DNA of 64,000 bases from an uncultured Candidatus Cloacimonadota bacterium (GTDB lineage: Bacteria > Cloacimonadota > Cloacimonadia > Cloacimonadales > WRIO01), in assembly GCA_964573665.1 (NCBI GenBank), contig CAZNKI010000002.1, forward strand, positions 70,526-134,525, in the 5' to 3' direction. Made by a program: the position numbers and the translations under genes. This document shows positions 1 through 64,000 of the stretch, in pieces. Within the stretch, counting starts at the first letter, position 1. Each line of letters begins with the position of its first letter. The notes beneath the pieces were generated by a model. The model searched no databases. It was not told where the DNA came from and saw only the letters and a list, made by a program, of their open reading frames with translations.

Positions 1-68
1 AGATAAATTTTAAGAGCAAAGCATTGTCTTTGCTCTTCTTTTTGTTTGAATTAATTCGGAGCAAGACA

Positions 69-1727
69 ATGAGTTGGATTTTTTGTGTGAACAGTAATAA
101 ACCTTTTCTAAAATGGGAAATTGAGAAGTTTATTGATACGCATAAGACAACAGACCATTGTGTAATAACACCTTCTCTATATCTAGCCTTTTCAGCTCAT
201 GAAAAACATATAACAATTCATTATGAAAATTATAAACGTACAGCAGGATGGATCGTCCTCGGTACAGGGATATTATTTAAAGAAACAGGTTTTGGTTTTG
301 CTGAAAAGAATGACTGGAAAAGATTGATAGATGGAGAGATTCACTGGCAAGATATGAATGGCCAATTCCTTGTCTTTAAATGGAATGATGATATTATTGA
401 AATCTGGAATGATACGTTAGGCTTCAAAGATATTTTTTTTACAAGATCACAGGGCTATTCTGTCTATTCAACACGTTTAGATTGGCTTTCTGACTATATT
501 CCGCAAAAAAAATGGAACTACAAAGCATTTGGGTCATTATTATTAAGTGGTGATCTGATCTTACCTCAAGTTCTTCTTAAAGACGTTCATCAATTAGGAC
601 AGGCTGGTTTTTTAAAATCGAACCAACAAAGATTTCAAACAGGCAAGAGAAAATTTACTTTAATTGATGAAGAAAAAACAGATATTAATCAGTACTTTTT
701 TTACTTGAATAAAGCATTAATGTTAGTTCCTGAATCAAATCAGCTTTTATTGCTGAAAGAAGAGAAATCGATATCCCAGAGATACGTATTATCAGTGTTA
801 TTAAACAAAGCAAAAAATAAATGGTCTATACTGGAGCCTTCTGATACGGATGAACTTAATGAATTTTTAATTATGCAGAGTGCATTGAACTTTTCTTCAG
901 AGAAAAACCCTGGACATGATGATTATCAACGTTTAATTAATCTTTGGAAAGATTATGTTTATTCAAGTATCAATATGAACTTTCCCCAAGATTTAAATCT
1001 GATACAAAGTGCTTCAGAAATAAAAAATGCCAACTATTGTTATCAGTCCCATTATTTTCATAAATTTTTTGTATCAAAAGAACCCTTATCTCCACCAAGA
1101 GCATTAAAAAAGTTTTTTGAAAATTATAAGATTGAAGAGTACTTAAAATCATTTAAAACAGATTTTTCCTGGCTGAGAGAAGAATGGCTAATCTTTTTTC
1201 GGAAGGGTTTATTACAGTATATTGAGGATCTTAATGCTGATATCAATAAATATCAGTTAGATAGTAATGATGATAAAAATCATTATTTAGAGATTCAACT
1301 TAAAGCTTTAAGGAAATATGCTCCTCAACATAATTATATGTCTCAATTTATAAATATTTATTCACCTTTATTGAATTTTGCTTTGATAAAGATGCGAATG
1401 AATTTAGATCTAAGCTTAGATGAACTCAATCATTTATACCATATGCAGATAGAAAAGAACTATCCTGAGCTTCTTTTTTACTTGAAGTTTAAAGAAAAAA
1501 AACGTCTACTTCAGGATGAAGTATTAATCAATCCCTATTATTTTAATGTGTTTAAAGAGGAAATATTTGATACATTAAGATCAAAGGACTGCATTCATAG
1601 TTCCTACTATCAAAATAAAAAAATAGATAAACTGATTAGCAAGGCAGATTCTGGGCAGTTAAAGTCGCAAAAGACTTTAATTCAGTGCTTCGGTTTTGAA
1701 CTTTGGAGAAAAAAACTTGATTCATAA
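69..1727 (+). CDS. Hypothetical protein, degenerate asparagine-synthetase (AsnB)-like
   Basis: ORF 24..1727, likely ATG at 69. 'MNGQFLVFKW...WNDTLGFKDIFF' resembles the class II glutamine amidotransferase-like domain and the C-terminal 'FGFELWRKKL' resembles AsnB tails, but there is no SGGxDS motif. Confidence 0.45.
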   Translation: MSWIFCVNSNKPFLKWEIEKFIDTHKTTDHCVITPSLYLAFSAHEKHITIHYENYKRTAGWIVLGTGILFKETGFGFAEKNDWKRLIDGEIHWQDMNGQFLVFKWNDDIIEIWNDTLGFKDIFFTRSQGYSVYSTRLDWLSDYIPQKKWNYKAFGSLLLSGDLILPQVLLKDVHQLGQAGFLKSNQQRFQTGKRKFTLIDEEKTDINQYFFYLNKALMLVPESNQLLLLKEEKSISQRYVLSVLLNKAKNKWSILEPSDTDELNEFLIMQSALNFSSEKNPGHDDYQRLINLWKDYVYSSINMNFPQDLNLIQSASEIKNANYCYQSHYFHKFFVSKEPLSPPRALKKFFENYKIEEYLKSFKTDFSWLREEWLIFFRKGLLQYIEDLNADINKYQLDSNDDKNHYLEIQLKALRKYAPQHNYMSQFINIYSPLLNFALIKMRMNLDLSLDELNHLYHMQIEKNYPELLFYLKFKEKKRLLQDEVLINPYYFNVFKEEIFDTLRSKDCIHSSYYQNKKIDKLISKADSGQLKSQKTLIQCFGFELWRKKLDS

Positions 1728-1764
1728 AATACAGACAAGCAGGACTGTAAAGTAAGGAGATGTT

Positions 1765-3288
1765 ATGGCAAAAGCGCCAAAAACTGCAATTGTACCAACC
1801 AGAGAAGAGGATTATCCTGAATGGTACCAACAGGTGATTAAAGCTGCGGACTTAGCTGAAAATAGTGATGTGCGTGGATGTATGGTAATAAAACCATGGG
1901 GATATGCAATTTGGGAAAATATTCAAAAGAATTTAGATGCGATGTTTAAAGAAACAGGACATAAAAATGCTTATTTTCCGATTTTTATACCAAAAAGCTT
2001 TTTTGAAAAAGAAGCTGAACATGTTGAAGGTTTTGCAAAAGAATGTGCGGTTGTCACCCATTCACGTTTGGAAAATGATGGAAATGGAGGACTTAAAGTT
2101 GCTGGAGAATTGACCGAACCTTATATTGTTCGTCCAACATCTGAAACTATTATTGGTGCTTCTTTCGCAAAATGGACACAGTCTTATCGTGATCTGCCGT
2201 TATTAATAAATCAATGGGCCAACGTAGTAAGATGGGAGTTAAGAACTCGTCTATTTTTAAGAACTGCAGAATTTTTATGGCAGGAAGGACATACAGTTCA
2301 TGCCACTCGTGAAGAAGCTGAATGGGAAACCAGACAGATGCTTGATGTTTATGCTGAATTTGCAAATGACTATTTAGCTATTCCAGTGATTAAAGGAGAA
2401 AAAACAGCCAGTGAACGCTTCCCGGGTGCTGTTGCAACTTACTGTATCGAAGCGATGATGCAGGACAAAAAAGCATTACAAGCAGGCACCTCTCATTTTC
2501 TTGGTCAGAATTTTGCTAAAGCATCTGAAATCAAATTCCAAAATAAAAATGGAGAGATTGAATATGCATGGACAACTTCATGGGGCGTCTCAACACGATT
2601 GATTGGAGCCTTAATCATGGCGCATAGCGATGATAATGGTTTGGTTCTTCCTCCGAGAATTGCTCCTGAACATATCATTTTTATCCCAATATTCAAGACA
2701 GATGAAGAAAAAGAGCAAGTGATGTCTTTTATTAATACGATCGTAACGAAAATTAAAGCTCTGAGATATCATGATGAAAAGATTAGAGTTGAGATTGATC
2801 AGAGAGATCTTACAGGGAGTGAAAAAAGCTGGCACTGGATTAAAAAAGGGGCTCCTTTAAGAGTAGAAATCGGACCAAGAGATTTACAAAATAATTCTGT
2901 CTTTGTTGGAAGAAGAGATAAAGATCCCAAAGATAAAACTTCTTATCAAGCAGATGATTTTGTAAACCAAATTCCTCAAATTTTAGATGATATTCAGAGT
3001 GCTATTTATCAAAAAGCATTGGCATTTAGAAAAGAAAACACTCTGGATATTAATAATCATGATGAGTTTTATGCTTATTTTACACCAAAAAACGCTGATC
3101 GACCTGAAGTTCATGGTGGTTTTGCGCATTCTCACTGGTGTGGTGATCCTAATTGTGAAGAAAAAATCAAAACTGATTTAAAAGTTACCATTCGTTGCAT
3201 TCCTCTTGAACCTGTAAAAGAATCAGGGAAATGTATTTGTTGTGGTAAAGACAGTAATCTAAGAGTTATTTTTGCAAAGAGTTATTAA
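1765..3288 (+). CDS. proS: Proline--tRNA ligase (archaeal/eukaryote-like type with C-terminal Cys domain)
   Basis: Motifs 'VRPTSETII', 'QWANVVRWE', 'FLRTAEFLWQEGHT', 'QAGTSHFLGQNF', 'TSWGVSTRLIG' and C-terminal 'TIRCIP...CICCG...FAKSY'. Confidence 0.97.
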   Translation: MAKAPKTAIVPTREEDYPEWYQQVIKAADLAENSDVRGCMVIKPWGYAIWENIQKNLDAMFKETGHKNAYFPIFIPKSFFEKEAEHVEGFAKECAVVTHSRLENDGNGGLKVAGELTEPYIVRPTSETIIGASFAKWTQSYRDLPLLINQWANVVRWELRTRLFLRTAEFLWQEGHTVHATREEAEWETRQMLDVYAEFANDYLAIPVIKGEKTASERFPGAVATYCIEAMMQDKKALQAGTSHFLGQNFAKASEIKFQNKNGEIEYAWTTSWGVSTRLIGALIMAHSDDNGLVLPPRIAPEHIIFIPIFKTDEEKEQVMSFINTIVTKIKALRYHDEKIRVEIDQRDLTGSEKSWHWIKKGAPLRVEIGPRDLQNNSVFVGRRDKDPKDKTSYQADDFVNQIPQILDDIQSAIYQKALAFRKENTLDINNHDEFYAYFTPKNADRPEVHGGFAHSHWCGDPNCEEKIKTDLKVTIRCIPLEPVKESGKCICCGKDSNLRVIFAKSY

Positions 3289-3293
3289 TATAT

Positions 3294-3316
3294 GGGGGAT
3301 TATTCCCCCTTTTTTA
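3294..3316 (+). terminator. Intrinsic terminator after proS
   Basis: GGGGGA-TTAT-TCCCCC hairpin followed by a T run. Confidence 0.7.
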
Positions 3317-3322
3317 TAAGAG

Positions 3323-3673
3323 GTGATTATGAAGAAATTTATGATTTTTATGAAAGGGTCTCAGGATTATTTTTATAATCTCAGTCCACAGGAACAACAG
3401 CTTTTAATTCAAGAACATGTTAATTGGTCTAAATATTTAAAAGAAAACGATTTATTTGTTGAGGGTAATGGATTCGCAAGGAAAAATGCAACGATTAAAC
3501 AGGTTAATAGTGACTTATTTGTTTCAATGGATTCAAATTTTTCAAACGAAAATGAGCCAAGCGGATATTATATCATCAAATGTGACTCTATGGAAGAAGC
3601 AATTGAAATTGCAAAAGGTTGTCCTGCGCTAAATTATGGTGAATTAGTAGAAATTATTGAAATTGGTCATTAA
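3323..3673 (+). CDS. YciI/DGPF-family small protein
   Basis: 116 aa; 'KKFMIFMK...HVNW...L' and 'SGYYIIKCDSMEEAIEIAKGCP' match the YciI-like pattern; RBS GAGG upstream. Confidence 0.7.
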   Translation: MIMKKFMIFMKGSQDYFYNLSPQEQQLLIQEHVNWSKYLKENDLFVEGNGFARKNATIKQVNSDLFVSMDSNFSNENEPSGYYIIKCDSMEEAIEIAKGCPALNYGELVEIIEIGH

Positions 3674-4412
3674 ACATCATTTGATTCATGTTGTCATAAT
3701 ATGTTGCTACATAATGATGTGAATCATTAACTGCCTGAATAATATCTTCAGTTTGAGATAGTTTCACACAAAAAGCTGTTGAAAAAGCACACCCAGTCCC
3801 ATGAGAATATTTCCATGATTTGCGTTTAAAATCAAAATGATAGATACTGCTTTTTGTTATAAACACTTCATGTATCAGCTCATGTTCAAAATGCCCTCCC
3901 TTTAAATAAAAAGAAAGATTCGAGTCAAAACATTCATTGACGATCCTAATTGCTTCGTTAAGCGTTTGAATATTCTGTTTGCATAACAGCTCTAATTCTA
4001 GTTTATTTGGACATACTATATCCACATAAGGTAATAAATATTTCTTTAAATAATCAATATCAGCATCCTCTAAAAATTTTGTCCCAGAACTTGATTGAAA
4101 TACAGGATCTAAAACTACTGTCCCTTTAAATTTTGTTAAGTGCTTGATGATTACGGGAATTAATGATTGATGAGGGATTAATCCTATTTTTATGCCTTTA
4201 ACAGGAAAATTATCTAACAAATGTGATAAGCATTGATCTAAAAAATCGGTATCAATAGATTTTACTTTTTTTACTTTATGAAAATCTTGAATACTGAATC
4301 CTGTGATGGCAGAAAGACCCCATACTTTAAAGTGATTAAATACTTTTTGGTCTTGTTCTATCCCTGCACCACAAGATGAATCTGAACAGGCGATACTTAT
4401 ATAATAATCCAT
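3654..4412 (-). CDS. thiD: Hydroxymethylpyrimidine/phosphomethylpyrimidine kinase
   Basis: True start likely ATG at 4412 (MDYYISIACSDSSCGAGIEQD). Motifs 'VLDPV', 'PNKLE', 'LKGGH' and 'SHGTGCAFS'; last gene of the thi operon. Confidence 0.88.
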   Translation of the reverse strand: MDYYISIACSDSSCGAGIEQDQKVFNHFKVWGLSAITGFSIQDFHKVKKVKSIDTDFLDQCLSHLLDNFPVKGIKIGLIPHQSLIPVIIKHLTKFKGTVVLDPVFQSSSGTKFLEDADIDYLKKYLLPYVDIVCPNKLELELLCKQNIQTLNEAIRIVNECFDSNLSFYLKGGHFEHELIHEVFITKSSIYHFDFKRKSWKYSHGTGCAFSTAFCVKLSQTEDIIQAVNDSHHYVATYYDNMNQMMFNDQFQ

Positions 4413-4461
4413 TTTATTCTCCAATAAAAATTGATACCCCTTCCTGAGAAGGGGTATAAGC

Positions 4462-5727
4462 TTATTTTTGCGAAACTTTGATCGCACATAATTGCCCGCA
4501 CATAGAACATTCATTTTTATCTTTGCTTGTAGATTGTTTTCTTGATCTGGCATGTTCTGGGTCGATGGAATTTTCATACATTCCTTCCCAGTCTAGATTT
4601 GCTCTTGCTTGAGACATTAAATAATCTCTCTTTACTGATTTCTTTATGCCTTTGGAAATATCAGCGCTATGAGCTGCAATTTTAAAAGCAATCGTTCCTA
4701 TTTTTATATCATCGCAATTAGGTAAACATAAATGCTCAGCTGGCGTGACACAGCATAAGAAATCTGCACCATATACAGCTGCAGCAGTAGCTCCTATCGC
4801 TCCTGTGATATGATCATAACCCGCAGAAATGTCTGTAGTTAATGGTCCTAATACATAAAAAGGAGCATTTTGGCAAAGTGCTTTTTGTAACTGAATATTC
4901 ATCTCGATATCTTTCCATGGCACGTGTCCAGGACCTTCTACCATCACTTGAACATGATTTCTTTTACATTCTTTGACGAGTTCTCCTAAGATCATTAATT
5001 CTGCAAGTTGGGCATGATCAGTTGCATCGGCTTGTCCTCCTGGTCTAAGTCCGTCGCCTAAACTTAATGTAACATCATGTTTTTTACAGATGTTTAGAAG
5101 GCGATCAAAGTGCTCATATAAAGGGTTTTCTTTTTTGTTAACTTTCATCCAGTGTTTGAGTAAGCTCCCTCCTCTACTAACGATACCGACAAGCCTTGGA
5201 TTCTTTTCTAAAAAATCAAGGCTTCTATAATTTAATCCACAATGAACAGTCATGAAATCAACACCTTGCTCGGCTTGCTTTTCTATTTCTTCAAAGAGTT
5301 GATTAGTACTCATCGAAGAAAATGCTTTGCCTTGTTCTGCTAAATCACTGATCACTGAGTAAATCGGCACTGTGCCCATCATAACAGGACTATGTGCTAA
5401 AAGTTCTTTTCTGATTTCATCAAGATTACCTGATGTGGACAAATCCATAAAACTGTCAGCTCCATACCGAATAGCAATTTCTAGTTTTTTTAATTCTTCT
5501 TTAACATCCACATTGTTTTCTGATGTCCCAAGATTTATATTGATTTTTGTGCTTAATCCTCTACCGATAGCTCTTGCTTTAAATTTTCTGTTATTGTTTG
5601 CTGGAATAACGATTGATCCATCGATTAGTCCATTAATGATGAAATCTGGATGAACTTCATCGTAGTCAGCTCCATTTTTTATTTGCTCATGTATCTTCTG
5701 CTCTAATGCTTCATTGATTAATGTCAT
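4462..5727 (-). CDS. thiC: Phosphomethylpyrimidine synthase
   Basis: Motifs 'TKININLGTS', 'MDLST', 'GTVPIY', 'TVHCG', 'SRGGS', 'LGDGLRPG', 'EGPGH', 'PAEHL' and C-terminal 'CSMCGQLC'. Confidence 0.96.
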   Translation of the reverse strand: MTLINEALEQKIHEQIKNGADYDEVHPDFIINGLIDGSIVIPANNNRKFKARAIGRGLSTKININLGTSENNVDVKEELKKLEIAIRYGADSFMDLSTSGNLDEIRKELLAHSPVMMGTVPIYSVISDLAEQGKAFSSMSTNQLFEEIEKQAEQGVDFMTVHCGLNYRSLDFLEKNPRLVGIVSRGGSLLKHWMKVNKKENPLYEHFDRLLNICKKHDVTLSLGDGLRPGGQADATDHAQLAELMILGELVKECKRNHVQVMVEGPGHVPWKDIEMNIQLQKALCQNAPFYVLGPLTTDISAGYDHITGAIGATAAAVYGADFLCCVTPAEHLCLPNCDDIKIGTIAFKIAAHSADISKGIKKSVKRDYLMSQARANLDWEGMYENSIDPEHARSRKQSTSKDKNECSMCGQLCAIKVSQK

Positions 5728-6353
5728 TGTCTTTCCTTTATCTTTTCTAAAATGAGATCCAGTCTATCTGAAAACTTGTCTGTATGCATGAAATATCTGA
5801 CAAGAGCGAGATTATTAACTCCTTGATCAAGTACATCATGTATATTGCTTATATCAATACCTCCAATACCGACAACCGGGATATGAAAAATCCTACTGCT
5901 TTCCAATACAGCATTTAATGGTTCAAGTCCTGTGACTGGATCAGCTTTGGCTTTCGTTGGTGTAGGGTAGAGGGGGCCAAATCCAATATAATCTGGTTTT
6001 TCACTCAATGCATTAAGGGCTTGAGAAATATTGTGAGTGGATAACCCGATGATCTTTTTACTGCCTAATAATAATTCAGCTTCTTTTTTAGTGATATCAT
6101 CCTGCCCCAAGTGAACTCCATCTGCTCCAGATAAAAGAGCTATGTCAACTCTGTCATTGATGATTAGTTTGGTATTTGTAAAACGACAGATCGAGGCTAG
6201 ATCTTTAGCCATTTGAAGAAGAGTTCGATCATCAAGATTTTTTTCTCTTAACTGAATATAGCGTATCCCTTTTTTTACACAAATTTCAGCAATCTCTGTA
6301 TGTTTTAATACAGGTTGAGTTAAGATGATATAGAGACCAAAATCATTGTCCAT
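5724..6353 (-). CDS. thiE: Thiamine-phosphate synthase
   Basis: Motifs 'IQLREK', 'IINDRVDIA', 'GVHLGQDD', 'GLSTH', 'PTPTK' and 'VGIGGI'. Confidence 0.95.
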   Translation of the reverse strand: MDNDFGLYIILTQPVLKHTEIAEICVKKGIRYIQLREKNLDDRTLLQMAKDLASICRFTNTKLIINDRVDIALLSGADGVHLGQDDITKKEAELLLGSKKIIGLSTHNISQALNALSEKPDYIGFGPLYPTPTKAKADPVTGLEPLNAVLESSRIFHIPVVGIGGIDISNIHDVLDQGVNNLALVRYFMHTDKFSDRLDLILEKIKERQ

Positions 6354-7119
6354 TCTTTAGTTCCATATCTATTAAATGTGCAGCTTTTTCTCCTGATAAA
6401 AGCATTCCTCCGAAAATAGGTCCCATTCTAAATGATCCAAATACACCATTAGCGGCCATTCCTGAAACAAATAAACCTGGATACACTTCTTTAGTGTTCT
6501 CGATAGTACTGCTTTCGCCTTCATACACTGCAAGCGATTTTTCACCCATCAGTGATCCACTCTCTGTATTGAGTCGGATATTATTTTTTTGGGCTGCTAT
6601 TCTTGAAATTTCTGAAGGATGACCAGTGGCATCTAGTACAATTTTTGATACGATCATTAATGGATCGACATGCATGTCTAATCTTCTGACAGGTGTCCAA
6701 TTGATGACAACACCAGATATACGGTCATTTAAAAAAATGACATCTTCAACAGAAATACAATTAAATATCTTTGCCCCAGACTTTGATGCATGATATATGA
6801 GTGAACTGGTAGCTTGAACTGAATCACAGGTTGCGATTTCGTCATCCACTTTTTCAATTTGAATTTCATAACGCTTTAAGATACCCCATGCTTCTTTTTG
6901 TACAACAATCTCATTCATCATCATTGCACCTCCCCACATTCCACCACCAGGGGCAAGTTTACTATCAAATAGTACTACAGAATATCCTTTTTTTGCAAGA
7001 ATTTCGCTGGCTACAAGTCCAGATGGACCTCCTCCAACAATAACGACATCAACACTTAAATGTGATTGTAACTTGTGAAAATATGAAGTTACAATTGCTT
7101 TGGAAACGTTTGCTTCCAT
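6343..7119 (-). CDS. thi4: Sulfide-dependent adenosine diphosphate thiazole synthase (Thi4 family)
   Basis: Motifs 'DVVIVGGGPSGL', 'GGGMWGG', 'HVDPL', 'DATGH' and 'FRMGPIFGGMLLSG'. Confidence 0.93.
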   Translation of the reverse strand: MEANVSKAIVTSYFHKLQSHLSVDVVIVGGGPSGLVASEILAKKGYSVVLFDSKLAPGGGMWGGAMMMNEIVVQKEAWGILKRYEIQIEKVDDEIATCDSVQATSSLIYHASKSGAKIFNCISVEDVIFLNDRISGVVINWTPVRRLDMHVDPLMIVSKIVLDATGHPSEISRIAAQKNNIRLNTESGSLMGEKSLAVYEGESSTIENTKEVYPGLFVSGMAANGVFGSFRMGPIFGGMLLSGEKAAHLIDMELKNGQ

Positions 7120-7198
7120 TACTCCTCCTTTCTTTTTTAAACAGAATTATACTTCTGTCTTTGGGAGGGTAGTGGGCATAGGATTGAGAAATGTGACT

Positions 7199-7272
7199 TT
7201 CTTCCCTACGCCGGCATTACCCGGATCAGGTTCTAAGGGTATAATCTCAGCCCTTGCGAGCACCCCTATGGT
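7199..7272 (-). ncRNA. TPP (thi-box) riboswitch
   Basis: Minus strand reads ATAGGGGTGC..GCTGAGATTATACCCTTAGAACCTGATCCGGGTAATGCCGGCGTAGGGAAG, the consensus thi-box core, about 80 nt upstream of the thi4 start. Confidence 0.95.
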
Positions 7273-7454
7273 GATTTCCACCATAAACTCAGAAAATTAT
7301 ATTGCATAATTTAGTCAAGAAGAAAAGATTAAGTATATCTATAGACGTGTTAAATACTTTAGATATGCAAAATTCAATCTTCTCTTGACAATCTGACTAA
7401 ATCTTATTTTTTAGAGTTATAATGTGGATTGATAAAAAAAGACTGGAGTTGAAG

Positions 7455-8210
7455 ATGAATCAAATCATTTCTGACAAAGCAAAAATAGGCGAAAATGTAC
7501 AATTAGGTTACAATGTTATCATAATGGATGGTGTAGAAATTTCAGATCATTGTGTCATTGGACATAATGTGGTGATTCATCCTAATGTGAAAATTGGTGC
7601 TTCATGCAGAATCGATGACAATACAATTATTGGTAAAAAACCAATGTTTTCTCCTCGCAGTATTTTTAAAGCACAACAAGAATGGGAACCTACTGAAATC
7701 GGTGATGAATGTCTTATTGGTGCTAATGTGATTATCTATATTCAATGCAAAATCGGTGCTCATAATCTGATTGCAGATCTTGCTTCTATACGTGAAAATG
7801 TGTCAATAGGTGATTATAATATTATCGGTAGAGGTGTCTCTGTTGAAAATTTTTGCAAGATTGGATCTAAAAATAAACTTGAAACTAATGTCTATATCAC
7901 AGCATATTCAGAGATTGAAGATTACTGCTTTGTTGCTCCTTGTGTCGCAACAAGTAATGATAACTATGCTGCTCGTGATAAAGAAAGATACAATCATTTC
8001 AAAGGTATAACCATGAAAAAAGGAGCACGAATTGGTGTTGGATCAAGTATTTTACCGGGAAAAGTCTTAGATGAAGATTGCCTGATCGCAGCTGGTTCTG
8101 TTGTAACGAAGAATGTCCCTTCAAAAGAAATTTGGGCAGGTAACCCCGCCAGATATTTTAGAAATATCCCTGATGCTCAAGCATTGGAAAATAATATTGA
8201 TAAAAAATAG
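7455..8210 (+). CDS. Hexapeptide-repeat (left-handed beta-helix) acyltransferase, WbpD/DapH-like
   Basis: ATG at 7455 after GGAG; many [IV]-G-x-x-x-x repeats; C-terminal 'IAAGSVVTKNVP...WAGNPAR'. Confidence 0.82.
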   Translation: MNQIISDKAKIGENVQLGYNVIIMDGVEISDHCVIGHNVVIHPNVKIGASCRIDDNTIIGKKPMFSPRSIFKAQQEWEPTEIGDECLIGANVIIYIQCKIGAHNLIADLASIRENVSIGDYNIIGRGVSVENFCKIGSKNKLETNVYITAYSEIEDYCFVAPCVATSNDNYAARDKERYNHFKGITMKKGARIGVGSSILPGKVLDEDCLIAAGSVVTKNVPSKEIWAGNPARYFRNIPDAQALENNIDKK

Positions 8211-8215
8211 GATTA

Positions 8216-8932
8216 ATGATGAAATACTTAGTAATTATTCCCACTTATAATGAAATTGATAACATTGAGCAAATAATAAATGCTGTGTTAAAACAGTCAG
8301 AATTGCTTGATATTTTAATTGTTGATGATAATTCTCCAGATAAAACTTCTGATAAAGTGATTCAGATGCAAACTGAAAATTCAAGAATTCACCTGTTAAA
8401 ACGCGCTGGAAAACTTGGTCTTGGCTCTGCTTATGTTGAAGGCTTTACCTATGCGCTTAATCATGAATATGATGGAATTATTCAGATGGACGCAGATTTT
8501 TCTCATGATCCAGACATGATCCCTCCAATGATAGAGTTGAGTCAAAAGTATGATATCGTTATCGGCTCAAGATATATTGAAGGAATTAATGTTGTAAACT
8601 GGCCACTTTCTCGTTTAATCCTTAGCTTTATGGCGTCTAAATATGTCCAAGTGATTACAGGTATGCCAATTAAAGATCCAACGGGCGGTTTTAAATGTAT
8701 TAAGAGAAAAGTTTTGGAAAATATTAAACTTAATGAAATCATGGCTGACGGTTACTCTTTCCAGATTGAAATAAACTACCGTGCCTGGGTTAAAAGATTC
8801 AAAATTAAAGAGATGTCGATTGTTTTCACAGATCGTCGCAGTGGTCAGTCAAAAATGTCTAAAAAGATCATTTATGAAGCAATATTTATGGTTTGGAAAT
8901 TAAAAATGATGCATCTGTTAGGAAAATTATGA
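8216..8932 (+). CDS. GT2 polyprenol-monophosphomannose-synthase-like glycosyltransferase
   Basis: Motifs 'IIPTYNE', 'VDDNSPD', 'GKLGLGSAY', 'MDADFSH' and 'DPTGGFK'. Confidence 0.9.
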   Translation: MMKYLVIIPTYNEIDNIEQIINAVLKQSELLDILIVDDNSPDKTSDKVIQMQTENSRIHLLKRAGKLGLGSAYVEGFTYALNHEYDGIIQMDADFSHDPDMIPPMIELSQKYDIVIGSRYIEGINVVNWPLSRLILSFMASKYVQVITGMPIKDPTGGFKCIKRKVLENIKLNEIMADGYSFQIEINYRAWVKRFKIKEMSIVFTDRRSGQSKMSKKIIYEAIFMVWKLKMMHLLGKL

Positions 8933-10275
8933 TCGATTATCCAGAAATTATTGCTGCATTAAAAATTGAAAAATGCGTCAATAAAGCGTATGGATTATCT
9001 TACTTTGAACAATATACAGTCTTTGTAGAAAATACATTGCCAGGTGATATTGTTAATGTTCAGGTTTTATACCGTAAAAAGAATGTGTTATTTGCGAAGG
9101 TTCATGATTTTATAACTTTTTCTCCAATTTCAAGAATTCATCGATGCAAAGTCTCTAGTCTCTGTGGTGGATGTGAATGGGTCAATATCTCATATACTGA
9201 TCAATGCAATTTAAAAAACTTAATTCTGGAAGATATTTACTGGCCATTAAAAGATAAAGTATCTATCGCTTCGATCACTCCCTCACCAAAACCAGATGAA
9301 TACAGAAACAAGAGTTTCATGCCTGTGAGTAAGGAAAATGGAGATATTGTTTATGGTATGTTTGAACGTTCAACGCATCATGTTATCCCACATGAAAAAT
9401 GCCTTCTGCATCCCGCTTTATTTAATGAAATTGCTGATGAAGTGATTACGTTCTTAAAAAAATCTAATGCAGAAATATATAATGAAGAAAAACATAACGG
9501 TAATATCCGCCATATCGGGATTCGCTATTCTGCTCATACAAATGAAATTCTTCTTGTAATCGTTACAAAAAATCGGAAACTGGGATTTACTAATCTCTTA
9601 GTCAAACAGCTTTGTAATCGCTTCCCTCAAATTGTAGGTATTATTCAAAACATTCAGCCAGATCAGAATAACATAATCATCGGTGAAGATGATAAAATTC
9701 TTTTTGGAAGAGATTATTTATTTGAACAGCTTGCAGATATTCGATATAAACTTCATTACAAATCATTTTTCCAGGTCAATTCAGCTCAGGCATTAAAAAT
9801 GTACGAAAAGATAAAAGAATGCTCTGGGACAGATAAAATAGTGCTCGATGCATATTCTGGTGTAGGCTCAATTGGCTTATTTCTTGCCTCAGTTCATAAA
9901 AAAATGATCTTCATAGAGAGCCATCCAGAAGCTCATCAAAATGCCATAGAAAATGCAGAATTAAATCATTTGACAAATACTGAATTTCATTGTGCAAATG
10001 TAGAAGACATCCTCCCACAACTTTTAAAAAAACAACACATTGACCTTATAATTTTTGATCCTCCAAGAAAAGGGATCGATCCCTCTGTACTTGAACTCAC
10101 AGCTGCTCTCAAAATCCCAAAGATCATATACATGAGCTGCAATCCTTCAACTCAAGTGAGAGATATTAACATTCTCCTCAATCTTCACTATCAGATAAAA
10201 GAAATATTGCCCTATGATATGTTTCCTCATACCTGGCATATCGAAAGTATTGCAGTTCTAGAATATTCTAAATAA
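8929..10275 (+). CDS. rlmD: 23S rRNA m5U methyltransferase (RlmD/RumA family)
   Basis: ATGA overlap with the upstream stop; TRAM-like N-terminus, 'C..CGGC', 'SFFQVN', 'DAYSGVG', 'DPPRKG', 'YMSCNP', 'DMFPHTWHIE'. The rRNA/tRNA target is not resolvable from motifs. Confidence 0.85.
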   Translation: MIDYPEIIAALKIEKCVNKAYGLSYFEQYTVFVENTLPGDIVNVQVLYRKKNVLFAKVHDFITFSPISRIHRCKVSSLCGGCEWVNISYTDQCNLKNLILEDIYWPLKDKVSIASITPSPKPDEYRNKSFMPVSKENGDIVYGMFERSTHHVIPHEKCLLHPALFNEIADEVITFLKKSNAEIYNEEKHNGNIRHIGIRYSAHTNEILLVIVTKNRKLGFTNLLVKQLCNRFPQIVGIIQNIQPDQNNIIIGEDDKILFGRDYLFEQLADIRYKLHYKSFFQVNSAQALKMYEKIKECSGTDKIVLDAYSGVGSIGLFLASVHKKMIFIESHPEAHQNAIENAELNHLTNTEFHCANVEDILPQLLKKQHIDLIIFDPPRKGIDPSVLELTAALKIPKIIYMSCNPSTQVRDINILLNLHYQIKEILPYDMFPHTWHIESIAVLEYSK

Positions 10276-10568
10276 TCTATACCTCATCTTTTTTGCCGAT
10301 TTCTACTCTTTTTTTTATTAATATTTTATATTTTTAGAAAAGAAAATTATGTAATTAATATTAATTACACAGTTGAACCGAGAGCAAGACGGGGGTAAGT
10401 AGAGGGTAAGCGGAGAAGAAAACTTAAAAAAATAGCTTTTTTTGATAAAAAACATGCTTCAGAAGTATTTGATATAAAATATTGAAGCGGCATCATCCTT
10501 GTCAACAAAATTAGAGCGAAGATGCTCCTGCCAAAGATAATAATTATCAAATCTTCTGAATCTATTGC

Positions 10569-10596
10569 TTGACAAAAATCAAAAAATTAATATTCT
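10569..10596 (+). promoter_or_regulatory. Sigma70-like promoter for the hybrid kinase
   Basis: TTGACA-16 nt-TATTCT upstream of ATG 10621. Confidence 0.55.
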
Positions 10597-10620
10597 TATG
10601 AAAAAGCTATAGGAAGAGTA

Positions 10621-13554
10621 ATGATGAAAAGTGAATTAATCAAAAACCCTCATAAATTGGTGATTTGGAGTACCATCCCCTTATTTATTCTTGTTTTTGT
10701 CTTTGCTTTTTTTTCTATCATTAATTCCGACGCTAAACCAAACAGAAAATTAAAACTTACTCAGGAAGAGAAAGACTGGCTTGCTGATCATCAGGATAAA
10801 CTCATTCTCTATTTTAATACTGAATTTCCTCCTATGGAGTTTATTTCTGATAATGGAGAATTCATTGGCTTAGGTGCAGATATATTTAAAATTGTGGAAC
10901 AGCGTCTGGATATAAAATTCAAAAAAATAGCTATGCCTGACTGGAATCAACATCTTAAAGCATTAGAAACTGGAGAATGCGCCATCGCACCGACAATAGC
11001 AAAGACTCCTGAAAGAGAAAGTTTTGCCTTCTTTACCGATGCTTATACAGTTGTACCTGTTGTGATTATTGCAAAAAGAACAGATAAAAGAGAGATAACA
11101 CTTGACCAGCTTGAAGGAAAAAAGCTGGCAGTCGTTTCTGGATATGCAACAGAACAATATCTGAATGATCTTTCTCTTTTATATCATTTCAATGTTATGC
11201 CATACAAAAATGTTACTGAAGCTTTACATAGTGTATCTTTTGGACAAACTGATGCTCTTGTTGAAAATCTCGCTGTAGCAGCCTATTTTATCGAAAAAAA
11301 TAATATCCCAAACTTACAAGTCGTCGGGCAAACAGATTATTCTTTTTCTTTAAGTATTGGAATTAGCAGGCATTATCCTCTTCTTTATAGTTCGATTCAA
11401 AAAGCGCTTAGATCTATCTCAAATCATGAAATGAGAGATGTTTCTAAAAAATGGATTCAATTAGATACTTCTTATGGACTCGATCCGCTCACCTGGATTA
11501 TTCTCAAGTTAGTGGCTTTATTCGTTATATTTTTAATCATTGGCTTAGTTCTTATTTCATTAATCCTCAAACATCGGTTAAAAGTAAGATTGATAGATTT
11601 GCATCGAAGTGAAGAAAAATATAAAAGACTGGCGGAAAAATCTCCTGCAGTTGTTTTTCAACTATTGACTAAATCAAAAAAAAATATTAGCTTTTCATAT
11701 ATAAATGAAAGCGTTTATGAACTAACGGGAATTCATGCCCATGACTTAATGAACGACTCGTCTTTGTTTTTTAAAAAGATTTATAAAGATGATTATCGTA
11801 AATTCTATCATAGTGCAGTAGCTTCTGCGAAACATTTACAAGCTTTTTCTAATGTTTTTAGATTTCTTAAAAACGAACAGATTATCTATTTGTCACCACA
11901 ATCGACTCCAGAACTTTTGCCTGATGGAAGTATATTGTGGGACGGTTTTTGTATTGATGTCACAGATCAGATCAAGTCAGAAGCTAAGTTAAAAGAAAGT
12001 GAAGAGAAATATCGAAGAATCGCCGAAAATACTTCTGATATCATTTGGGCAACTGATATGAATCTCAAAACTTACTTTGTAAGTCAATCTGTATATAAAG
12101 TGTTAGGATATACGGTTAAAGAATATTTAAGTCGAAATCTTCAAGACAACTACACTCCTGAATCATTAAAAATTATCAATCAGGTTTTTGAAGAAAACTT
12201 AAAATTAGAATCTGATCCAAATGCTGATAAAAATAGAAACAGAATTTTTGAAGTTCAGCAAATTAAGTCTGATGGTTCTTTACTCTGGGTTTCTTTGAAT
12301 GCTTCCTTCATGAGAGATGAATCAGGAAAAACTATTGGTATTCAAGGAGTCACTCGAGATATTTCTGAACTCAAAGCTGCTGAATTAAAACAGGAAAAAT
12401 TGCAGGAACAGTTGATGCATGCCCAAAAAATGGAATCTGTTGGAAGACTTGCGGGTGGGGTAGCACATGATTTTAACAATATGCTGGGTGTGATTATCGG
12501 ACATGCTGAGTTGGCTTTTCTAAAAGTAAACCCTGATGATAGTATTTACAACAACCTGTTTGAGATTAAAAATGCTGCTGAACGATCAGCGAATCTTACA
12601 AGACAACTACTCGCTTTTGCCAGAAGACAGGCGATCGAACCAAAAGTCATTGATCTCAATGTCACTATTGAAGGGATGCTGAAAATGCTACGAAGACTTA
12701 TTGGTGAAGATATTACCTTAGAGTGGCATCCAAAAGCTAAACTATGGAATGTAAAAGTTGACCCCTCACAGATTGATCAGATTCTTGCAAATTTGTGTGT
12801 GAATGCTCGTGATGCGATTGTCAGTAATGGTAAACTTATCATTGAGACTGACAATGTCAGCATTAATCAAAATCAGCTTTCTATTAATCCTGATTTTTAT
12901 ATCGGTAACTTTGTTAGGATTTCTGTCACTGATAATGGATCGGGAATAGATAAAGAAACTCTTTCTCACATCTTTGAACCGTTTTTTACAACTAAAGAAA
13001 TTGGCAAAGGAACAGGACTTGGACTGGCGACTATTTATGGCGCAGTGAAACAAAATAACGGTTTTATTGATGTTCAAAGTGAACTTGGTAAAGGGACTTC
13101 TTTTAGTATTTATTTCCCTCAGTATATTGATGAAAATAATGAAGACCGATCTGTTGATAGTGAAGAACATATCCCCGGAGGAAATGAAACAATTCTTCTT
13201 GTCGAAGATGAACCAGCTATTTTATCTTTAGGCGTAATGATGCTTGAAAATTTAGGATATGAAGTACTTGCTACAGGAAGTTCATTAGATGCATTAAAAA
13301 TTGCAAAAGAAAAAAATGGTAAAATTGATCTATTACTCACAGATGTGATTATGCCTCAAATGAATGGCAGAGAGTTGATTGACCGGATGATTGAATCCTA
13401 TCCTAAATTAAAATACATCTTTATGTCAGGTTATACTTCAAACATTATTGCTCCTCATGGAGTTTTAAAAGAAGGTATCTTTTTTATTCAAAAACCTTTT
13501 ACCTTGAGTAATTTGGCAATAACAATCCGAAAAGTCTTAGATCAAAAAGACTAA
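10621..13554 (+). CDS. Hybrid sensor histidine kinase (family-3 solute-binding domain, 2 PAS, HisKA, HATPase, receiver)
   Basis: 'FPPMEF...G...D' PBP domain; TM segment; PAS domains; 'GRLAGGVAHDFNNML' H-box; 'NLCVNARDA', 'DNGSG', 'FFTTK..GKGTGLGL'; REC with 'LLVEDE', 'LLTDVIMP', 'KPF'. Confidence 0.93.
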   Translation: MMKSELIKNPHKLVIWSTIPLFILVFVFAFFSIINSDAKPNRKLKLTQEEKDWLADHQDKLILYFNTEFPPMEFISDNGEFIGLGADIFKIVEQRLDIKFKKIAMPDWNQHLKALETGECAIAPTIAKTPERESFAFFTDAYTVVPVVIIAKRTDKREITLDQLEGKKLAVVSGYATEQYLNDLSLLYHFNVMPYKNVTEALHSVSFGQTDALVENLAVAAYFIEKNNIPNLQVVGQTDYSFSLSIGISRHYPLLYSSIQKALRSISNHEMRDVSKKWIQLDTSYGLDPLTWIILKLVALFVIFLIIGLVLISLILKHRLKVRLIDLHRSEEKYKRLAEKSPAVVFQLLTKSKKNISFSYINESVYELTGIHAHDLMNDSSLFFKKIYKDDYRKFYHSAVASAKHLQAFSNVFRFLKNEQIIYLSPQSTPELLPDGSILWDGFCIDVTDQIKSEAKLKESEEKYRRIAENTSDIIWATDMNLKTYFVSQSVYKVLGYTVKEYLSRNLQDNYTPESLKIINQVFEENLKLESDPNADKNRNRIFEVQQIKSDGSLLWVSLNASFMRDESGKTIGIQGVTRDISELKAAELKQEKLQEQLMHAQKMESVGRLAGGVAHDFNNMLGVIIGHAELAFLKVNPDDSIYNNLFEIKNAAERSANLTRQLLAFARRQAIEPKVIDLNVTIEGMLKMLRRLIGEDITLEWHPKAKLWNVKVDPSQIDQILANLCVNARDAIVSNGKLIIETDNVSINQNQLSINPDFYIGNFVRISVTDNGSGIDKETLSHIFEPFFTTKEIGKGTGLGLATIYGAVKQNNGFIDVQSELGKGTSFSIYFPQYIDENNEDRSVDSEEHIPGGNETILLVEDEPAILSLGVMMLENLGYEVLATGSSLDALKIAKEKNGKIDLLLTDVIMPQMNGRELIDRMIESYPKLKYIFMSGYTSNIIAPHGVLKEGIFFIQKPFTLSNLAITIRKVLDQKD

Positions 13555-13614
13555 ATATCATTTCTTAATGTATTATTTGTAAAGTATATTAATTGAATAA
13601 ATTTGGGAGGCTGG

Positions 13615-13959
13615 ATGCCAAGACCACGAAAATGTCGAAAAGTATGTAAAATGCCAAAAAATAACGAATTTACTGCGATAGATCACGGGAATGGGAATCG
13701 ATCTGAAATAATCATGACTGTTGAAGAATATGAGTGTATTCGACTCATTGATTATGAAGGATTGATGCAGGAAGAATGCGCAGAAAGAATGAATGTCGCC
13801 AGAGCAACTGTTCAAAGAATTTACAATGATGCAAGAATTAAACTAGCAAAACTAATTGTAAATGGATCTTCTCTAAAAATCAAAGGGGGTGATTATCAAA
13901 TCTGTCAAAACAACCTTGATGGACTATCATGCCCTAATTGTTGTAAAAAAAGTGAGTGA
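13615..13959 (+). CDS. DUF134-family predicted DNA-binding protein
   Basis: 'MPRPRKCRKV...', 'MTVEEYECIRLIDYEGLMQEECAERMNVARATVQRI...AR.KLA..IVNG..LKIKGG'; RBS GGAGG before ATG 13615. Confidence 0.88.
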   Translation: MPRPRKCRKVCKMPKNNEFTAIDHGNGNRSEIIMTVEEYECIRLIDYEGLMQEECAERMNVARATVQRIYNDARIKLAKLIVNGSSLKIKGGDYQICQNNLDGLSCPNCCKKSE

Positions 13960-13976
13960 AATATTTATTAGATAGA

Positions 13977-15362
13977 CTAATGATGATTATTCTGCTCGAG
14001 CTTTAAATATAAGTTTTCATATTGCTTGATTGAGGTTTTCCAAGACCAGTCGGCATTCATTGCATTTTTTATATAACGGGATAGCAGGTGTTTGTCTTTA
14101 TATACTTCAATTGCTTCCTGAATCACAGAAATGAGGCTATTGCTGTCATTTGATGGCAAGAAAAACCCGTTCACTAAATGATTGTCTTCACTGGTCTGGT
14201 CAATTACGGCATCAACTAGTCCGCCTGTCTTATTGGCAATAGGGATGAGACCATATTTTAATGCATAGAGAAATGAGACTCCATCTGTTTCTGTATGAGA
14301 GGGTAATAGTATAAAATCACAAGCAGATAGTATTAAATGGATGAAATCAGTATCAAATTCTTTGATAATTCGCACATTCTCCAAGGATCTGATTTTTTCA
14401 TTAGTATCAATTTCCAAAAAATCTTCCCCTGTTCCATAAATTAACAGTTGCATATCTTTATCATTTATCGTGTCTAAGACTTCAAGTATTAAATCAAAGC
14501 CCTTCTCTTCTGTTAATCGTGTGCCAAAGAAAAAAATTGGTACTTCTTCGCGATCAGGAAAATTGAGCTTTTCTTGTAATAATATCTTATTATAAAAACG
14601 GGCATAATGATTCTCTGAATCATATTTGCAGGGAATTTGTGGATCTATGGCTGGATTCCAGATACCATATTGAACACCATTCATGATGCCAAATAAATCA
14701 TGAGCTCTTTGCTTAAAAAACTGTGCATAAGTGTCAGATACTTCTTCATCTTGTACTTCAATTGCATACTGCTTACTGCATAAATTGATCATTTTACTGA
14801 AAAGAATTCCTATTTTTATCAAAGAATCTGCTCCTAAAATTTTGATCTCATTCATGAAATAATCATCTAAATGGAAACGAATTAAAGATTCATAGTAAAT
14901 CGGATAATCTTTTTTCAGATCATGAAGCGTAAATAATGAGGGATAGCTTTCGGTTACCGGATTAGCCTTGAGTAATAGAGGAACTAATCCACATAATGCT
15001 GAATGACAATGAATGATGTACTTATCCTCAAGATTCTGAATAAACTCAACACAGGTTTTATTAAACAATATGACTGACTCGATATTGTCATCAAAATCAG
15101 ATGACGTAAAGTATCGGTTTAATGGCTTAATCAGGATGACTTTCTGTTGAGCATTTGCTAAGGTTGTTTCAAATATTGATGCTTCTTTAAAATGATAAAG
15201 TGCTTTGATTTTTTCTTCAGAAATTTTTATTTTTTCATACCATGGTAAAATGCAAAATGCAAAACGATGGTTGAGATTGTGAATGAACTGCTCAATGAGT
15301 ACTGATTGACGGTTATGACCAGTGAGTGGACTTAACTCTGGAATAATTTGGATGACTTGCAT
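13977..15362 (-). CDS. Glycogen/starch-synthase-like GT5 protein with degenerate N-terminal motif
   Basis: 'FTLHDL', 'GIMNG..YGIWNPAIDP', 'TRLTEEKG', 'YALKYG..P...TGGL.D', 'DWSW'; lacks the N-terminal KTGGL motif. Confidence 0.75.
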   Translation of the reverse strand: MQVIQIIPELSPLTGHNRQSVLIEQFIHNLNHRFAFCILPWYEKIKISEEKIKALYHFKEASIFETTLANAQQKVILIKPLNRYFTSSDFDDNIESVILFNKTCVEFIQNLEDKYIIHCHSALCGLVPLLLKANPVTESYPSLFTLHDLKKDYPIYYESLIRFHLDDYFMNEIKILGADSLIKIGILFSKMINLCSKQYAIEVQDEEVSDTYAQFFKQRAHDLFGIMNGVQYGIWNPAIDPQIPCKYDSENHYARFYNKILLQEKLNFPDREEVPIFFFGTRLTEEKGFDLILEVLDTINDKDMQLLIYGTGEDFLEIDTNEKIRSLENVRIIKEFDTDFIHLILSACDFILLPSHTETDGVSFLYALKYGLIPIANKTGGLVDAVIDQTSEDNHLVNGFFLPSNDSNSLISVIQEAIEVYKDKHLLSRYIKNAMNADWSWKTSIKQYENLYLKLEQNNHH

Positions 15363-15371
15363 GAAATCCTC

Positions 15372-16256
15372 CTATAATTTTCTCCATCTTCTGTGGACCC
15401 AAAACCACATTTCAGGATATTTTCTTATAAATTCCTCTATATGGTAATTGATTTTTTGAGTTAAGTCAAGGATATTTTCCTCATTTAGCTCAATATTATC
15501 AGTGTAAATGGGTTCACAAATAAAACAGTGATGTTTATAGAAGCCTTTTCGTACATCAAAAGCGATTAATATTGGTGCTTTGGTTTTTAATGATAATTTT
15601 GCAACACTGGTGAAAACTTTTGTCGGAAGACCTAAAAATGGCAAATCAACTCCATGACGCCCTGCATATTGGTCGACAAGGAATCCTACAGTCTCTTTGT
15701 TTAATAATGCGTTGATGATCGGTTTTATGGCGTTTTTCATTGAAAGTACATGCACCCCGGATTCTAATCGTGATTGATTCACATACTCATCAAACAATCT
15801 ATTGCGTTGCTCTTTTACAACAGCGTATATTTTCCCACTCTTGCTTGCCAGAAACTTCGCGCCAATCTCCCAATTTCCAAAGTGCGCAGATACAAAGATT
15901 ATCCCTTTTTTTGCTTCAAGACACTTTTCAAGATAATCAAGACCTTCACATTGCATTTGTTCAAATATTTGTTTATCTTCTGCAATAAATATCTCGCAGA
16001 CAGATTTCCCTAATTCAAAATACATTTGATCTGCAATTCGATTGATTTCCTTGATTGATTTTTCAGGAAAAACAGCACTTATCTGTTTAATGACAAGCGC
16101 TCTTCTGATTCTAAGTACTTTTCCTCCAAACAGAAGGAAATATGCCATAAATCTAACGGTAAATGAATAGGGGAGCATTTTGAAAAAGCCAATAACTCCC
16201 CTGAAACATGTATACTCGATTAGATTCTTGATTTGATTATTTTTTAAAAAGTTCAT
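15372..16256 (-). CDS. Lipid A lauroyl/myristoyl acyltransferase (LpxL/HtrB family)
   Basis: 'SAHFGNWE', 'LVDQ', 'FLGLP', C-terminal 'PEMWFWVHRRW'. Confidence 0.88.
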   Translation of the reverse strand: MNFLKNNQIKNLIEYTCFRGVIGFFKMLPYSFTVRFMAYFLLFGGKVLRIRRALVIKQISAVFPEKSIKEINRIADQMYFELGKSVCEIFIAEDKQIFEQMQCEGLDYLEKCLEAKKGIIFVSAHFGNWEIGAKFLASKSGKIYAVVKEQRNRLFDEYVNQSRLESGVHVLSMKNAIKPIINALLNKETVGFLVDQYAGRHGVDLPFLGLPTKVFTSVAKLSLKTKAPILIAFDVRKGFYKHHCFICEPIYTDNIELNEENILDLTQKINYHIEEFIRKYPEMWFWVHRRWRKL

Positions 16257-17529
16257 TTTTTTTATTTAAAACTTCTGCAATTGTATACAATGAACCAGTG
16301 ATGACCAATATCTCGTCAGGTTTTGTTTCTTTGTACGCCATTGTACAAGCTTCAATAACATCATTGACTGCAAAAGATGGAATATTAAACTGGCGTGCTA
16401 CTTCCATTTGCTCTTCAAGATCTGCCGCACGTTCTGAATGATTCTTTGAAATGTATATCTCATTAGTATACTGACAAATTTCCATGATCATTTTATCTAA
16501 TTTTTTGTCGCGCAATATTGCCACTACAAAACGAATAAAACGATTAGGAAACATCTTCTTTAAATTGCTGATTAATGTATGCACCCCTTCTTCATTGTGA
16601 GCACCATCGATTAATACTAATGGATGATTTGCTAAAATTTGCATTCTCCCAAACCAGTTTACTTTACCTAAACCTTCTCTAATTGAGTTGTAATTGATTG
16701 ATCGGCCTAATATCTCCTGATAAATGATAAATGACGTTAATGCAGTACTCGCATTAATTGCCTGATGTTCTCCTAAAAGATTGACTCTTAAATCTTTTAA
16801 TTCAATTCCTTTTTCAGGAAATGAATAATCAAAAATTGTCCCTTCTTCGCTTATCCTAATGTTTTTTGCATAGTAATGTTGATTGTATATTGATACAGGA
16901 GCATCTTTATCTCTCGCAACTTCAAGAATCACCTTCTGACATTCAGGAACTATGTTGCCGAGTACAACTGGAGTTTTGTGTTTGATAATACCTGCTTTTT
17001 CGAAAGCAATCTGCTCAATCGATGATCCTAAACTTTTCGGATGATCTAATGAAATGGTAGTGATAACGCAAACTGTTGAACAAAATGGCTGTGTTCCATC
17101 AAGACGTCCACCAAGACCCACTTCAATAATCGCAGTATCAATTTGTTGCTTAACAAGAAGTGCGAATGCAATTGAGGTCGTTATCTCAAAAAAAGAAGCA
17201 TCATTTTTATCAAAAATTGCTTGGTACTCTTCATGAATTTTCATGATCTCTTCGAAATGGATATTTTCACCATTGATACGAAATCGTTCGCAGTAGTCGA
17301 TTAAATGAGGTGATGTATTCATTCCTGTAGTCAAACTCTGACTAAGCGCTAACGCTTCGGATATAGCTGAAACAGATCCCTTGCCATTGGTTCCAGCGAT
17401 ATGAATCCCTTTTAACTGTTTTTCAGGATTCCCCATTTCTTCCAAAATGGAATGCATTCTTTCTAAACCAAGCTTGACATTCCCAGAATATCTCTCATAA
17501 ATATGAATTAAAAACTCCTGATAATTCAT
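16237..17529 (-). CDS. folC: Folylpolyglutamate synthase / dihydrofolate synthase
   Basis: 'HIAGTNGKGS', 'TSPHL', 'EVGLGGRLD', 'AFEKAGIIK', 'DGAHN', 'TGSLY'. Confidence 0.95.
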   Translation of the reverse strand: MNYQEFLIHIYERYSGNVKLGLERMHSILEEMGNPEKQLKGIHIAGTNGKGSVSAISEALALSQSLTTGMNTSPHLIDYCERFRINGENIHFEEIMKIHEEYQAIFDKNDASFFEITTSIAFALLVKQQIDTAIIEVGLGGRLDGTQPFCSTVCVITTISLDHPKSLGSSIEQIAFEKAGIIKHKTPVVLGNIVPECQKVILEVARDKDAPVSIYNQHYYAKNIRISEEGTIFDYSFPEKGIELKDLRVNLLGEHQAINASTALTSFIIYQEILGRSINYNSIREGLGKVNWFGRMQILANHPLVLIDGAHNEEGVHTLISNLKKMFPNRFIRFVVAILRDKKLDKMIMEICQYTNEIYISKNHSERAADLEEQMEVARQFNIPSFAVNDVIEACTMAYKETKPDEILVITGSLYTIAEVLNKKNELFKK

Positions 17530-17550
17530 GATGACCCTTTCTAAAAAATA

Positions 17551-17578
17551 AAAAACCTCCAGGTAAGCCTGAAGGTTT
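17551..17578 (-). terminator. Probable intrinsic terminator after the pilin-like gene
   Basis: Minus strand AAACCTTCAGG-CTTA-CCTGGAGGTTTTT followed by further T residues. Confidence 0.5.
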
Positions 17579-17592
17579 AATTTATGATAATA

Positions 17593-17970
17593 TTAATAGA
17601 TTGATGTCGGAGGCAACTTGTGATTTGGATGTTTTGCCTCATTAGCACAACGAACTTCTACAGTGTTATTTACTGGATCAATAATCACATTGTATTTGTC
17701 ACCGATATTTTCCTCTGGACATTCTGGTGAATTGTCTAAGTATTTACCATTGACTAAATCATTCACTGTTATTTTTGTTACTGGCCCTCTGTCATTAACA
17801 TAACTTTGAACTGCTTCAGTGATCTTCTTCATATTCTTAATACAATCTTCAGTTTTTTTGCCTTTGTTGAGATCAAACATATTTGGCAATGCCAAAATGA
17901 ATATAAAAACTAATGCAAAAATTATGCTTAATATTTTGTAAATGCTTATCCCTTTTTGATTTGTGTTCAT
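17593..17970 (-). CDS. Type IV pilin / ComGC-like protein
   Basis: Prepilin-like 'QKG|ISIYKIL' plus a hydrophobic helix, then 'C..NMKKI..AV..Y' and C-terminal 'CPE' and 'C..H'; RBS GGAG. Confidence 0.7.
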   Translation of the reverse strand: MNTNQKGISIYKILSIIFALVFIFILALPNMFDLNKGKKTEDCIKNMKKITEAVQSYVNDRGPVTKITVNDLVNGKYLDNSPECPEENIGDKYNVIIDPVNNTVEVRCANEAKHPNHKLPPTSIY

Positions 17971-18134
17971 TGTATTCTCCTAATTTATAATTCTTTTTGT
18001 CTAAATCATACGATTATCACCTATTAGTCAAGCTTTTTCTTGTTTTTTTCTTTAATTTTACTTTTTTATATAATTTTCTTGCTTTTTTTTCTTTTTCTTA
18101 ATATCATATTTGAAGTGATTAGGCGGAGGTAGAT

Positions 18135-18905
18135 ATGGATATTGGAACAATTATGGGTGTTGTGGTCGGACTTGGTCTGATTATTGTTTCAATTTTGATG
18201 GGTAGTAGTCTTTTAATTTTTGTCGATTACCCCTCTTTAATGATTGTCGGTGGCGGTACGATCGCTGCAATGTTTATTGCGTATCCGATGAAAAGTGTAT
18301 TTATGATCATGAAAGTTACTCGTAAAGCTATATTTCACAGACCTATGGAAATTCATACCATCATTGCTGATGCCAGTAAATTCTCTGCCCTGGCAAAATC
18401 TCAAGGGGCGATTGCTTTAGAGAAAGAACTCGGAAGTGTTAAAGATGAATATTATAGAAAAGGTTTACAGATGATCGCTGACGGCACATCGCTCAGCGTG
18501 ATCAATGATATTATGGGTGGTGAAATTGGCTTAATGAGAGAAAGACATGCTTTAGGTAGAAATATTTTCAATGACATTGCCAAATTTGCTCCAGCTTTTG
18601 GTATGATTGGAACCTTGATTGGACTCGTTCAAATGCTCGCAAATCTGTCTGATCCCGCAAGTATAGGTCCTAAGATGGCAGTCGCTTTGTTAACTACTTT
18701 TTATGGATCTGTAATCGCAAATTTAGTTGCTACTCCATTGGCAACAAAGCTCAAAGGACGCTCTGAAGATGAAACGCTTGCCATGAGATTAACACTTGAA
18801 GCGATTAAGTCAATCGCAAAAAACGAATCACGAAATATCATTGAAGATAAACTCGCTGTCTTCCTTTCAGGTGAAATGAGAAAAAAAATGAATTCAGGAA
18901 AGTAA
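18135..18905 (+). CDS. MotA/PomA-family stator A subunit
   Basis: 'MDIGTIMG', 'SLMIVGGGT', 'KGLQMIADG', 'APAFGMIGTLIGLVQML', 'MAVALLTTFYG'. Confidence 0.9.
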   Translation: MDIGTIMGVVVGLGLIIVSILMGSSLLIFVDYPSLMIVGGGTIAAMFIAYPMKSVFMIMKVTRKAIFHRPMEIHTIIADASKFSALAKSQGAIALEKELGSVKDEYYRKGLQMIADGTSLSVINDIMGGEIGLMRERHALGRNIFNDIAKFAPAFGMIGTLIGLVQMLANLSDPASIGPKMAVALLTTFYGSVIANLVATPLATKLKGRSEDETLAMRLTLEAIKSIAKNESRNIIEDKLAVFLSGEMRKKMNSGK

Positions 18906-18915
18906 GGAATGAAAT

Positions 18916-19734
18916 ATGGCAGATCAAGATATTGATGATAATAACAATTCTAATTTAGAACCTGAAGAAGAACATCCAGAAGGTGCTCCAGAATGGATGG
19001 TCACTTATGGTGATCTGGTAACACTCCTACTGTGTTTTTTCGTCCTTTTGTTTTCTATGTCTAAAGTTGAAAAAGATAAATTCGAAGCGATCGCTGCATC
19101 TCTAAAATCAGCTATCGGTAAAGATCAAGTCCCAGATGCTGGTACTCAATTAGGATTAACTATGAAAACTAGTCAGGACAGTATCAAACAAAATGCTGTT
19201 GATGAATTGGGTGGATTAGTAAAAAAAGAGATCGAAAAAATTGACTCTGAAGTCAAAGAATTCATCTTTGCGAACCAATTAGGCGGTCAAGTTAAAACTA
19301 AAGTGGATGAGAAAGGATATGTTATTACAATCTCTGATGTGATTCTATTTTTGCCAGGTAAAGCAGTGATTGAAGATGGAGCTTATCTTCTTCTTGAAAA
19401 AATAAAAGATATTTTAAGCCGATTTCAGTATAATGTGAGAATTGAAGGGCATACTGATAATACACCAATAAAAAATCAATTTTATCCTTCCAATTGGGAA
19501 CTGTCTTCTGCCAGAGCATGTGAAGTGGTTCGGTTCTTTATTGATAAAGGTATTCCTCCTGAACGTTTATCTGCTGAAGGATTTGCTGAATATAGACCTG
19601 TTGCCACCAATGATACGCCTGATGGTCGAGCATTAAACAGAAGAGTGGAGATTGTTTTTGTGCGTGAAGCGATGGAAAAAGAACTTCAAAAGATTCATCA
19701 AGAACATCTTAAAAATGAAAAGTCTCCTCAATAA
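18916..19734 (+). CDS. MotB/PomB-family stator B subunit with OmpA-like peptidoglycan-binding domain
   Basis: 'WMVTYGDLVTLLLCFFVLLFSMS' TM helix with the conserved Asp; 'IEGHTD', 'SNWELSSARA', 'NRRVEI'. Confidence 0.9.
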   Translation: MADQDIDDNNNSNLEPEEEHPEGAPEWMVTYGDLVTLLLCFFVLLFSMSKVEKDKFEAIAASLKSAIGKDQVPDAGTQLGLTMKTSQDSIKQNAVDELGGLVKKEIEKIDSEVKEFIFANQLGGQVKTKVDEKGYVITISDVILFLPGKAVIEDGAYLLLEKIKDILSRFQYNVRIEGHTDNTPIKNQFYPSNWELSSARACEVVRFFIDKGIPPERLSAEGFAEYRPVATNDTPDGRALNRRVEIVFVREAMEKELQKIHQEHLKNEKSPQ

Positions 19735-19775
19735 ATTTAAGTTTACCATTAATTATTCGAATATAGTAAAGAGGA

Positions 19776-20573
19776 TTGCTAATGGAAAATAAAGTAAAAA
19801 TTTTACTGCTCAATGAAGGCAAAGAAGACATTGCTTTCTTAACAAATTTACTCGAAAAATTGCGATTAAAAGTGATTCTTGTGAATTCAATCCCTGATGC
19901 AATTGCTGAACTCTATCGCAGTTATATATCTTTGAGTCTGATTATTATTTCGAAATCTCATCAATCACTTGATTTTCTTCTCCCTTTTAAACTTGAAAAT
20001 AAAGTGTTTATTCCTACCATAGCGATCAATATTGACTGTGAAATCACTGTCAAAGAACTTTATGATTTCGGCTTTGAAGATGTTTTTAGAGCCCCTTTTG
20101 ATGAACATCTGTTTAAACTTAGACTAAACTCATATCTCAAACTAAAAAGAATGAATGATAAAATTAATAACGAAAAACTTAAACTGGAAAAAGAAATTGA
20201 GTTTTCTATGCAGATTTTAAAATCAATAAACTTAGGGATACTCCTTTTTGATGATGAAGGAAAGATCCTTTTTGAAAACGAGAATGCAATTCTTTGTATT
20301 GGAAATTCTATCAATGAAAACATAAATCACTTGCTTAAATCAGATCGATTTATCACAGGGAAATCAGCTTATATTGATTTTTTAAATGAAGATTATCAAG
20401 ATTCTCTATATCTTACAACAAAAGATGGCAAATATCTTGAAATTAAAAGAATGTCCTTGATTGAGAATGCGAAATTGACACAGGGTGCTGTCATTATCAA
20501 TGAGTTGAACACTAGCTCGAAAGTAATGAAAGCAGATCATAAAACTTTAAAGTCTTTTCTAAAATATTTCTAA
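19776..20573 (+). CDS. Receiver-like (pseudo-REC) plus coiled coil plus PAS-like protein
   Basis: N-terminal 'KILLLNE...', 'IPTIAI', 'GFEDVFRAPF....FKLRLNSYLKLK' follows the REC fold without canonical D/K; then 'QILKSINLGILLFDDEGKILFEN', a PAS-like start. Confidence 0.5.
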   Translation: MLMENKVKILLLNEGKEDIAFLTNLLEKLRLKVILVNSIPDAIAELYRSYISLSLIIISKSHQSLDFLLPFKLENKVFIPTIAINIDCEITVKELYDFGFEDVFRAPFDEHLFKLRLNSYLKLKRMNDKINNEKLKLEKEIEFSMQILKSINLGILLFDDEGKILFENENAILCIGNSINENINHLLKSDRFITGKSAYIDFLNEDYQDSLYLTTKDGKYLEIKRMSLIENAKLTQGAVIINELNTSSKVMKADHKTLKSFLKYF

Positions 20574-20585
20574 CAGGAGTCTCTT

Positions 20586-21032
20586 GTGGAACATGAAGTG
20601 AAAACGATTTCTGAACGATCATTGATTTGGCTGAGACATGAAAATGATAAGTTTTATTCTTATCATTCACCCAATCAGATAATTCAAGCACTTAAAGATA
20701 AGAAGAAAATGTATTCCATTTCAAACTCTTCTCAGGAATCATTAATCACTCATTGTGAATTTGTCGGACAATTTGATCTTTACGAAGTAAAACTATTCTC
20801 TGGTTCTAAAATTATCTGTAATGAGTTTATTGAAGTTAATATTGAAAAATTATGGGTCCCAGTGAATGAGATTAACTTTTATGAACAATTGATTGAGTTT
20901 GATATCTATAGTAATCATTTTAAAGAAACTTACATTGTAGGTCTTACAGAAATTCCCAACAGTCGCGCTTGTGTGATTGATACTAGCGACCACATGGCTG
21001 TAATTAATAATTTTTTGGTTAAACTTCAATAA
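20586..21032 (+). CDS. Hypothetical protein, probable degenerate Hint (intein-like) fold
   Basis: GTG start after AGGAG. The order of segments matches Hint blocks by eye ('TISERSLIWL', 'LYEVKLFSGSKIIC', 'WVPVNEI', 'IVGLTE', 'VIDTSDHMAVINNFLVK'). Confidence 0.45.
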   Translation: MEHEVKTISERSLIWLRHENDKFYSYHSPNQIIQALKDKKKMYSISNSSQESLITHCEFVGQFDLYEVKLFSGSKIICNEFIEVNIEKLWVPVNEINFYEQLIEFDIYSNHFKETYIVGLTEIPNSRACVIDTSDHMAVINNFLVKLQ

Positions 21033-21130
21033 TTAATACGAGTAAAGATAGTTGCAAATAAACAAAAATTTTATATTTCTTCTTGACAGGATCATTTTCC
21101 TCTTAGATTTTGATCTCGGAGGATCTGATT

Positions 21131-23959
21131 ATGAAAGAAAAAATTATTATTAAAGGTGCTCATGAGCACAACCTAAAACACATTGATCTGGAAATACCCA
21201 GAAATGAACTTATCGTTTTTACAGGTGTTTCTGGTTCAGGAAAATCCTCTTTAGCATTTGATACCATTTATGCCGAAGGGCAAAGAAGATATGTCGAATC
21301 CCTCTCTGCTTATGCGCGTCAGTTTCTTGGTCAAATGGAAAAACCAAAGATTGATTATATCGAAGGACTCTCTCCTGCGATTTCTATAGATCAAAAAGCT
21401 GCCAGCAAAAACCCTCGATCAACTGTTGGAACTGTAACTGAAATTTATGATTACTTGCGTATCCTTTTTGCAAGAGTTGGTAAACAATACTGTCATATCT
21501 GTGGTGATGAAATTAGCTCGCAAAGCATTGATCAAATGGTCAATCGCCTGATGGAGTTGCCTGAAAAAACTAAGATTCAATTACTTTCTCCTCTGGTTCA
21601 AAATCGAAAAGGAGAACATAAAGACGAGTTAGACCATGTTAGAAAAGAAGGTTTTACAAAAGTTATTGTCAATGGACAACTTAGAGAATTAAGCGAAGAA
21701 ATTATCCTCGATAAAAAAAGTAAACATAATATTGATGTTTTAGTCGATAGAATAGTCATTAAGGAAGGGATTCAGTCAAGAATCTCTGACTCATTGGAAA
21801 CTGCGCTTAAGCTAAGTAACGGTGTTGTAAAAATCGATTATATTGATCATAATGAATTTGAGATTATGTCAGAGCATAACTCCTGTCCAAAATGCAATAC
21901 AAGTTATCCAGAGCTTTTACCTCAACATTTTTCTTTTAACAGCCCATTAGGGATGTGTCCCGTTTGTAACGGACTTGGTACAAAACTCGAGTTCGATCCA
22001 GATCTTATCATTCTTGATAAAACGCTATCAATAAACGATGGAGCGATCGTTCCTTGGGGAAAAATGAACGATAAAAAAAATAGTTGGACAATGGGGACTG
22101 TTGTTAAGATCGCCGAAGAATTCAATTTTTCCCTTGATGCCCCTTGGAATACTTTGTCTGAAGCTGTTCAAAATGTTATCCTTTATGGAACAAAAGGCAA
22201 AAGATTTAAGATACAATGGAAATCAACTCACGGACTTGGCGAATATATGGTCAAATTTGATGGGGTCATTCCGACGATGGAAAGAAGAATGCATGAAACA
22301 ACTTCAGAACCTATGCGCCAATGGTATATGCAATATATCTCTGATAAACCTTGCCCTGAATGTAATGGACAAAAACTGAAGGCTGAGTTTCTTGCAGTTC
22401 GCATTCAAAATGAAAATATCTCTACAATTACACAAAAAACAATTCAATCTGCCTTAGACTTTTTTACCCATTTAGAACTTTCTGGTAACAACTTGATTAT
22501 CGCAGAAGATATTTTAAAAGAATTAAGAAATCGTTTGGGCTTTTTAAATAATGTCGGTTTACATTATCTGAATCTTGCACGTAGATCTCCTACACTGTCA
22601 GGTGGTGAATCTCAGCGTATTCGCCTTGCCAGTCAAATTGGCAGCGGTCTTGTTGGGGTGTCGTATATTTTGGATGAGCCAAGTATTGGCTTACATCAGA
22701 GAGACAATGATCGCCTAATTGAGATGCTCCTTAAATTAAAAAATCTTGGAAATACTGTGATTGTTGTTGAACATGACGAAGATATGATGCGGGCTGCCGA
22801 CCAGATAGTTGATTTTGGACCTCGCGCTGGGATTAATGGAGGAGAAATTGTTGCTCAAGGAAATATTGATGCCATAAAAAAAAATCCACGCTCATTAACA
22901 GGAAAATATCTCTCGGGTCAATTGAATATCAATATGCCTGAAAATAGAAGACCAATGGGGGATCAGTTTATTTCAATTAAAGGAGCGAAACAAAATAATC
23001 TCAAAAACATTGATGTAAATATTCCTTTAGGTATGTTTGTTTGTGTGACTGGAGTCTCAGGATCTGGAAAAAGTTCTCTGATCAATCAGATTCTTTATCC
23101 TGCTGCTGCAAATAAATTGAATCGCGCAAATATCAAAGTTGGTGAACATGAAAGCATTCTTGGCTGGGATTACCTGGATAAGGTGATTGATATCGATCAA
23201 CAACCCATTGGTAGAACTCCACGGTCAAATCCAGCAACCTATATAAAACTTTTTGATTCGATTAGAGAGTTGTTTGCTGAAATTCCTGCTGCCAAAATTA
23301 AAGGCTTTAAATCAGGAAGATTCTCTTTTAATGTCAAAGGGGGGAGATGTGAAGCCTGCGAAGGTGGAGGTGTTAAACTCATCGAAATGCATTTCCTTGC
23401 AGATGTTTATGTCACCTGTGAAGTGTGTAAAGGAAAAAGATATAACCAGGAAACACTCTCTGTGAAGTATAAAGGAAAAAGTATCTCTGACGTTCTGAAT
23501 ATGGATGTTCAAGAGTCCTTGAATCTCTTTGAAAATATTCCTAATATCGCAAAAAAACTGCAAACCCTTATGGATGTTGGTTTAGATTATATTAAGCTTG
23601 GTCAATCTGCAACAACACTTTCTGGTGGAGAAGCCCAAAGAATCAAACTTGCAAAAGAACTTTCCAAAACTTCTACGGGTCAGACTTTATATATTCTCGA
23701 TGAACCCACCACTGGACTTCATTTTGATGATATTAATAAATTATTGGTTGTGCTACAAAGATTAGTCGATATGGGTAATTCTGTAATCGTTATTGAACAT
23801 AATCTTGATGTGATTAAATGTGCAGATTATATCATTGATCTTGGTCCAGAAGGCGGTGATGCCGGGGGTACTATAGTCGCTGAAGGTACTCCTGAGTATC
23901 TGTGCAGCGTGAAGAAGTCTTTTACTGGTAAATATCTGAAGAAACACTTAAAAGGATAA
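21131..23959 (+). CDS. uvrA: Excinuclease ABC subunit A
   Basis: Two '[10 protein letters not shown]' Walker A motifs, '[12 protein letters not shown]', '[12 protein letters not shown]' and CxxC zinc modules; ATG at 21131. Confidence 0.98.
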
Positions 23960-23961
23960 TA

Positions 23962-25407
23962 ATGCTCTTTAACTCGATCGACTTTGCAATATTTCTACCC
24001 ATCGTTTTTATTCTTTATTGGTTTGTTTTTCAGCATTCGATTAAAAAACAGAATGTTCTCTTATTAGTTGCAAGTTATTTCTTCTATGGATATTGGGATT
24101 GGAGATTTTTATCGCTCTTATTCATTAGTTCAATAGCAGATTATATTATCGGGATATCATTAGGAAAAACAGACAATCAAAGCAAGAGAAAGCTTCTTCT
24201 TAGTGCGAGTTTATTGATAAATCTGGGCTTGTTAGGCTTTTTCAAATACTTCAATTTTTTTGCTGAATCTTTCGAACAAGCGTTTACTATCTTTGGCCAT
24301 CATATACAGGCTGATCGATTAAAACTAATTTTACCCGTCGGTATTAGCTTTTATACCTTCCAGACCTTGAGTTACAGCATAGATGTTTATCGTAAAAAAA
24401 TAATTCCAACACATGATTTTATTGGCTTTATAACCTTTGTCTCTTTTTTCCCTCAACTTGTCGCCGGACCTATTGAACGTGCCTCACATTTGCTTCCTCA
24501 GTTTCAAAAACCAAGATGTTTTGATATAGATTTAGCAAAAGATGGACTAAGACAAATTCTCTGGGGTCTTTTTAAAAAGATGGTGATTGCAGATAATTGT
24601 GCTGAATTGGCAAATCAAATATTTGCAAATTATCCTTCTTATAATGGATCGACCTTGCTTTTAGGCGCTTTTCTCTTCTCCATTCAGATTTATGGTGATT
24701 TTTCGGGCTATTCAGATATCGCGATTGGGACTGCACGCTTATTTAGTTTTTCATTAATGAAAAATTTTAATTATCCCTACTTTTCTCGTAATATTGCTGA
24801 ATTTTGGAGAAGATGGCATATCTCTTTATCAACTTGGTTTAGAGATTATGTTTATTTTCCACTTGGGGGAAGTTTTGGAAACCAGTTTCAGAAAATTAGA
24901 AATGTGCTGATTATTTTTGTGCTCAGTGGGTTTTGGCATGGAGCAAACTGGACTTTTATGGTTTGGGGCTTTCTCAACGCTTTGTATTATTTACCTTCTT
25001 TACTCAGTAAAACTAATCGAAAATATGCAGAAACGATTGCTCCAAATAGAATTCTCCCAAATCTTATTGAATTATTTCAAATGCTTTTAACAAATATGCT
25101 GATTATCTTTGCATGGATTTTCTTTCGCGCTCAAAGTGTATCTGATGCACTTTTATACATAAATGGAATTCTGTCTCCGACACTTTTTTACCCCTTAGAT
25201 TTGATGAATGGAAAAATGATCGCTACATTAACGCTTGTGCTTGTCTTCATAATTATTGAGTGGATCGGTCGTAATAATAATTTCGCTTTAGAAAAATTAA
25301 AGTATTTAAGTTTTAGACCCTACAGATGGTCGATTTATTATCTTCTCATCATTGTTCTTTTTATCTTCACAGGAAAAGAACAGCAATTTATTTATTTTCA
25401 GTTTTAA
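23962..25407 (+). CDS. MBOAT-family O-acyltransferase (AlgI/DltB-like)
   Basis: 'LPVGISFYTFQ', 'FFPQLVAGPI', 'DFSGYSDIAIG', 'FWRRWHISLSTWFRDYVY', 'SGFWHGA'. Confidence 0.93.
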   Translation: MLFNSIDFAIFLPIVFILYWFVFQHSIKKQNVLLLVASYFFYGYWDWRFLSLLFISSIADYIIGISLGKTDNQSKRKLLLSASLLINLGLLGFFKYFNFFAESFEQAFTIFGHHIQADRLKLILPVGISFYTFQTLSYSIDVYRKKIIPTHDFIGFITFVSFFPQLVAGPIERASHLLPQFQKPRCFDIDLAKDGLRQILWGLFKKMVIADNCAELANQIFANYPSYNGSTLLLGAFLFSIQIYGDFSGYSDIAIGTARLFSFSLMKNFNYPYFSRNIAEFWRRWHISLSTWFRDYVYFPLGGSFGNQFQKIRNVLIIFVLSGFWHGANWTFMVWGFLNALYYLPSLLSKTNRKYAETIAPNRILPNLIELFQMLLTNMLIIFAWIFFRAQSVSDALLYINGILSPTLFYPLDLMNGKMIATLTLVLVFIIIEWIGRNNNFALEKLKYLSFRPYRWSIYYLLIIVLFIFTGKEQQFIYFQF

Positions 25408-25409
25408 AT

Positions 25410-26330
25410 ATGAAGACACTACATTCTTTTACAAAGTATTTCATTATCTTCCTGATTCCAATCCTTGTTTTAGGAATAATAATGGAAATCGCTCTGAGAA
25501 ATATTCCTAATGATTATCGAAATAAATATCAAACATTTAACAAAGTTGCTGATGAAACACAAATATTAATACTTGGAAATTCACATACACTACATGATCT
25601 TAATCCTGCATTTTTTTCCAAAATAACCTTTAATTATGCCAATCCATCACAGTTATATTTTTTCGATGAACTTATCTTAAAGTCTTATATTAAAAAAATG
25701 AATCATCTGGAATGGATCATTTTACCTGTTTCTTACTTCTCATATTATAGAACTCGTGAAGATTCTGAAGAAATGTGGAGATTTAAAAACTATGTACTCT
25801 ATTCTAAAGTTTACAAAAGTCCACAGATTAAAGACAATTCTGAAGTTTTAGGTAATCAGTTCCGCTTTAATCTCAGAAGATTATACAAAAATTATGTGGT
25901 AAAAGAACCTAATGCAGTGTGCGATTCATTAGGATTTGCTTATAACTATCTTTTAAAAGATAAACAAGATCTGAAAAAGACTGCGAAACATACCATAAAA
26001 TCTCATGATAAAGGGAATGAAGAAAGCATTGCTGTTAATATTGAACTTCTGAAAAGAGTCATCAAGATGGCGCAGGAGCGGAATGTTAAGGTATTATTGA
26101 TTACACCCCCAGGATCAAAAGATTATCAAAAATTACTCAATTCCAATAAATTAAAGAAAGTAATCAATATCAGCACTAATCTTACTAAATATAAGGATGT
26201 CTTCTACATTAATATGCTTTCTGACCCAAGATTTAATGACACAGATTTCTATGATTCTGACCATCTAAATGTCGATGGAGCAGAAAAACTCTCAAAAATT
26301 ATCAATCATTACATCACAAAACACCAGTAG
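25410..26330 (+). CDS. SGNH-like partner of the MBOAT acyltransferase
   Basis: ATG at 25410; N-terminal TM helix; 'ILGNSH' and C-terminal 'FYDSDHLN..GA' (GxS...DxxH). Confidence 0.7.
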   Translation: MKTLHSFTKYFIIFLIPILVLGIIMEIALRNIPNDYRNKYQTFNKVADETQILILGNSHTLHDLNPAFFSKITFNYANPSQLYFFDELILKSYIKKMNHLEWIILPVSYFSYYRTREDSEEMWRFKNYVLYSKVYKSPQIKDNSEVLGNQFRFNLRRLYKNYVVKEPNAVCDSLGFAYNYLLKDKQDLKKTAKHTIKSHDKGNEESIAVNIELLKRVIKMAQERNVKVLLITPPGSKDYQKLLNSNKLKKVINISTNLTKYKDVFYINMLSDPRFNDTDFYDSDHLNVDGAEKLSKIINHYITKHQ

Positions 26331-26351
26331 AGACGCGATTTATCGCGTCTA
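26327..26351 (+). repeat. GTAG-tagged REP-like palindrome (family A)
   Basis: GTAGAGACGCGATTTATCGCGTCTA; stem AGACGCGAT/ATCGCGTCT; second copy at 28801..28825. Confidence 0.85.
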
Positions 26352-26362
26352 TAAAATTATCA

Positions 26363-26386
26363 GTATCGCAACCTACCAGCTTGCTA
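26363..26386 (+). repeat. REP-like palindrome, CTACCAG-core family (family B)
   Basis: GTATCGCAACCTACCAGCTTGCTA; related copies at 45765, 46093, 46439 and 46534. Confidence 0.6.
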
Positions 26387-26391
26387 TTCAT

Positions 26392-26417
26392 GGGAGCGTG
26401 GACGTCCTCGTTCACGA
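26392..26417 (+). repeat. GGAG-tagged REP-like palindrome (family C)
   Basis: GGGAGCGTGGACGTCCTCGTTCACGA; copies at 29868..29891 and 46115..46138. A related GAGAACGTAGGCGCCCTCACCTACG lies at 26426..26450. Confidence 0.8.
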
Positions 26418-26563
26418 AATCACCTGAGAACGTAGGCGCCCTCACCTACGTTAATCTTTTCAATTTCTTTTAAATTGTTTTCTATTTTTATATCAACTAT
26501 TTAAATTAATGTTCTTATATCTGAGAATTTATTTGTTATTCAAAAAAAATATAAAAAAAGATA

Positions 26564-26592
26564 TTGACAGTAAATAAAAAACAATCTACTTT
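26564..26592 (+). promoter_or_regulatory. Sigma70-like promoter
   Basis: TTGACA-17 nt-TACTTT upstream of RBS GAGGAGG and ATG 26626. Confidence 0.55.
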
Positions 26593-26625
26593 TGATTCAT
26601 GAGACAAATTGAAGAGGAGGACATT

Positions 26626-28731
26626 ATGAAGAAAAAAATTGTATTTTTACTACAATTATTTCTGGTAATTGGTTTATTTGCAGAAGTTCAATCAGAAGTT
26701 AATCGACCAATGCCACTAAATGAACAAAACAAATTATCAAAAACAACGACCAGTATGAGAATTATTCCCGATGCTGAATTTGTCGTAAATCCTGTTACCG
26801 TCAAACAAGACAGTTATCATTCCTATCTCCCTGGCGGTATGTATGGATATCCTATTGAGTTACAAAATAATGGATTATCTCTCTATATGACTTATATGTT
26901 TAGAGCAAGCGCTTCAAGTTATAGATCACAAAGAATCGCTTTCGTTGAAACGAATGGAAATGTTGGTCAAGAAAGACAACTTACAACTGAAGCAATGAAT
27001 GAAGGTTTTGGTTCTTTAGCAATTGATCCAGTTACAGACAATCCTTTTTTTACCTGGCATGCTAAATACTCTGAAATGACAAAATTGAATTGCTATATCA
27101 CTGCAGATAAATATCATCTCAATGAAGGTCCTGGTTTTTTCTTCCCTAAATCAATTGTGATAGATAATGAACCTAATGATGATGCAAATATCTATATTTG
27201 GCCAGTTGTTTTTGTTGGACCTTCACCAAATCCTGAAAACCGAAGACTGCATATCTTTGCATCTAATTCTGGTACTCGTCCAAATGGATATCCTGCTTCA
27301 AATGTTAAATACGCTTGGGCTGATTTTTCAAATGATACCTTCGCTCTGGACTCTCTTAACCTTGTTTGGCATTATGTTTCTTTCCCTTACTTAGATGCAA
27401 TCCACAATACTCCAAAATTAGCAAGAGCTTATCCGACCTTTGCTGTTAAGGATAATGTGGTAGCAATTGGGGGCTTTGTTTCTGCTGAGGAAGGAATTAC
27501 AGATACTGATGTGGATTCAACAATGTTGTATGAAGCTCATGATACATTTTTCTTAGTGAATGAAAATTATGGCGAAGGGTCTTTTGAAACTTATACCTTT
27601 AATACAAGTCGTTCTATTCCTGCACCAATAAATCAGGATGGTTCAGTTTTCCCTGTAAATACTTCAGATTTTAAGATAGAAAGCTCTTATTCTAATCATA
27701 GAGAATTGTCGATTGATAATAACGGTAATATTCATTTTCCTGGTAACTATGTTTGTACATTCAGTGATGATACAGATGGTCGAAAGTACTGGCCATTGAC
27801 ACAGTATGTTAAAGATGTTAAATTTAATAGGAATACTCATGAGATTTCTGTTGTAGATGTTCAACCTAAAGGTGATTATCCTAATGATAATTTATTAACG
27901 ATTCCTTGGGATTTTAATGAGGATGGTAATCCTGATACATATAATGAAGATGGTGAATGGGAGTATCAATGTGCTCAACTCCCAATAACCTATCACGATA
28001 TGAGTGATGCATTTCACTATAATTATTTTAGATTAACTCAAGCAAATGAAAACGGATGGATGGCAATGGTTTGGAGTGATACTTATAAAGCATATCAATA
28101 CCATGTAAATGAAGATCCTGATTATGCCACTTTTGCTAACGCTCCAGAAGTTTATATGGCATTTTCTGCTGATAATGGCAATCATTGGTCAGACCCTGTT
28201 ATTATGAACGCAGTTCCATCAGATAACGATCCAGCAAATGGTCATTATAACTCCGCTTTTGAAGGTATGATACCGACCTGGTTTTATGTAGCGCCTAAGG
28301 TTGAAACCATGGATGAAAATTGGGGTAGAATCCATATTATGTTCACTAATGCAGATTCATATAATAATTTAATTGGTAAGGGAAATATCATGTACACATC
28401 AATAAAAGTTGATTTTGGTCCATTGACTGTAAATAATCCTGTAGCGATTGCAAAGCCAGTTATCCTAAATCAAAACTACCCAAACCCTTTCAATCCAACA
28501 ACAAATATTAGCTTTGAACTCAAACAAACTGAAAAAGTCAATCTATCAATCTACAATATCAAAGGCCAGTTAGTCAAAACGCTTTCAAATGATACATATT
28601 CAATTGGCTCTCATATAATCACCTGGAATGGTGAAGATGATCGTAATAATCTCGTTTCAAGTGGTATTTATTTCTACAAATTAAGTACACCAACTCACGA
28701 CGAAGTAAAGAAAATGATTTTATTGAAATAA
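26626..28731 (+). CDS. Secreted protein with T9SS type-A / FlgD-Ig-like C-terminal domain
   Basis: Signal peptide 'MKKKIVFLLQLFLVIGLFA'; C-terminal 'LNQNYPNPFNPTTNISF...IYNIKGQLVKTL...WNG.D.....SSGIYFYKL'; N-terminal region of unknown function. Confidence 0.85.
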   Translation: MKKKIVFLLQLFLVIGLFAEVQSEVNRPMPLNEQNKLSKTTTSMRIIPDAEFVVNPVTVKQDSYHSYLPGGMYGYPIELQNNGLSLYMTYMFRASASSYRSQRIAFVETNGNVGQERQLTTEAMNEGFGSLAIDPVTDNPFFTWHAKYSEMTKLNCYITADKYHLNEGPGFFFPKSIVIDNEPNDDANIYIWPVVFVGPSPNPENRRLHIFASNSGTRPNGYPASNVKYAWADFSNDTFALDSLNLVWHYVSFPYLDAIHNTPKLARAYPTFAVKDNVVAIGGFVSAEEGITDTDVDSTMLYEAHDTFFLVNENYGEGSFETYTFNTSRSIPAPINQDGSVFPVNTSDFKIESSYSNHRELSIDNNGNIHFPGNYVCTFSDDTDGRKYWPLTQYVKDVKFNRNTHEISVVDVQPKGDYPNDNLLTIPWDFNEDGNPDTYNEDGEWEYQCAQLPITYHDMSDAFHYNYFRLTQANENGWMAMVWSDTYKAYQYHVNEDPDYATFANAPEVYMAFSADNGNHWSDPVIMNAVPSDNDPANGHYNSAFEGMIPTWFYVAPKVETMDENWGRIHIMFTNADSYNNLIGKGNIMYTSIKVDFGPLTVNNPVAIAKPVILNQNYPNPFNPTTNISFELKQTEKVNLSIYNIKGQLVKTLSNDTYSIGSHIITWNGEDDRNNLVSSGIYFYKLSTPTHDEVKKMILLK

Positions 28732-28752
28732 CTCATGATTATAAAACATACT

Positions 28753-28782
28753 AAAAGAGCGGGATAATCTCGCTCTTTTTTT
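28753..28782 (+). terminator. Intrinsic terminator
   Basis: AAAAGAGCG-loop-CGCTCTTTT followed by more T residues. Confidence 0.75.
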
Positions 28783-28800
28783 GTAAATAACTTTATATTA

Positions 28801-28825
28801 GTAGAGACGCGATTCATCGCGTCTA
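28801..28825 (+). repeat. GTAG-tagged REP-like palindrome (family A, copy 2)
   Basis: GTAGAGACGCGATTCATCGCGTCTA differs from the 26327 copy only in the loop base. Confidence 0.85.
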
Positions 28826-28890
28826 TGATTATATACTATTTACATCAATTCTTCGTTCTGTAAACATCCCAGTCTCAGCTTAAATCGGCT

Positions 28891-28928
28891 GTAGGGATGT
28901 TCGAAACGAAGTGCCGTACATCCGAAAA
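28891..28928 (+). repeat. GTAGGGATG...CATCCGAAA REP-like element (family D)
   Basis: GTAGGGATGTTCGAAACGAAGTGCCGTACATCCGAAAA; inverted relative at 46269..46305; its 3' 19 bp recur at 29212..29230. Confidence 0.7.
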
Positions 28929-28985
28929 AGTATAATCAACGACCAATAAAAATCATCCGGCACAGCAATGTCAACGACCAGCTCC

Positions 28986-29032
28986 ATTCCCCTATGTGGA
29001 GGGGTGGACGCCTTGGCGGACGGGGTGGTCAT
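28986..29032 (+). repeat. 47-bp GC-rich dispersed element (family E)
   Basis: ATTCCCCTATGTGGAGGGGTGGACGCCTTGGCGGACGGGGTGGTCAT; 44/47 identical to 46181..46227. Confidence 0.85.
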
Positions 29033-29295
29033 GTAAAATTGCATCTTTTTTTGATGCAAGTAGCGTTAAATAATGGTAAATTATATGTGGTAAATGATGA
29101 ATTGATTTGGATTTAGAATGGAATGTTTTTTAAGACCCCACGCTTCACTACCTTCCACTCTGGGTGAAAGATGATCGTATTTGTCATTTTGCCGGAGTAT
29201 TCAGTCTAAGTAGTGCCGTACATCCGAAAACAAAGAAGAACAACAATCTCAACACATTCCGAAACATCAACTTAAGCGATCTTCTCAATTTCACT

Positions 29296-29856
29296 CTATG
29301 ACGGCACACTCTTCAAAATTTCGCAATATCTCATTCTTTCTTCCGTGTTTTCAGAGCTTTCCGTGGTAAACACCTCCTTTTTTGTACAGATATCTATTCG
29401 TGCCAAACGATTCAACACATAATAGCCTTTCACCACTGCCAATAGTTTCATCCGAATACATTCAGCCACACTCAGATTCTTTATCAAAGAAAATAAGATC
29501 TCTTTCATCTCATCTGCAGACCGATTACCCAAACCAAATCGACGTACCAATGCATAAACTAACATCAAAAAAACCGCATAAGCACTCATTCCGCGTTTTC
29601 GTAAATGGGGATATCTGCATTTATATAATTGCGCATACCGCCCCATATCTTTTTTAAAACCAGAACTCATCTCTCCATATAGAACTTTGATCATCGCATT
29701 CATCTGTATGATCCGATAATTTTGCTTCTGCATTTCTTTCTTCTTATAGTTCCGACTAATGCAAATGCGACCTTCACGAAACCAAGCCACTCGTAAATCA
29801 TTGATCTTTTTCGGAAAATCAAACTTTGTCTCTGAAAAATAAACCCTCATCTTCAC
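29296..29856 (-). CDS. Hypothetical basic protein
   Basis: 186-aa ORF with strong RBS (GAGGAGGTG) before ATG; K/R-rich N-terminus; flanked by REP-like elements. Confidence 0.6.
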   Translation of the reverse strand: MKMRVYFSETKFDFPKKINDLRVAWFREGRICISRNYKKKEMQKQNYRIIQMNAMIKVLYGEMSSGFKKDMGRYAQLYKCRYPHLRKRGMSAYAVFLMLVYALVRRFGLGNRSADEMKEILFSLIKNLSVAECIRMKLLAVVKGYYVLNRLARIDICTKKEVFTTESSENTEERMRYCEILKSVPS

Positions 29857-29867
29857 CTCCTCACTTT

Positions 29868-29891
29868 GGAGCGTGGACGTCCTCGTCCACG
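29868..29891 (+). repeat. GGAG-tagged REP-like palindrome (family C, perfect stem)
   Basis: GGAG-CGTGGACG-TCCT-CGTCCACG. Confidence 0.8.
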
Positions 29892-30101
29892 TAATAAAAT
29901 CCCAATATCACTATCGAGAATAATGATTTTTCTGAACTTGTCAATAATTATTTTCTACAGGATAGAAATAGACAGCGAGTGAGTCTTGAGTGATTAATCA
30001 GCAGTAATGGATAAGGAATCTCTCCTTAATATATAAACATTTCGACAATCTTTTCTTGACAATTTTCCTTATGAGCACGAAAAATTGACTCAGGAGTTAA
30101 A

Positions 30102-30683
30102 ATGCAACAAAAAATCAGCAAAGCGTCGATTATTAAGAAAACTATTGAAATAATTGAAAGAGATCACGGTACCCAAAATATAACCTTAAGAACTTTAGCC
30201 AGAGCCATGTCCTGTTCACATACAAATCTTTACAATCACATAAAAAACATTGATGACCTATTTTGGAGTACTCTCAATGTCGTCATGATTCAAATGATGG
30301 GTGATGTTCTTTCAGGGATGAAAAATAGTAAAGAAGAAGATTTGATGTCTGCTTTTCTTGATTCGTGGATCAATTTTTGTTTCTCGCATGAAGGTTTATA
30401 TCGTTTAATTTGGATGGAACATCTTCAAGGGGAAATGCCTGAAGAAGTTCAACTAACAGTACAAGAACCTATGAAGAGACTAACAAAACTAATGATTGAA
30501 AAGTACAAAAATATTAAAAATATAGAACATGCGGAAATGATTGCCCATCACATTATTGCTTACACTCACGGAGAAATGAGTATCTTTGTCTCCAATCGCA
30601 GTCAATACAAAGATGAATCAGAAGCTTTTAAGATGATTCACTCCAACACAATGAAAATCTTCAATCTTCTGTTACGAAAGTAA
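30102..30683 (+). CDS. TetR/AcrR-family transcriptional regulator
   Basis: N-terminal HTH 'ITLRTLARAMSCSHTNLYNHIKNIDDL'. Confidence 0.85.
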   Translation: MQQKISKASIIKKTIEIIERDHGTQNITLRTLARAMSCSHTNLYNHIKNIDDLFWSTLNVVMIQMMGDVLSGMKNSKEEDLMSAFLDSWINFCFSHEGLYRLIWMEHLQGEMPEEVQLTVQEPMKRLTKLMIEKYKNIKNIEHAEMIAHHIIAYTHGEMSIFVSNRSQYKDESEAFKMIHSNTMKIFNLLLRK

Positions 30684-30694
30684 AGAGGTAAAAA

Positions 30695-31567
30695 ATGAAT
30701 TTAAATTATGAACTCAAAGTAAACTATAAGAATGACACGCATTTACGACATGAATTGAATAACTTAGCACATGATACTTTCGGCATTGATTTTGAAAAAT
30801 GGTACGAGTATGGCGCATGGGATGAAAGATACGTACCTTACTCATACTTTTTGGATGGAAAAATCATTGCAAATGCTTCTGCGAATATCCTACGATTTAT
30901 TATTAATCATCAGATCATCCCTGTGGTACAGATCGGTACAGTCATGACCAGAGATGAGTTTAGAGGACAGGGTTTAGCTTCAGATTTGATTAAAAAAATA
31001 ATCGACGATTACAAGGATCATACCGAATTAATCTATCTTTTTCCAAATGAAAATGCTATGGATTTTTACAAAAACTTAGGCTTTAAAGAAATCACAGATC
31101 ATCTCTTAAGTTTAAAAATGACGCCAGAAGATCTGAAATATGAGATAAAAAAACTTAACTACCATGAAGATCATGACCGCTTAATGATTCAAGATCTGAT
31201 CAATAAAAACAAGTATTACAGTCAGAAGTTTTCTGTACTTGATCATCAGGCGATCAGCAATTGGTATTGCATCAACATCTTAGGCGATTGTATTTGCTAT
31301 TGTGAGGCTTTAAAAGCACTGATCCTTGCAAAAGTTAAAGATCATACACTTCATGTTTATGATATTATTTCTGAAGAATGTTTCTCTCTTGAACTGCTCA
31401 AATCGATTGATTTCAAAGATGATTATGATCAAATCAAAATTTACTTCACTCCTTTGGAGCATGACGATCTTGATTTTGAGACCTTACCCAATGAAGCAAT
31501 GATGGTCTATTCAGCCCACTGTCTCAAGGATCTGATTTTTGCTCATCCAATGACGGCTCAGGCATAA
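30695..31567 (+). CDS. GNAT-family N-acetyltransferase
   Basis: 'QIGTVMTRDEFRGQGLA' acetyl-CoA-binding motif; 'FYKNLGF'. Confidence 0.88.
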   Translation: MNLNYELKVNYKNDTHLRHELNNLAHDTFGIDFEKWYEYGAWDERYVPYSYFLDGKIIANASANILRFIINHQIIPVVQIGTVMTRDEFRGQGLASDLIKKIIDDYKDHTELIYLFPNENAMDFYKNLGFKEITDHLLSLKMTPEDLKYEIKKLNYHEDHDRLMIQDLINKNKYYSQKFSVLDHQAISNWYCINILGDCICYCEALKALILAKVKDHTLHVYDIISEECFSLELLKSIDFKDDYDQIKIYFTPLEHDDLDFETLPNEAMMVYSAHCLKDLIFAHPMTAQA

Positions 31568-31671
31568 TAACACTTTATTTTTCTAAAGATTAAAAAAAAT
31601 CCTTTTGCTTGACTTTTATAGAGTATAAAAAAATGATGCGTTAACTAATAGAAGTAGCAAAAGGAAAATGA

Positions 31672-33495
31672 ATGCAGAAAATAAAAAATATTGCAATTAT
31701 TGCCCATGTAGATCATGGTAAAACAACGCTTGTTGATGTCATGCTGAGACAAGCAGGGGTCTTCCGCGAAAATGAAAAAGTCGCTGAAAGAGTCATGGAC
31801 TCAAATGATATTGAAAAAGAACGCGGAATTACAATCTTCTCAAAAAACGCCTCTTTATTCTATAAAGATTATAAAATTAATATTGTCGATACCCCAGGTC
31901 ATGCTGATTTTGGCGGTGAAGTCCAACGAATTATGAAAATGGTCGACTCTGTGTTACTTTTGGTCGATGCTTTTGAAGGACCAATGCCTCAAACCAAATA
32001 TGTGCTCAAGAATTCTCTTGAATTAGGCTTGAGACCGATCGTAGTGATTAATAAAATCGATCGTCCTAATGCTCGTCCGCATGTCGTACTGGATATGATT
32101 TTTGACCTTTTTATTGAATTGAATGCAAGTGATGAACAACTCGATTTCCCTGTGATCTATGCTTCAGCAAAAGAAGGTTATGCCGTGAATGAGATTGATC
32201 AGGAAGCAAAGGATATTATTCCTTTACTCGATATGATTGTCAAAGAAGTGCCTGATACAGAAGGTGATGTCAATCAACCACTGCAAATGCTCGTATCTGC
32301 TATTGAATATGATAATTATTTAGGCAAAATGGGTACTGGAAAAATCTGCAACGGTACAATTTCTCAGGGACAAGAAGTCATGCTGATGAAACGAAACGAA
32401 GATCGACTCATCTATCGTGTCAGTAAGATCTTTACCTTTGAAGGCTTACAGAAGATTGAACTCAAAACTGCTTATGCAGGCGATATCGTTTCAATTGCTG
32501 GACTTGAACAAATCGACGTTGGTGAAACTGTCGCAGATAAAGAAAATCCTGTTCAACTTCCAATTATTCATATTGATGAACCCACTCTCGCGATGGAATT
32601 TCTGATCAACGATTCACCCTTTATGGGAAGATCAGGGAAATGGGTCACCTCAAATAAAATATATGAACGTCTACAAAAAGAATTGCAAACCAATATATCA
32701 CTGGTTGTCGAAAGAACTGATTCAGCAGATACCTTTATCGTAAAGGGGAGAGGTGAATTGCAATTGTCAATTCTCATGGAAAATATGCGACGAGAAGGCT
32801 ACGAATTTCAGGTGTCAAAACCAAAAGTAATTCTGAAAGAAATTGATGGAAAACTGATGGAACCTATGGAATTAGCCGTCATTGATGTTTCAGAAGAATT
32901 TGTCGGAACTGTCATCGAATTAATCGGTAATCGTAAGGGCGAAATGCTCAATATGACGGCTGCTGTTGATGGCTATTCACGACTTGAATTCAAAGTGCCA
33001 GCAAGAGGTCTGATCGGTTTTCGTAATGAGTTCCTTACCGAGACTCGCGGTACAGGTATCCTCAATCAATGTTTCTATAATTTTGAAGAATATAAAGGTG
33101 AAATTGGCACTTCCAAACATGGTTCTTTGATCGCTATGGAAAACGGTGTGGCTTTAGGTTATTCCTTGAATAACTTCCAGCCAAGAGGAATATTATTCAT
33201 TCACCCAAATACTGAAGTTTATGCTGGAATGATTGTCGGTGAACATACCAAAGACTCTGACCTTGTGATCAATGTCTGTAAAGGTAAAAAACTCACTAAT
33301 ATGCGCGCCTCAGGAAATGATGATGCCATCAAACTGATCCCACCGCGTATCTTCACTCTGGAACTCGCTCTTGAATATATTGGGGATGATGAACTGCTGG
33401 AAGTGACTCCTGATAATTTACGCATGAGAAAGAAGATCCTCAATCATACCGAAAGAAAAAGATTTGATAACAAAATGGAAAAACTAGACGCATAA
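31672..33495 (+). CDS. typA: Translational GTPase TypA/BipA
   Basis: 'IAIIAHVDHGKTTLVD', 'DTPGHADFGGEV', 'NKID', 'GRGELQL', 'RGLIGFRNEFLT.TRG'. Confidence 0.97.
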   Translation: MQKIKNIAIIAHVDHGKTTLVDVMLRQAGVFRENEKVAERVMDSNDIEKERGITIFSKNASLFYKDYKINIVDTPGHADFGGEVQRIMKMVDSVLLLVDAFEGPMPQTKYVLKNSLELGLRPIVVINKIDRPNARPHVVLDMIFDLFIELNASDEQLDFPVIYASAKEGYAVNEIDQEAKDIIPLLDMIVKEVPDTEGDVNQPLQMLVSAIEYDNYLGKMGTGKICNGTISQGQEVMLMKRNEDRLIYRVSKIFTFEGLQKIELKTAYAGDIVSIAGLEQIDVGETVADKENPVQLPIIHIDEPTLAMEFLINDSPFMGRSGKWVTSNKIYERLQKELQTNISLVVERTDSADTFIVKGRGELQLSILMENMRREGYEFQVSKPKVILKEIDGKLMEPMELAVIDVSEEFVGTVIELIGNRKGEMLNMTAAVDGYSRLEFKVPARGLIGFRNEFLTETRGTGILNQCFYNFEEYKGEIGTSKHGSLIAMENGVALGYSLNNFQPRGILFIHPNTEVYAGMIVGEHTKDSDLVINVCKGKKLTNMRASGNDDAIKLIPPRIFTLELALEYIGDDELLEVTPDNLRMRKKILNHTERKRFDNKMEKLDA

Positions 33496-33514
33496 AGATA
33501 TACTTTCGTAAATA

Positions 33515-33670
33515 TTCGTTCTGCAAACATCCCTGTTTGCAGACTTTTTTTTGTCCATGCATCATTGTTTGAAGTTATTTTCGTTCTGCAAACATCCCTG
33601 TTTGCAGATTTTTTATATCCATGCATCATTGCTTGTTTTATTTTCGTTCTGCAAACATCCCTGTTTGCAG
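33515..33670 (+). repeat. Tandem array of three identical 28-bp TTCGTT-tagged hairpins (family F)
   Basis: TTCGTTCTGCAAACATCCCTGTTTGCAG at 33515, 33580 and 33643; the 37- and 35-bp linkers resemble each other (TCCATGCATCATTG). Confidence 0.9.
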
Positions 33671-33717
33671 CTCTTGATTACATAGAGACTCCGATTGATC
33701 ACGACAAAATTTTTTGA

Positions 33718-33746
33718 TTGACAATCATGATCATTCTTGTTACTCT
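33718..33746 (+). promoter_or_regulatory. Sigma70-like promoter
   Basis: TTGACA-17 nt-TACTCT upstream of the DUF899 gene. Confidence 0.55.
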
Positions 33747-33766
33747 TTAAAAAAAGGGGGATGAAC

Positions 33767-34348
33767 ATGAGTGATAAAAGACTGGTCATGGTAAGTAAAA
33801 TATTACAGGAACTTCAGGAAGAAATCTATAATAAAAAGAAAGAATATTACAATTTAGCAAAACAATTGCCTTTAATTGAAATAGATGATTATCTTTTTAA
33901 GGATATTGATAATAATGACGTGAAACTAAGTGAATTGTTCAAAGATAAGGATCAGTTAATCGTTGTACATAATATGGGACAATCCTGCCCTTACTGCACG
34001 ATGTGGGCTGATGGTTTCAATGGTGTTTTTCATCATATCGAATCTCAGGCAGCTTTTGTTGTCGTGAGTCCTGACCCTGTCGATAACATGAAGAAATTCT
34101 ATAATGAAAAATCATGGAAATTTAAATTGCTTTCCTGTGCCTCAAATACATTTAAAGCCGACCTGGCATTTGAAAATAATGATAAAGAATTGATACCTGG
34201 CGTTTCTACATTCAGAAAGGAAAATGATAAGATCTTTATTACTTCGTCTCTGCACTTTGGACCAGGTGATGATTTTTGCTCAGTCTGGTATTTCTTTGAT
34301 TTACTTCATCACAAAGATGATGATTGGATGCCAAAACATAGGTATTAA
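33767..34348 (+). CDS. DUF899-family thioredoxin-like protein
   Basis: 'LSELFKDKDQLIVVHNMGQSCPYCTMWADGFNG', 'PGVSTFRK', 'PGDDFCSVWYFFDLL'. Confidence 0.85.
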   Translation: MSDKRLVMVSKILQELQEEIYNKKKEYYNLAKQLPLIEIDDYLFKDIDNNDVKLSELFKDKDQLIVVHNMGQSCPYCTMWADGFNGVFHHIESQAAFVVVSPDPVDNMKKFYNEKSWKFKLLSCASNTFKADLAFENNDKELIPGVSTFRKENDKIFITSSLHFGPGDDFCSVWYFFDLLHHKDDDWMPKHRY

Positions 34349-34526
34349 GGGGAATTTATTCAACAAATTAATCGATGTGATTAATCCTCATGTAATAGTT
34401 ATCAATTCTTACTGTTATTTATAATGACAAGTAAAAGTCAATGATAATAAGCTTCAAGATTTTCTATTGACGCTTTTCAATGATTTTTAATAATGTCATA
34501 AATTATACAAATATTTAGGAGGAATA

Positions 34527-35045
34527 ATGAAAAAAATAATCATTTTAATCTCAATCTTAACTGTATTGATCGGAGCTTTAGCTGCTCAAACTGTGAAAAT
34601 TGCATATATTGACAGTGAAAAAATAATGAAAGAATCAAAAGATACTCAGGAAGCTCAAAAACTTTTCCAAAAAGATAGAGAAGGTTGGACTAAACAGGTC
34701 AATGATGTTGATGCTGAAATAACAAGACTTGAAAATGACTATAATACAAAAAAATTAACCTTATCTGCTGCTGGTAAAAAACAGGCTGAAGAAAAAATTG
34801 AACAGAAAAAAACTGAACGTAAAGAATTAGTTGAAAGCATCTTTGGTGAAAACGGACGCGCTGCTGCTCGTAATGCTGAATTGCTTCAACCCATCATGGC
34901 TAAATTAAGATTGATTATCGAAAAAGTATCTGTTGAACAAAACTATTCGATGATTTTTGATGCGACCAGCGCAGGAATTATTTGGGCTCAACCTAAACTT
35001 GATATTACAGAATCTATTATTTTGGAAATGAATAAAACGGAATAA
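34527..35045 (+). CDS. skp: OmpH/Skp periplasmic chaperone
   Basis: Signal peptide; '[10 protein letters not shown]', coiled-coil body, 'MIFD', 'LDITE.II'; lies upstream of lpxD. Confidence 0.88.
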
Positions 35046-35047
35046 GT

Positions 35048-36082
35048 ATGAAGCTCTTCAAATCAGCTTTGACTTTAGAAAAGATCAATCAATTTGTTCA
35101 GGGTAAATTATCGGTTTCTACTGATAGATTGTTTACCAACGTCGCTGAGCTCCATGAAGCCAATGAACACTCTGTCTGTTTTTATGAAAATGAAAAGTAT
35201 CTGCATCAGGCTGAACAGAGTAAAGCGGGATTAATCATCCTTCCAGAGGGTGTTGTATTAAAAAATGATGCGATTAAGCTTGCCGTTTCAAAGCCCTACT
35301 TCTCATTCATGACTTTAGTGAGTATTTGGCTCAGTATTGATACAAAAAATAGAGTTAACAAGATCTCCGAGCATTGCTCAATTGCAAGCTCTGCTCAGAT
35401 CGGAAACAATGTCTCGATTGCAGATTATGTTGTTATCGAAGAAGGTGTTTCTATTGGAGATCATACGATCATTGAAGCGAATTGTGTCATTAAAGAAAAT
35501 ACAAAAGTTGGGCAATCTTGCCACTTATTCCCCAATGTGACAATCTATCATGACTGCATCGTTGGAAACAACGTGAGTATTCATGCCGGATCAGTGATCG
35601 GTGCAGATGGTTTTGGCTATTTATTGCTCAATGGTCAACAGATCAAGATCCCTCAAGTAGGGAATGTTGTGATCGAGAATGATGTCGAAATAGGCGCAAA
35701 TACTTGTATTGACCGAGCAACGATTGGCACAACTCTGATTAAGTCAGGTGCGAAAATCGATAATCTGGTACAGATTGGTCATAATTGCTCAGTTGATGAA
35801 CATTCAATCATTTGTGCTCAAGTAGGACTCGCAGGTAATTCGAATTTAGGAAAATATGTCTATCTCGGCGGACAAGTTGGCGTCGGTGGACATTTAAAGA
35901 TTGATGACCAAACAATGGTCGGCGCTCAATCTGGAGTCGCTTCTTCAATCAAAACAGGCAAATATTTTGGAAGTCCAGTCATGCCTTTGACGCAACAGCT
36001 TAGAGTGAGCGCGTGCTTAAAGGACTTGCCCGAAATTCATAAATATGTAAAGAAATTGATGAGAGAAAATGATGGAAAATAA
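35048..36082 (+). CDS. lpxD: UDP-3-O-(3-hydroxyacyl)glucosamine N-acyltransferase
   Basis: '[10 protein letters not shown]', '[21 protein letters not shown]', '[11 protein letters not shown]'. Confidence 0.96.
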
Positions 36083-37463
36083 ACAAACAATTGCCGGTCA
36101 AATATCCTTTACAGGCGTTGGCTTACACTTAGGTGAAATTACTACAATTACTTTTAAACCTGCTGAACCCAATGAAGGAATCGTTTTTGTCAGAGTAGAT
36201 CTGCCAGATCAGCCTGAATTCCCTGCTGATATTGACCATGTTCTGGATATATCAAGAGGTACTACACTCGGAATTAAAGGAAAAGCGTCAGTTGCTACCG
36301 TTGAACATGTCTTATCTGCAATAAAAGGTCTTAGAATTGATAATATACGCTGTGAAGTGAACGGACCTGAAGTGCCCGTTGCTGATGGCTCTGCAATTAT
36401 GTTTTTAAGACTGCTCAAAGAAGTTGGATTGGTCGAACAAGATGCAGAACGCGTTTACTTTGAACTCACTGAACCTATCTCTTTTTCTGCACCGGAAGAT
36501 AATGTGGATATCGTGATTGTTCCTTCGAATGAACTAAAAATTACCTTTATGGTTGAATACCAGCATAAAAACCTTGGAACACAATATACATGGCTTCCTT
36601 CACTGGAATATTTTGAAAAGGAATTTGCTCCAGCCAGAACTTTCTGCTTCTTACATGAAATCCTTGCCCTTAAAGAACATGGCTTAATCAAAGGTGGTTC
36701 ACTCACCAATGCTTTAGTCGTGTCTGATCCAGATAAAGATAAAGAAGAAATTGAACGTTTAAGAAAAATGTTTGATTACACTAAAGAAATTCAAACTAAT
36801 GAATATGGTCTTCTTAACACCACCGATTTAAGATTTTATAATGAATTTGTGCGCCATAAAGTCGTAGATCTGATTGGTGATATCGCTCTTCTGGGTATGC
36901 CAATCAAAGGTCATATCTTAGCTGCTCGATCAGGACATAAAACGAATGTCGAATTAGTAAAAAAACTCAAACAGATATTAAAGAAACAGGAATTACAAAA
37001 AATATATCAAAAGAAGAAATCAACTGAAGTGGTTTTTGATATCAATGCGATTATGAAAATATTACCTCATAGATATCCATTCCTACTGGTAGATAAAATC
37101 GTAAGTTTTGTTCCTGGTGAAAGTATTACCGGGATAAAAAATGTGACGATTAATGAGCCCTTCTTCCAAGGTCATTTCCCTGAACATCCTGTGATGCCAG
37201 GTGTGCTTATTGTTGAAGCAATGGCTCAAACAGGAGGTATTATGCTCCTGAATACGATGCCAAATCCCCAAGACTTCGTCGCTTACTTTGCTTCAATTGA
37301 TAATGTGAAATTTAGAAAACCAGTAATGCCTGGTGATACCTTACGCTTTGAGTTAAAAGCAATCTCAATGAAAACCTTTATAACTAAAATGCACGGTGAT
37401 GCTTATGTCGGCGATGAAAAAGTGTGTGAAGGTGATTTCTTAGCGAAAGTCGTTAAAAAATAG
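36069..37463 (+). CDS. lpxC: Bifunctional LpxC deacetylase / FabZ dehydratase
   Basis: LpxC motifs 'TVEHVLSA', 'P..DGSA', 'ARTF', 'HKVVDLIGD', fused to FabZ '[11 protein letters not shown]', '[20 protein letters not shown]'. Confidence 0.95.
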
Positions 37464-37471
37464 AGGTGATA

Positions 37472-38260
37472 ATGAAAGAAATTCATTCAACTGCAATCGT
37501 TCATCCTAACGCTAAAATAGGCGAAAATGTAAAGATTGGTCCTTATTGTATTATTGGTGAAAATGTTGAGCTCGGAGATGAAAATACATTAATCTCTCAT
37601 GTCGTCATTGATGGGCATACAAAGATTGGGAAAAAAAATACATTCTTCCCCTTCTGCTCAATAGGACTTGCTCCTCAGGATTTAAAATATGATGGTGAGC
37701 CTACTCGTGTTGTGATTGGTGATCAAAATCATATCAGAGAATGTGTGACGATTCACCGCTCTGCAAACCTAAATGAAGATACTACACTTGGCTCAAATTG
37801 CTTAATTATGGCTTATGCGCATATCGCTCATAATTGTCATGTCGGAAACAATGTCATCCTGGCAAATTCTGTCAATTTAGCAGGTCATGTTCATATTCAT
37901 GACTTTGTGACAATCGGTGGCGTCAGCGCTGTTCATCAGTTTGTAAAAATTGGTACTCATGCCTTTATTGGCGGTACTTCAGGCGTCAAGAAAGATATCC
38001 CGCCATATACTCGTGGTCAAGGAATGGGACACTATAAAATTGTCGGTCTAAATAGTGTTGGCTTAAGCAGAAAAGGTTTTTCTAATGATGTGATTGAAGG
38101 TATCAAAAAAGTTTATCGCTTATTCTATACCTCAAATATGAATGTAAGCCAGGCTTTAGAAGTTGCCCTTAAAATTGAAAACCCAACTCCTGAACAAGAA
38201 AACTTTATCAAGTTCGTACAGAACTCTGAAAGAGGTATTACTCGGTACGGAAAAGATTAA
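37472..38260 (+). CDS. lpxA: Acyl-ACP--UDP-N-acetylglucosamine O-acyltransferase
   Basis: 'IHSTAIV', 'PQDLKY', 'RECVTIHR', 'MAYAHIAHNC', 'VHQF', 'GLN..GL.R.GF'. Confidence 0.96.
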   Translation: MKEIHSTAIVHPNAKIGENVKIGPYCIIGENVELGDENTLISHVVIDGHTKIGKKNTFFPFCSIGLAPQDLKYDGEPTRVVIGDQNHIRECVTIHRSANLNEDTTLGSNCLIMAYAHIAHNCHVGNNVILANSVNLAGHVHIHDFVTIGGVSAVHQFVKIGTHAFIGGTSGVKKDIPPYTRGQGMGHYKIVGLNSVGLSRKGFSNDVIEGIKKVYRLFYTSNMNVSQALEVALKIENPTPEQENFIKFVQNSERGITRYGKD

Positions 38261-38282
38261 TTAATACATTTTTTTTGAAATT

Positions 38283-38310
38283 AAGAGCAGATATTCTCTG
38301 CTCTTTTTTT
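38283..38310 (+). terminator. Intrinsic terminator after lpxA
   Basis: AAGAGCAGA-TATTC-TCTGCTCTT followed by a T run. Confidence 0.75.
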
Positions 38311-38353
38311 ATTGGTACAATTTCTGCATTATCATCTGACAAGGAGAATATTT

Positions 38354-39427
38354 ATGAAAAAATTAATCTATTTTATACCACTATTTCTCATTTTACTTGT
38401 TTCTTGTACAAAACAGAACCACCCCTTAGCCACCGATGTAACTGCAGATATGTCAGTTTCATTAAATCTTAGTCCTGCTTATGATCATGGTTTTTTTATT
38501 AGCAAAGTTCAGGTAAACATCAGAAAAGATGCTTTTCAGGATTCTATGTTTCTATTAATCAATGAACAAACGCAAATTGCTCAAGGTACATTTGAAAATC
38601 TGATCCCTGGTGAATATCTGATCACCGTAAAGGCTTATGAAGGTTATTTATTCATTGCCTCAGGTCAAGGTTATGCCACTGTTCAAGGTGGAGAAAACAA
38701 TACGGTAAATATTGATTTACAATTAGTTAATGGCGGTTTAGCGATAATCATTGATTGGAATGATTGGGAGTATGTATTACCTCAAAAACTGCTTTTTATA
38801 GGTAATAGCTATACTTATGCCAGTAATGGTCTGTGGAATATTGTTAAAGGTCTGTATCTCGCTGATTTCCCTATTGGAAATTTACAGGTAAGTCAGGTCA
38901 CGCATGGAGGATATACTCTTCAAGATCACTATGACAGTCAGGAAACATGTAATGCCATTGATCAAACAAAAGCCAATTATGTGATCTTACAGGAGCAAAG
39001 CCAAAGGCCTGTTTATGATCCAATAGCCTTCTATGATGCTGTAAGATTGTTGAATGTTTTGATTAACAGAGTAGGCTCAAAAACTGCACTTTACATGACC
39101 CATGCAAGAGAATATGACCCAGGAATGATCGATGGTTTAAACCTTGCCTATACTTCAATTGCTCAGGAATTGAATATCAAATCATGCCCGGCAGGTTTAG
39201 CCTGGTCAAATGTGACTCAAAATTACCCAAATATTTCTTTGTATGAATCAGATGGATCTCATCCAAATTTTCGAGGATCATACCTCAATGCTTGCGTGAT
39301 ATATGCAGTGTTATTCCGTAAAAATCCTATAGGAAATACCTATATTAATGATAGTGTAATTACGAATGAAGAAAAGATGATCTTACAAAGTGTCGCCTGG
39401 CAAACTGTTTGTGAGTATTATCACTGA
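38354..39427 (+). CDS. Lipoprotein with an N-terminal Ig-like domain and a C-terminal SGNH hydrolase domain
   Basis: ATG 38354 after AAGGAG; lipobox 'LVSC'; 'LFIGNSYT', 'ILQEQS', 'DGSHP..RGSYLNA'. Confidence 0.75.
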   Translation: MKKLIYFIPLFLILLVSCTKQNHPLATDVTADMSVSLNLSPAYDHGFFISKVQVNIRKDAFQDSMFLLINEQTQIAQGTFENLIPGEYLITVKAYEGYLFIASGQGYATVQGGENNTVNIDLQLVNGGLAIIIDWNDWEYVLPQKLLFIGNSYTYASNGLWNIVKGLYLADFPIGNLQVSQVTHGGYTLQDHYDSQETCNAIDQTKANYVILQEQSQRPVYDPIAFYDAVRLLNVLINRVGSKTALYMTHAREYDPGMIDGLNLAYTSIAQELNIKSCPAGLAWSNVTQNYPNISLYESDGSHPNFRGSYLNACVIYAVLFRKNPIGNTYINDSVITNEEKMILQSVAWQTVCEYYH

Positions 39428-40629
39428 TCCTTTTTTCGAGATTTTTTATTAAGTAAACTTGGCTCTATAAATTTTGTCACATCTCGTGTATTAATATAAC
39501 AATTAATTGCTTCATTATTTTCGTTATATTCAATACGAATGCTATCTTCAAACCAAACATAATTCCCGTCTTTTTTTCTGGCTCGGTACTCAATATTCAC
39601 AAATTCTGCTTTACTTTTATATGCTTTAAGCATCGTCTTTTTTACTCGCTCAAGATCATCAGGATGAACTTTTGAAATAATACTTTCTTTTTTCACTCCC
39701 TCTATCTCATCTTGAGAATATCCTAATATCTTGCTGTATGCGGGTGATAAATAGCTGACTATATTGTTTTTGAGCACGGCAACTCCATCACTCATATTTT
39801 CTATGATCAGTTTATATTTTTCTTCTTGTTCTTTGAGTTTTCGACTCATCTCCATTTTATCAGTCACATTGATCGCTATCCCTTCTATCCCTTTGATAAT
39901 ACCACTTTTGTCGATGATATAATGATTTCTGTGTTCTAAATATACAATCTCATTATTCTTGTTAAGCCATCTGAGTATATATGGATGTGTTTTCTTATTG
40001 ACAAAGGATTGTTCTAAAGTTGACTTATCTTCTGGATGTATTAGTTTGAATAGGATGTTCGGGTTGCTATAAATTTCATCTTGATTAGCAAGATGCATTT
40101 CCTGAACTTTTTGATTGATGAACTCAAATCTCATACTTGGGAAGAAACTGATTGAATAAATGATTTCAGGGAGATCTTCAATTAAGCTTTTATAACGCTT
40201 CTCACTGGCTTCTAAGAGAGATTTGTTGATTTTTTCTTTCTGCTTGAGCTCAAAAATGTTAAATGCCATCTGAATAGAAGCGAGTATTGTTGTTGATGTC
40301 TGATTTTTCAAAACATAGCCATAAGAAGCAATTTCTAAAGTTCTGTTTACAAATTCACTTTCAGTATGATTAGAGAGAAAAATGATCGGTAAATCATGCT
40401 CTTTCAATATCTGCTTTGCTGCTTCAGTTCCATCGATACCATCTCCAAGATCGATATCCATTAGAATTAAATTGATGCCACCAGGATTCTGATTAACAGT
40501 ATCAATGGCTGATTTTGCATTATTACATAGGATCACATGATAATTCGCTTTATTTAAGACTTTCTTTCCAAGATTTGCACTGATTAAATCATCTTCAACC
40601 AGAAGAATTACTTTCTTATCCTCTTCCAT
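39421..40629 (-). CDS. Response-regulator receiver plus two PAS domains, no output domain
   Basis: 'ILLVEDD', 'LILMDIDL', 'IIFLS', 'YVLK'; two PAS modules ('IHPED', 'VHPDD', 'YVWFE'); ends right after 'TRDVT'. Confidence 0.8.
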   Translation of the reverse strand: MEEDKKVILLVEDDLISANLGKKVLNKANYHVILCNNAKSAIDTVNQNPGGINLILMDIDLGDGIDGTEAAKQILKEHDLPIIFLSNHTESEFVNRTLEIASYGYVLKNQTSTTILASIQMAFNIFELKQKEKINKSLLEASEKRYKSLIEDLPEIIYSISFFPSMRFEFINQKVQEMHLANQDEIYSNPNILFKLIHPEDKSTLEQSFVNKKTHPYILRWLNKNNEIVYLEHRNHYIIDKSGIIKGIEGIAINVTDKMEMSRKLKEQEEKYKLIIENMSDGVAVLKNNIVSYLSPAYSKILGYSQDEIEGVKKESIISKVHPDDLERVKKTMLKAYKSKAEFVNIEYRARKKDGNYVWFEDSIRIEYNENNEAINCYINTRDVTKFIEPSLLNKKSRKKDQ

Positions 40630-40705
40630 ATTTACCTCATACCCATTTTATGAGTGAATGTATAACATATAACAATTACAGTGTAAAGGAAAAAAATAAA
40701 AAAAA

Positions 40706-40728
40706 AAGGAGAATTTTTAATTCTCCTT
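40706..40728. terminator. Hairpin with flanking A/T runs, terminator for alaS (minus strand)
   Basis: AAGGAGAAT-TTTTA-ATTCTCCTT with a long A run on the left. Confidence 0.7.
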
Positions 40729-40747
40729 TAAAGATTAATTTAAGCTA

Positions 40748-43351
40748 TTAAAATTTTTTGATAATTGAAGGGATTGCATCAAGTAAGTCTTTTATGTTTT
40801 CTGTGATTTTCCCGCCAGCCATTGCCATATCAGGACGTCCACCACCTTTTCCACCAACGATTAGAGCAAGCTCTGCAACGATTTTCCCTGCCTGATATTT
40901 TGAATTTAAATCTTTACTCACAATCGCAATGATTGCTACTTTATCTTCAATAGCAGAAACAAGAATACTAATTCCTGAACCTAACTTATCTTTAATCTGA
41001 TCGCCGATAAGTTTAAGATCATCCTGCTTGCTTACCTGGATTTGACCATATACCAAAGAAACACCATTAACCTCAGTTTTATTGTTAATCAGTGTATCTA
41101 AAACATTGCCTGAATTTTTAAGTTTGAGCTGTTCTATTTCCTGATAGAGATTTTTATTTTCTGAAATCATTTTCTCGATTTTATCAAATAGTGTCTTTTC
41201 AGGCGTATTCAATAATTGAGATAATTGAATGAACTTTTTCTGAAGATCTCGAACATACAAATCAGTATTACTTCCTGTCAATGCCTCGATTCTTCTTATA
41301 CCTGATGCTGAAGAAGCTTCTGACAATATTTTAAATGTACCGATTTGACCTGTATTCTGTAAGTGTGTGCCTCCACATAACTCTTTTGAAAATCCAGGGA
41401 TGCTGACAACTCGTACTTGATCGGCATATTTCTCACCAAATAATGCCATAGCACCTTCTTTCTTTGCCGAGTCAATATCCATCAGCTTTATTTCCAAAGA
41501 GATCGCTTTGCGCGCTTCCTGATTCACAATATCTTCCACTTTTTCGATTTCTTCTTTGCTTAGTGCCTGAATATGCGTGAAATCAAATCGTAAATGCGTG
41601 CTGTTAACTAATGAACCCTTTTGCTGAACATGATCACCAAGAACTTTTCTCAATGCTGCATGTAGTAGATGGGTTGCCGTATGATTTCTTGCGATACTTG
41701 TTCTATATTCATGTTCGATGATTGCATTCAAAGGTTCTTTATTGATTTCTCCTTTCAGGATTTGTGCTAAATGTATGATTTGATCGTTATCTTTTTGAAC
41801 ATCAGTGATCTTAATTTCAGTTTGATCATTAATCAATATGCCATGATCTGCCACTTGACCACCAGATTCAGCATAAAATGGTGTTTTGTCTAAGATGATT
41901 CTTAGTTGGCCATCTTCTTGAATTGCATATCTTAAAATATTAGAAGTGCATTGTGTTTGTTCGTATCCAACAAATTCAGTTTCTATTTGGCTTTCCGAAA
42001 GAGTGATCCATTGGATGTCTTCAGTTTTTAATTTAAAAGATGAAGACTGACGAGCACGTTCTTTTTGTTTATTCATTTCCTGATGAAATCCTGCTTCATC
42101 GATACTAAGCGATTTTTCTTCTGCAAGTAATAAGGTAAGATCAGGAGGGAATCCATAAGTGTCATAGAGCATGAAAACAAGCTCACCAGGAATGACACTG
42201 CTATCTAAGTTCTTCGTTATTTCTTCAAAACGATTCAAACCATTATCAAGTGTCATGTTAAAACGTTCTTCTTCTGCTTTCAGAATCATCTTGATAAAAG
42301 CAATCTTATCATTTAGCTCTGTGAAATGAGAACCAAATTCTTTGACTAAAGGATCAACGAGTTTGTAAAGAAACGGTTCTTTCAGATTAAGAGTTCTACC
42401 ATATCGTGCTGCTCTTCTCAGAATTCTTCTTAAAACATATCCTCTGCCTTCATTTGATGGCATCCCACCATCAGCAATTGCAAAACAAAGACAACGGATA
42501 TGATCTGCAATTACACGATGTGACATACCCGTTTCTTCAGAATATGCGACTCCAGATAACTGAGCGATCGAATCTATGATGGGTGTAAAAAGATCAGTAT
42601 CATAGTTGGATGTTTTCCCTTGTAAAATCTGACATAAACGTTCTAATCCAGCCCCTGTATCAACAAACTTATTTTTTAAAGGTGCTAATGAACCATCTTC
42701 TTGACGGTTATATTGCATGAAAACAAGATTCCAAAGTTCAATATAACGATGACAGTCTCCATTTACTTTACAGTCATGATTTGGGTCATCGGCTAAATTA
42801 CAGAATTCAGCACCACGATCAAAATGAATTTCTGAACATGGACCACAGGGACCTGTTTCTCCCATTTCCCAGAAGTTATCTTTGTCTCCATGATAAGTGA
42901 TATGCTCAGGATTGATGTCTGTCACCTTTTTCCATAATTCAAACGCTTCTTCATCAGTTTTATATACTGTAGCATGAATTCTACTCTTATCAAGTTGCCA
43001 TACGTCTGTAATTAACTCCCATGCCCATTTGATCGCATCCTCTTTATAATAGTCGCCAAAAGACCAGTTGCCTAACATCTCAAAGAAGGTGTGATGATAT
43101 CCATCTTTACCCACTTCTTCTAAGTCATTATGTTTACCGCCGGCACGGATACATTTTTGGCTATTAGCTGCACGATTGTAAGGGGCATCCTGTAAACCTA
43201 AAAAGTATTTTTTAAACTGATTCATTCCTGCGTTGGTGAATAACAAGGTTGGATCATCTGTGGGAACAACTGATGATGATGCAACAAATACATGTGCTTT
43301 CTCAATAAAGAAATCTATAAATTGTTTTCGGATGGTATTGCCTGATAACAT
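40748..43351 (-). CDS. alaS: Alanine--tRNA ligase
   Basis: 'DDPTLLFTNAGMNQFK', 'HHTFFEMLGNWSFGDY', 'DTGAGLER', 'NHTATHLL', 'ELCGGTH', 'GGGRPDMA'. Confidence 0.98.
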   Translation of the reverse strand: MLSGNTIRKQFIDFFIEKAHVFVASSSVVPTDDPTLLFTNAGMNQFKKYFLGLQDAPYNRAANSQKCIRAGGKHNDLEEVGKDGYHHTFFEMLGNWSFGDYYKEDAIKWAWELITDVWQLDKSRIHATVYKTDEEAFELWKKVTDINPEHITYHGDKDNFWEMGETGPCGPCSEIHFDRGAEFCNLADDPNHDCKVNGDCHRYIELWNLVFMQYNRQEDGSLAPLKNKFVDTGAGLERLCQILQGKTSNYDTDLFTPIIDSIAQLSGVAYSEETGMSHRVIADHIRCLCFAIADGGMPSNEGRGYVLRRILRRAARYGRTLNLKEPFLYKLVDPLVKEFGSHFTELNDKIAFIKMILKAEEERFNMTLDNGLNRFEEITKNLDSSVIPGELVFMLYDTYGFPPDLTLLLAEEKSLSIDEAGFHQEMNKQKERARQSSSFKLKTEDIQWITLSESQIETEFVGYEQTQCTSNILRYAIQEDGQLRIILDKTPFYAESGGQVADHGILINDQTEIKITDVQKDNDQIIHLAQILKGEINKEPLNAIIEHEYRTSIARNHTATHLLHAALRKVLGDHVQQKGSLVNSTHLRFDFTHIQALSKEEIEKVEDIVNQEARKAISLEIKLMDIDSAKKEGAMALFGEKYADQVRVVSIPGFSKELCGGTHLQNTGQIGTFKILSEASSASGIRRIEALTGSNTDLYVRDLQKKFIQLSQLLNTPEKTLFDKIEKMISENKNLYQEIEQLKLKNSGNVLDTLINNKTEVNGVSLVYGQIQVSKQDDLKLIGDQIKDKLGSGISILVSAIEDKVAIIAIVSKDLNSKYQAGKIVAELALIVGGKGGGRPDMAMAGGKITENIKDLLDAIPSIIKKF

Positions 43352-43412
43352 GATTACCTCTTAGTTTATCTTTTAAATTAAAACTTAAAATTATAGAATT
43401 TATGTCAAGAAA

Positions 43413-43438
43413 AAAGAGACGCATATGAGCGTCTCTTT
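43413..43438. terminator. Intrinsic terminator for the PPIase gene (minus strand)
   Basis: AAAGAGACGC-ATATGA-GCGTCTCTTT with an A run on the left. Confidence 0.7.
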
Positions 43439-43457
43439 CAATATTTGTTATGATATG

Positions 43458-45527
43458 TTATTCAGTGATAATTGAGCTTGGATCGATTTCTCCTGTTAAT
43501 GTTTCAATCATGAATCGTGCTGAATCATTTAGATCTCCCTGAGGCCATTTGATCAGCATTTCCTGATATAACTGTAAAGCTTTTTGTGAATCTTTTAAAT
43601 CTTCTGAATAGATAAAGGCTTTCATAAACCAAGCTTTATAATCATCGATGTTGTTCTGGTAATCTTTGATAATCTGATCATAATACATCACTGCATCACG
43701 GTAATTATTTTGTTTTTGTGCCATTTCAGCCATGTTAAACAACTCATTAACTGATACCTGAGGAGCTAATCGATCAAAGTGTTCAACAACATTGTATTTA
43801 ACTTTATAAGCTGCAATTGCATCATCGAATCTTTTTTGAGCATTTCTTCTACGGACATTATTCTCTAATGAAGTTCTGAGTTCTTCTATTGTTTTTACTT
43901 TTTCTGGAATTTCTTTGGTGATGTAGAAGAATACATATTCTTCTTTAATATTCTTAAATACATTACTTACTTCTCCAGATTTTACGGTAAATACTCGGTC
44001 GTTATATTCTTTGTCATTACCATAAAATGGCATAATTCCATTTTGATATACAGGAGTGAGAACTCCATCTTTGTCTTTATAAGAAGAATTTTTCTTAACT
44101 AATTCGATGATTTTATCTTCTTTGTTTTTCTTTAATAATTTTTCAACTTGTTTTTTGATTTTTAAAGCATCTTTTTCATTATCAAAGACAAATTGACGGA
44201 TTTCTCTATATCCTCTTTCTGTAAATGACTTTGAATTTTCTTGATAATACTGAAGAATATCTTCTTCTGTGAAACTTGCTTTATCAATGATTTCTTTTTG
44301 ATAATGGAAACGTAAAAAAGTTGATCGTTTCATTTGGATAACATCTTCATCATTTTTGAACAATTCATTATATGATTTTTTCATAGCATCTAAATAGATC
44401 AAGGTCAGTTCTAATTCTTTATTGATGATTGATTTTCTGATTTTTGGATCCTGAATATTTGCTTTTTCCATTTGATACTTTTGTCTTAAAACATCAAATA
44501 TTCTTTGTGAATTATAAACAAGCTCTGAGTTAGAAGAATTGATGACAATGTGAGAATTTTCAGAAGCATCATTTGGGTTAATCATAGTAAAATCAGTTCG
44601 ATCAATATATGCATCATCAACTTGAACATTATATTCTACTTTAAGTTTACTGATTAATCCTTCATAAAGCTTTTGTTCTTCTTTGAATTTTAATTGATTT
44701 TCAATTTCTCCCTTTACGTCTTTAAAAGGTTTTAAAGTTTCATTGATATGTTCAATTTTCTGGAAAAAATGATAGCCTGTTTCTGATTTAATAAAGCTAA
44801 ATTCATTTTCTTTATGAATAGGTGCAACATAAATCAAACTATCTAACGCTGTGTCTTTACCAATTCCTGTGATATATTGATTATGCTTGATATTTGAAAT
44901 AATCCCTTGTTTCTCTTTTGAATATTTGTTGCTTGAAAATTTTACTATTAAAGAATCAAATGAAATGGATTGATTAAGCTCATTTTTTACAAGATTTGCA
45001 TTCTCTTCATTTTCAACTTGAATATGTTTGATTTTTATTGATGGAGGCACTTTGAAGACACCACTGTTGTCTTGATAGTATTTCTGAACTTGATCTTCAG
45101 TGATTTTTACGTTGTCAGAGATCTCTTTTTTATAATATTTTTCACTGTAAAGTGGCTTAATATTGTTTTTTAATTGATTGATGACAATCTCTTCTTTATC
45201 AACACCATAAGCAAGTGCTTCCTGATAAAATAATTCTTCTTGAAGCATCGCTTCTATCACTTGTTTTTGTCCATCCACTGTTTTATATCTGTTTTGATAC
45301 ATTGCTGGAATTTTGCTGATTCTGTTATTAATATCAGCTTTTGTGATTTGAGCACCCTTCATTTCAACAATCACAGTGTCAATCTTAACAGGCTGTTTAA
45401 CAATAACTTCTTGTTTGTTTTGATTAGGCTTTGATTTTGAAGTTGTTTTTGCCAATAAGCTTACTGATGAAAAAGCGATACAAAATACTGTCAATAATGT
45501 AAAACATTTGAAGATTCTTTTTACCAT
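43458..45527 (-). CDS. Periplasmic parvulin-type PPIase/chaperone (SurA/PrsA/PpiD-like) with C-terminal TPR
   Basis: Signal peptide; two rotamase-like modules ('IKHIQV', 'IRQFVF', 'VSNVFK'); C-terminal TPR 'A...Y..II..Y...AWFMKAFIY'. Confidence 0.75.
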   Translation of the reverse strand: MVKRIFKCFTLLTVFCIAFSSVSLLAKTTSKSKPNQNKQEVIVKQPVKIDTVIVEMKGAQITKADINNRISKIPAMYQNRYKTVDGQKQVIEAMLQEELFYQEALAYGVDKEEIVINQLKNNIKPLYSEKYYKKEISDNVKITEDQVQKYYQDNSGVFKVPPSIKIKHIQVENEENANLVKNELNQSISFDSLIVKFSSNKYSKEKQGIISNIKHNQYITGIGKDTALDSLIYVAPIHKENEFSFIKSETGYHFFQKIEHINETLKPFKDVKGEIENQLKFKEEQKLYEGLISKLKVEYNVQVDDAYIDRTDFTMINPNDASENSHIVINSSNSELVYNSQRIFDVLRQKYQMEKANIQDPKIRKSIINKELELTLIYLDAMKKSYNELFKNDEDVIQMKRSTFLRFHYQKEIIDKASFTEEDILQYYQENSKSFTERGYREIRQFVFDNEKDALKIKKQVEKLLKKNKEDKIIELVKKNSSYKDKDGVLTPVYQNGIMPFYGNDKEYNDRVFTVKSGEVSNVFKNIKEEYVFFYITKEIPEKVKTIEELRTSLENNVRRRNAQKRFDDAIAAYKVKYNVVEHFDRLAPQVSVNELFNMAEMAQKQNNYRDAVMYYDQIIKDYQNNIDDYKAWFMKAFIYSEDLKDSQKALQLYQEMLIKWPQGDLNDSARFMIETLTGEIDPSSIITE

Positions 45528-46024
45528 TTTCTATTCTCCTTAATTAATTTGAAAGCTCAGTAAGCTTTATCTTTGAATATTTTTTTTTATTCAAAATCTG
45601 CTTACTCTGATATCCTCATTTATATATTATAATCCTTTAGTCAAGCTTTTATTACAATTTATTTCATCTGAGGTTATGAAAATGATCAAAATTATTTGGA
45701 TGATTATTGTATCTTATTATTGTCTATTGAGAAAAGTGTGTTAACAAGGCATATCATGCGTTTTGTAGAGCAAACTACCAACTTGCTAAGAAATACTTCC
45801 AAAATATCAGATAATATAATTATTTTAAAAATAGTTGATATCAAATATCTCCTGAACTTGTTTTTGAACATGAAAAGATGCAATTTTGATGATTATCCTC
45901 TGGTTTACGCTCAGTTCCGCCTCGGTTCACCCTCGGTTCAGCTATTTGATTTATAAGTAAAAGATAGTTTTTGATTTTTCTTCTGTGGAAAAGTGTTAAC
46001 TATTGATGGTTTTTAGGTGATTAT

Positions 46025-46556
46025 GTAGGGGGTAGGTTTTACGCCTACCCAAATTCGTTGTTCAAGCATCCCTGCTTGAACCATTTCTTTGAGTAGTCTA
46101 CCAGATTGCCAAATGGAGTGTGGACATCCTCGTTCACGAAAAAGATAAACGATCAGCTTGAAAATATGACGGAAATCTCAATTCCCCTCTGTGGAGGGGT
46201 GGACGCTTTAGCGGACGGGGTGGTCATTGTGTATGTCGATGAACAACAATATTTTAACGATAAGTTGCTTTCGGATGGTCCGCTCTGCGTTTGGCGCATC
46301 CCTACAAATGATTGATTGACTATAGGATCTATGATAGATTAGAAACTGATCTTCGTTGTTCAAGCATCCTTGCTTGAACATATACAGCAAACAGGGATGT
46401 TCGCAGAACGATGGTGAACTCGCGAATGCGTTACGGAAGTATCGCAATCTGGTAGATTACGAAAAAACATTTGTAGGGGCAGGTTTTACGCCTGCCCAAT
46501 TTCGTTATGCAAACATCCCTGTTTGCATCTTCTGTAGTGCGAGCTACCAGCTAACT
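46025..46556. repeat. Dense mosaic cluster of REP-like palindromes (at least 12 elements, about 6 families)
   Basis: Elements start at 46025, 46054, 46093, 46115, 46181, 46269(-), 46352, 46385(-), 46439, 46473, 46501 and 46534. Confidence 0.85.
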
Positions 46557-46621
46557 TAAGACACTATAGAAAATGATATGATATTTTTTAGTTGGACTCA
46601 ATAATGATGTATATTTCAAGA

Positions 46622-48400
46622 CTAAAAGAATAGATCATGCCAAATACATAAATTATAAAGTCTCATTCTCTTATTTAAACTGAGATCATCTACTTTACTG
46701 ATGTCATTTTTCAGATAATGTTTGCATATTTCTGATGATTTGATACTTAGATCAACTTGCTTCTTATATAAATGATTAAACCAGTAATGATCAGGAATCG
46801 ACCAACCCATTTTATCTCTTCTCCAAATGACCTCTTTGGGTAGATCATTTTTGAAAGCTTCACGACTGATCATCTTTGTCCATCCATCTTTTATCTTAAA
46901 ATCTGCAGGCACCTGCATCATAAATTCTATCAATCTATAGTCTGTAAACGGCATACGCGATTCTACTGAAAAAGCCATCGATTCACGATCTCCATAAAAG
47001 AGTAATAAACGCAAACTCCCAAGTATATCTTCTTTTAATACTTGATTGAGATCTGATGAACTATGCTGAATTCTCAGGAAGTTTTTTATATGTTGATCAG
47101 AAAAATGACATCGTCTCATCATCTTCAATAATATTGATTTAATAAAGTATTGTTTGGTTTGGGGAATGTCTTTAAATTTTTGTATTTCATAGATCATAGA
47201 CGCTGCTTTCATTGAGCTTAAATAGTAGATTAAATAAGATAAATAACCGCCAAGGATCTCATCTGCTCCTTGTCCATCTAATGTGACACGAACCGGACTT
47301 TGTGAAATTCGTTTATAAGTATGCCATCCAGATAAACAAGAACTGTTTACAGGGATATCCATGGCATAAATCACTTTTCTATGTTCTTCAAGAACTTGTT
47401 GAGAATCAGGCTCTATGGTGAAATTCTCAACATTCAGGAATTGACTCGTCTTTTGAATAAATTCAGATTCATCGCAATATTTGGTTTCTGCTTGATGATA
47501 AACGCTTGAAAAGGTCATTTGCTTCTGATTGGTATTTTCACCTCTCAACAGATTGATTAAATGAACGATGATCGAAGAATCCATTCCTCCTAATGCAGTA
47601 CCAACTGGCACATCTGAGCGTAAACGGATTTTTACTGAATCAGTAAGCAACTCTCTATAACATTCAACTGCTTCTTCAAAACTACCTTTAAAATCACCCT
47701 TGCTTTCGATTTGCCAATATCGAGTTAATTTAAACTTTTGATTTAGTCCATTGCGCAATGATAAATAACTATAATGAGCAGGTGGGAATTCTTCTATATC
47801 AACAAAAGAAGATAAATCAAATTTACTTTGTCCATCGATAAAGTAAAGCCCATGTGTTAAATATCGCTTTACCCATTCTTCATTGACTTTTGCTGTCACT
47901 TCAGGATGTTTTAATATCGCTTTGATTTCTGAAGCAAAAAGTAGGATGCTATCTTTTTGATAAATATATAGAGGTTTTTTCCCTAAGCGGTCTCGACTGA
48001 TAAATATTTCCTCTTTTTGTTTATCATAAATACAAAAAGCCCAAGCACCATTAAACAATTTCAAGCATTCACTACCATAATAATCATAGGCAGCCATGAT
48101 CACTTCTGTATCTGTCTGAGTATGAAAAGTATAATTTAAGTTTTCTAAATCTGTTCTGATTTCCAGATAATTGTAGATTTCACCATTGAATGTGATAACA
48201 TATCGATCCAAATAATGCATCGGCTGATTGCCTTTAACACTCAGATCAAGAATTGATAAACGAGAATGAGCGAATCCTACATTTTGTTCAAAATAATATT
48301 CTTGGGCATCTGGTCCTCGATGAGCTAAGGCTTGATTCATAACCTTTAGATCATTGTGTCTGATCTCTTTTTTTGATATGATACCACAAATCCCACACAT
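46622..48400 (-). CDS. asnB: Asparagine-synthase-type (glutamine-hydrolysing) amidotransferase, probably acting on polysaccharide
   Basis: N-terminal 'MCGICG', 'HRGPD', 'FNGEIYNY', 'RDRLGKKPLY', 'GQGADE', 'ESRMPF'; adjacent to a flippase. Confidence 0.88.
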   Translation of the reverse strand: MCGICGIISKKEIRHNDLKVMNQALAHRGPDAQEYYFEQNVGFAHSRLSILDLSVKGNQPMHYLDRYVITFNGEIYNYLEIRTDLENLNYTFHTQTDTEVIMAAYDYYGSECLKLFNGAWAFCIYDKQKEEIFISRDRLGKKPLYIYQKDSILLFASEIKAILKHPEVTAKVNEEWVKRYLTHGLYFIDGQSKFDLSSFVDIEEFPPAHYSYLSLRNGLNQKFKLTRYWQIESKGDFKGSFEEAVECYRELLTDSVKIRLRSDVPVGTALGGMDSSIIVHLINLLRGENTNQKQMTFSSVYHQAETKYCDESEFIQKTSQFLNVENFTIEPDSQQVLEEHRKVIYAMDIPVNSSCLSGWHTYKRISQSPVRVTLDGQGADEILGGYLSYLIYYLSSMKAASMIYEIQKFKDIPQTKQYFIKSILLKMMRRCHFSDQHIKNFLRIQHSSSDLNQVLKEDILGSLRLLLFYGDRESMAFSVESRMPFTDYRLIEFMMQVPADFKIKDGWTKMISREAFKNDLPKEVIWRRDKMGWSIPDHYWFNHLYKKQVDLSIKSSEICKHYLKNDISKVDDLSLNKRMRLYNLCIWHDLFF

Positions 48401-48402
48401 GA

Positions 48403-49896
48403 TTATGACCTTTTTAAAAGTTGCTGAATCATTTTTGATATACTTCTATTGCTTACTTTGTCTGTGATAATGAAGTAGAAAATTGATATTAACATAGCAA
48501 AGAAGGACTTAAAAAATGCATTACCAAGGAATGTTAATTCCAGATTGAAAAGCTTGATGAATAATAAAGCTGATTGGAAAAATGCCGTAATTATAACTAA
48601 GGAAACAAACATAAGTGATAAGTGCTTAAAGAAATATCTGTTCGAAAAACGGACTAATCGAAAGATGATCAAATTAAAAGAAAGGTATATCAAAATTGAT
48701 AATGCGATAAATGCACTTAAAACTACTAAAAAGTCTTGATTTCTTAAGAGATATACTAAGAGATTACTCGTCGCCAAGGCACAGATTGACCAATAGAATT
48801 CCATTTGAGGTTTTTTGAGTATCGCAAAGAAACTGCTTACAGGATTCATAATGAGAAGAATCATTCCTTTAAAAAATAACAAATAGACGATCCATTGGAT
48901 TTCGATAATGTTTTTATTGATAAAGAATACAGGCACCCATTCCCGAACCACTAATGCAAACACTAAAAATAACGGAATGATTAGTTTAAATTCGATATGA
49001 TACAGTTCTTTTAATCGCGATGAATAATCGGATATGTCCAAAGAACTGAATCTGGAAAAAAATACTTGGGATAATGACATTGTGATGAGCGAGACAGGCA
49101 TGATGATCAATTGAAATGCAATAAAATAGTTGCCGATGTGTTCTGGAATAAAATATAAGCCTAAAATCAAGATCGGAAGTTCTAATAAAAGTGAATTCAT
49201 GCTTGTTGATGCCGTTGAAAAAAATAAGAAATGAAAATGCTTTTTGACTAATGAAAAGGAATCCCTAATGATATTTCTGCAATTAATGCTTTGAATATGA
49301 TCTGCGATCTTAACTTTAGATTGAAGATTGAATATTAAAACGATTAGTTCAACGAGATTTCCCAAATAGAAAATTAGAATGAAGAGTTGGATATTCTTAA
49401 AAAAAGGAATGAGGATAAATGCCAATAGGGTGTAGAATATAACATTATAGGTTTCACACAAAGATAGAAATTTAAACATCATTTTCTTTTGATAATCTGC
49501 TTTTATTAGGTTTCTTAAGCTTTCTAAAATGATAAATGGAACTGAGAAAAATAATATCTGTGAAAGACGATCAGAATGATAATATGCACCAATTTTGTTT
49601 GAAAAGATCATCAGCAAAATGCCTGAAATAATGGAAAAAAACAAAACAAATCCCATACTTTGAGAGAGGATGTTTTTGTCTTTCTCAACAATGATCAACG
49701 TAGTATTGCTAAAAATTGATATTCCGCTGATAAATGAGATGATTACCGCAAATTCTCTGTATATTCCTAATTCATCACTGTTAAAAATCCGGGCAATATA
49801 CAAAAATAGAACAAATGTAATGAGTTTTTTGAATATATTTGTGATGATAGACCAGCGGACAGAAGAAAAAACACTATTCATCGATTGATTCAGCAT
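48403..49896 (-). CDS. Wzx-like oligosaccharide flippase
   Basis: About 12-14 hydrophobic segments; '[13 protein letters not shown]', 'IGNYFIA'; start is ATG 49896 or 49881 (overlapping the ruvB stop). Confidence 0.78.
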
Positions 49897-50914
49897 AATC
49901 AAAGATCGTACTTTGAATTTGGTTGTATTTTATTCCTAAATGTTTATAGGCTTTCATTGTCACTTTTCTGCCTTGAGTGGTACGCTCAATAAAACCTTGT
50001 TGGATCAAATAGGGCTCATAGATCTCTTCAACTGTACCTGGGTCTTCTCCAATAGCTACAGCTATTGTTTTTAATCCGACTGGCCCGCCTTTGTAGTTTT
50101 CTATGATTGTAGTCAGCATCTTCTTGTCCATTTCATCCAGACCTTCATGATCGACATTGAGCATTTCTAATGCTTTTTGGGCTATTTCAAGACTGATATC
50201 CCCATTTCCTCTGATCTGAGCATAGTCTCTGACTCTGCGTAATAATCGATTTGCCACACGTGGAGTTCCACGACTTCTTCTTGCAATCTCGCTTGCTCCT
50301 TCAGGATCTATCTGTACATTGAGCAATGCAGATGAGCGCTTGATGATGTATTCCAGATCATGCTGATTGTAATAATTAAGTCTTAATACAAGCCCAAATC
50401 TGGCTCTGAGCGGTTCTGTAAGCAACCCAGCACGAGTGGTTGCGCCAATCATCGTAAATGGATCAAGATCAATTTTTACTGATCGGGCACTTGCACCGCT
50501 GTCAATGATGATCTCCATTTGAAAATCTTCTAAAGCTGAATACATATATTCTTCGACCACATGATTGAGACGGTGGATTTCATCGATAAAGAGCACTTCA
50601 TTGGTTTGCATATTGGTTAATATACCTGCTAAGTCGGAAGGCTTTTCCAAAACAGGACCTGAACTGAGCTTTAAAGGGATTTCCAGCTCATTGGCGATGA
50701 TATTGGCAAGTGTTGTTTTTCCTAATCCAGGAGGTCCGTACAATAAAACATGATCAAGTGGCTCACCCCTTTGTTTGGTTGCTTGAATGGCAATATCTAA
50801 AATCTCTTTGATATTATCTTGTCCAACAAAATCATTAAGCTTCTTTGGGCGCAATGCGCGGTCAAATTCTTTTTCATCTGTTAAAACAGATGCATCTCCA
50901 ATTCTTTCTAACAT
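49874..50914 (-). CDS. ruvB: Holliday junction branch-migration helicase RuvB
   Basis: 'LRPK.L.DFVGQ', '[14 protein letters not shown]', 'FIDEIHRL', 'GATTRAG', '[15 protein letters not shown]', 'EPYLIQ.G'. Confidence 0.97.
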
Positions 50915-51057
50915 AGACTCACCTTGTTCAATTTACTCAATTTTTTATTAATCAATTAATTAGTCAATAAATAATCTCAATTTTTAAAACAGAAATCTGA
51001 GAAATTGATTGACTAATTTTTATAACCAAGTAATGTATTATTAAAATAGGAGAAAAC

Positions 51058-51813
51058 ATGAATATAATATTTGTTTGTATGATAAGTATTGTTATGATTT
51101 CCTTAATTAGTGCCGATGTAATTCGTTTTGAATGTGATTATTGGGCACCATATAATGGTGATCCAAAGAGTTTATATCCTGGATTTCAATATGAGATTGC
51201 AAAAATAATCTTTGAAAAGGCTGGTCACAAAGTAGTATATAATGTTATGCCTTTTAGTCGAGCACTTCAGCGTTTAGAAAGCGGTGATGCTGATGCAACA
51301 TTTGGTTTGTTAAAAGAAGAAGCACAAAAGAATAAGCTTTTGATTCCTTCACAAAATATTGGATTTTCTTCTTATAGCTTTTTTGTTCTTCATGATAACA
51401 AATGGCGCTATAATGGGATTAAATCACTTGAAAGTCAAATGTTGGGTGTGATACAAGATTATGATTATAACGAATTGAATCATTATATAAATACAAATAA
51501 AAATAGCATAAAAGTTCAGGTAATGGCAGGAGATTCTTCACTTGAAAAAAATATCAATAAATTGATCAATAATCGAATTACAGTAATTGTAGATGATGAA
51601 TATGTCGTTGCTTGGACACTGAAATCGATGAAACATTCTGGCAAATTGATAAAAGCTGGTTCTCTTACGCAGTTAAAGCCAGTTTATATTGCATTTTCGA
51701 GTAAAAATCCAAAATCTCAAGAATATATTCAAATTCTTAACAAAGGTGTCTTAGAGTTAAAAAGAACAGGTGAATATCAAAAGATTTTATCAAAGTATGG
51801 GATTAATGAATAA
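51058..51813 (+). CDS. Stand-alone family-3 extracellular solute-binding protein
   Basis: Signal peptide; 'WAPY', 'MPFSRA', 'LGVIQDYDY', 'YIAFS', 'LNKG..ELKRTG.YQKIL.KY'. Confidence 0.8.
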   Translation: MNIIFVCMISIVMISLISADVIRFECDYWAPYNGDPKSLYPGFQYEIAKIIFEKAGHKVVYNVMPFSRALQRLESGDADATFGLLKEEAQKNKLLIPSQNIGFSSYSFFVLHDNKWRYNGIKSLESQMLGVIQDYDYNELNHYINTNKNSIKVQVMAGDSSLEKNINKLINNRITVIVDDEYVVAWTLKSMKHSGKLIKAGSLTQLKPVYIAFSSKNPKSQEYIQILNKGVLELKRTGEYQKILSKYGINE

Positions 51814-51847
51814 ATGATACGAATCTTATAAGTGATCAATTAAAAAA

Positions 51848-51871
51848 AAGGGTACAATTAGTTGTACCCTT
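51848..51871. terminator. Terminator between convergent genes
   Basis: AAGGGTACAA-TTAG-TTGTACCCTT with a left A run. Confidence 0.7.
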
Positions 51872-51892
51872 AATAAAATTATAGTTTAATGA

Positions 51893-53746
51893 TTAAATGA
51901 TTTGAATTAGATCTTCGCCTTCACTGACATTATCTCCAGCTTTGACAAAAATCTGACTTACTTGACCAGAATGATGCGCATAAATTTCGTTTTCCATTTT
52001 CATCGCCTCGATAGTCATGACTAAATCACCTTCTTTAACAGTTTGTCCTTCTTGTACGATGATTTTAATCACTACACCATGTATTGGTGCTTCAAGGATT
52101 TTTCCATGATGTGAATGACTTGCCTGTGGTGTTATGATTGCTTTTGGTGCTTCTGGGATGGCTGGCTTTACTGGAATTTCTGGTTTTTGAACTGGAGCAG
52201 GTGCGGATATATTTGGCTGAATTTGCCCATCAGGACTAACTCTGACATGATAATCCTTGCCATTGATCTGTACCAGTAAATTCTGAATTTCTGGTTTTGT
52301 TGCTTGTACGGGAGATGCTTTGGGCTCTTCCACTTTTTTCTCTTCTTCTGTTTTATAATAAACAGATACTTGAGCATTACCCTTTAGAAACTCAAGTCCC
52401 TTATCTTTACACGTTGCATAAATGAAGATATTTTCATCGGTAGGCGCTAAACCATTTTCAATCACAATTTTCTTTGAACTTTCATAAGCGGGAGCTAATA
52501 TGTCAATAGGGTCTCCAACAAAAGGTTCTTTTTTTAATTGTTCTGAAGCAATTTTTATGATTTCAGGATCAGCAGGTCTTGGTGTTTTTCCAAAATAACC
52601 TAAAACCATATTGCCATATCCGTCTGTTATCTTTTTCCATTTACCCAACACAACATTCATATAGGCTTGTTGAAAATAAAACTGAGATACAGGTGTGACA
52701 CTCGTTCCAAATCCGCCTTTTGCAACGACTTCTGCCATTTCCTCAATAACTTTTGGATATAAATGTAGCGTTTTATTATCACGCATCATCATTGTATTAG
52801 CAGTTAACGCTCCGCCTGGCATAGGGGAGAGGACGATCAATGGCGATGTTTCTCTGGATTCTGGTGGGAGCATGTATTTATCCATACATTCTTCAAAGAC
52901 ACGTTCTGCTTTTAATATTTTTTGGTAATCAAGATCAAGGGTATAGTCCGTTCCACTGAATGCTGCCATGACAGTTAAAATATCAGGTTGACATGTGCCA
53001 CCGCTGACAGGAGATTTAGACAAATCAATACCATCAGCACCTGCTTCAACTGCTGCCATAATACAACTGGTGCCTAATCCAGCGGTGTCATGAGTATGAA
53101 ACCATATAATTCTGTCTTTACCTAATATTTCTCTTGTTTTTTTTATCGTATTTCTCACAATTTGAGGTGGAGTGGTTCCGCTTGCATCTTTAAATACAAT
53201 TGAATCGAAGGGGATATCTCTTTTGAGAATGTCTTCAAGCTTTTCGATGTAAAATTCTGCACTGTGAACACTTCTGTCCTTAATTCCAGGAGGTAATCCC
53301 ATAAGAGAAATTGATATCTGATGATGAAGCCCTGCTTCATGGATACAACGCCCAGAATAATCAAGATTTTGCATATCATTCAAAGCATCAAAGTTTCTGA
53401 TCGTACTTGTCCCGTGTTTTCTAAATAATTCAGCATGAAGCTTGATAATATCACGAGGCTGTTGTGAAAGCCCTACTACATTGATGCCTCGGGCAAGAGT
53501 CTGTAAATTTGCTTCCTGCCCTGCTACTCGTCGGAATTCATCCATAGAATCAAAGGCATCTTCATTGCAGTAGAAATACAAACTTTGAAATCTCGCCCCG
53601 CCACCAAACTCGTAATGCATGATTCCTGCTTCAAGAGAAGCTTCTAAAGCTGGTAAAAAGTCTTTTGTAATGACTCTGGCTCCATAAACAGATTGAAATC
53701 CATCGCGAAATGAAGTATCCATGAACCTTATTTTCTTTAAAGCCAT
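51893..53746 (-). CDS. Biotin-dependent carboxyltransferase (oxaloacetate decarboxylase alpha / pyruvate carboxylase B subunit)
   Basis: 'DTSFRDGFQS', 'RNFDALND', 'FHTHDTAG', 'PGGALT', 'VTPVSQ', Pro/Ala-rich linker and biotinyl 'EAMKMENEI'. Confidence 0.9.
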   Translation of the reverse strand: MALKKIRFMDTSFRDGFQSVYGARVITKDFLPALEASLEAGIMHYEFGGGARFQSLYFYCNEDAFDSMDEFRRVAGQEANLQTLARGINVVGLSQQPRDIIKLHAELFRKHGTSTIRNFDALNDMQNLDYSGRCIHEAGLHHQISISLMGLPPGIKDRSVHSAEFYIEKLEDILKRDIPFDSIVFKDASGTTPPQIVRNTIKKTREILGKDRIIWFHTHDTAGLGTSCIMAAVEAGADGIDLSKSPVSGGTCQPDILTVMAAFSGTDYTLDLDYQKILKAERVFEECMDKYMLPPESRETSPLIVLSPMPGGALTANTMMMRDNKTLHLYPKVIEEMAEVVAKGGFGTSVTPVSQFYFQQAYMNVVLGKWKKITDGYGNMVLGYFGKTPRPADPEIIKIASEQLKKEPFVGDPIDILAPAYESSKKIVIENGLAPTDENIFIYATCKDKGLEFLKGNAQVSVYYKTEEEKKVEEPKASPVQATKPEIQNLLVQINGKDYHVRVSPDGQIQPNISAPAPVQKPEIPVKPAIPEAPKAIITPQASHSHHGKILEAPIHGVVIKIIVQEGQTVKEGDLVMTIEAMKMENEIYAHHSGQVSQIFVKAGDNVSEGEDLIQII

Positions 53747-53775
53747 TTTTGCTCCTTCTGACTCTATGTCATATT

Positions 53776-54036
53776 TTAATTATATTTTAAATAGTAAGAT
53801 ACTGCTGCACAAATCACAGCATTGATTTCCTTATCATCATTTTCGATTTGGATTTGAGGTTCTTCAGTTTTTGTACTTTGTACCGTATCCATCTTTACTT
53901 GATTGGAATGATATGAATGATGTATTTCTTTACGATAATTTGATTTTTCCTTAAACAATAATATAGTTTTGTAGAAAATGAAGAATATTATTGCCACAAT
54001 GGGTGATGCAATGATGATATATGCAAGAGTAACCAT
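53776..54036 (-). CDS. OadG-like (gamma subunit) small membrane protein
   Basis: One N-terminal TM helix and C-terminal 'EINAVICAAVSYY'; directly upstream of the alpha subunit. Confidence 0.6.
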   Translation of the reverse strand: MVTLAYIIIASPIVAIIFFIFYKTILLFKEKSNYRKEIHHSYHSNQVKMDTVQSTKTEEPQIQIENDDKEINAVICAAVSYYLKYN

Positions 54037-54057
54037 ACTTATACCTCAACTTTTAAA

Positions 54058-55299
54058 TTAATCATTGAGTGAAATTTTCAGTTTTGAAATAATCACTGGT
54101 TGATGCATGATCTCTGGAAATAAATCATTTGGGGCAATACCTGTTAACTGCTCATTAAGACAGCTTAAATAATTGCCTGTAATAGTGATTTGTGGTGCTC
54201 GACCAATGATCTGACCGTTTTTGAGTATAAATGCCAACTGTACTGGGAATGAAAAGTCACCATTTGGTAAAAAATCACCACCAGAACTCATATAAGGTAC
54301 TAATAGTGGTTTCTGATATGAATATTGTATTAAGGAATCCATTGTTGTCTCAGGGATTAAGGGAACTGAAGATGTCCAGGGATGACTATCAAAGGAACGG
54401 AATCCATTGCCAGTCTCTTTGTGATCATATTTCTTCGCTCGTTTTTTATCAAAAATAATGTGACTGAATATCCCATTCTTAACAATTGAACTATCTATAT
54501 TTCTTATGATTCCTTCGTGATCAAAGGGTACAAATATGCAAGCATCACTATCATCAGAAACTTCATTGATACATACATCTTCTCGCATGATCTGTTGATC
54601 AAGTTTCCCTGCGAGTAATGAACTGCCAAGTATATATCTTTCTCCATCGATATCACTGTATAACTTGCTTAATGGCTCAAGTTCAATAAATGCAACTTCG
54701 CATTCATCAAAATTGATATCACTCTCTTCCATCAGAATGGCATTCATGATTCGTTCAGCACAACTCATAAATCCGTCTTTATCAATAGAAAAGAAAGAAT
54801 CAAAACTTAAAAATCCATCTATAATATTCGGACTGCCAATAATCTTTAAAGAAAAACCTCCAGAATAATCTGATCGGTCTGAATGTAATAATAAATTTTC
54901 TGAGTTCTGGATACTTCTTTTAATTCGATGAGATTCAAAACTACCATTGATCACGAATTTCTTGTTAAATGGTTCAAACATCTTGAGGTATTCTTCGGTG
55001 ATTTGATTGAGATGCTCTAAATTATTTAGCTCGTGATCTCCTCGATTAAACTCATAATGCACATTGGTTTCTAAATCATAATTGTATGTAAATCCAATAT
55101 TTGCATTCTCGATGGCTTTTTGTTTTAAATCTTTTTCATCGATATTACCTATCGTAGATGCGATACCCACACGATTGTCGTCCAAAAACACACGAATACT
55201 TCGCTTAAGAAATTCCTGAATTCTCTTAGATTCAATTTTTCCAACTTTGAATTGGATATTGTATTTAATATGTTTTTCTGTATATTTTTCTGTTATCAT
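54058..55299 (-). CDS. PmbA/TldE-like protein
   Basis: ATG 55299 after GGAGG; 'PFDHEG', 'TGNG', 'GGDFLPNGDFSFPV..AF'; no HExxGH motif; follows TldD. Confidence 0.7.
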   Translation of the reverse strand: MITEKYTEKHIKYNIQFKVGKIESKRIQEFLKRSIRVFLDDNRVGIASTIGNIDEKDLKQKAIENANIGFTYNYDLETNVHYEFNRGDHELNNLEHLNQITEEYLKMFEPFNKKFVINGSFESHRIKRSIQNSENLLLHSDRSDYSGGFSLKIIGSPNIIDGFLSFDSFFSIDKDGFMSCAERIMNAILMEESDINFDECEVAFIELEPLSKLYSDIDGERYILGSSLLAGKLDQQIMREDVCINEVSDDSDACIFVPFDHEGIIRNIDSSIVKNGIFSHIIFDKKRAKKYDHKETGNGFRSFDSHPWTSSVPLIPETTMDSLIQYSYQKPLLVPYMSSGGDFLPNGDFSFPVQLAFILKNGQIIGRAPQITITGNYLSCLNEQLTGIAPNDLFPEIMHQPVIISKLKISLND

Positions 55300-55332
55300 T
55301 TTTTCCTCCGGGTTACTCAATGCTTGACATTA

Positions 55333-56685
55333 TTATGAACACATCATTTCTTTAATTCGGATTTTTGGACCACCGAAAGACACAGGTAAAGGACTTTGTT
55401 CATTCTTCCCGCATCCGCCAAATGCAGAAGATATGATCTTCACCTGGTCTGACAACCCATCAATATCATTTAAAGTCTGGAATACTGTGCCTGTAATGAT
55501 ATTGACCTTGACAGGAGTGCTGATGACACCGTTCTCTATTTTCCAGGCACGGTTGATCGCAAGTGTAAATGTTGATAACCCGCTTCCATGATTCACCTTC
55601 TCGATGTAAAAACCGTTCTGGATGCCTTTACATAAGCTTTCAAAGCTTTCTTTTCCCGCATCAAAATAAGTGCTGGTCATACGTACAATCGGCTCGTAAA
55701 AAAAGTTGATAGAACGTGCATTGCCAGTAATTTCTTCATTGAGTTCTTCAGCAGTTTGAACTGAGTGTAAGCGACCACTTAATATGCCATTTTTAATCAG
55801 ATAGGTTTTTTGTTTTTTATTACCTTCATCATCATAAGGACAATAGCCTGAAGTAAAGGCTTGATCTCCTTCATCTATAATACTGACCATCTCATTGGCT
55901 ACTTTTTTACCAATTTCCCACTCAGCTTGCATACTTTCATCTCCAAGCATAAAATCTGCTTCACTTTTATGACCAAAGCTTTCGTGAGCAAAAATTCCTG
56001 CTGCTTGTTCGCTAAGAATAACAGAGTACTTGCCTGGTTCTATGCAAGGGGCGTGAATGAATCTTTTTGCTGTTTCGATATCCTCTGTTAACTCTTGAGC
56101 AATATTTGCATAATCACTTATATAATGTCCTGTTTTTGTATAACTCGTTGAATACTGATCTTCATTTTCTTTTAATGAATAATATACCATTATTCCTGAT
56201 AATGATTTGTCATAAGAAAACATCTTGCCTTTGCTGTTGATATAATACTTTTTTAATAAATAATCGGTATAGGCAACATAAGATGTTTTGATTAAAGAAT
56301 CTCCTTTTAAAATAGGTATAATTGGCTCAACAATTGATTTCTTATCTTCGAGTTTCTGAAAAACAAGCATACTCTTATCACTGCTCATGAATGATTCACC
56401 TTGATAAATCACACTCTGATAATGATCTTTGATCGCTTCTACTCCTTCGCTTTTTAACAAATGAAGGATCGTTTCTTCGATCTTATCCAAATTGGTTATT
56501 GAAGAATATATCCATTTCTCACCATGCTTAATTCGGATAAATGCGCCTGTGGATAATATTTCTATAGCATTTTCTAACTCACAGTTTGCAAAAACTACTT
56601 CACTTTTTAAGCTTTCTTCAATACGGATATCAATGAAATCACAATTGTATTGATTGAGATTGATTGATTCAAAAATCTTATGCAT
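55333..56685 (-). CDS. tldD: TldD-family metallopeptidase
   Basis: 'GIFAHESFGHKSEAD', 'YDDEG', 'TGNAR', 'PIVRMTSTY', 'GGCGK..Q.PLPVS.GGP'. Confidence 0.88.
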   Translation of the reverse strand: MHKIFESINLNQYNCDFIDIRIEESLKSEVVFANCELENAIEILSTGAFIRIKHGEKWIYSSITNLDKIEETILHLLKSEGVEAIKDHYQSVIYQGESFMSSDKSMLVFQKLEDKKSIVEPIIPILKGDSLIKTSYVAYTDYLLKKYYINSKGKMFSYDKSLSGIMVYYSLKENEDQYSTSYTKTGHYISDYANIAQELTEDIETAKRFIHAPCIEPGKYSVILSEQAAGIFAHESFGHKSEADFMLGDESMQAEWEIGKKVANEMVSIIDEGDQAFTSGYCPYDDEGNKKQKTYLIKNGILSGRLHSVQTAEELNEEITGNARSINFFYEPIVRMTSTYFDAGKESFESLCKGIQNGFYIEKVNHGSGLSTFTLAINRAWKIENGVISTPVKVNIITGTVFQTLNDIDGLSDQVKIISSAFGGCGKNEQSPLPVSFGGPKIRIKEMMCS

Positions 56686-57123
56686 TTTTTTCTCCCTTTT
56701 ACTCCCTTTTTAGAGTTAATACAAAAATATAAATGGATGAAAAATCTTGTCAACAAAAATAATAGTGAATTTCGTTTAATGAAAAAATTGTTCTTAATCT
56801 TTGCTGAACTTATGAATTGCTTTGATAAGATTAAACACAAAACACTTGATTTCAGTTTCATTAAACAATGATTAAAATTGACTCGAAATAGTCTCAAACA
56901 TTCATCCTTGTAAATGAGTTTTCTACAGGATAGGAATAATCGCTTAGTAGGTGGTAGGACAGAAACATCCCGATGAATAGGCACTTCTGATATAAATAAT
57001 CAAAAACCAGATTTTATGAGAATGATTATTATGATAATTACTCTTTTTAACGATTATCAGTTATCTGGATTTGGCTTCTCAAATGATATTTCTCACATAA
57101 CAATAAATTGTAGCGGATTTTGA

Positions 57124-57151
57124 TTGACAATAAATGACTTAAAAATATTCT
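57124..57151 (+). promoter_or_regulatory. Sigma70-like promoter for the prenyltransferase operon
   Basis: TTGACA-16 nt-TATTCT; RBS GAGGAG before ATG 57192. Confidence 0.55.
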
Positions 57152-57191
57152 ATATCAAGAGATAAATCTATATAAGATTAGAGGAGTCAAC

Positions 57192-58082
57192 ATGATCATC
57201 CAAAAATATTTTGAAGATAGAGTTGAACTTTTAAATAAAGTCATGGATCAGTATCTTGTTCCTGAAACAGAAGAACCTAAAGTTCTTTATTCTGCAATGA
57301 GATATTCCATTTTTAATGGTGGAAAGAGATTAAGACCGGTTCTTTTATATGCGACTTATGAAATGCTCAATAAAACAAACGATACTTCTCTTTTAGATCA
57401 GGTGTCTTTGGCTGCAGCTGCAATTGAAATGGTGCATACTGCCTCTTTAATTCACGATGATTTACCTTCTTTAGACAATTCTGATGAAAGACGCGGACAA
57501 CTCAGTTGTCACAAAAAGTTTGATCCTGCCACAGCTATTCTCGCAGGCGATGCGCTTTTAACTAAGTCCTTTGAAATGCTTGCAAAAATTGAAGATAAAC
57601 AAAAAGCCGTTAAATGTATTCAGATTTTGAGTAATGCAATTTCCACACGTGGAATGATTGGTGGTCAAACTGTTGATTTGATCTCTTCCTCAAAACAGAA
57701 TATCCAGATCAATGTACTAAAATATGTGCATTTGAAAAAGACAGGTGCTTTACTTGAAGCTTCAATTAAACTGGCTTGTGCAATGTATGGTGCAGATGAA
57801 AATGTAACGAATACCTTGTCAAATTATGCCCTCAATCTTGGTCTTGCTTACCAGATCATTGACGATATTCTTGATGATGTTGGTGATTTCGAAATGCTTG
57901 GAAAAGAGCCTTATGAAGATTCGAGAAACAATAAAACGACTTATCCATCGATTTTAGGGCTCGATAAAGCAAGAAGAACTGCTGAAAAATTACTTGAAGA
58001 TTCATATAAACTAGTAAAGAATATTCCACATAATCAGATTTTAATTGAATTTGTGCGAATGATAAAAGATCGTTTACCTTAA
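57192..58082 (+). CDS. Short-chain polyprenyl diphosphate synthase (FPP/GGPP synthase family)
   Basis: 'GGKRLRP', FARM 'HTASLIHDDLPSLD...RRG', 'GMIGGQ', 'KTGALL', SARM 'YQIIDDILD'. Confidence 0.92.
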   Translation: MIIQKYFEDRVELLNKVMDQYLVPETEEPKVLYSAMRYSIFNGGKRLRPVLLYATYEMLNKTNDTSLLDQVSLAAAAIEMVHTASLIHDDLPSLDNSDERRGQLSCHKKFDPATAILAGDALLTKSFEMLAKIEDKQKAVKCIQILSNAISTRGMIGGQTVDLISSSKQNIQINVLKYVHLKKTGALLEASIKLACAMYGADENVTNTLSNYALNLGLAYQIIDDILDDVGDFEMLGKEPYEDSRNNKTTYPSILGLDKARRTAEKLLEDSYKLVKNIPHNQILIEFVRMIKDRLP

Positions 58083-58099
58083 GAAATGAGTTTTATCCA

Positions 58100-58954
58100 T
58101 TGATGCTATTTCTGAAAAAATTAAAGATTTTTCGACCAGTTAATTGCCTGTTTTCTTTCTTTTGTACTTATTTTGCTGGCGTTTTGACAGAAGTTGCCTT
58201 AAATCCGCTTGATCATTTTCTCTTAGCATTTTCTGCTGCTATGATCGCCGCTGCAGGATATATTATAAATGATGTGTTTGATTTGGAAATTGATAAAGTT
58301 AATCGTCCAGATCGAGTTTTACCTTTGGGCATTATGTCTGTAAATCAGGCAAAATGGCTCTCTCTTGCATTTGCATTTTGGGGGATCTTGATTAGTTATT
58401 CTTTGCCTGGATTTACTTATTTTATCTTTGCAACCTTCAATACTATTCTTTTATATCTCTACGCTTCGTGCTATAAAAAGAAATTGCTTATTGGAAATCT
58501 GATTGTCGCTTGGTCAACCTCATCTGTCTTTTTGTATGGGGCAATAAATAGTACCGATATTTCATTGATTTATCCAATTACTTTGATTGCCTTTCTTTAC
58601 ACTCTGATTAGAGAGTGGACTAAAACGATTGAAGATATGGAAGGCGATAAAAAAGAAAATGCACATACAATTGCTCTTGTGTTAGGAAAGAAAAAAACAA
58701 TCCTAATCTCTTTTATCCCCTTTATTCTTTGCTTTTTTACCTTATTCTTTTTCTACTTTTATGAGAATATTCTGACATTAACAGAATATTATCTTCTAAA
58801 TATATTGATGATATTCCCACTTTTCTTCTTCTTAATCAATTTAATGAAAAGAAGAGAAGAACAAAAAACGGTCCTGTGGACACAAAAAATGATGAAGTTT
58901 GACCAACTATTGGTTATTCTAATCTTCATATTTAGCCATTTCTTTATTAAGTGA
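58100..58954 (+). CDS. UbiA-family digeranylgeranylglyceryl-phosphate (DGGGP) synthase-like prenyltransferase
   Basis: 'RPVN', 'GYIINDVFDLEIDKVNRPDRVLPLG', 'YA...KK..L.GNL.VA', 'REWTKTIEDMEGD'; multi-pass membrane protein adjacent to GGGP synthase. Confidence 0.82.
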   Translation: MMLFLKKLKIFRPVNCLFSFFCTYFAGVLTEVALNPLDHFLLAFSAAMIAAAGYIINDVFDLEIDKVNRPDRVLPLGIMSVNQAKWLSLAFAFWGILISYSLPGFTYFIFATFNTILLYLYASCYKKKLLIGNLIVAWSTSSVFLYGAINSTDISLIYPITLIAFLYTLIREWTKTIEDMEGDKKENAHTIALVLGKKKTILISFIPFILCFFTLFFFYFYENILTLTEYYLLNILMIFPLFFFLINLMKRREEQKTVLWTQKMMKFDQLLVILIFIFSHFFIK

Positions 58955-58961
58955 GGATTAA

Positions 58962-59711
58962 ATGAAAAATGATACCTATTTGAAACTTTTAAAAAAGCGA
59001 GAACAGCATCCTTGTTTGTTTTGTTTAATCGATCCAGATAAAAATGACATAAAGACCAGTGTAAAATACGCTGAAATCTATGAAAAAAGTGATGCTGATG
59101 CCATTTTAATAGGTGGCAGTATTATGATCAAAGATCAATTTGAGCAAACAATCAAAGAGATAAAGAAAGTTGTGAATATCCCTGTTATTATTTTTCCAGG
59201 CTTATTCAATTTTGTGAGTCAGTATGCTGATGCGATTCTTCTTTTAAGTATGCTGAGCAGTAGAAATCCTCAGGTTTTAATCGAAGAACAGGTGCGATGT
59301 GCGCCACAGATTTATCAGACAGGTTTGGAAAGTATTCCAACAGGATATCTTTTGATCGAATCAGGCAATCTTTCCTCAGTGCAATATATGAGTAATAGCC
59401 TTCCAATTCCAAGGAAAAAGAATGATATTGCAATCGTTCATGCCCTTGCTGGTCAATATTTAGGAATGAAAATGATCTATCTCGAAGCAGGTAGCGGAGC
59501 GCAACAGTCTGTCCCTGAAGAAATGATCAAAAGTGTCTCAGAAATTATTGATATTCCCCTAATCGTCGGCGGAGGAATAAGAACACCTCAGGATGCCCAT
59601 AGTAAAGCATTTGCTGGTGCTGATTTTGTAGTGATCGGTACAGTGCTTGAAGATCTGAATGATTTTTCAATAGTTAAAGAATTTAGTCAGGCTGTTCACT
59701 CTGCAAAATGA
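58962..59711 (+). CDS. Geranylgeranylglyceryl-phosphate (GGGP) synthase, group II
   Basis: 'LIDPDK', 'ILIGGS', 'IFPG', 'ADAIL', 'SRNP', 'TGYLLIESG', 'YLEAGSGA', 'VGGGIR', 'VVIGT'. Confidence 0.92.
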   Translation: MKNDTYLKLLKKREQHPCLFCLIDPDKNDIKTSVKYAEIYEKSDADAILIGGSIMIKDQFEQTIKEIKKVVNIPVIIFPGLFNFVSQYADAILLLSMLSSRNPQVLIEEQVRCAPQIYQTGLESIPTGYLLIESGNLSSVQYMSNSLPIPRKKNDIAIVHALAGQYLGMKMIYLEAGSGAQQSVPEEMIKSVSEIIDIPLIVGGGIRTPQDAHSKAFAGADFVVIGTVLEDLNDFSIVKEFSQAVHSAK

Positions 59712-59735
59712 GATGGATGAGATGATGGAGCATTT

Positions 59736-60533
59736 ATGATTGATATTCATAATCATCTTTTATTCAATCTTGACGATGGCGCTGATGATCTTGAAACTAC
59801 TCTTCAATATTTAAAACTTGCTGAAGATTCTGGAGTGAAACACTTAGTTTTTACACCACATTACATGCCTGGTTATTACAATAACCATAAAAATAAAATT
59901 CAAACTTCATTTCATGAAGTGTTGAAACATAAAAATGATTACGCCCCGAATTTGACTCTTTATCATTCTGCAGAAGTGTATCTCAATGGTGATACCATCA
60001 TTGATGATATCTATCGGGAAAACTTCTTTATCAATAATACTCAATATGTACTCATCGAAAATAACCTAAATGGCTTTACAGATGATCTTTTTAACTTACT
60101 CTTTCAAATGAACAGAAAGGGTTTACGTCCAATATTAGCACATCCAGAAAGATACAAGGATATTCGTGAAAATGTACAGATTGCAGAAGACTTTATGCAA
60201 AGAGATGTTTATTTGCAAATCAATACAGGCAGCCTATTAGGTGCTCATGGCTCACAAGTTAAGAATGTTGCCCTGGAATTGATTGATAGAGGTTGGGCTC
60301 ATTTCTTAGGATCTGATTGCCATTGTCATTCAGGTGTGTATGATTATGCTGAAGCGCTTGAATTGATTCGAAAAGAGTTTGACGATAAGACAGCTGAACT
60401 GCTCTCAAATACTTTTCCTTCAAAGATGCTTAAGAATGAATCAGTCCCTTATTTTTACCTCAGCAGACAGTTACCCCCAAAGAAGAAAAGTGCTATTGAT
60501 AAATTCTTGTCTTTTATTGGACTATCAGATTAA
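59736..60533 (+). CDS. CpsB/CapC (YwqE-like) PHP-family tyrosine phosphatase
   Basis: 'MIDIHNH...DDGA', 'TPH', 'ILAHPERY', 'LGSDCH'. Confidence 0.9.
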   Translation: MIDIHNHLLFNLDDGADDLETTLQYLKLAEDSGVKHLVFTPHYMPGYYNNHKNKIQTSFHEVLKHKNDYAPNLTLYHSAEVYLNGDTIIDDIYRENFFINNTQYVLIENNLNGFTDDLFNLLFQMNRKGLRPILAHPERYKDIRENVQIAEDFMQRDVYLQINTGSLLGAHGSQVKNVALELIDRGWAHFLGSDCHCHSGVYDYAEALELIRKEFDDKTAELLSNTFPSKMLKNESVPYFYLSRQLPPKKKSAIDKFLSFIGLSD

Positions 60534-60552
60534 TGTGTAAACTGGAGAAGAA

Positions 60553-61527
60553 ATGAAAAAATTGCTTATTACTGGAATTACGGGTTTTATCGGTAAAAAT
60601 GTAGCTCGAAAGATCATAGATCAATATGAAGTAACAGCGCTGATTCGTCCTAAAAGTGCCGTGAACCGCTTTTCTGAGTTTAAAGATAAAATTAACTTTG
60701 TGGAAATAGATCTCGCAAATATCAAAGCGCTAAAAGCTTTCTTAGATAAAAATGCTTTTGATTATATCGTTCATATCGGTGCAATTCGTGGAGGAAGAAA
60801 ATTCTCCAAAGAAGAATATCAAAAAGCGAATGTTTTTGCTACAGAACAATTAGTGCTTAATGCCGTAAAAAATAACTCAAAACTGCTCTTTTGCTCTTCT
60901 GTTGGCGTCTTTGGTGCGATACCAATTGAACTTCCAGCAAACAACCTTACACCAAAACAAGAAGACAATTATTATCATTTTACGAAAATCAGATGTGAAT
61001 CGATTATACAGAAATATGTACTTTCTGGGAAACTCAATGCATATATTCTCAGACCTTCCATTACTTATGGGGGAGAGGACTATGGTTTCCCATATACTTT
61101 ATGCAAACTAATCGACAAAAAGATACTCGTTTATCCCGATCAGCCCATCCGAATCCACATGACACATATCGATTTGATTACTGAAGCCTTTGTTAAAGCG
61201 CTTGAATCAGAATGTCTTAGTGGAAAAGAATGGATCATCGCCGATGATAAACCAGTGATTTTTGAAAACCTGATTCAGTTCATTGCTGATAAGCTTCATC
61301 ATAAAGCATATCCAGACAATCGTAAGATTGACCCTTTCTTTTTTGAAACAGGTGAACGGATTAGTCGTTTGATTAATAGTGAATTATGGGTCAGTCGCTT
61401 TGAGTTGATCTCAAAAAACTGGTATTATGATGTGAAAGATGCTTATGAAGATCTGAAACTAAAAAAATATGAAACGATACCGATGTTCAAGAAAACAATT
61501 GACTGGTATCTGTCCTTAAAAAAATAA
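60553..61527 (+). CDS. NAD-dependent epimerase/dehydratase (extended SDR)
   Basis: 'ITGITGFIG' GxxGxxG, 'CSSVGVFG', catalytic 'YHFTK', 'LRPSITYG'. Confidence 0.88.
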   Translation: MKKLLITGITGFIGKNVARKIIDQYEVTALIRPKSAVNRFSEFKDKINFVEIDLANIKALKAFLDKNAFDYIVHIGAIRGGRKFSKEEYQKANVFATEQLVLNAVKNNSKLLFCSSVGVFGAIPIELPANNLTPKQEDNYYHFTKIRCESIIQKYVLSGKLNAYILRPSITYGGEDYGFPYTLCKLIDKKILVYPDQPIRIHMTHIDLITEAFVKALESECLSGKEWIIADDKPVIFENLIQFIADKLHHKAYPDNRKIDPFFFETGERISRLINSELWVSRFELISKNWYYDVKDAYEDLKLKKYETIPMFKKTIDWYLSLKK

Positions 61528-61539
61528 ACTGGAGTTAAT

Positions 61540-62391
61540 GTGGCTATTCCAATCTTACACTTTTGGGAAAAGTATTATTCCAATCCTGATGAAGGATTAG
61601 GCTCAACTTATGAACGCTTTATGATCAACAGAGTATTGATCAAAGCATTGAGACATTTTAATGTAAAAACTGTACTGGAAGCCCCTTCTTTTGGTTTTAC
61701 TGGAATGAGTGGAATTAACAGTGTGCCTTATGCGCTTAAAGCTTGTGAGGTAACACTAATGGATCATGATCAAAAGAGAATTGAATATATAGAAAAAACA
61801 TGGAAAGAATTGAACTTAGATTTAAAGACGATTTTTACAGAAGATTATTTGAAGATTAATCGCCCTGATAATTGTTTTGATCTTTCATGGAACTTTTCAG
61901 CACTTTGGTTTGTCTCGGATCTCTCCGCTTTTTTAAAGGAACTTGATCGCGTAACCAGAAAAGTCATATTGATCATGGTGCCCAATCAGACAGGGATAGG
62001 CTATATTCAACAAAAGTATTTTGGACAGGATGACTTAAAAAAATATCTGAATGAAGATTTTATCAAGATCCCTCGTATTAAAAGTGAAATGAAGTCCCTG
62101 GGCTGGTCATTGCTTAACCATGAATATATTGATTGCCCACTCTGGCCAGATATTGGGATGTCAAAAGAAGACTTTTTAAAGAAACTTCATCTCTCTGCTT
62201 TACTCCCAAAACAAAAAGTTCAGCATGTAAAAAAACCCGTGACTATATTAGATTATTATTCTGGAAAAGAACCCTCAATGGAAAAACAGTTTGCTGCGTA
62301 TGAGTTCTTTGAAAAACATGCTCCAGAAACTTTTAAAAGATTTTGGGCGCATCATCAGTTTTTACTCTTTACAAAAAATAAGACAAAATAA
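61540..62391 (+). CDS. Putative class I SAM-dependent methyltransferase-like protein
   Basis: GTG start after GGAG; 'VLEAPSFGFTG' motif-I-like, 'VTLMD' motif II, 'FDLSWNFSALWF', 'ILIMVPN'. Confidence 0.55.
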   Translation: MAIPILHFWEKYYSNPDEGLGSTYERFMINRVLIKALRHFNVKTVLEAPSFGFTGMSGINSVPYALKACEVTLMDHDQKRIEYIEKTWKELNLDLKTIFTEDYLKINRPDNCFDLSWNFSALWFVSDLSAFLKELDRVTRKVILIMVPNQTGIGYIQQKYFGQDDLKKYLNEDFIKIPRIKSEMKSLGWSLLNHEYIDCPLWPDIGMSKEDFLKKLHLSALLPKQKVQHVKKPVTILDYYSGKEPSMEKQFAAYEFFEKHAPETFKRFWAHHQFLLFTKNKTK

Positions 62392-62407
62392 TAGTTGATT
62401 TTAATTT

Positions 62408-63418
62408 ATGAATAAAATGATAACAAAGATACTCATTAGTATCGGCATTGGACTTGTTTTTTTGGTGATTTGGTGGCATTGGATTGATTTTCCTTTGCTG
62501 GTATCCTATTTCTCAAAAATCAATGTAAAAGTAGCAATTCTTGCTTTTATCTTTTATATCTTTTCATATTTTATTCGCTCTTATCGATGGAGATTATTAC
62601 TCTCCACTTCCAAAAAGATCAAACAAAAAGACGCTTTCTCTTATCTGATGGCAGGTAACTTTATCAATTATCTGATACCAATCAGAGCAGGTGAAGTGAC
62701 AAAATGTCTCTTTATCAAAAAAAACTACGGCATCCCGATGAGTCAGTCTTTTCCTTCGGTATTTATCGATAAGTTATTCGATATGTTTGGAATCTTTGTG
62801 ATTATTATTCTGATCCCTTTGATCCCAATCAATTTAGATCCATATCTTTCTTCGCTGATCTTTCTTTTGATTTTTGTCTTTTTCTTTGGCGCTTCTGTAC
62901 TTATTTTTGCAACATATAAAGAAGAAAAGGTGATTACTCTTTTGCAAAAGATGTTATTTTTCTTTCCAAAGAAATATAAAATCAAAATCCACGATTTTAT
63001 CGAATTGTTCATTCAAGGAACAGCAATATTCAAAAATCATATCAACTTACTTCTGCCTTGTATCCTTCTTACGCTTTGTTCAGTGGTTTGTGATAGTTTA
63101 TTCTTTTGGAGTGTGTTTAAAGCATTCTCTCAAAAGATTGACTTTGTCTTTGTACTTTTTGGTTATACTTTAATTTTTCTCAGTTATATATTACCACATC
63201 CTCCAGCGCAAATTGGATCAAATGAACTGATCATGGTTCTGATTTTCTCAGTTGGATTTGGCTACTCAAAAGAAATGGTCAGTGCCGTTATGACCTTCTC
63301 TCATCTCATAACAGGCATTATTGTGGTTACAGTGGGTATGCTCGGATTGAGCTACTCTGGATTTAACTTAATTGATTTTTTAAGAAATGGAGATAAAAAT
63401 GAATCAAGAGATGCGTAA
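62408..63418 (+). CDS. UPF0104 / lysylphosphatidylglycerol-synthase TM-domain (flippase-like) membrane protein
   Basis: 'RSYRWRLLL', '[14 protein letters not shown]', 'DKLFD', '[11 protein letters not shown]'; multi-pass membrane protein. Confidence 0.85.
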
Positions 63419-64000
63419 TTTAGAAATCCTCGACAATTTAAAAAACACAAAAGAACAGATCTTGAAAGAATTACATAAAGTAATTATTGGTCAGGATCAG
63501 GTGATTGAGCAGATCATGATTGCTATGTTTGCCAACGGACATTGTCTGATTGAAGGTGTGCCTGGTTTAGCAAAAACATTAATGATTTCAACTCTGGCAA
63601 AAATCCTCCAGCTCAAGTTCAGCCGTATTCAATTTACTCCTGACTTGATGCCTTCTGATATTACAGGAACAGAAGTCCTTACTGAAAACAAAAATGATGG
63701 ATCACGCTTCTTCCAGTTTATCAAGGGTCCCATTTTCTCCAATCTGATCTTAGCCGATGAAATTAATAGAACACCACCTAAAACTCAATCAGCTTTACTT
63801 CAGGCGATGCAGGAATTTCAGGTGAGTGTTGGCAATACAACTTATCCTTTAAACGCTCCATTTCTTGTACTGGCGACACAGAATCCTATTGAACAGGAAG
63901 GAACCTATCCTTTGCCTGAAGCGCAGCTTGACCGCTTTATGATGAATATTATTGTTGATTATCCTGATTTTGAAGAAGAAAAGAAAATTGTCATGAGTAC
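63399..64000 (+). CDS. MoxR-family AAA+ ATPase (5' part; runs off the window end)
   Basis: Not in the ORF track. Translated by hand from ATG 63399: 'KVIIGQ', '[14 protein letters not shown]', '[15 protein letters not shown]', '[22 protein letters not shown]', '[22 protein letters not shown]'. Confidence 0.92.

Follow-up and report, generated by a model that had tools for sequence, protein, structure and literature searches.

Hint domains are known as single-turnover enzymes and are represented by inteins, Hedgehog proteins, BIL domains and pre-toxin Hint proteins. The cleft of the Hint fold normally holds both extein junctions, and in inteins, Hedgehog and BIL domains alike the N–S acyl shift requires the block B histidine. 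A free-standing, non-splicing derivative exists in yeast, where the HO endonuclease is a domesticated VMA1-type intein kept for a host function. BIL domains are embedded in larger proteins that are often secreted or variable, and cleave by means of a retained Cys1 and block B histidine (PMC7664689). Full-text searches of the literature returned nothing on a free-standing inactive Hint protein or family, and nothing on a Hint fold in a flagellar context. The protein described here, encoded in an uncultured Candidatus Cloacimonadota bacterium, is best read as a cytoplasmic single-domain Hint protein of mini-intein size, hostless and stripped of its splicing chemistry, with a proposed non-catalytic binding role; we put the probability of this reading at roughly three in four.

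The gene lies in the window (the whole stretch of DNA analysed, 64,000 nt) at 20586..21032 on the + strand; it encodes a stand-alone, mini-intein-like Hint protein of 148 aa with a GTG start and a TAA stop. A Shine-Dalgarno-like AGGAG motif, read from the sequence, stands 6 nt 5′ of the start (20575..20579, + strand). The ORF comes fourth in a row of genes on the same strand, with uvrA next, at 21110. The three genes before it, all on the + strand, are motA (18135..18905; MotA_ExbB, Pfam E 5.7e-28), motB (18916..19734; MotB_plug, Pfam E 6.9e-22, and OmpA, 6.3e-19) and an ORF for a REC-like/PAS-like protein of 265 aa with a conserved C-terminal tail (19776..20573), whose stop lies 12 nt before the Hint start. 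The REC/PAS protein of the window has weak NCBIfam matches to PnpS (PAS region) and CpxR (REC), and its orthologues at loci L014 and L016 pass the Pfam Response_reg model. The Hint protein itself matches no Pfam family at E <= 1, and its NCBIfam matches, at E ~0.05 only, are at chance level.

Recognition of the fold relies on a family alignment (A2) of 23 sequences, used both as the input to AlphaFold2 and as the source of the search profile. With A2 and no templates, AlphaFold2 returns a confident model (pLDDT 93.1, pTM 0.86, 121/148 residues at >= 90); the single-sequence model of the window protein (pLDDT 32.9) is unusable. Foldseek against the PDB gives 62 matches at E <= 1e-3, and all matches listed are inteins, Hedgehog autoprocessing domains or BIL domains, led by the NrdJ-1, NpuDnaB, Ssp DnaB and Mtu RecA inteins (TM 0.73-0.81; 0.80-0.81 for NrdJ-1 and NpuDnaB). 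VIA finds 90 chains with Z >= 8, and the best 50 belong to the same three groups; its top match is the NpuDnaB intein 4o1r (Z 20.4, rmsd 1.8 A, 136/142 residues aligned). The match runs from residues 1-7 to residues 147-148; a single Hint domain thus accounts for the entire protein. The predicted structure is thus a complete, all-beta Hint horseshoe with the two termini meeting at one cleft. The first-pass annotation had called a stand-alone Hint fold from the letters alone and had named a CheW/SH3-like or unconfident fold as the outcome that would speak against it; the model is the Hint horseshoe, and the call is borne out.

Sequence evidence independent of the model points the same way. Searched against PDB sequences at E <= 10, the A2 profile has five matches, four of them inteins: the Spl DnaX mini-intein (E 3.5e-4), NpuDnaE (0.21) and two DnaB inteins (1.1 and 1.4). 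The fifth is the EcoR124II specificity subunit (E 0.54). Four inteins out of five sequence matches, taken with 50 top structural matches that are all inteins, Hedgehog or BIL domains, exceed what chance would give. In hhalign, A2 aligns over 91 columns (probability 77%, E 2e-5) to a genuine intein from the same bacterial order, found in genome G190, and in an ESM Atlas feature search the ten best matches with a Pfam assignment are all of the Hint clan. The nearest Atlas clusters are unnamed, mostly viral, of 137-164 aa, with scores of 0.90-0.91. No single member reaches the gathering score of the curated Pfam models of the Hint clan (Hint, Intein_splicing, PT-HINT, Hint_2 and Vint). The best scores among members are 14.7 bits for Hint (cut-off 29.7) and 13.9 and 14.6 bits for Intein_splicing (cut-off 35.8), with E-values of 0.024 for Hint and 0.029-0.048 for Intein_splicing, and equally weak matches to unrelated families stand alongside (PIMT_C, 1.4e-4; 7TM_GPCR_Str, 0.0017). 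By fold and by profile homology together, the family belongs to the Hint superfamily.

Among described systems the closest are the mini-inteins (NpuDnaB 4o1r, Ssp DnaB 1mi8, the Mtu RecA splicing domain 2in0 and Spl DnaX 7cfv), which have the same size and the same full-length fold (Z 19-20 in VIA for Ssp DnaB and Mtu RecA; rmsd 1.8 A over 134-136 residues). The window protein shares with them a block A of the form '[C]-I-S-E-x-x-x-I', an 'SG' turn, a tryptophan followed by an acidic residue ('W...E(L/I)...(D/E)') and a last strand of the type 'NN/NG-hydrophobic'. Unlike them, it has neither host nor exteins, it carries T7 for Cys/Ser1, N79/I82 for T/H and K146-L147 for H-N, and it lacks a +1 nucleophile. 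The Hedgehog Hog domain (1at0, 6tyy) shares the fold (1at0: Z 18.2, rmsd 1.6 A, 131 residues) and, like the window protein, is without a terminal Asn and +1 chemistry. Hog, however, follows a large N-terminal cargo, has Cys1 and TxxH and transfers cholesterol; the window protein has a six-residue leader, no histidine at block B and no sterol-recognition extension. Thus neither the fused N-terminal cargo nor the Cys1 and block B histidine expected of a Hog or BIL domain is present. The BIL domains of C. thermocellum (2lwy, Z 15.8) and of Tetrahymena BUBL (BIL2, 6y75, Z 16.5) also have the Hint fold; bacterial BIL domains resemble the window protein in lying outside conserved housekeeping proteins, but the window protein is free-standing and the block B histidine is found in 0/27 of its family.

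Free-standing proteins of Hint size (137-172 aa), with a Hint fold or a Hint-clan Pfam match, do exist among phages and Bacteroidota, uncharacterised, and stand-alone status is therefore not unique to the family. Examples are the BFVD entry A0A1S5RCV4 (143 aa, TMt 0.77), further BFVD entries of 172 aa and 153 aa, and Atlas clusters of 141-171 aa with Intein_splicing or Vint/Hom_end_hint/Hint. Their Atlas scores (0.84-0.91) make them leads only: a sequence relationship to the window family was not detected, and they have no known function or motility context. The HO endonuclease differs in another way, in that it keeps a LAGLIDADG endonuclease as its working part, whereas the window protein consists of the Hint domain only and has no nuclease.

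The places of the catalytic residues can be fixed from three agreeing alignments. By superposition, residues 1..440 of the Mtu RecA mini-intein lie on 7..147 of the model and 1..441 on 7..148 (5i0a alignment), and Hedgehog 258..401 lies on 7..148, with Cys258 on residue 7. By hhalign, T7 falls on C210 of the G190 intein (within 'KCVEENSLVYL') and I82 on its block B histidine. By HMMER, N79 and I82 fall on the T and H of the DnaX mini-intein and 'INNFLVK' on 'ANGLLVH'. T7 (codon 20604..20606, + strand; superposition and hhalign) is thus the structural equivalent of the intein Cys1 nucleophile, and N79-E80-F81-I82 (20820..20831, + strand; HMMER against DnaX, hhalign against G190) takes the place of block B T-x-x-H. 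At the C-terminus (21021..21029, + strand), K146 occupies the penultimate His position, L147 that of the terminal Asn and Q148 that of the +1 extein residue, before the stop. The block assignments made in the first-pass annotation hold up against these alignments. 'TISERSLIWL' is block A, its first residue lying on residue 1 of the RecA intein, on Hedgehog Cys258 and on the Cys of the G190 intein; the region 'FSGSKIICNEFIEV' corresponds to block B, aligning to the Spl DnaX and G190 inteins with N79 on T/S and I82 on His; W90 of 'WVPVNEI' aligns to the intein tryptophan in DnaX and G190; and 'ACVIDTSDHMAVINNFLVK' aligns to '...VYDIEVEHNHNFVANGLLVH' of DnaX. The conserved G73, W90, E100 and N141 of the family align to the intein SG turn, tryptophan, acidic residue and last-strand Asn, respectively.

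None of the hallmarks of an intein is found in the window protein. There is no in-frame insertion into a host with exteins, since 6 residues precede position 1 and a single one follows the Asn position. Position 1 is Thr and not Cys or Ser, N79 and I82 replace the block B TxxH, and the terminus reads K146-L147-Q148-stop in place of His-Asn followed by Cys, Ser or Thr. In all four genomes that have the pair, the upstream REC/PAS gene stands apart as an ORF that ends in a stop of its own. The absence of Cys1, TxxH, terminal HN and exteins, as first annotated, is therefore accurate for this protein. For Cys1 it extends to the protein's own clade but not to the whole family. Catalytic positions were counted in 27 family sequences (A2 plus G017, G006 and two metagenome members). 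Block B His occurs in 0/27 and block B Thr in 1/27 (G017), with Ser in four; the penultimate His occurs in 0/27, 25/27 having Lys or Arg there, and the terminal Asn in 1/27 (G008). Position 1, in contrast, is Cys in 13 of the 24 members whose N-terminus is present; L, I, M, V or T stands there in the remaining 11, and the six members of the window's clade have T, L, L, L, L and M.

Mapping Cys/non-Cys at position 1 onto a maximum-likelihood tree (24 rows, the N-truncated fragments P0006, P0008 and P0012 having been dropped; midpoint root only) requires three changes, and Cys1 is present in both of the rows that diverge most, P0013 and G017. Retention of Cys1 in about half of the family, and of the block B Thr in the most distant genomic member, leads us to infer that the family descends from an active Hint domain and lost the catalytic residues stepwise, a reading that depends on the root. 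The persistence of Cys1 in half of the family across long branches is not explained by a purely structural role.

The 148-aa ORF is a genuine and conserved gene. In a six-frame search, every one of the nine genomes of the window's bacterial family yields a single uninterrupted homologue, with 26-49% identity to the window protein and of similar length, and a neighbouring family yields one weaker match. Across the 23 sequences of A2, G73 and W90 are invariant and E100 and N141 near-invariant. Members with a complete N-terminus have 3-10 residues before position 1; after the Asn position 0-38 residues follow, and the tails of distant members are acidic or proline-rich. An exhaustive phmmer search over 1.84 billion representative proteins gave 11 matches at E <= 1e-3, a profile search of 90% clusters matched 12 clusters, and the A2 profile matched 12 of the 203 genomes of the order at E <= 1e-3. 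These 12 comprise f1 in full (nine genomes), the one genome of f10 and two weak matches in f11. One of the latter (G190, E 1.6e-5) is the long frame already referred to, a genuine intein with Pfam matches to Intein_splicing (4.9e-23) and LAGLIDADG_3 (2e-13); the other (E 6.1e-4) lies in a 426-aa frame. A scan of genome contigs with the window protein by itself gave one 31-residue match, in an Aerococcaceae MAG, which was set aside as spurious. With so few matches in the databases searched, the Hint family is small and lineage-restricted. It is vertically inherited within one bacterial family and is not seated in a conserved site of a replication gene. The window's own genome has no match to Intein_splicing (PF14890) or PT-HINT (PF07591) at E <= 1, and no fused or longer relative of 320-2000 aa was found among 8000 candidates scored, which is weak evidence.

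Pfam annotation of 109 neighbouring ORFs at nine loci gives a divided picture of the genomic context. The order motA-motB-REC/PAS-Hint is found in 4/9 genomes (G000, G003, G005, G007), covering three genera, and a Hint gene lies directly upstream of cheA-cheW in 3/9 genomes, all of the window's genus (G001, G002, G003), so that a stator or che gene stands beside the Hint gene in 6/9 family genomes. The first-pass reading of the protein as a partner for a stator operon thus applies to only four of the nine family genomes, and the protein was not found in five other flagellated families of the order. No motility neighbour was seen in G004, G006, G008 or G017, although G004 has a sigma-70-family gene ~4 kb away. 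Of the six metagenome loci recovered, one duplicates the G004 contig exactly and another is a fragment; the four analysed have no motility neighbours (0/4), two of these loci being shorter than 3.1 kb. Prophage genes were not seen among the neighbours of the Hint gene.

The REC/PAS gene is the nearest companion. From its stop to the Hint start the four stator loci have 12, 2, 1 and 9 nt, and a spacing of 1-12 nt in four genomes of three genera suggests co-translation. A full-length REC/PAS orthologue occurs only in the four genomes where it abuts the Hint gene and is missing from 5/9 genomes that keep the Hint gene. A tblastn search for REC/PAS remnants in the non-coding sequence flanking the Hint gene in G001, G002 and G008 gave nothing better than E 3. 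A profile of the C-terminal half of REC/PAS also matches in G013 and G020, from two other families, with neither motAB nor Hint adjacent. In the four orthologues (alignment A3) the extreme C-terminus is invariant, with the pattern H-x-x-L-K-x-F-L-x-x-F. G013 has thyA-folA-REC/PAS-tpiA-serS, against REC/PAS-Hint-TPR-tpiA-serS in G007, and from this comparison the Hint gene looks like an addition to an older arrangement; G008 has Hint-TPR-tpiA-serS after an AcrB gene. Prediction of a complex between REC/PAS (A3) and Hint (A2) scored 0.00 against a mark of 0.32, which speaks neither for nor against binding. A read-through fusion of REC/PAS and Hint was considered and dropped, as agreement of the two frames is at chance level: they share a frame in the window (TAA and four codons between them) and at L016, and do not at L011 and L014.

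Flagellin genes are found in 9/9 family genomes, and FliG_C exceeds the Pfam cut-off at E <= 1e-3 in 9/9, the sole match in G008 being a 94-aa frame (E 1.7e-8). Strong FliG matches (~1e-40, in frames of ~280-400 aa) occur in families f1, f2, f5, f6, f9, f10 and f13. Both Hint-holding families (f1 and f10) are therefore flagellated, and the A2 profile has no match in the flagellated families f2, f5, f6, f9 and f13. The FliG_C matches of f11 and f12 are weaker and mostly in frames of ~450-530 aa, which we suspect are not FliG.

In the proposed mechanism, an active Hint domain would have lost its catalytic residues step by step and become a free-standing, non-catalytic protein that may serve as a protein- or peptide-binding module; the first-pass annotation had proposed a binding or scaffold module. 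The candidate binding surface is the remodelled cleft at the meeting point of the N- and C-termini, plus a conserved surface specific to the family (F71-S-G73-S-K75, E100, N140-N141 and a Lys/Arg at 146). The residues lining this cleft in the family are hydrophobic or Cys at position 1, Gly, Ser or Asn at block B, a conserved Lys or Arg at 146 and Phe or Leu at 147; its use as a peptide-binding site is a hypothesis. Owing to the tight coupling of the genes and the invariant extreme C-terminus, the REC/PAS protein is the first candidate partner. It cannot be the sole one, since five genomes keep the Hint gene without it.

Three readings would deny a non-catalytic Hint module altogether or in part. 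That the protein has another small beta-rich fold of the CheW/SH3-like, PilZ or FliW kind, its likeness to Hint being superficial, would suit a chemotaxis or motor context and the subthreshold Pfam Hint scores, but is hardly credible: the best 50 VIA matches and the Foldseek matches listed are all of Hint fold over residues 1-7 to 147-148, and the profile matches to inteins are independent of the model. CheW, PilZ and FliW are also unlisted by Pfam at E <= 1 for the window protein and at E <= 10 for 18 members, as well as among the structural matches listed, although an unlisted family is not thereby excluded. The protein could also be a functionless leftover, in decay, from an intein or a mobile-element Hint protein, a reading that suits the lost catalytic residues and the mostly viral nearest ESM Atlas clusters (score 0.91). 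Such decay is very unlikely in view of the uninterrupted frames of similar length in 9/9 genomes, the full conservation of G73 and W90 and near-full conservation of E100 and N141, a fold confidently predicted from family covariation, and neighbours that include no prophage genes. Somewhat less remote, yet still improbable, is that part of the Hint chemistry persists, at least in the Cys1 relatives and conceivably via Thr7, with a (thio)ester at position 1 and a leader that is cleaved or transferred. Cys1 is kept in 13/24 members across branches of 0.3-1.9 changes per site, it is preceded by a leader of 7-10 residues, and inteins tolerate wide variation of active-site residues (PMC7664689). Set against this are the block B position, where His is absent in 27/27 and Thr occurs in 1/27 only, and position 1 in the window's clade (T, L, L, L, L or M), which is not conserved as a nucleophile.

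The other question is the arena in which a non-catalytic module would act. Judged by gene order, the most likely one would be signalling at the flagellar motor or in chemotaxis, with a probability of about a third, and a chance neighbourhood is rated somewhat above such a role. The module would then be real but its job unrelated to motility, the stator and che genes being an accident of the ancestral landing site, a reading to which we give a little less than even odds. It accords with neighbours that differ in 3/9 family genomes, in G017 and at 4/4 metagenome loci, with a Hint gene that looks inserted into the older tpiA-serS arrangement of G013, G007 and G008, and with five other flagellated families that do without the protein. 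What it leaves to coincidence is the short distance to REC/PAS across three genera, with the co-translation that this suggests, the adjoining stator or che gene in 6/9 family genomes, and the flagellated state of both families that hold the gene. A more specific proposal, and a rather unlikely one, is that a domesticated mini-intein has become a regulatory subunit of the motor or of chemotaxis, its cleft clamping a partner peptide such as the REC/PAS tail, and that the Cys1 relatives retain thioester chemistry on their short leader. Were this so, the family would capture an intein-type enzyme midway in its conversion to a binding module.

A vertically inherited, free-standing Hint family that retains the entire fold without the block B His and the terminal His-Asn would be a clean case of a splicing domain recruited non-catalytically. 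The family also offers a natural series for the decay of an active site, from Cys1 with block B Thr (G017), through Cys1 only (many members), to neither (the window's clade). If the link to the stator or to chemotaxis is true, an unexpected fold is added to the accessories of the motor; if it is false, there is still an uncharacterised family below the Pfam and NCBIfam thresholds, suited to a profile model of its own.

A promoter scan of 17900-21250 gave 14 sites against 14.6 in shuffles, that is at shuffle level, and in the scan of the same interval no terminator-like site was seen 3′ of the Hint ORF. Ten sequencing runs matched small shares of 18100-21100, and no RNA-library contig among the runs matching that interval covers the body of the Hint ORF. 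The contigs of two metatranscriptome runs, both from one study, cover short pieces of motA and motB only, and one 95-nt contig, from a run that is probably DNA, covers 20987-21080. In relatives, proteins with type IX secretion sorting domains are encoded among the neighbours of the Hint gene.

The 265-aa protein encoded immediately upstream of the Hint-like gene (window 19776–20573) carries a REC-like domain that looks like a pseudo-receiver, judging from its sequence. In an alignment of four orthologues, the 'DD', 'LLDV' Asp and 'RKPF' motifs are all present in the proteins of genomes G005 and G007, both of which pass the Pfam Response_reg model. In the window protein, the same motifs are replaced by 'NE', 'IIIS' and 'RAPF', and Pfam returns no REC match for it. 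The extreme C-terminus of this REC/PAS protein is an invariant tail, H-x-x-L-K/N-x-F-L-x-x-F, common to the four orthologues and to genomes G013 and G020.

The REC/PAS and Hint ORFs share a reading frame, with one TAA and four codons lying between the two (window 20571–20588), an arrangement that could be read as programmed read-through from one protein to the other. The shared frame recurs in one other stator-type locus (L016), but the frames differ in two more (L011 and L014). Read-through is therefore disfavoured, and the common frame is probably due to chance.

The surroundings of the Hint gene vary. In genome G003, it adjoins a CheA (L011:8551–12303) with H-kinase_dim, HATPase_c, CheW and C-terminal receiver domains; a CheA of this domain make-up is also found next to it in loci L012 and L013. 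Pfam annotation detects no Hpt domain within the ORF of this CheA in any of the three loci. In G003, cheW is followed by a gene for a separate 358-aa Hpt-domain protein. In genome G001, the Hint gene is preceded by a non-coding gap of 774 nt with 26% G+C (L013:7215–7988), in which tblastn finds no remnant of a REC/PAS gene. Within the gap, a ∼40-nt unit ('GTTTAGTTAAATGCATTTTATAATCTTTTT...') is repeated in tandem about four times, and there is also a short triple 'GGATGGTAACG' repeat.

Divergent from motA, the window encodes a 125-aa ORF (17593–17970, minus strand) with a pilin-like N-terminal hydrophobic segment ('...ILSIIFALVFIFILALPNMF') and no Pfam family above noise; G005 has a similar ORF at the equivalent place (L014:4666–5034).

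In the order-level search, many genomes of families f11 and f12 that lack a strong FliG still match FliG_C, with E-values between 1e-11 and 1e-20; most of these matches fall within frames of ∼450–530 aa. They presumably belong to a different protein that has this domain in common; thus, FliG_C alone, taken as marker, overcounts flagellated genomes. Finally, on its domain content, a long frame of G190, a related genome of the same order, carries a genuine intein that includes a homing endonuclease of the LAGLIDADG type (L030:1–2442, minus strand; Pfam Intein_splicing, 4.9e-23; LAGLIDADG_3, 2e-13).

Follow-up and report, generated by a model that had tools for sequence, protein, structure and literature searches.

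The locus lies at the downstream end of a 64,000-nucleotide (64-kb) stretch of DNA from an uncultured Candidatus Cloacimonadota bacterium, the whole of which we refer to as the window. Three genes, encoding an isoprenyl diphosphate synthase, a UbiA-superfamily protein and a GGGP synthase (GGGPS), head a tightly packed eight-gene string that continues with a PHP phosphatase, an SDR, a methyltransferase, a flippase-like protein and a MoxR ATPase.

57124–57151, plus strand: sigma-70-like hexamer pair TTGACA-16-TATTCT (10/12 matches), upstream of the first gene
57192–58082, plus strand: short-chain trans-isoprenyl diphosphate synthase, 296 aa (PF00348 polyprenyl_synt, E = 1.7e-59)
58103–58954 (TTG alternative 58100), plus strand: UbiA-superfamily prenyltransferase, predicted DGGGP-synthase type (PF01040, E = 1.5e-31)
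58962–59711, plus strand: predicted group II GGGP synthase, TIM barrel, 249 aa (PF01884 PcrB, E = 7.7e-45)
59736–60533, plus strand: PHP-family phosphatase, CpsB/YwqE-like protein-tyrosine phosphatase (PF19567, E = 1.1e-49; PDB matches YwqE 2.2e-31, CpsB 1.6e-24)
60553–61527, plus strand: extended SDR (NAD-dependent epimerase/dehydratase, 3-beta-HSD-like; PF01370, E = 6.5e-28; PF01073, 45.7 bits)
61540–62391, plus strand: class I SAM methyltransferase (PF08241, E = 7.6e-8)
62408–63418, plus strand: flippase-like membrane protein (LPG_synthase_TM/TIGR00374; PF03706, E = 6.1e-42; TIGR00374, 100 bits, cutoff 43)
63399–64000, plus strand: MoxR-type AAA ATPase, overlapping the flippase-like gene by 20 nt and cut by the window end (tblastn, 90% identity to the orthologue in locus L001)

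The first-pass annotation had described the first three genes as a tightly packed unit, and their coordinates are confirmed. The prenyl synthase and UbiA genes are separated by 17 bp if the latter starts at the TTG at 58100 (284 aa), or by 20 bp from the ATG at 58103 (283 aa) returned by an independent gene call, and 7 bp separate the UbiA gene from GGGPS. The packing does not end there, since the spacings along the string are 20, 7, 24, 19, 12 and 16 bp followed by the 20-nt overlap. Judged from this spacing, the transcription unit probably comprises eight genes rather than three, with the trio at its head. A scan of the region found no plus-strand terminator-like sites between the genes of the string.

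The promoter proposed for the trio fared less well. The hexamer pair is present, but promoter-like sites of this kind occur in the AT-rich region at the rate expected by chance (32 found versus 29.5 ± 7 expected), so the pair is not evidence for a promoter; the promoter and terminator scans of the region were both at chance level. An AGAGGAG Shine-Dalgarno-like motif lies 5′ of the ATG at 57192, and Rfam gave no matches within or close to the locus.

The GC content of the cassette (0.32–0.37) is host-like, the window average being 0.34, and composition thus gives no signal of recent horizontal transfer. The archaeal type of the genes led us to ask whether assembly or binning had wrongly joined archaeal DNA to a bacterial contig, and no point in support of this was found. 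The same 64-kb sequence carries lpxA, lpxC and lpxD, a T9SS-tailed protein and housekeeping genes, with uniform GC; the identical arrangement is present in independent assemblies from two sequencing runs; and 36 distinct related loci come from other assemblies, including Mb-scale contigs. In addition, PCR across the corresponding locus of the published metagenome-assembled genome (MAG) NIOZ-UU3 confirmed that assembly (PMC7852524). We regard an artefact as vanishingly improbable.

Family assignment of the three enzymes

Family models and PDB matches agree with the identities first given to the three genes. GGGPS scores above the curated cutoffs of PF01884 (153.5 bits, cutoff 23.9), NF003198 (291, cutoff 247) and the GGGP model TIGR01769 (209, cutoff 161.55), with conserved YLEAGSGA and VGGGIR motifs. 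Its PDB matches are strong to 4MM1 (1e-51) and 4JEJ (1.3e-51) and far weaker to PcrB/HepGPS (7e-5), and the NCBIfam group I models (A. fulgidus, Halobacteria, HepGPS) reach only 32–47 bits. By these sequence comparisons the enzyme is assigned to group II. Its nearest relatives, at 79%, 70% and 55–58% identity, are all Candidatus Cloacimonadota.

For the UbiA protein, the point at issue was whether it groups with DGGGP synthases (DGGGPS) or with MenA/UbiA/COQ2. Every one of its top NCBIfam models describes a DGGGPS or an archaeal prenyltransferase (171, 170 and 141 bits), the two DGGGPS models scoring 171 and 170 bits versus 70 for ChlG, 39.5 for UbiA and 15 for MenA. The protein nevertheless lies under every curated DGGGPS equivalog cutoff (171 versus 296, 170 versus 269 and 141 versus 353), for models that we take to be built on archaeal clades. 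Among solved structures, it aligns over its full length to Methanocaldococcus jannaschii DGGGPS (6M31, E = 7.9e-32), compared with 9e-5 for chlorophyll synthase and 2e-3 for ApUbiA; the corresponding scores of 114 versus 25.6 and 21 bits place it about 90 bits nearer to DGGGPS than to other solved UbiA proteins. The Asp-rich motifs NDVFDLEID and EDMEGDKKE align to NDIFDIEID and EDMEGDKKE of the M. jannaschii enzyme. Named matches in the large database are DGGGPS, except for two ‘UbiA family prenyltransferase’ entries and one ‘hypothetical protein’. The UbiA protein is also the fastest-evolving of the trio, with 34–56% identity among relatives versus 51–79% for GGGPS. The score ranking supports the original grouping with DGGGP synthases, and not with MenA, UbiA/COQ2 or ChlG.

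The prenyl synthase has intact catalytic motifs (FARM, DDLPSLD at residue 89; SARM, DDILD at residue 224). It passes the NCBIfam FPPsyn subfamily cutoff (300 bits, cutoff 275) but not that of CrtE GGPPS (267, cutoff 460). Type II GGPP synthases are reportedly distinguished, under the chain-length rule of Ohnuma and co-workers, by having no aromatic residue at positions −4/−5 before the FARM. Residues −5/−4 are Ala-Ser in the present enzyme, with no aromatic, compared with Tyr-Ser in the FPP synthases 4F62, 1RTR, 3TS7 and 3LOM and Gly-Ser in the GGPP synthase 4LFE, and the Ala-Ser pair is kept in all 36 related loci that carry UbiA and GGGPS. Because Ala occupies the chain-length position at which FPP synthases have Tyr, this one position points to a predicted GGPP synthase (type II, bacterial/plant-like).

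The same 36 loci all retain both DDxxxxD and DDxxD. At 16 further loci, which have a prenyl synthase without UbiA and GGGPS, both Asp-rich motifs are altered in 14, counts that are phylogenetically clustered and do not represent independent events. At the level of sequence, this pattern supports a putative role for the adjacent prenyl synthase as a dedicated GGPP supplier.

An alternative is that the prenyl synthase is the housekeeping FPP synthase (IspA) and that UbiA uses another acceptor; synthesis would then stop at a mono-ether, either GGGP or a shorter analogue, as in Flavobacteria and Bacilli. The FPPsyn score, the position of UbiA under all DGGGPS cutoffs, and the general lack of a UbiA gene beside GGGPS in the other sampled phyla would fit such an arrangement. 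Against this stand the Ala found five residues before the FARM in place of the Tyr that limits chain length, the full-length alignment to the M. jannaschii enzyme, in which both Asp-rich motifs are almost unchanged, and the motif decay in genomes without the pair, a loss that an FPP synthase serving alone as the housekeeping enzyme would not be expected to withstand. Furthermore, archaeol formation in E. coli depended on the UbiA orthologue (PMC7852524). Taken together, we consider the housekeeping assignment very unlikely and favour a GGPP-supplied diether route.

Predicted pathway and the lipid A genes of the window

In our judgement, the trio quite probably encodes the archaeal core pathway to diether lipids in its Cloacimonadota form. 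The prenyl synthase would add IPP onto DMAPP or FPP to give GGPP; the soluble GGGP synthase would transfer one geranylgeranyl chain onto glycerol phosphate, forming the first ether bond; and the membrane UbiA-type enzyme would then attach the second chain to yield DGGGP. As neither CarS nor a G1P dehydrogenase lies in the window, activation and head-group attachment are presumed to proceed via bacterial CdsA/PgsA-type enzymes. Activity has been shown elsewhere on orthologues about 40–58% identical to the present proteins, which made GGGP in vitro and gave PG-archaeol in E. coli. We infer that the prenyl synthase product is GGPP, that the present copy is active and that it may make a real contribution to the membranes of the organism.

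The window also encodes part of a bacterial envelope-lipid pathway, as the first-pass annotation had noted:

15372–16256, minus strand: LpxL-type late (lysophospholipid/lipid A) acyltransferase (PF03279 Lip_A_acyltrans, E = 1.4e-53, 182 bits)
34527–35045, plus strand: OmpH/Skp gene, preceding lpxD
35048–36082, plus strand: lpxD (366 bits, NCBIfam cutoff 207)
36069–37463, plus strand: bifunctional lpxC/fabZ fusion (616 bits, cutoff 465)
37466–38260, plus strand: lpxA (355 bits, cutoff 226)

The three lpx genes lie above their NCBIfam cutoffs. The LpxL-type protein is identified by Pfam and passes no NCBIfam equivalog cutoff, its best lauroyl acyltransferase model giving 139 bits versus a cutoff of 248. 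No lpxB, lpxH/I, lpxK or waaA is present in the 64-kb window. A pangenome study reports that each of 46 Cloacimonadota genomes has a partial Raetz pathway, and that ether-lipid genes co-occur with this pathway across the phylum (bioRxiv 10.1101/2021.10.08.463351).

The reported lack of archaeal partner enzymes in the window likewise held, as 0 of 51 ORFs of at least 120 aa matched a G1P dehydrogenase or CarS family. Geranylgeranyl reductase and cdsA are also absent from the 64-kb window.

Variation of the cassette and its downstream genes

A genome scan, aimed at whether genomes without the cassette lack GGGPS altogether, listed at least 595 relatives, spread over the FCB group and further phyla, and cannot show such absence. 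The order prenyl synthase (IPPS)–UbiA–GGGPS is identical in the 36 distinct related loci. In all full Cloacimonadota loci a PHP gene follows GGGPS, and the PHP–SDR–methyltransferase–flippase-like order is kept. The same four-gene string stays in place, PHP included, at the 16 loci without UbiA and GGGPS, which fall in at least three clades of an SDR plus methyltransferase tree, and the SDR–methyltransferase pair alone occurs at about 11 more. The UbiA–GGGPS pair is therefore a variable, dispensable cassette inside a conserved gene string. Since the downstream genes are kept without the cassette, a role restricted to ether lipids is improbable for them. Both GGGPS and DGGGPS are reported from 24% of Cloacimonadota genomes (bioRxiv 10.1101/2021.10.08.463351).

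Co-localisation of GGGPS and DGGGPS had been claimed for Cloacimonadota and other FCB genomes. It holds for the former only: the pairing is reported and seen in Cloacimonadota alone, and among 20 GGGPS-query loci from genomes not labelled Cloacimonadota we detected none in which GGGPS has an adjacent UbiA. About half of these 20 loci instead show a recA–recX–alaS–GGGPS–SIS context.

Upstream of the prenyl synthase, a Gfo/Idh/MocA gene is found in 26 of the 36 full loci versus 0 of the 16 loci without UbiA and GGGPS. As a candidate for the missing G1P-forming enzyme it was rejected: it is absent from the present window, lies on other contigs in the closest relatives, and has homologues of 60–65% identity in many unrelated phyla and is thus not specific.

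The downstream genes were also considered as lipid enzymes in their own right. A role for the PHP protein as a lipid phosphate phosphatase was set aside, its closest solved relatives being the protein-tyrosine phosphatases YwqE and CpsB, and the gene persisting without GGGPS. The best NCBIfam match of the SDR, HpnA, reaches 60 bits versus a cutoff of 368. Its assignment as a non-canonical G1P dehydrogenase or alkyl-DHAP reductase is unlikely given the many SDR–methyltransferase loci that have no adjacent GGGPS or UbiA. The methyltransferase has 728 relatives with generic names only, and represents an uncharacterised family centred on Cloacimonadota and also present in Calditrichota-labelled MAGs. 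Its AF2 model (pLDDT 86.9) retrieved only generic class I methyltransferases in Foldseek (TM about 0.5), a mix of prenyl-diphosphate C-methyltransferases and sugar, tRNA and small-molecule enzymes that permits no assignment of function. The MoxR gene has a full-length copy in a related locus (L028; PF07726/PF20030).

The SDR–methyltransferase pair is conserved across Cloacimonadota and recurs in one Calditrichota-labelled MAG, on a contig that also carries a further intact, GGPPS-like prenyl synthase, a UbiA protein, GT2 genes and one GT-C gene. This UbiA is not DGGGPS-like, and the contig was therefore dismissed as a second DGGGPS association.

These genes bear on a further alternative, in which the product is a minor specialised isoprenoid glycerol ether, not bulk phospholipid, that the PHP, SDR, methyltransferase and flippase-like proteins process and export. 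There is a parallel in Bacillus, where the heptaprenylglyceryl phosphate made by PcrB is dephosphorylated and acetylated. Such a product would be consistent with the four downstream genes lying in the same string with 12–24 bp gaps and in an order kept in all full loci, with the PHP gene that comes after GGGPS in L010 and L027, two MAGs that carry the labels of other phyla, with the lipid-associated, if weak, top matches of the SDR (HpnA, OleD, 3-beta-HSD), with the lack of CarS in the window, and with the Calditrichota-labelled contig. The persistence of the downstream genes at loci without UbiA and GGGPS argues the other way, as do the close match of the PHP protein to protein-tyrosine phosphatases, the unspecific fold search with the methyltransferase and the character of the Calditrichota UbiA. 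We regard a minor ether as rather unlikely, and retain the diether-lipid core pathway as the preferred reading.

A more speculative extension, which we rate as distinctly unlikely, is that the cassette supplies not bulk phospholipid but the downstream module. That module would strip the phosphate from an isoprenoid glycerol ether, modify it and export it to the outer leaflet or the outer membrane; in lineages that have no cassette, its substrate would be some other polyprenyl lipid. If this were so, the recurrence of the SDR–methyltransferase pair on the Calditrichota-labelled contig would signal a new family of enzymes that tailor prenyl lipids.

Comparison with known systems

The ether-lipid core had been recognised as not new, and this is borne out by Villanueva et al. 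(ISME J 2021, PMC7852524), who described the same polyprenyl synthase–DGGGPS–GGGPS locus in the Cloacimonetes MAGs NIOZ-UU1 to UU4, and who had already raised both the missing G1PDH and CarS and the idea of a mixed membrane. In that study, the NIOZ-UU3 GGGPS orthologue formed GGGP from G1P or G3P in vitro, GGGPS and DGGGPS together gave PG-unsat(8)-archaeol in E. coli, and the Cloacimonetes locus genes were transcribed in situ in the Black Sea. A 2025 follow-up (PMC11868695) records no lipid analysis of any Cloacimonadota isolate as of that date.

The published and present loci share phylum, genes and gene order, a bacterial lipid pathway alongside, and a lack of G1PDH and CarS (here, in the 64-kb window). 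NIOZ-UU4 and NIOZ-UU2 are syntenic with the present locus, including the same downstream PHP–SDR–methyltransferase–flippase-like–MoxR string. NIOZ-UU4, one of the four published MAGs and among the 36 related loci, belongs to a different lineage (GGGPS 58%, UbiA 41% and prenyl synthase 51% identical), the enzymes assayed in the published study having come from NIOZ-UU3 and not from it. The closest species representative shares 79% identity in GGGPS. In contrast to 26 of the 36 related loci, the present one has no upstream Gfo/Idh/MocA gene.

Compared with the archaeal enzymes, homology is full-length to both group II GGGPS (Methanothermobacter, 4MM1) and DGGGPS (M. jannaschii, 6M31), the phosphate-binding and Asp-rich motifs are retained, and the predicted chemistry is likewise a two-step formation of the ether bonds. 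The differences are the bacterial host, the lack in the window of EgsA, CarS and archaeal head-group enzymes, and a UbiA protein too divergent for the archaeal DGGGPS equivalog cutoffs. Flavobacterium johnsoniae GGGPS (4JEJ, 1.3e-51), which has no DGGGPS partner, is as close as the archaeal enzyme, and Bacillus PcrB/HepGPS (1VIZ, 3VZX) is a distant match (7e-5). Unlike in either of these systems, a DGGGPS-type UbiA and a putatively dedicated prenyl synthase adjoin GGGPS here.

Bacteria with both ester and isoprenoid ether pathways bear on the ‘lipid divide’ and on the viability of mixed membranes in nature. Work from 2018–2021 had already made this argument and put part of it to the test, so the window adds only another lineage. 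As the same trio had been described from the phylum and tried in E. coli by 2020–21, the locus is a new example of a known system. What is added here is the chain-length Ala, the eight-gene string, the variability of the cassette and the decay of prenyl synthase motifs; the main text and supplementary text file of PMC7852524 are silent on downstream genes, cassette variability and motif decay. These comparative results are modestly useful, in that they describe a dispensable cassette with a predicted dedicated GGPP supply and flag four probably co-transcribed genes beside it.

The ether-lipid trio and its family assignments

The first-pass annotation had proposed an archaeal-type ether-lipid core in this window. 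Three forward-strand genes do lie there, and their Pfam families agree with it:

57192-58082, +, prenyl synthase (IPPS), 296 aa; polyprenyl_synt, 1.7e-59
58100-58954, +, UbiA protein, 284 aa from a TTG; UbiA, 1.5e-31
58962-59711, +, GGGPS, 249 aa; PcrB, 7.7e-45

In independent annotation of identical public contigs, the UbiA gene begins at an ATG at 58103 (283 aa); the gaps are 17 or 20 bp, depending on that start, and then 7 bp. In front of the first ATG (57192) stands a Shine-Dalgarno-like AGAGGAG. The sigma-70-like promoter proposed upstream (TTGACA-16-TATTCT, 57124-57151) is present but carries no weight, because such sites occur at chance rate in the region (32 against 29.5 ± 7 expected). 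The prenyl synthase gene is separated from a divergent TldD/PmbA-like pair by a 506-bp AT-rich gap (56685-57192), which holds only short, low-complexity ORFs (63-125 aa) and gave no Rfam match.

The GGGPS passes NF003198 (291 bits, cutoff 247) and TIGR01769 ‘GGGP’ (209 bits, cutoff 161.55) and keeps the YLEAGSGA and VGGGIR segments. Its best PDB relatives are the group II enzymes 4MM1 of Methanothermobacter (1e-51) and 4JEJ of Flavobacterium johnsoniae (1.3e-51), against only 7e-5 for PcrB/HepGPS, which bears out the group II assignment.

For the UbiA protein, the best five NCBIfam models are DGGGPS or archaeal prenyltransferase models (171, 170, 141, 110 and 102 bits), with ChlG (70), UbiA (39.5) and MenA (15) below them. 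It aligns end to end with the M. jannaschii DGGGPS 6M31 (7.9e-32 in the PDB; chlorophyll synthase 9e-5, A. pernix UbiA 2e-3), with NDVFDLEID matching NDIFDIEID and EDMEGDKKE identical. A database of 5.8 billion proteins returned 414 matches at E ≤ 1e-10; those with names are called ‘geranylgeranylglycerol-phosphate geranylgeranyltransferase’, except two ‘UbiA family prenyltransferase’ and one ‘hypothetical protein’, and come from Cloacimonadota/Cloacimonetes, Chryseosolibacter indicus and several archaeal phyla (Promethearchaeota, Heimdallarchaeia, Nitrososphaerota, Methanobacteriota). Scores, alignment and names therefore place the protein with DGGGPS rather than with MenA, UbiA or COQ2. It nevertheless falls below every curated DGGGPS equivalog cutoff; we think that archaeal clades shaped these models, a bias that would account for the shortfall. 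The UbiA protein also evolves much faster than its neighbours (34-56% identity to orthologues at the same loci; GGGPS 51-79%, prenyl synthase 51-85%), and its nearest relatives in the same database stand at 94%, 78% and then directly 47%.

Among species-representative genomes, the nearest relatives of the GGGPS all come from Candidatus Cloacimonadota (79%, 70%, then 55-58% identity). Three sequencing runs have public assemblies that contain the exact protein, the identical arrangement being visible in the two whose assemblies are long enough. GC content (cassette 0.32-0.37, window 0.34) is uniform and gives no sign of recent transfer or chimerism.

The lipid A genes reported alongside the trio are real, lpxD, lpxC/fabZ and lpxA exceeding their NCBIfam cutoffs directly downstream of an OmpH/Skp gene. 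The LpxL-type gene is a Lip_A_acyltrans member by Pfam but passes no NCBIfam equivalog cutoff.

35048-36082, +, lpxD
36069-37463, +, bifunctional lpxC/fabZ
37466-38260, +, lpxA
15372-16256, -, Lip_A_acyltrans family member

As also noted at first pass, G1P dehydrogenase and CarS are absent from the window: a profile scan of its 51 ORFs of at least 120 aa matched neither these families nor CdsA or geranylgeranyl reductase. A T9SS-tailed protein encoded in the window fits the FCB group. Elsewhere, a TPP riboswitch (7184-7277, -; RF00059, 70.5 bits) lies upstream of a thi4-thiE-thiC-thiD operon (3654-7119, -), whose thiazole synthase belongs to the Thi4 type, which depends on sulfide (TIGR00292, 275 bits) and represents the archaeal/eukaryotic route instead of ThiG/ThiH. 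A gene for an MBOAT membrane O-acyltransferase and a DUF1574 gene overlap at 23962-26330 (+); we read the two as an AlgI/AlgJ- or DltB-like pair, suggesting that an envelope polymer is O-acylated.

A conserved gene string with a variable cassette

Four further genes follow at gaps of 24, 19, 12 and 16 bp, and then a MoxR ATPase gene that shares 20 nt with the last of them, the flippase-like gene:

59736-60533, +, PHP phosphatase, CpsB/YwqE-like
60553-61527, +, extended SDR
61540-62391, +, class I methyltransferase (MT)
62408-63418, +, flippase-like LPG_synthase_TM protein

A scan found no forward-strand terminator-like site between genes of the string. The order IPPS-UbiA-GGGPS-PHP-SDR-MT-flippase-like-MoxR recurs in every Cloacimonadota locus with enough flank, including the published MAGs NIOZ-UU4 and NIOZ-UU2.

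A locus scan anchored on the methyltransferase (164 relatives, 80 loci fetched, almost all Cloacimonadota) gave 36 distinct loci with the full string, two of them from the window's own strain. Sixteen of the fetched loci carry the string without UbiA and GGGPS, about 10 show GGGPS-PHP-SDR-MT with neither an IPPS nor a UbiA gene adjoining, and about 11 have SDR-MT alone. Because the pair-less loci fall in at least three clades of an SDR+MT neighbour-joining tree, the UbiA-GGGPS pair is a dispensable cassette between the prenyl synthase and PHP genes, in agreement with a published survey in which both genes occur in only 24% of Cloacimonadota genomes (bioRxiv 10.1101/2021.10.08.463351). The four genes downstream do not serve this cassette alone.

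In 26 of the 36 full loci (e.g., L002, 7120-8151), and in 0 of the 16 without the cassette, the gene immediately before the prenyl synthase encodes a Gfo/Idh/MocA oxidoreductase. This gene is absent from the window, lies on other contigs in the nearest relatives and is probably not specific, with close homologues in many phyla. A CpsB-like PHP gene also directly follows GGGPS in MAGs labelled Cytophagia (L010, 10742-11551) and Deferribacteres (L027, 8841-9716), in an otherwise recA-recX-alaS-GGGPS context.

The prenyl synthase passes the broad ‘FPPsyn’ model (300 bits, cutoff 275), whereas its 267 bits against CrtE stay below that model's cutoff of 460. Five residues ahead of its first Asp-rich motif it carries Ala (EMVHTASLIHDDLPSLD); this position is Tyr in four structures of FPP synthases and Gly in the GGPP synthase 4LFE. 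Under the established rule for prenyl chain length, the Ala implies that the predicted product exceeds C15 and is most simply GGPP. In every one of the 36 loci with the pair, the synthase retains DDxxxxD and DDxxD along with Ala-Ser. Of the 16 pair-less loci, 14 show changes in both Asp-rich motifs (DDLPxxM/K or SALPSLN; EDIxx or NDILx) and the other two are intact, counts that are phylogenetically clustered and perhaps reflect two decay events and one recent loss. This pattern is expected if the synthase exists to supply the two ether-forming enzymes, and argues against its being the sole housekeeping FPP synthase. The altered genes (L069, L085, L086, L089, L092, L093, L096, L098-L101, L104, L105 and L108) lie just upstream of PHP, with motifs such as DDLPSVM or SALPSLN together with EDIEA in an open, conserved reading frame, and may encode a pseudoenzyme or a repurposed protein.

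Possible role of the downstream proteins

The nearest relatives of the PHP protein are protein-tyrosine phosphatases (YwqE, 2.2e-31). Matches to the SDR are all weak, and several are lipid-associated SDRs (HpnA, OleD, 3-beta-HSD). About 730 proteins make up the unnamed family of the methyltransferase, with Cloacimonadota and Calditrichota-labelled MAGs as its named sources; the confident model of the methyltransferase (pLDDT 86.9) matches only generic class I methyltransferases. Read cautiously, these genes form a module that modifies envelope glycans or polyprenyl lipids and is probably transcribed together with the cassette in this lineage; that they tailor the ether lipids directly seems improbable. 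SDR-MT is associated with prenyl and glycosyl-transfer genes a second time, under another phylum label, on a contig labelled Calditrichota (JAADJD010000012.1, the L063 contig; L189, 8032-17811). The genes after the pair there encode a GT2, a double GT2, a GT-C of PMT_2 type, an intact prenyl synthase resembling GGPPS and a UbiA protein of 356 aa that does not resemble DGGGPS.

Proposed pathway and the published system

In the proposed pathway, the prenyl synthase would supply GGPP, which the TIM-barrel enzyme would join to glycerol phosphate to give GGGP, as shown for an orthologue; the membrane UbiA enzyme would then form DGGGP, a step that an E. coli result supports for its orthologue. For CDP activation and the head groups, the literature proposes bacterial enzymes of the CdsA/PgsA type, none of which is encoded in the window. 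The observation of the trio is confirmed, and its interpretation is supported.

Villanueva et al. (ISME J 2021, PMC7852524) described four Ca. Cloacimonetes MAGs in which the genes for GGGPS, DGGGPS and polyprenyl synthase lie together, confirmed the NIOZ-UU3 scaffold by PCR and detected transcripts of the locus in the Black Sea. Their purified GGGPS formed GGGP with G1P and also with G3P, and in E. coli GGGPS together with DGGGPS yielded PG-unsat(8)-archaeol; egsA/araM and carS were absent, and among bacteria the co-localisation was restricted to this phylum. Partial Raetz pathways were found in 46/46 Cloacimonadota genomes examined (bioRxiv 10.1101/2021.10.08.463351), and a 2025 follow-up still had no culture or in vivo lipid evidence (PMC11868695). 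The main and supplementary texts of the 2021 paper do not mention the downstream genes (PMC7852524). Since the system had already been described and tested heterologously, the window adds only a new lineage that carries it; the new details are comparative and of moderate value, namely the GGPPS signature, the eight-gene string, the variable cassette and the motif decay.

Follow-up and report, generated by a model that had tools for sequence, protein, structure and literature searches.

A Conserved Gene Block in Cloacimonadota Combines Ether-Lipid Genes with a Separable Five-Gene Module, Possibly for Lipid Head-Group Tailoring

Introduction

PG-archaeol has been obtained in Escherichia coli with two orthologous Cloacimonetes enzymes alone, and it was also reported that CarS can be replaced by bacterial CdsA (PMC7852524). 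For HepGP, a branch with dephosphorylation is known, and one has been proposed for DGGGP in the case of Haloferax Ac-archaeol (PMC9179154). LPG_synthase_TM genes are found in lipid head-group operons, such as gpgSDF (PMC12713373), and adjoin hopanoid genes (HpnL; bioRxiv 10.1101/2025.07.29.667474).

Here, a 64,000-nt stretch of DNA (the window) from an uncultured Cloacimonadota bacterium was analysed. The original prediction was that the genes behind GGGP synthase (GGGPS) are an uninterrupted extension of the ether-lipid operon, whose products could dephosphorylate DGGGP, supply or modify a sugar head group, and flip a glyco-archaeol by a route without CarS. As a whole, this interpretation is partly supported.

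Organization of the Block

ORF calls in the window reveal eight genes in series on the + strand, which form a tightly packed, transcription-unit-like array. The first (57192..58082, +) encodes a short-chain trans-prenyl diphosphate synthase (IDS) of the GGPP-synthase type (polyprenyl_synt 1.7e-59), which scores above the cutoff of the FPPsyn subfamily (300 vs. 275 bits) and has Ala-Ser at positions -5/-4 before DDLPSLD; its chain length is presumably that of a GGPP synthase, a reading based on the CrtE and IspA motifs. The second gene product (58100..58954, +) is a UbiA-family prenyltransferase (UbiA 1.5e-31), whose best NCBIfam models are DGGGP synthase (DGGGPS) equivalogs (2.7e-50, under their cutoffs). 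The third (58962..59711, +) is a GGGPS of the PcrB family (PcrB 7.7e-45), with scores above the cutoffs of both TIGR01769 GGGP (209 vs. 161.55 bits) and NF003198 (291 vs. 247 bits).

These are followed by genes for a PHP-fold metal-dependent phosphoesterase of the CpsB/YwqE family (59736..60533, +), an extended SDR (60553..61527, +), a class I SAM-methyltransferase-fold protein of an uncharacterised family (MT; 61540..62391, +), a polytopic membrane protein of the LPG_synthase_TM family, which includes the MprF flippase domain, AglD, and HpnL (62408..63418, +), and a MoxR-type AAA+ ATPase as the last gene of the block, whose N-terminal 200 aa are encoded from the ATG at 63399 to the window end (63399..64000, +). 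The same-strand spacing originally described, i.e., gaps of 24, 19, 12, and 16 nt from GGGPS to the LPG_synthase_TM gene and then an overlap (20 nt) with MoxR, agrees exactly with the ORF coordinates. The absence of terminators between the genes was likewise confirmed, as a sequence scan of the 7.5-kb block region found no + strand terminator-like site in the intergenic gaps (three such sites across the region vs. 2.9 expected). A promoter-like site (TTGACA, 16 nt, TATTCT; 57124..57151, +), a consensus match only, lies approximately 40 nt 5′ of the first gene, within the 506 nt that separate that gene from the divergent TldD/PmbA genes; such sites are not above shuffled sequence in this region.

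Conservation of the Block

Two arrangements were distinguished among the loci compared: type A, with the order IDS-DGGGPS-GGGPS-PHP-SDR-MT-LPG_synthase_TM-MoxR, and type B, with the order IDS-PHP-SDR-MT-LPG_synthase_TM-MoxR. The eight-gene order is preserved in all seven Cloacimonadota-labelled GGGPS loci (GGGPS identity 55-79%), and the full type A order occurs in about 26 metagenome loci, with intact Asp-rich motifs of the prenyl synthase in 25/25 type A loci. The predicted operon extension is uninterrupted across much of Cloacimonadota, where the block is maintained as one unit. Junction gaps have medians from -8 to +8 nt across loci; for the LPG_synthase_TM-to-MoxR junction, the median is -8 nt, with values ≤30 nt in 48/52 loci. 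The same order in dozens of diverged loci with near-zero gaps places the arrangement beyond chance, and, since both flanks vary even in the closest relative (L001), the block is a selected unit.

Some departures from this pattern were also observed. LPG_synthase_TM is missing in L124, a reverse-strand gene separates PHP and SDR in L079, L083, and L093, and the SDR-MT pair stands alone in L051 and L052, all of which count against a joint role in tailoring and translocation. GGGPS alone lies 5′ of the module in L033, L090, and L124, and GGGPS and PHP are neighbours outside Cloacimonadota as well (L010 and L027).

In 16 type A loci, a GFO_IDH_MocA gene is located 2-69 nt 5′ of IDS, and this gene is almost absent in type B. 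Such a distribution would fit a supply of glycerol-1-phosphate (G1P) for GGGPS by this oxidoreductase in most relatives and by the SDR here, the SDR substituting for the G1P dehydrogenase reported missing from Black Sea MAGs. We regard this as highly improbable: the window has no GFO gene, the SDR is retained in type B and in glycosyltransferase clusters without GGGPS, and neither the SDR nor the GFO/IDH/MocA family is known to reduce DHAP to G1P. In addition, G1P dehydrogenase orthologues have been reported in Cloacimonetes (Coleman et al.).

Proteins of the Five-Gene Module

The family assignments of the original prediction hold for all five proteins, four by profile and MoxR through its L001 orthologue. 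The PHP protein (CpsB_CapC 1.1e-49) matches YwqE (3qy6) at 2e-31, and the HxH, TPH, E80, AHPER, and SDxH motifs all align; the nine residues concerned show no variation across 30 type A and 20 type B sequences. Because a complete YwqE/CpsB protein-tyrosine-phosphatase active site is present, a lipid substrate for this protein is still a matter of inference. For the predicted dephosphorylation of DGGGP, HepGP and Ac-archaeol offer a precedent in the form of a dephosphorylation branch for prenylglyceryl phosphates (PMC9179154).

The SDR (Epimerase 6.5e-28) possesses the TGxxGxxG and S...YxxxK motifs, and its catalytic residues are invariant between types A and B. Its best NCBIfam model is HpnA (1.4e-16, far under the cutoff). 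It alone among the block genes turned up in RNA data, with transcript fragments in three metatranscriptome runs. The MT protein scores above the Pfam cutoff for Methyltransf_11 (7.6e-8) and matches no NCBIfam model; its family comprises 459 cluster representatives at E≤1e-3, and alignments show the signatures MAIPI, DEGLGxxYER, ExPxxGxxGxxGxNS, WNF, PN, DxPxWPD, and WAHH. An AF2 model (pLDDT 93), whose best Foldseek matches are small-molecule methyltransferases (TM ~0.5), confidently predicts a class I fold.

The LPG_synthase_TM protein (PF03706 6.1e-42, profile positions 3-302 of 302; TIGR00374 100 bits vs. a cutoff of 43.2) belongs, as predicted for this UPF0104 member, to the MprF-type flippase-like family; it has no synthase or glycosyltransferase domain and no match among PDB sequences. 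The MoxR protein, cut at the window end, gave weak AAA matches only, and its full-length L001 orthologue matched AAA_3 at 2e-63. Walker A and B are invariant in types A and B, and no DUF58 or vWA partner was found 3′ of MoxR in the Cloacimonadota-type loci examined. In PHP, SDR, MT, and MoxR, none of the catalytic residues checked has been lost, including in type B loci.

The complete YwqE/CpsB site might also suggest that these genes are passengers of a long housekeeping operon, in which a protein-tyrosine phosphatase, a general MoxR chaperone, and a small-molecule SDR-MT pathway are unrelated and held in order by transcriptional convenience and phylogenetic inertia. MoxR is indeed the most conserved block gene (72-90% identity) and is also found outside the block in L011, and pieces of the block are lost or split in L051, L052, L079, L083, and L124. 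Nevertheless, the block remains whole, with protein identity as low as about 45-55%, while its flanks turn over, overlapping or near-zero junctions are preserved at every gene boundary, and a BY-kinase partner was seen beside PHP in none of the loci examined, which makes this explanation quite unlikely.

Separation of the Module from the Ether-Lipid Genes

Some 20 loci are of type B, forming a single clade in a rough tree. None has DGGGPS or GGGPS within 10 kb, and their prenyl synthase has degenerate Asp-rich motifs, while the module's checked catalytic residues remain. Synteny with GGGPS and DGGGPS, which had been set beforehand as a test, was therefore observed in type A and broken in type B, an outcome that goes partly against the original prediction. 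The last five genes, of which PHP is the first, are a separable module whose core is the SDR and methyltransferase-fold pair. From these gene orders, the module is best read as having been ancestrally co-transcribed with the ether-lipid genes and being independent of them in cis, possibly independent altogether. As it is intact where these genes are absent from the locus, it cannot be regarded simply as a pathway to glyco-archaeol, and its substrate need not be an archaeal-type ether lipid.

The glyco-archaeol proposal, a head-group route independent of CarS in which PHP dephosphorylates DGGGP, the SDR provides a sugar or epimerises one for MT to modify, and the UPF0104 protein flips the product, draws on the tight operon shared with GGGPS and DGGGPS in type A, the adjacency of GGGPS and PHP in three contexts, and the branch proposed in Haloferax. 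However, no glycosyltransferase that could attach the sugar was found in the operon or the scanned part of the window (about 21-57 kb), so these genes alone could not build a glyco-archaeol; a CarS-free route is not required where CdsA can stand in for CarS and two Cloacimonetes enzymes suffice for PG-archaeol (PMC7852524); and the module lives on beside a degenerate IDS in type B. Glyco-archaeol without CarS, as a specific route, is accordingly unsupported, and we consider it very unlikely.

SDR and MT form a mobile pair of enzymes in which the SDR is the obligate partner of MT. The gap between them is ≤30 nt in 73/82 loci, and fusions were found in 6/10 of the longest representatives scanned. 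In other phyla, SDR-MT fusions stand among GT2 and GT-C glycosyltransferases without GGGPS, and in L030 and L035 IDS and a UbiA prenyltransferase share the cluster with SDR-MT. The five genes could thus serve envelope glycan or polyprenyl-phosphate-sugar tailoring not specific to archaeal-type ether lipids: a nucleotide sugar or a lipid-linked sugar would be the substrate that SDR-MT modifies, the membrane protein would flip the product, GT2/GT-C enzymes would be encoded elsewhere, and the adjacency to GGGPS/DGGGPS would be historical or reflect only a shared need for prenyl diphosphate. This is consistent with SDR-MT homologues or fusions amid GT2, PMT_2/TMEM260-type GT-C, radical SAM, and further MT genes (L030, L034, L035, L069, L119, and L120), with the resemblance of the N-terminal half of the L030 double GT2 to ArnC, AglJ, and dolichyl-phosphate hexose transferases, with the intact type B module, and with a hopanoid-associated sugar epimerase (HpnA) as the top SDR model. 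On the other hand, apart from the missing glycosyltransferase, the module is always joined to an isoprenoid gene (IDS or GGGPS) in Cloacimonadota-type arrangements, and the synthase is of the short-chain trans type, while sugar carrier lipids usually come from cis-prenyl synthases. We judge it unlikely.

Proposed Function

We tentatively favour, at somewhat less than even confidence, a unit for tailoring lipid head groups and for translocation, independent in cis of the ether-lipid genes with which it was ancestrally transcribed. The module would act at the cytoplasmic face on the polar end of a membrane lipid with an isoprenoid anchor. PHP would strip the phosphate from a lipid phosphate, putatively GGGP or DGGGP in genomes such as this one, the SDR would act as an NAD(P)-dependent oxidoreductase, its MT partner would catalyse a SAM-dependent transfer, and the LPG_synthase_TM protein would then carry the product across the membrane, as proposed in MprF, gpgSDF, and hexSDF, with MoxR serving as an assembly chaperone. 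The module alone does not make a glycolipid. Besides the conserved packing of the block, the retained catalytic residues, and the precedents for lipid head-group operons and for dephosphorylation, its ties to isoprenoid genes in several layouts (type A, type B, GGGPS alone, and IDS with UbiA) argue for this function. Arguing against it, type B loci retain the module without DGGGPS or GGGPS, the known substrates of the CpsB/YwqE family are phosphotyrosine proteins, the SDR-MT pair in GT2 and GT-C clusters of other phyla points to lipid-linked sugars, and the flippase activity of stand-alone LPG_synthase_TM members is putative.

Comparison with Known Systems

As in MprF, P. aeruginosa gpgSDF, and C. 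difficile hexSDF, a stand-alone LPG_synthase_TM protein is encoded directly behind putative head-group enzymes. Unlike these systems, the block lacks a synthase, glycosyltransferase, and deacetylase and has PHP, SDR, MT-fold, and MoxR proteins instead, and its membrane protein scores 23 bits against the cutoff of 320 for the GlcN-PG flippase equivalog.

In the hopanoid set of hpnA (SDR), hpnB (GT2), and hpnL (LPG_synthase_TM/AglD), an HpnA-like SDR and a UPF0104-type protein are likewise found beside isoprenoid-lipid genes. However, the block SDR reaches 60 bits vs. the HpnA cutoff of 368, HpnL is not among the matches at E≤0.001, shc/hopanoid genes are absent from the block, and the lipid would be a glycerol ether.

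The Arn pathway and decaprenyl-phospho-arabinose (DPA) synthesis resemble the block in combining a UbiA-family prenyltransferase, a phosphatase, an SDR, and membrane translocation; DPA synthesis uses a UbiA-type transferase, a phosphatase, the SDR DprE2, and a GT-C enzyme. SDR-MT homologues in other phyla also sit with ArnC-like GT2 and ArnT/PMT_2-like GT-C proteins. In contrast to DPA synthesis, the UbiA protein of the block is DGGGPS-like rather than a phosphoribosyltransferase (1.8e-4), and GT2/GT-C genes are absent from the Cloacimonadota operon.

In the PcrB/YvoF branch of Bacillales and for Ac-archaeol in Haloferax, the product of the GGGPS family is proposed to lose its phosphate, after which the freed hydroxyl of the glycerol would be derivatised with no CDP-activated intermediate (PMC9179154). 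The phosphoesterase gene directly after GGGPS is reminiscent of this branch, whereas a YvoF-type acetyltransferase is absent from the operon, and SDR and MT would perform the derivatisation. The phosphatase of the Bacillus pathway is unnamed in that study (PMC9179154), and a CpsB-type PHP protein is not known to act in that pathway. With regard to the CpsB/YwqE phosphatases themselves, all metal-binding and catalytic motifs align with the block PHP, which scores 124 bits vs. the cutoff of 400 for the Cps4B equivalog; in place of their BY-kinase/capsule context, the PHP gene has GGGPS (or IDS) on one side and the SDR-MT pair on the other, an arrangement shared by about 50 loci.

Organization and Conservation of the Eight-Gene Block

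On the forward strand, the genes for a prenyl synthase (IDS, 57192-58082), a UbiA-family DGGGPS (58100-58954) and a PcrB-family GGGPS (58962-59711) are followed by those for a PHP protein (59736-60533), an SDR (60553-61527), a methyltransferase-like protein (MT, 61540-62391), an LPG_synthase_TM protein (LPGTM, 62408-63418) and MoxR, which starts with an ATG at 63399 and continues past the window end. The family calls of the original prediction for these open reading frames were confirmed by Pfam and NCBIfam (by Pfam in the case of MT). Downstream of GGGPS, the junctions measure 24, 19, 12 and 16 nt and end in a 20-nt overlap. In a consensus scan, no terminator-like site was found on the forward strand in any gap of the block, and a promoter-like site lies 40 nt upstream of IDS, inside the 506 nt that separate IDS from the divergently oriented TldD/PmbA genes. 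The predicted same-strand layout, gap sizes, final overlap and lack of a terminator agree exactly with the reading frames and the scan.

The SDR gene is expressed in situ, since short contigs from wastewater/digester metatranscriptomes match window positions 60565-61419, with identities of 99-100% (runs X23 and X27) or 95-99% (run X26). These contigs, from all three runs, are only 150-205 nt long and none crosses a junction, a coverage too thin for operon structure.

A GGGPS scan of species-representative genomes yielded 27 loci, 7 labelled Cloacimonadota and 20 other, and a metagenome scan with an MT-protein profile added 80. The nearest named relative, a Candidatus Cloacimonadota MAG (L001), has a GGGPS 79% and an IDS 85% identical to those of the window, and DNA near-identical to the window is contained in wastewater and sludge metagenomes. 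The order IDS-DGGGPS-GGGPS-PHP-SDR-MT-LPGTM-MoxR is kept, to the contig limits, in all seven Cloacimonadota-labelled loci at GGGPS identities of only 55-79%. DGGGPS, SDR, MT and LPGTM occur near GGGPS in none of the 20 non-Cloacimonadota loci (Zixibacteria, Marinimicrobia, Ignavibacteria, WOR-3, Bacteroidales and others). Across all loci, median junction gaps range from -8 to +8 nt, the tightest being that from LPGTM to MoxR (median -8 nt; 30 nt or less in 48 of 52 loci). Homologues of TldD, PmbA and Oad flank the block in no compared locus, and the gene 3′ of MoxR may be purA-like, rubrerythrin, MarR-like or kdsB-like; because the flanks vary in this way, the unit spans IDS to MoxR. The eight-gene block is thus a selected, conserved, operon-like unit.

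Separability of the Distal Five Genes

Locus classes were drawn from loci whose upstream region is visible; not all of these are independent, some pairs being near-identical. The full order as in the window (type A) is found in 26 loci. In type A′ (L033, L090 and L124), GGGPS-PHP-SDR-MT occurs with neither IDS nor DGGGPS nearby, and L124 also lacks LPGTM. Type B comprises 20 loci with the order IDS-PHP-SDR-MT-LPGTM-MoxR and neither DGGGPS nor GGGPS within 10 kb; the MT of one of them shares 100% identity with a protein that carries the label Candidatus Cloacimonadota. In type C (L030, L035, L051, L052 and L069), SDR-MT is accompanied by glycosyltransferases or stands alone.

The last five genes, from PHP to MoxR, are therefore a separable module. 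It had been expected that they would co-occur with GGGPS and DGGGPS, which holds in at least 26 type A loci and fails in the 20 type B loci, where the module persists with intact catalytic residues and is not lost together with the two genes (10-kb scope). At the locus level, and within 10 kb, the dissociation that would speak against the original prediction was thus found in part. In a neighbour-joining tree of SDR and MT, computed with no support values, the type B loci group in a single clade, with type A paraphyletic, which suggests that DGGGPS-GGGPS was lost or relocated once.

Two further arrangements were observed. On a 3.9-Mb contig (L124:10001-14408), an IS200-type transposase gene precedes GGGPS-PHP-SDR-MT-MoxR, with LPG_synthase_TM absent and IDS and DGGGPS not nearby; at this locus, the membrane protein is dispensable and MoxR is retained. 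In one deep-branching type A lineage (L079:938-3442, L083:6333-8360 and L093; minus strand), PHP is separated from SDR-MT-LPGTM by a gene on the reverse strand, which encodes a secreted protein bearing a T9SS tail and dockerin and cohesin domains, so that a single transcript of the block is impossible there.

State of the Prenyl Synthase and Its Upstream Neighbour

The three checked aspartates of the Asp-rich FARM and SARM motifs are intact in all 25 type A IDS sequences. In type B, the third FARM aspartate is retained in 3 of 20 sequences and only L031, L032 and L056 keep the motifs; the first SARM aspartate is replaced by Glu in 15 of 20, and the last by Ala, Glu or Lys in at least 14 of 20. 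The type B homologue is full-length, its FARM DDxxxxD having become DDxxxxM/K/N and its SARM DDxxD having become EDxxE/A/K, and it lies directly upstream of PHP (L031, L047, L056, L073, L081, L087, L092, L094, L098, L100, L101, L103, L106, L108-L112 and L116). It may be inactive or re-purposed. The predicted state of IDS follows the presence of DGGGPS and GGGPS at the locus. The module residues do not decay in this manner, as both types keep the PHP, SDR and MoxR sites, and the contrast between decayed IDS motifs and intact module sites indicates that the module is still under selection where the ether-lipid genes have left the locus.

In most type A relatives, IDS is preceded on the same strand, at a distance of 2-69 nt, by a GFO/IDH/MocA oxidoreductase gene (~343 aa), as in L002:7120-8148 and a further 15 loci of type A (L003, L004, L006, L043, L049, L057, L061, L065, L066, L070, L080, L085, L086, L097 and L099). 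This gene is also present in L122 and L123, absent from the 64-kb window and L001, and found in only one type B locus; it follows the ether-lipid genes more closely than does the module downstream. Inositol 2-dehydrogenase is the model that it matches best (138 bits, cutoff 355).

PHP, LPG_synthase_TM and MoxR

When aligned to 3qy6 and 3qy8, PHP contains HxH, H42, E80, H136/E138/R139 and D194/H196, and the nine checked residues are invariant in 50 sequences of types A and B. It scores 169 bits against PF19567 (cutoff 27) and 124 bits against the Cps4B equivalog, under the cutoff of 400. Judged by sequence, PHP is a functional phosphoesterase of the CpsB/YwqE family, which is known for phosphotyrosine substrates; neither a BY-kinase nor a Wzz-type gene stands beside it in any annotated locus. 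PHP is immediately 3′ of GGGPS in three kinds of locus. These include the order alaS-GGGPS-PHP, without the rest of the module, in two MAGs outside Cloacimonadota, labelled Cytophagia and Deferribacteres (L010:7348-11548 and L027:5047-9713).

LPGTM covers positions 3-302 of the 302 in PF03706 (6.1e-42) and reaches 100 bits against TIGR00374 (cutoff 43.2). Its 336 residues comprise the TM domain only, with no synthase or glycosyltransferase domain, and no head-group synthase (aminoacyl-PG synthase or GT2) is fused or adjacent to it in the operon. It has no sequence match in the PDB.

For MoxR, in which the window stops, the L001 orthologue matches AAA_3 (2e-63), and all six checked residues are invariant in types A and B, including G53, K59, T60, D120 and E121 of Walker A/B. 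A Bat-type operon has the order MoxR-DUF58-vWA, and MoxR was considered as the first gene of such an unrelated operon. This was rejected: judging from the other loci, which supply the downstream neighbours, neither DUF58 nor vWA lies 3′ of MoxR in any Cloacimonadota-type locus (the genes there being MarR-like, purA-like, kdsB-like or an LVIVD protein), and the LPGTM-to-MoxR junction is the tightest of all. The LVIVD protein is a conserved secreted protein of ~310 aa with beta-propeller repeats, encoded after MoxR in type B (L031, L056, L087, L092, L094, L098, L102, L103, L106, L108 and L110-L112); its place is taken in 12 type A loci by a ~151-aa MarR-like protein. The MoxR proteins have a further match to Pfam bpMoxR, of MoxR-vWA-beta-propeller systems.

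The SDR-MT Pair

An obligate SDR-MT enzyme pair forms the core of the module. SDR matches PF01370 (98 bits, cutoff 20.9) and has TGxxGxxG and S...YxxxK motifs, of which T7, G8, G11, G14, S115, Y141 and K145 are invariant in types A and B; seven of the eight checked residues are invariant in both types, S116 being Thr in 2 of 30 type A sequences. All NCBIfam scores for named sugar-nucleotide families (GalE, RmlB and the hopanoid-associated SDR HpnA) are far under cutoff (HpnA, 60 versus 368; GalE, 54 versus 262). PDB sequence matches were too generic to assign a substrate.

MT matches Methyltransf_11 (33.3 bits, cutoff 21.2), as do 46 of 50 family members, and no NCBIfam model matched the family. 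Its AF2 model (pLDDT 93) has a class I methyltransferase fold. Foldseek gives probability 1.0 to many methyltransferases, with a TM score of only ~0.5 to any solved structure; the scores of the top matches (FPP C6-MT, SpnF, RebM, TleD and others) lie too close together to discriminate a substrate. The predicted SAM site, motif I, reads E47-x-P49-xx-G52-xx-G55-xx-G58, followed by the acidic D75 after strand 2, and is conserved but atypical compared with GxGxG. Alignments reveal the family signatures DEGLGxxYER, ExPxxGxxGxxGxNS, WNF, PN, DxPxWPD and WAHH, retained in types A and B except at D17, D114 and N118, where some of the sequences differ.

When 1.84 billion cluster representatives were searched with a profile, 459 MT relatives were found, and a second search with a more diverged profile retrieved mostly the same close family. 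Among the ten longest representatives scanned were six SDR-MT fusions, one MT-GT2, one MT-DUF362 and one with two methyltransferase domains. Outside Cloacimonadota, the neighbours of SDR-MT include GT2, double GT2 (with an ArnC/AglJ-like N-terminal half) and GT-C of the PMT_2/TMEM260 type, as well as genes for radical SAM proteins and additional MTs. Two lineages also have a synthase of the GGPP/FPP type and a divergent UbiA prenyltransferase beside the pair. Assignment of the type C UbiA as a DPA-like phosphoribosyltransferase was rejected, and the likeness remains an analogy, because NCBIfam indicates only a divergent prenyltransferase. In one lineage (L072:2109-3221), MT and LPGTM are separated by an inserted gene with DUF362 and 4Fe-4S ferredoxin domains, and elsewhere MT is fused to DUF362 (protein representative P0217); insertion and fusion together suggest that the MT family has another redox partner.

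Possible Function and Comparison with Known Systems

It was reported by Villanueva et al. that GGGPS is active, that PG-archaeol is formed with the two Cloacimonetes enzymes and that CdsA is able to replace CarS (PMC7852524). The words "operon", "phosphatase" and "synteny" do not occur in the main text of that paper, and the genes behind GGGPS/DGGGPS are left untreated there and in later Cloacimonadota papers. In Bacillus, HepGP is known to enter a dephosphorylation branch, and such a branch was proposed for DGGGP in Haloferax (PMC9179154).

We propose that the module would tailor and translocate the polar end of an isoprenoid-anchored lipid, with GGGP or DGGGP as likely substrates in genomes like this one. 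This mechanism is put forward tentatively, at somewhat less than even confidence, because the module persists without ether-lipid genes in cis and because its relatives suggest chemistry on lipid-linked sugars, a role for which no transferase is encoded in the operon. The same observations bear on the route originally envisaged, to a glyco-archaeol without CarS: the module persists without GGGPS/DGGGPS at type B loci, and a glycosyltransferase is absent both from the operon and from the genes scanned at 21-57 kb of the window, which makes that route very unlikely. The scanned genes include lpxD-lpxC/fabZ-lpxA, alaS, Asn synthase, a Wzx-like protein and MBOAT with DUF1574. Given lpxD, fused lpxC/fabZ and lpxA (35048-38260, forward strand), the organism is predicted to make lipid A alongside its archaeal-type lipid genes. 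The MBOAT membrane O-acyltransferase and DUF1574 genes (23962-26330, forward strand) form a DltB/AlgI-like pair for envelope-polymer acylation.

A bolder version of the proposed mechanism, which we regard as improbable, is that PHP, SDR-MT and LPG_synthase_TM constitute a previously unrecognised CDP-independent head-group pathway, in which GGGP, DGGGP or another prenyl phosphate would be converted to a phosphate-free, oxidised or alkylated isoprenoid lipid and exported to the outer leaflet. If so, SDR-MT would be a new two-enzyme family working directly on lipid-linked substrates, and the use of archaeal-type lipid genes by FCB bacteria would be explained.

The main case for naturally occurring "mixed" archaeal/bacterial membranes is that of the Cloacimonadota GGGPS and DGGGPS genes, which are found here inside a conserved eight-gene unit whose distal five genes also stand without both. 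The module provides concrete candidate enzymes for the fate of bacterial GGGP and DGGGP, and type A and type B lineages offer a natural comparison for whether these bacteria really use ether lipids. Should the module prove ether-lipid-independent, it would caution against inferring pathway function from operon adjacency alone. In addition, SDR-MT is a widespread, uncharacterised pair of enzymes with links to clusters for membrane glycosylation and lipids.

With regard to known systems, the lipid head-group operon gpgSDF of P. aeruginosa contains an LPG_synthase_TM protein, of the same family as LPGTM here, as its predicted flippase (PMC12713373), and another LPG_synthase_TM protein, HpnL, adjoins hopanoid genes (bioRxiv 10.1101/2025.07.29.667474).
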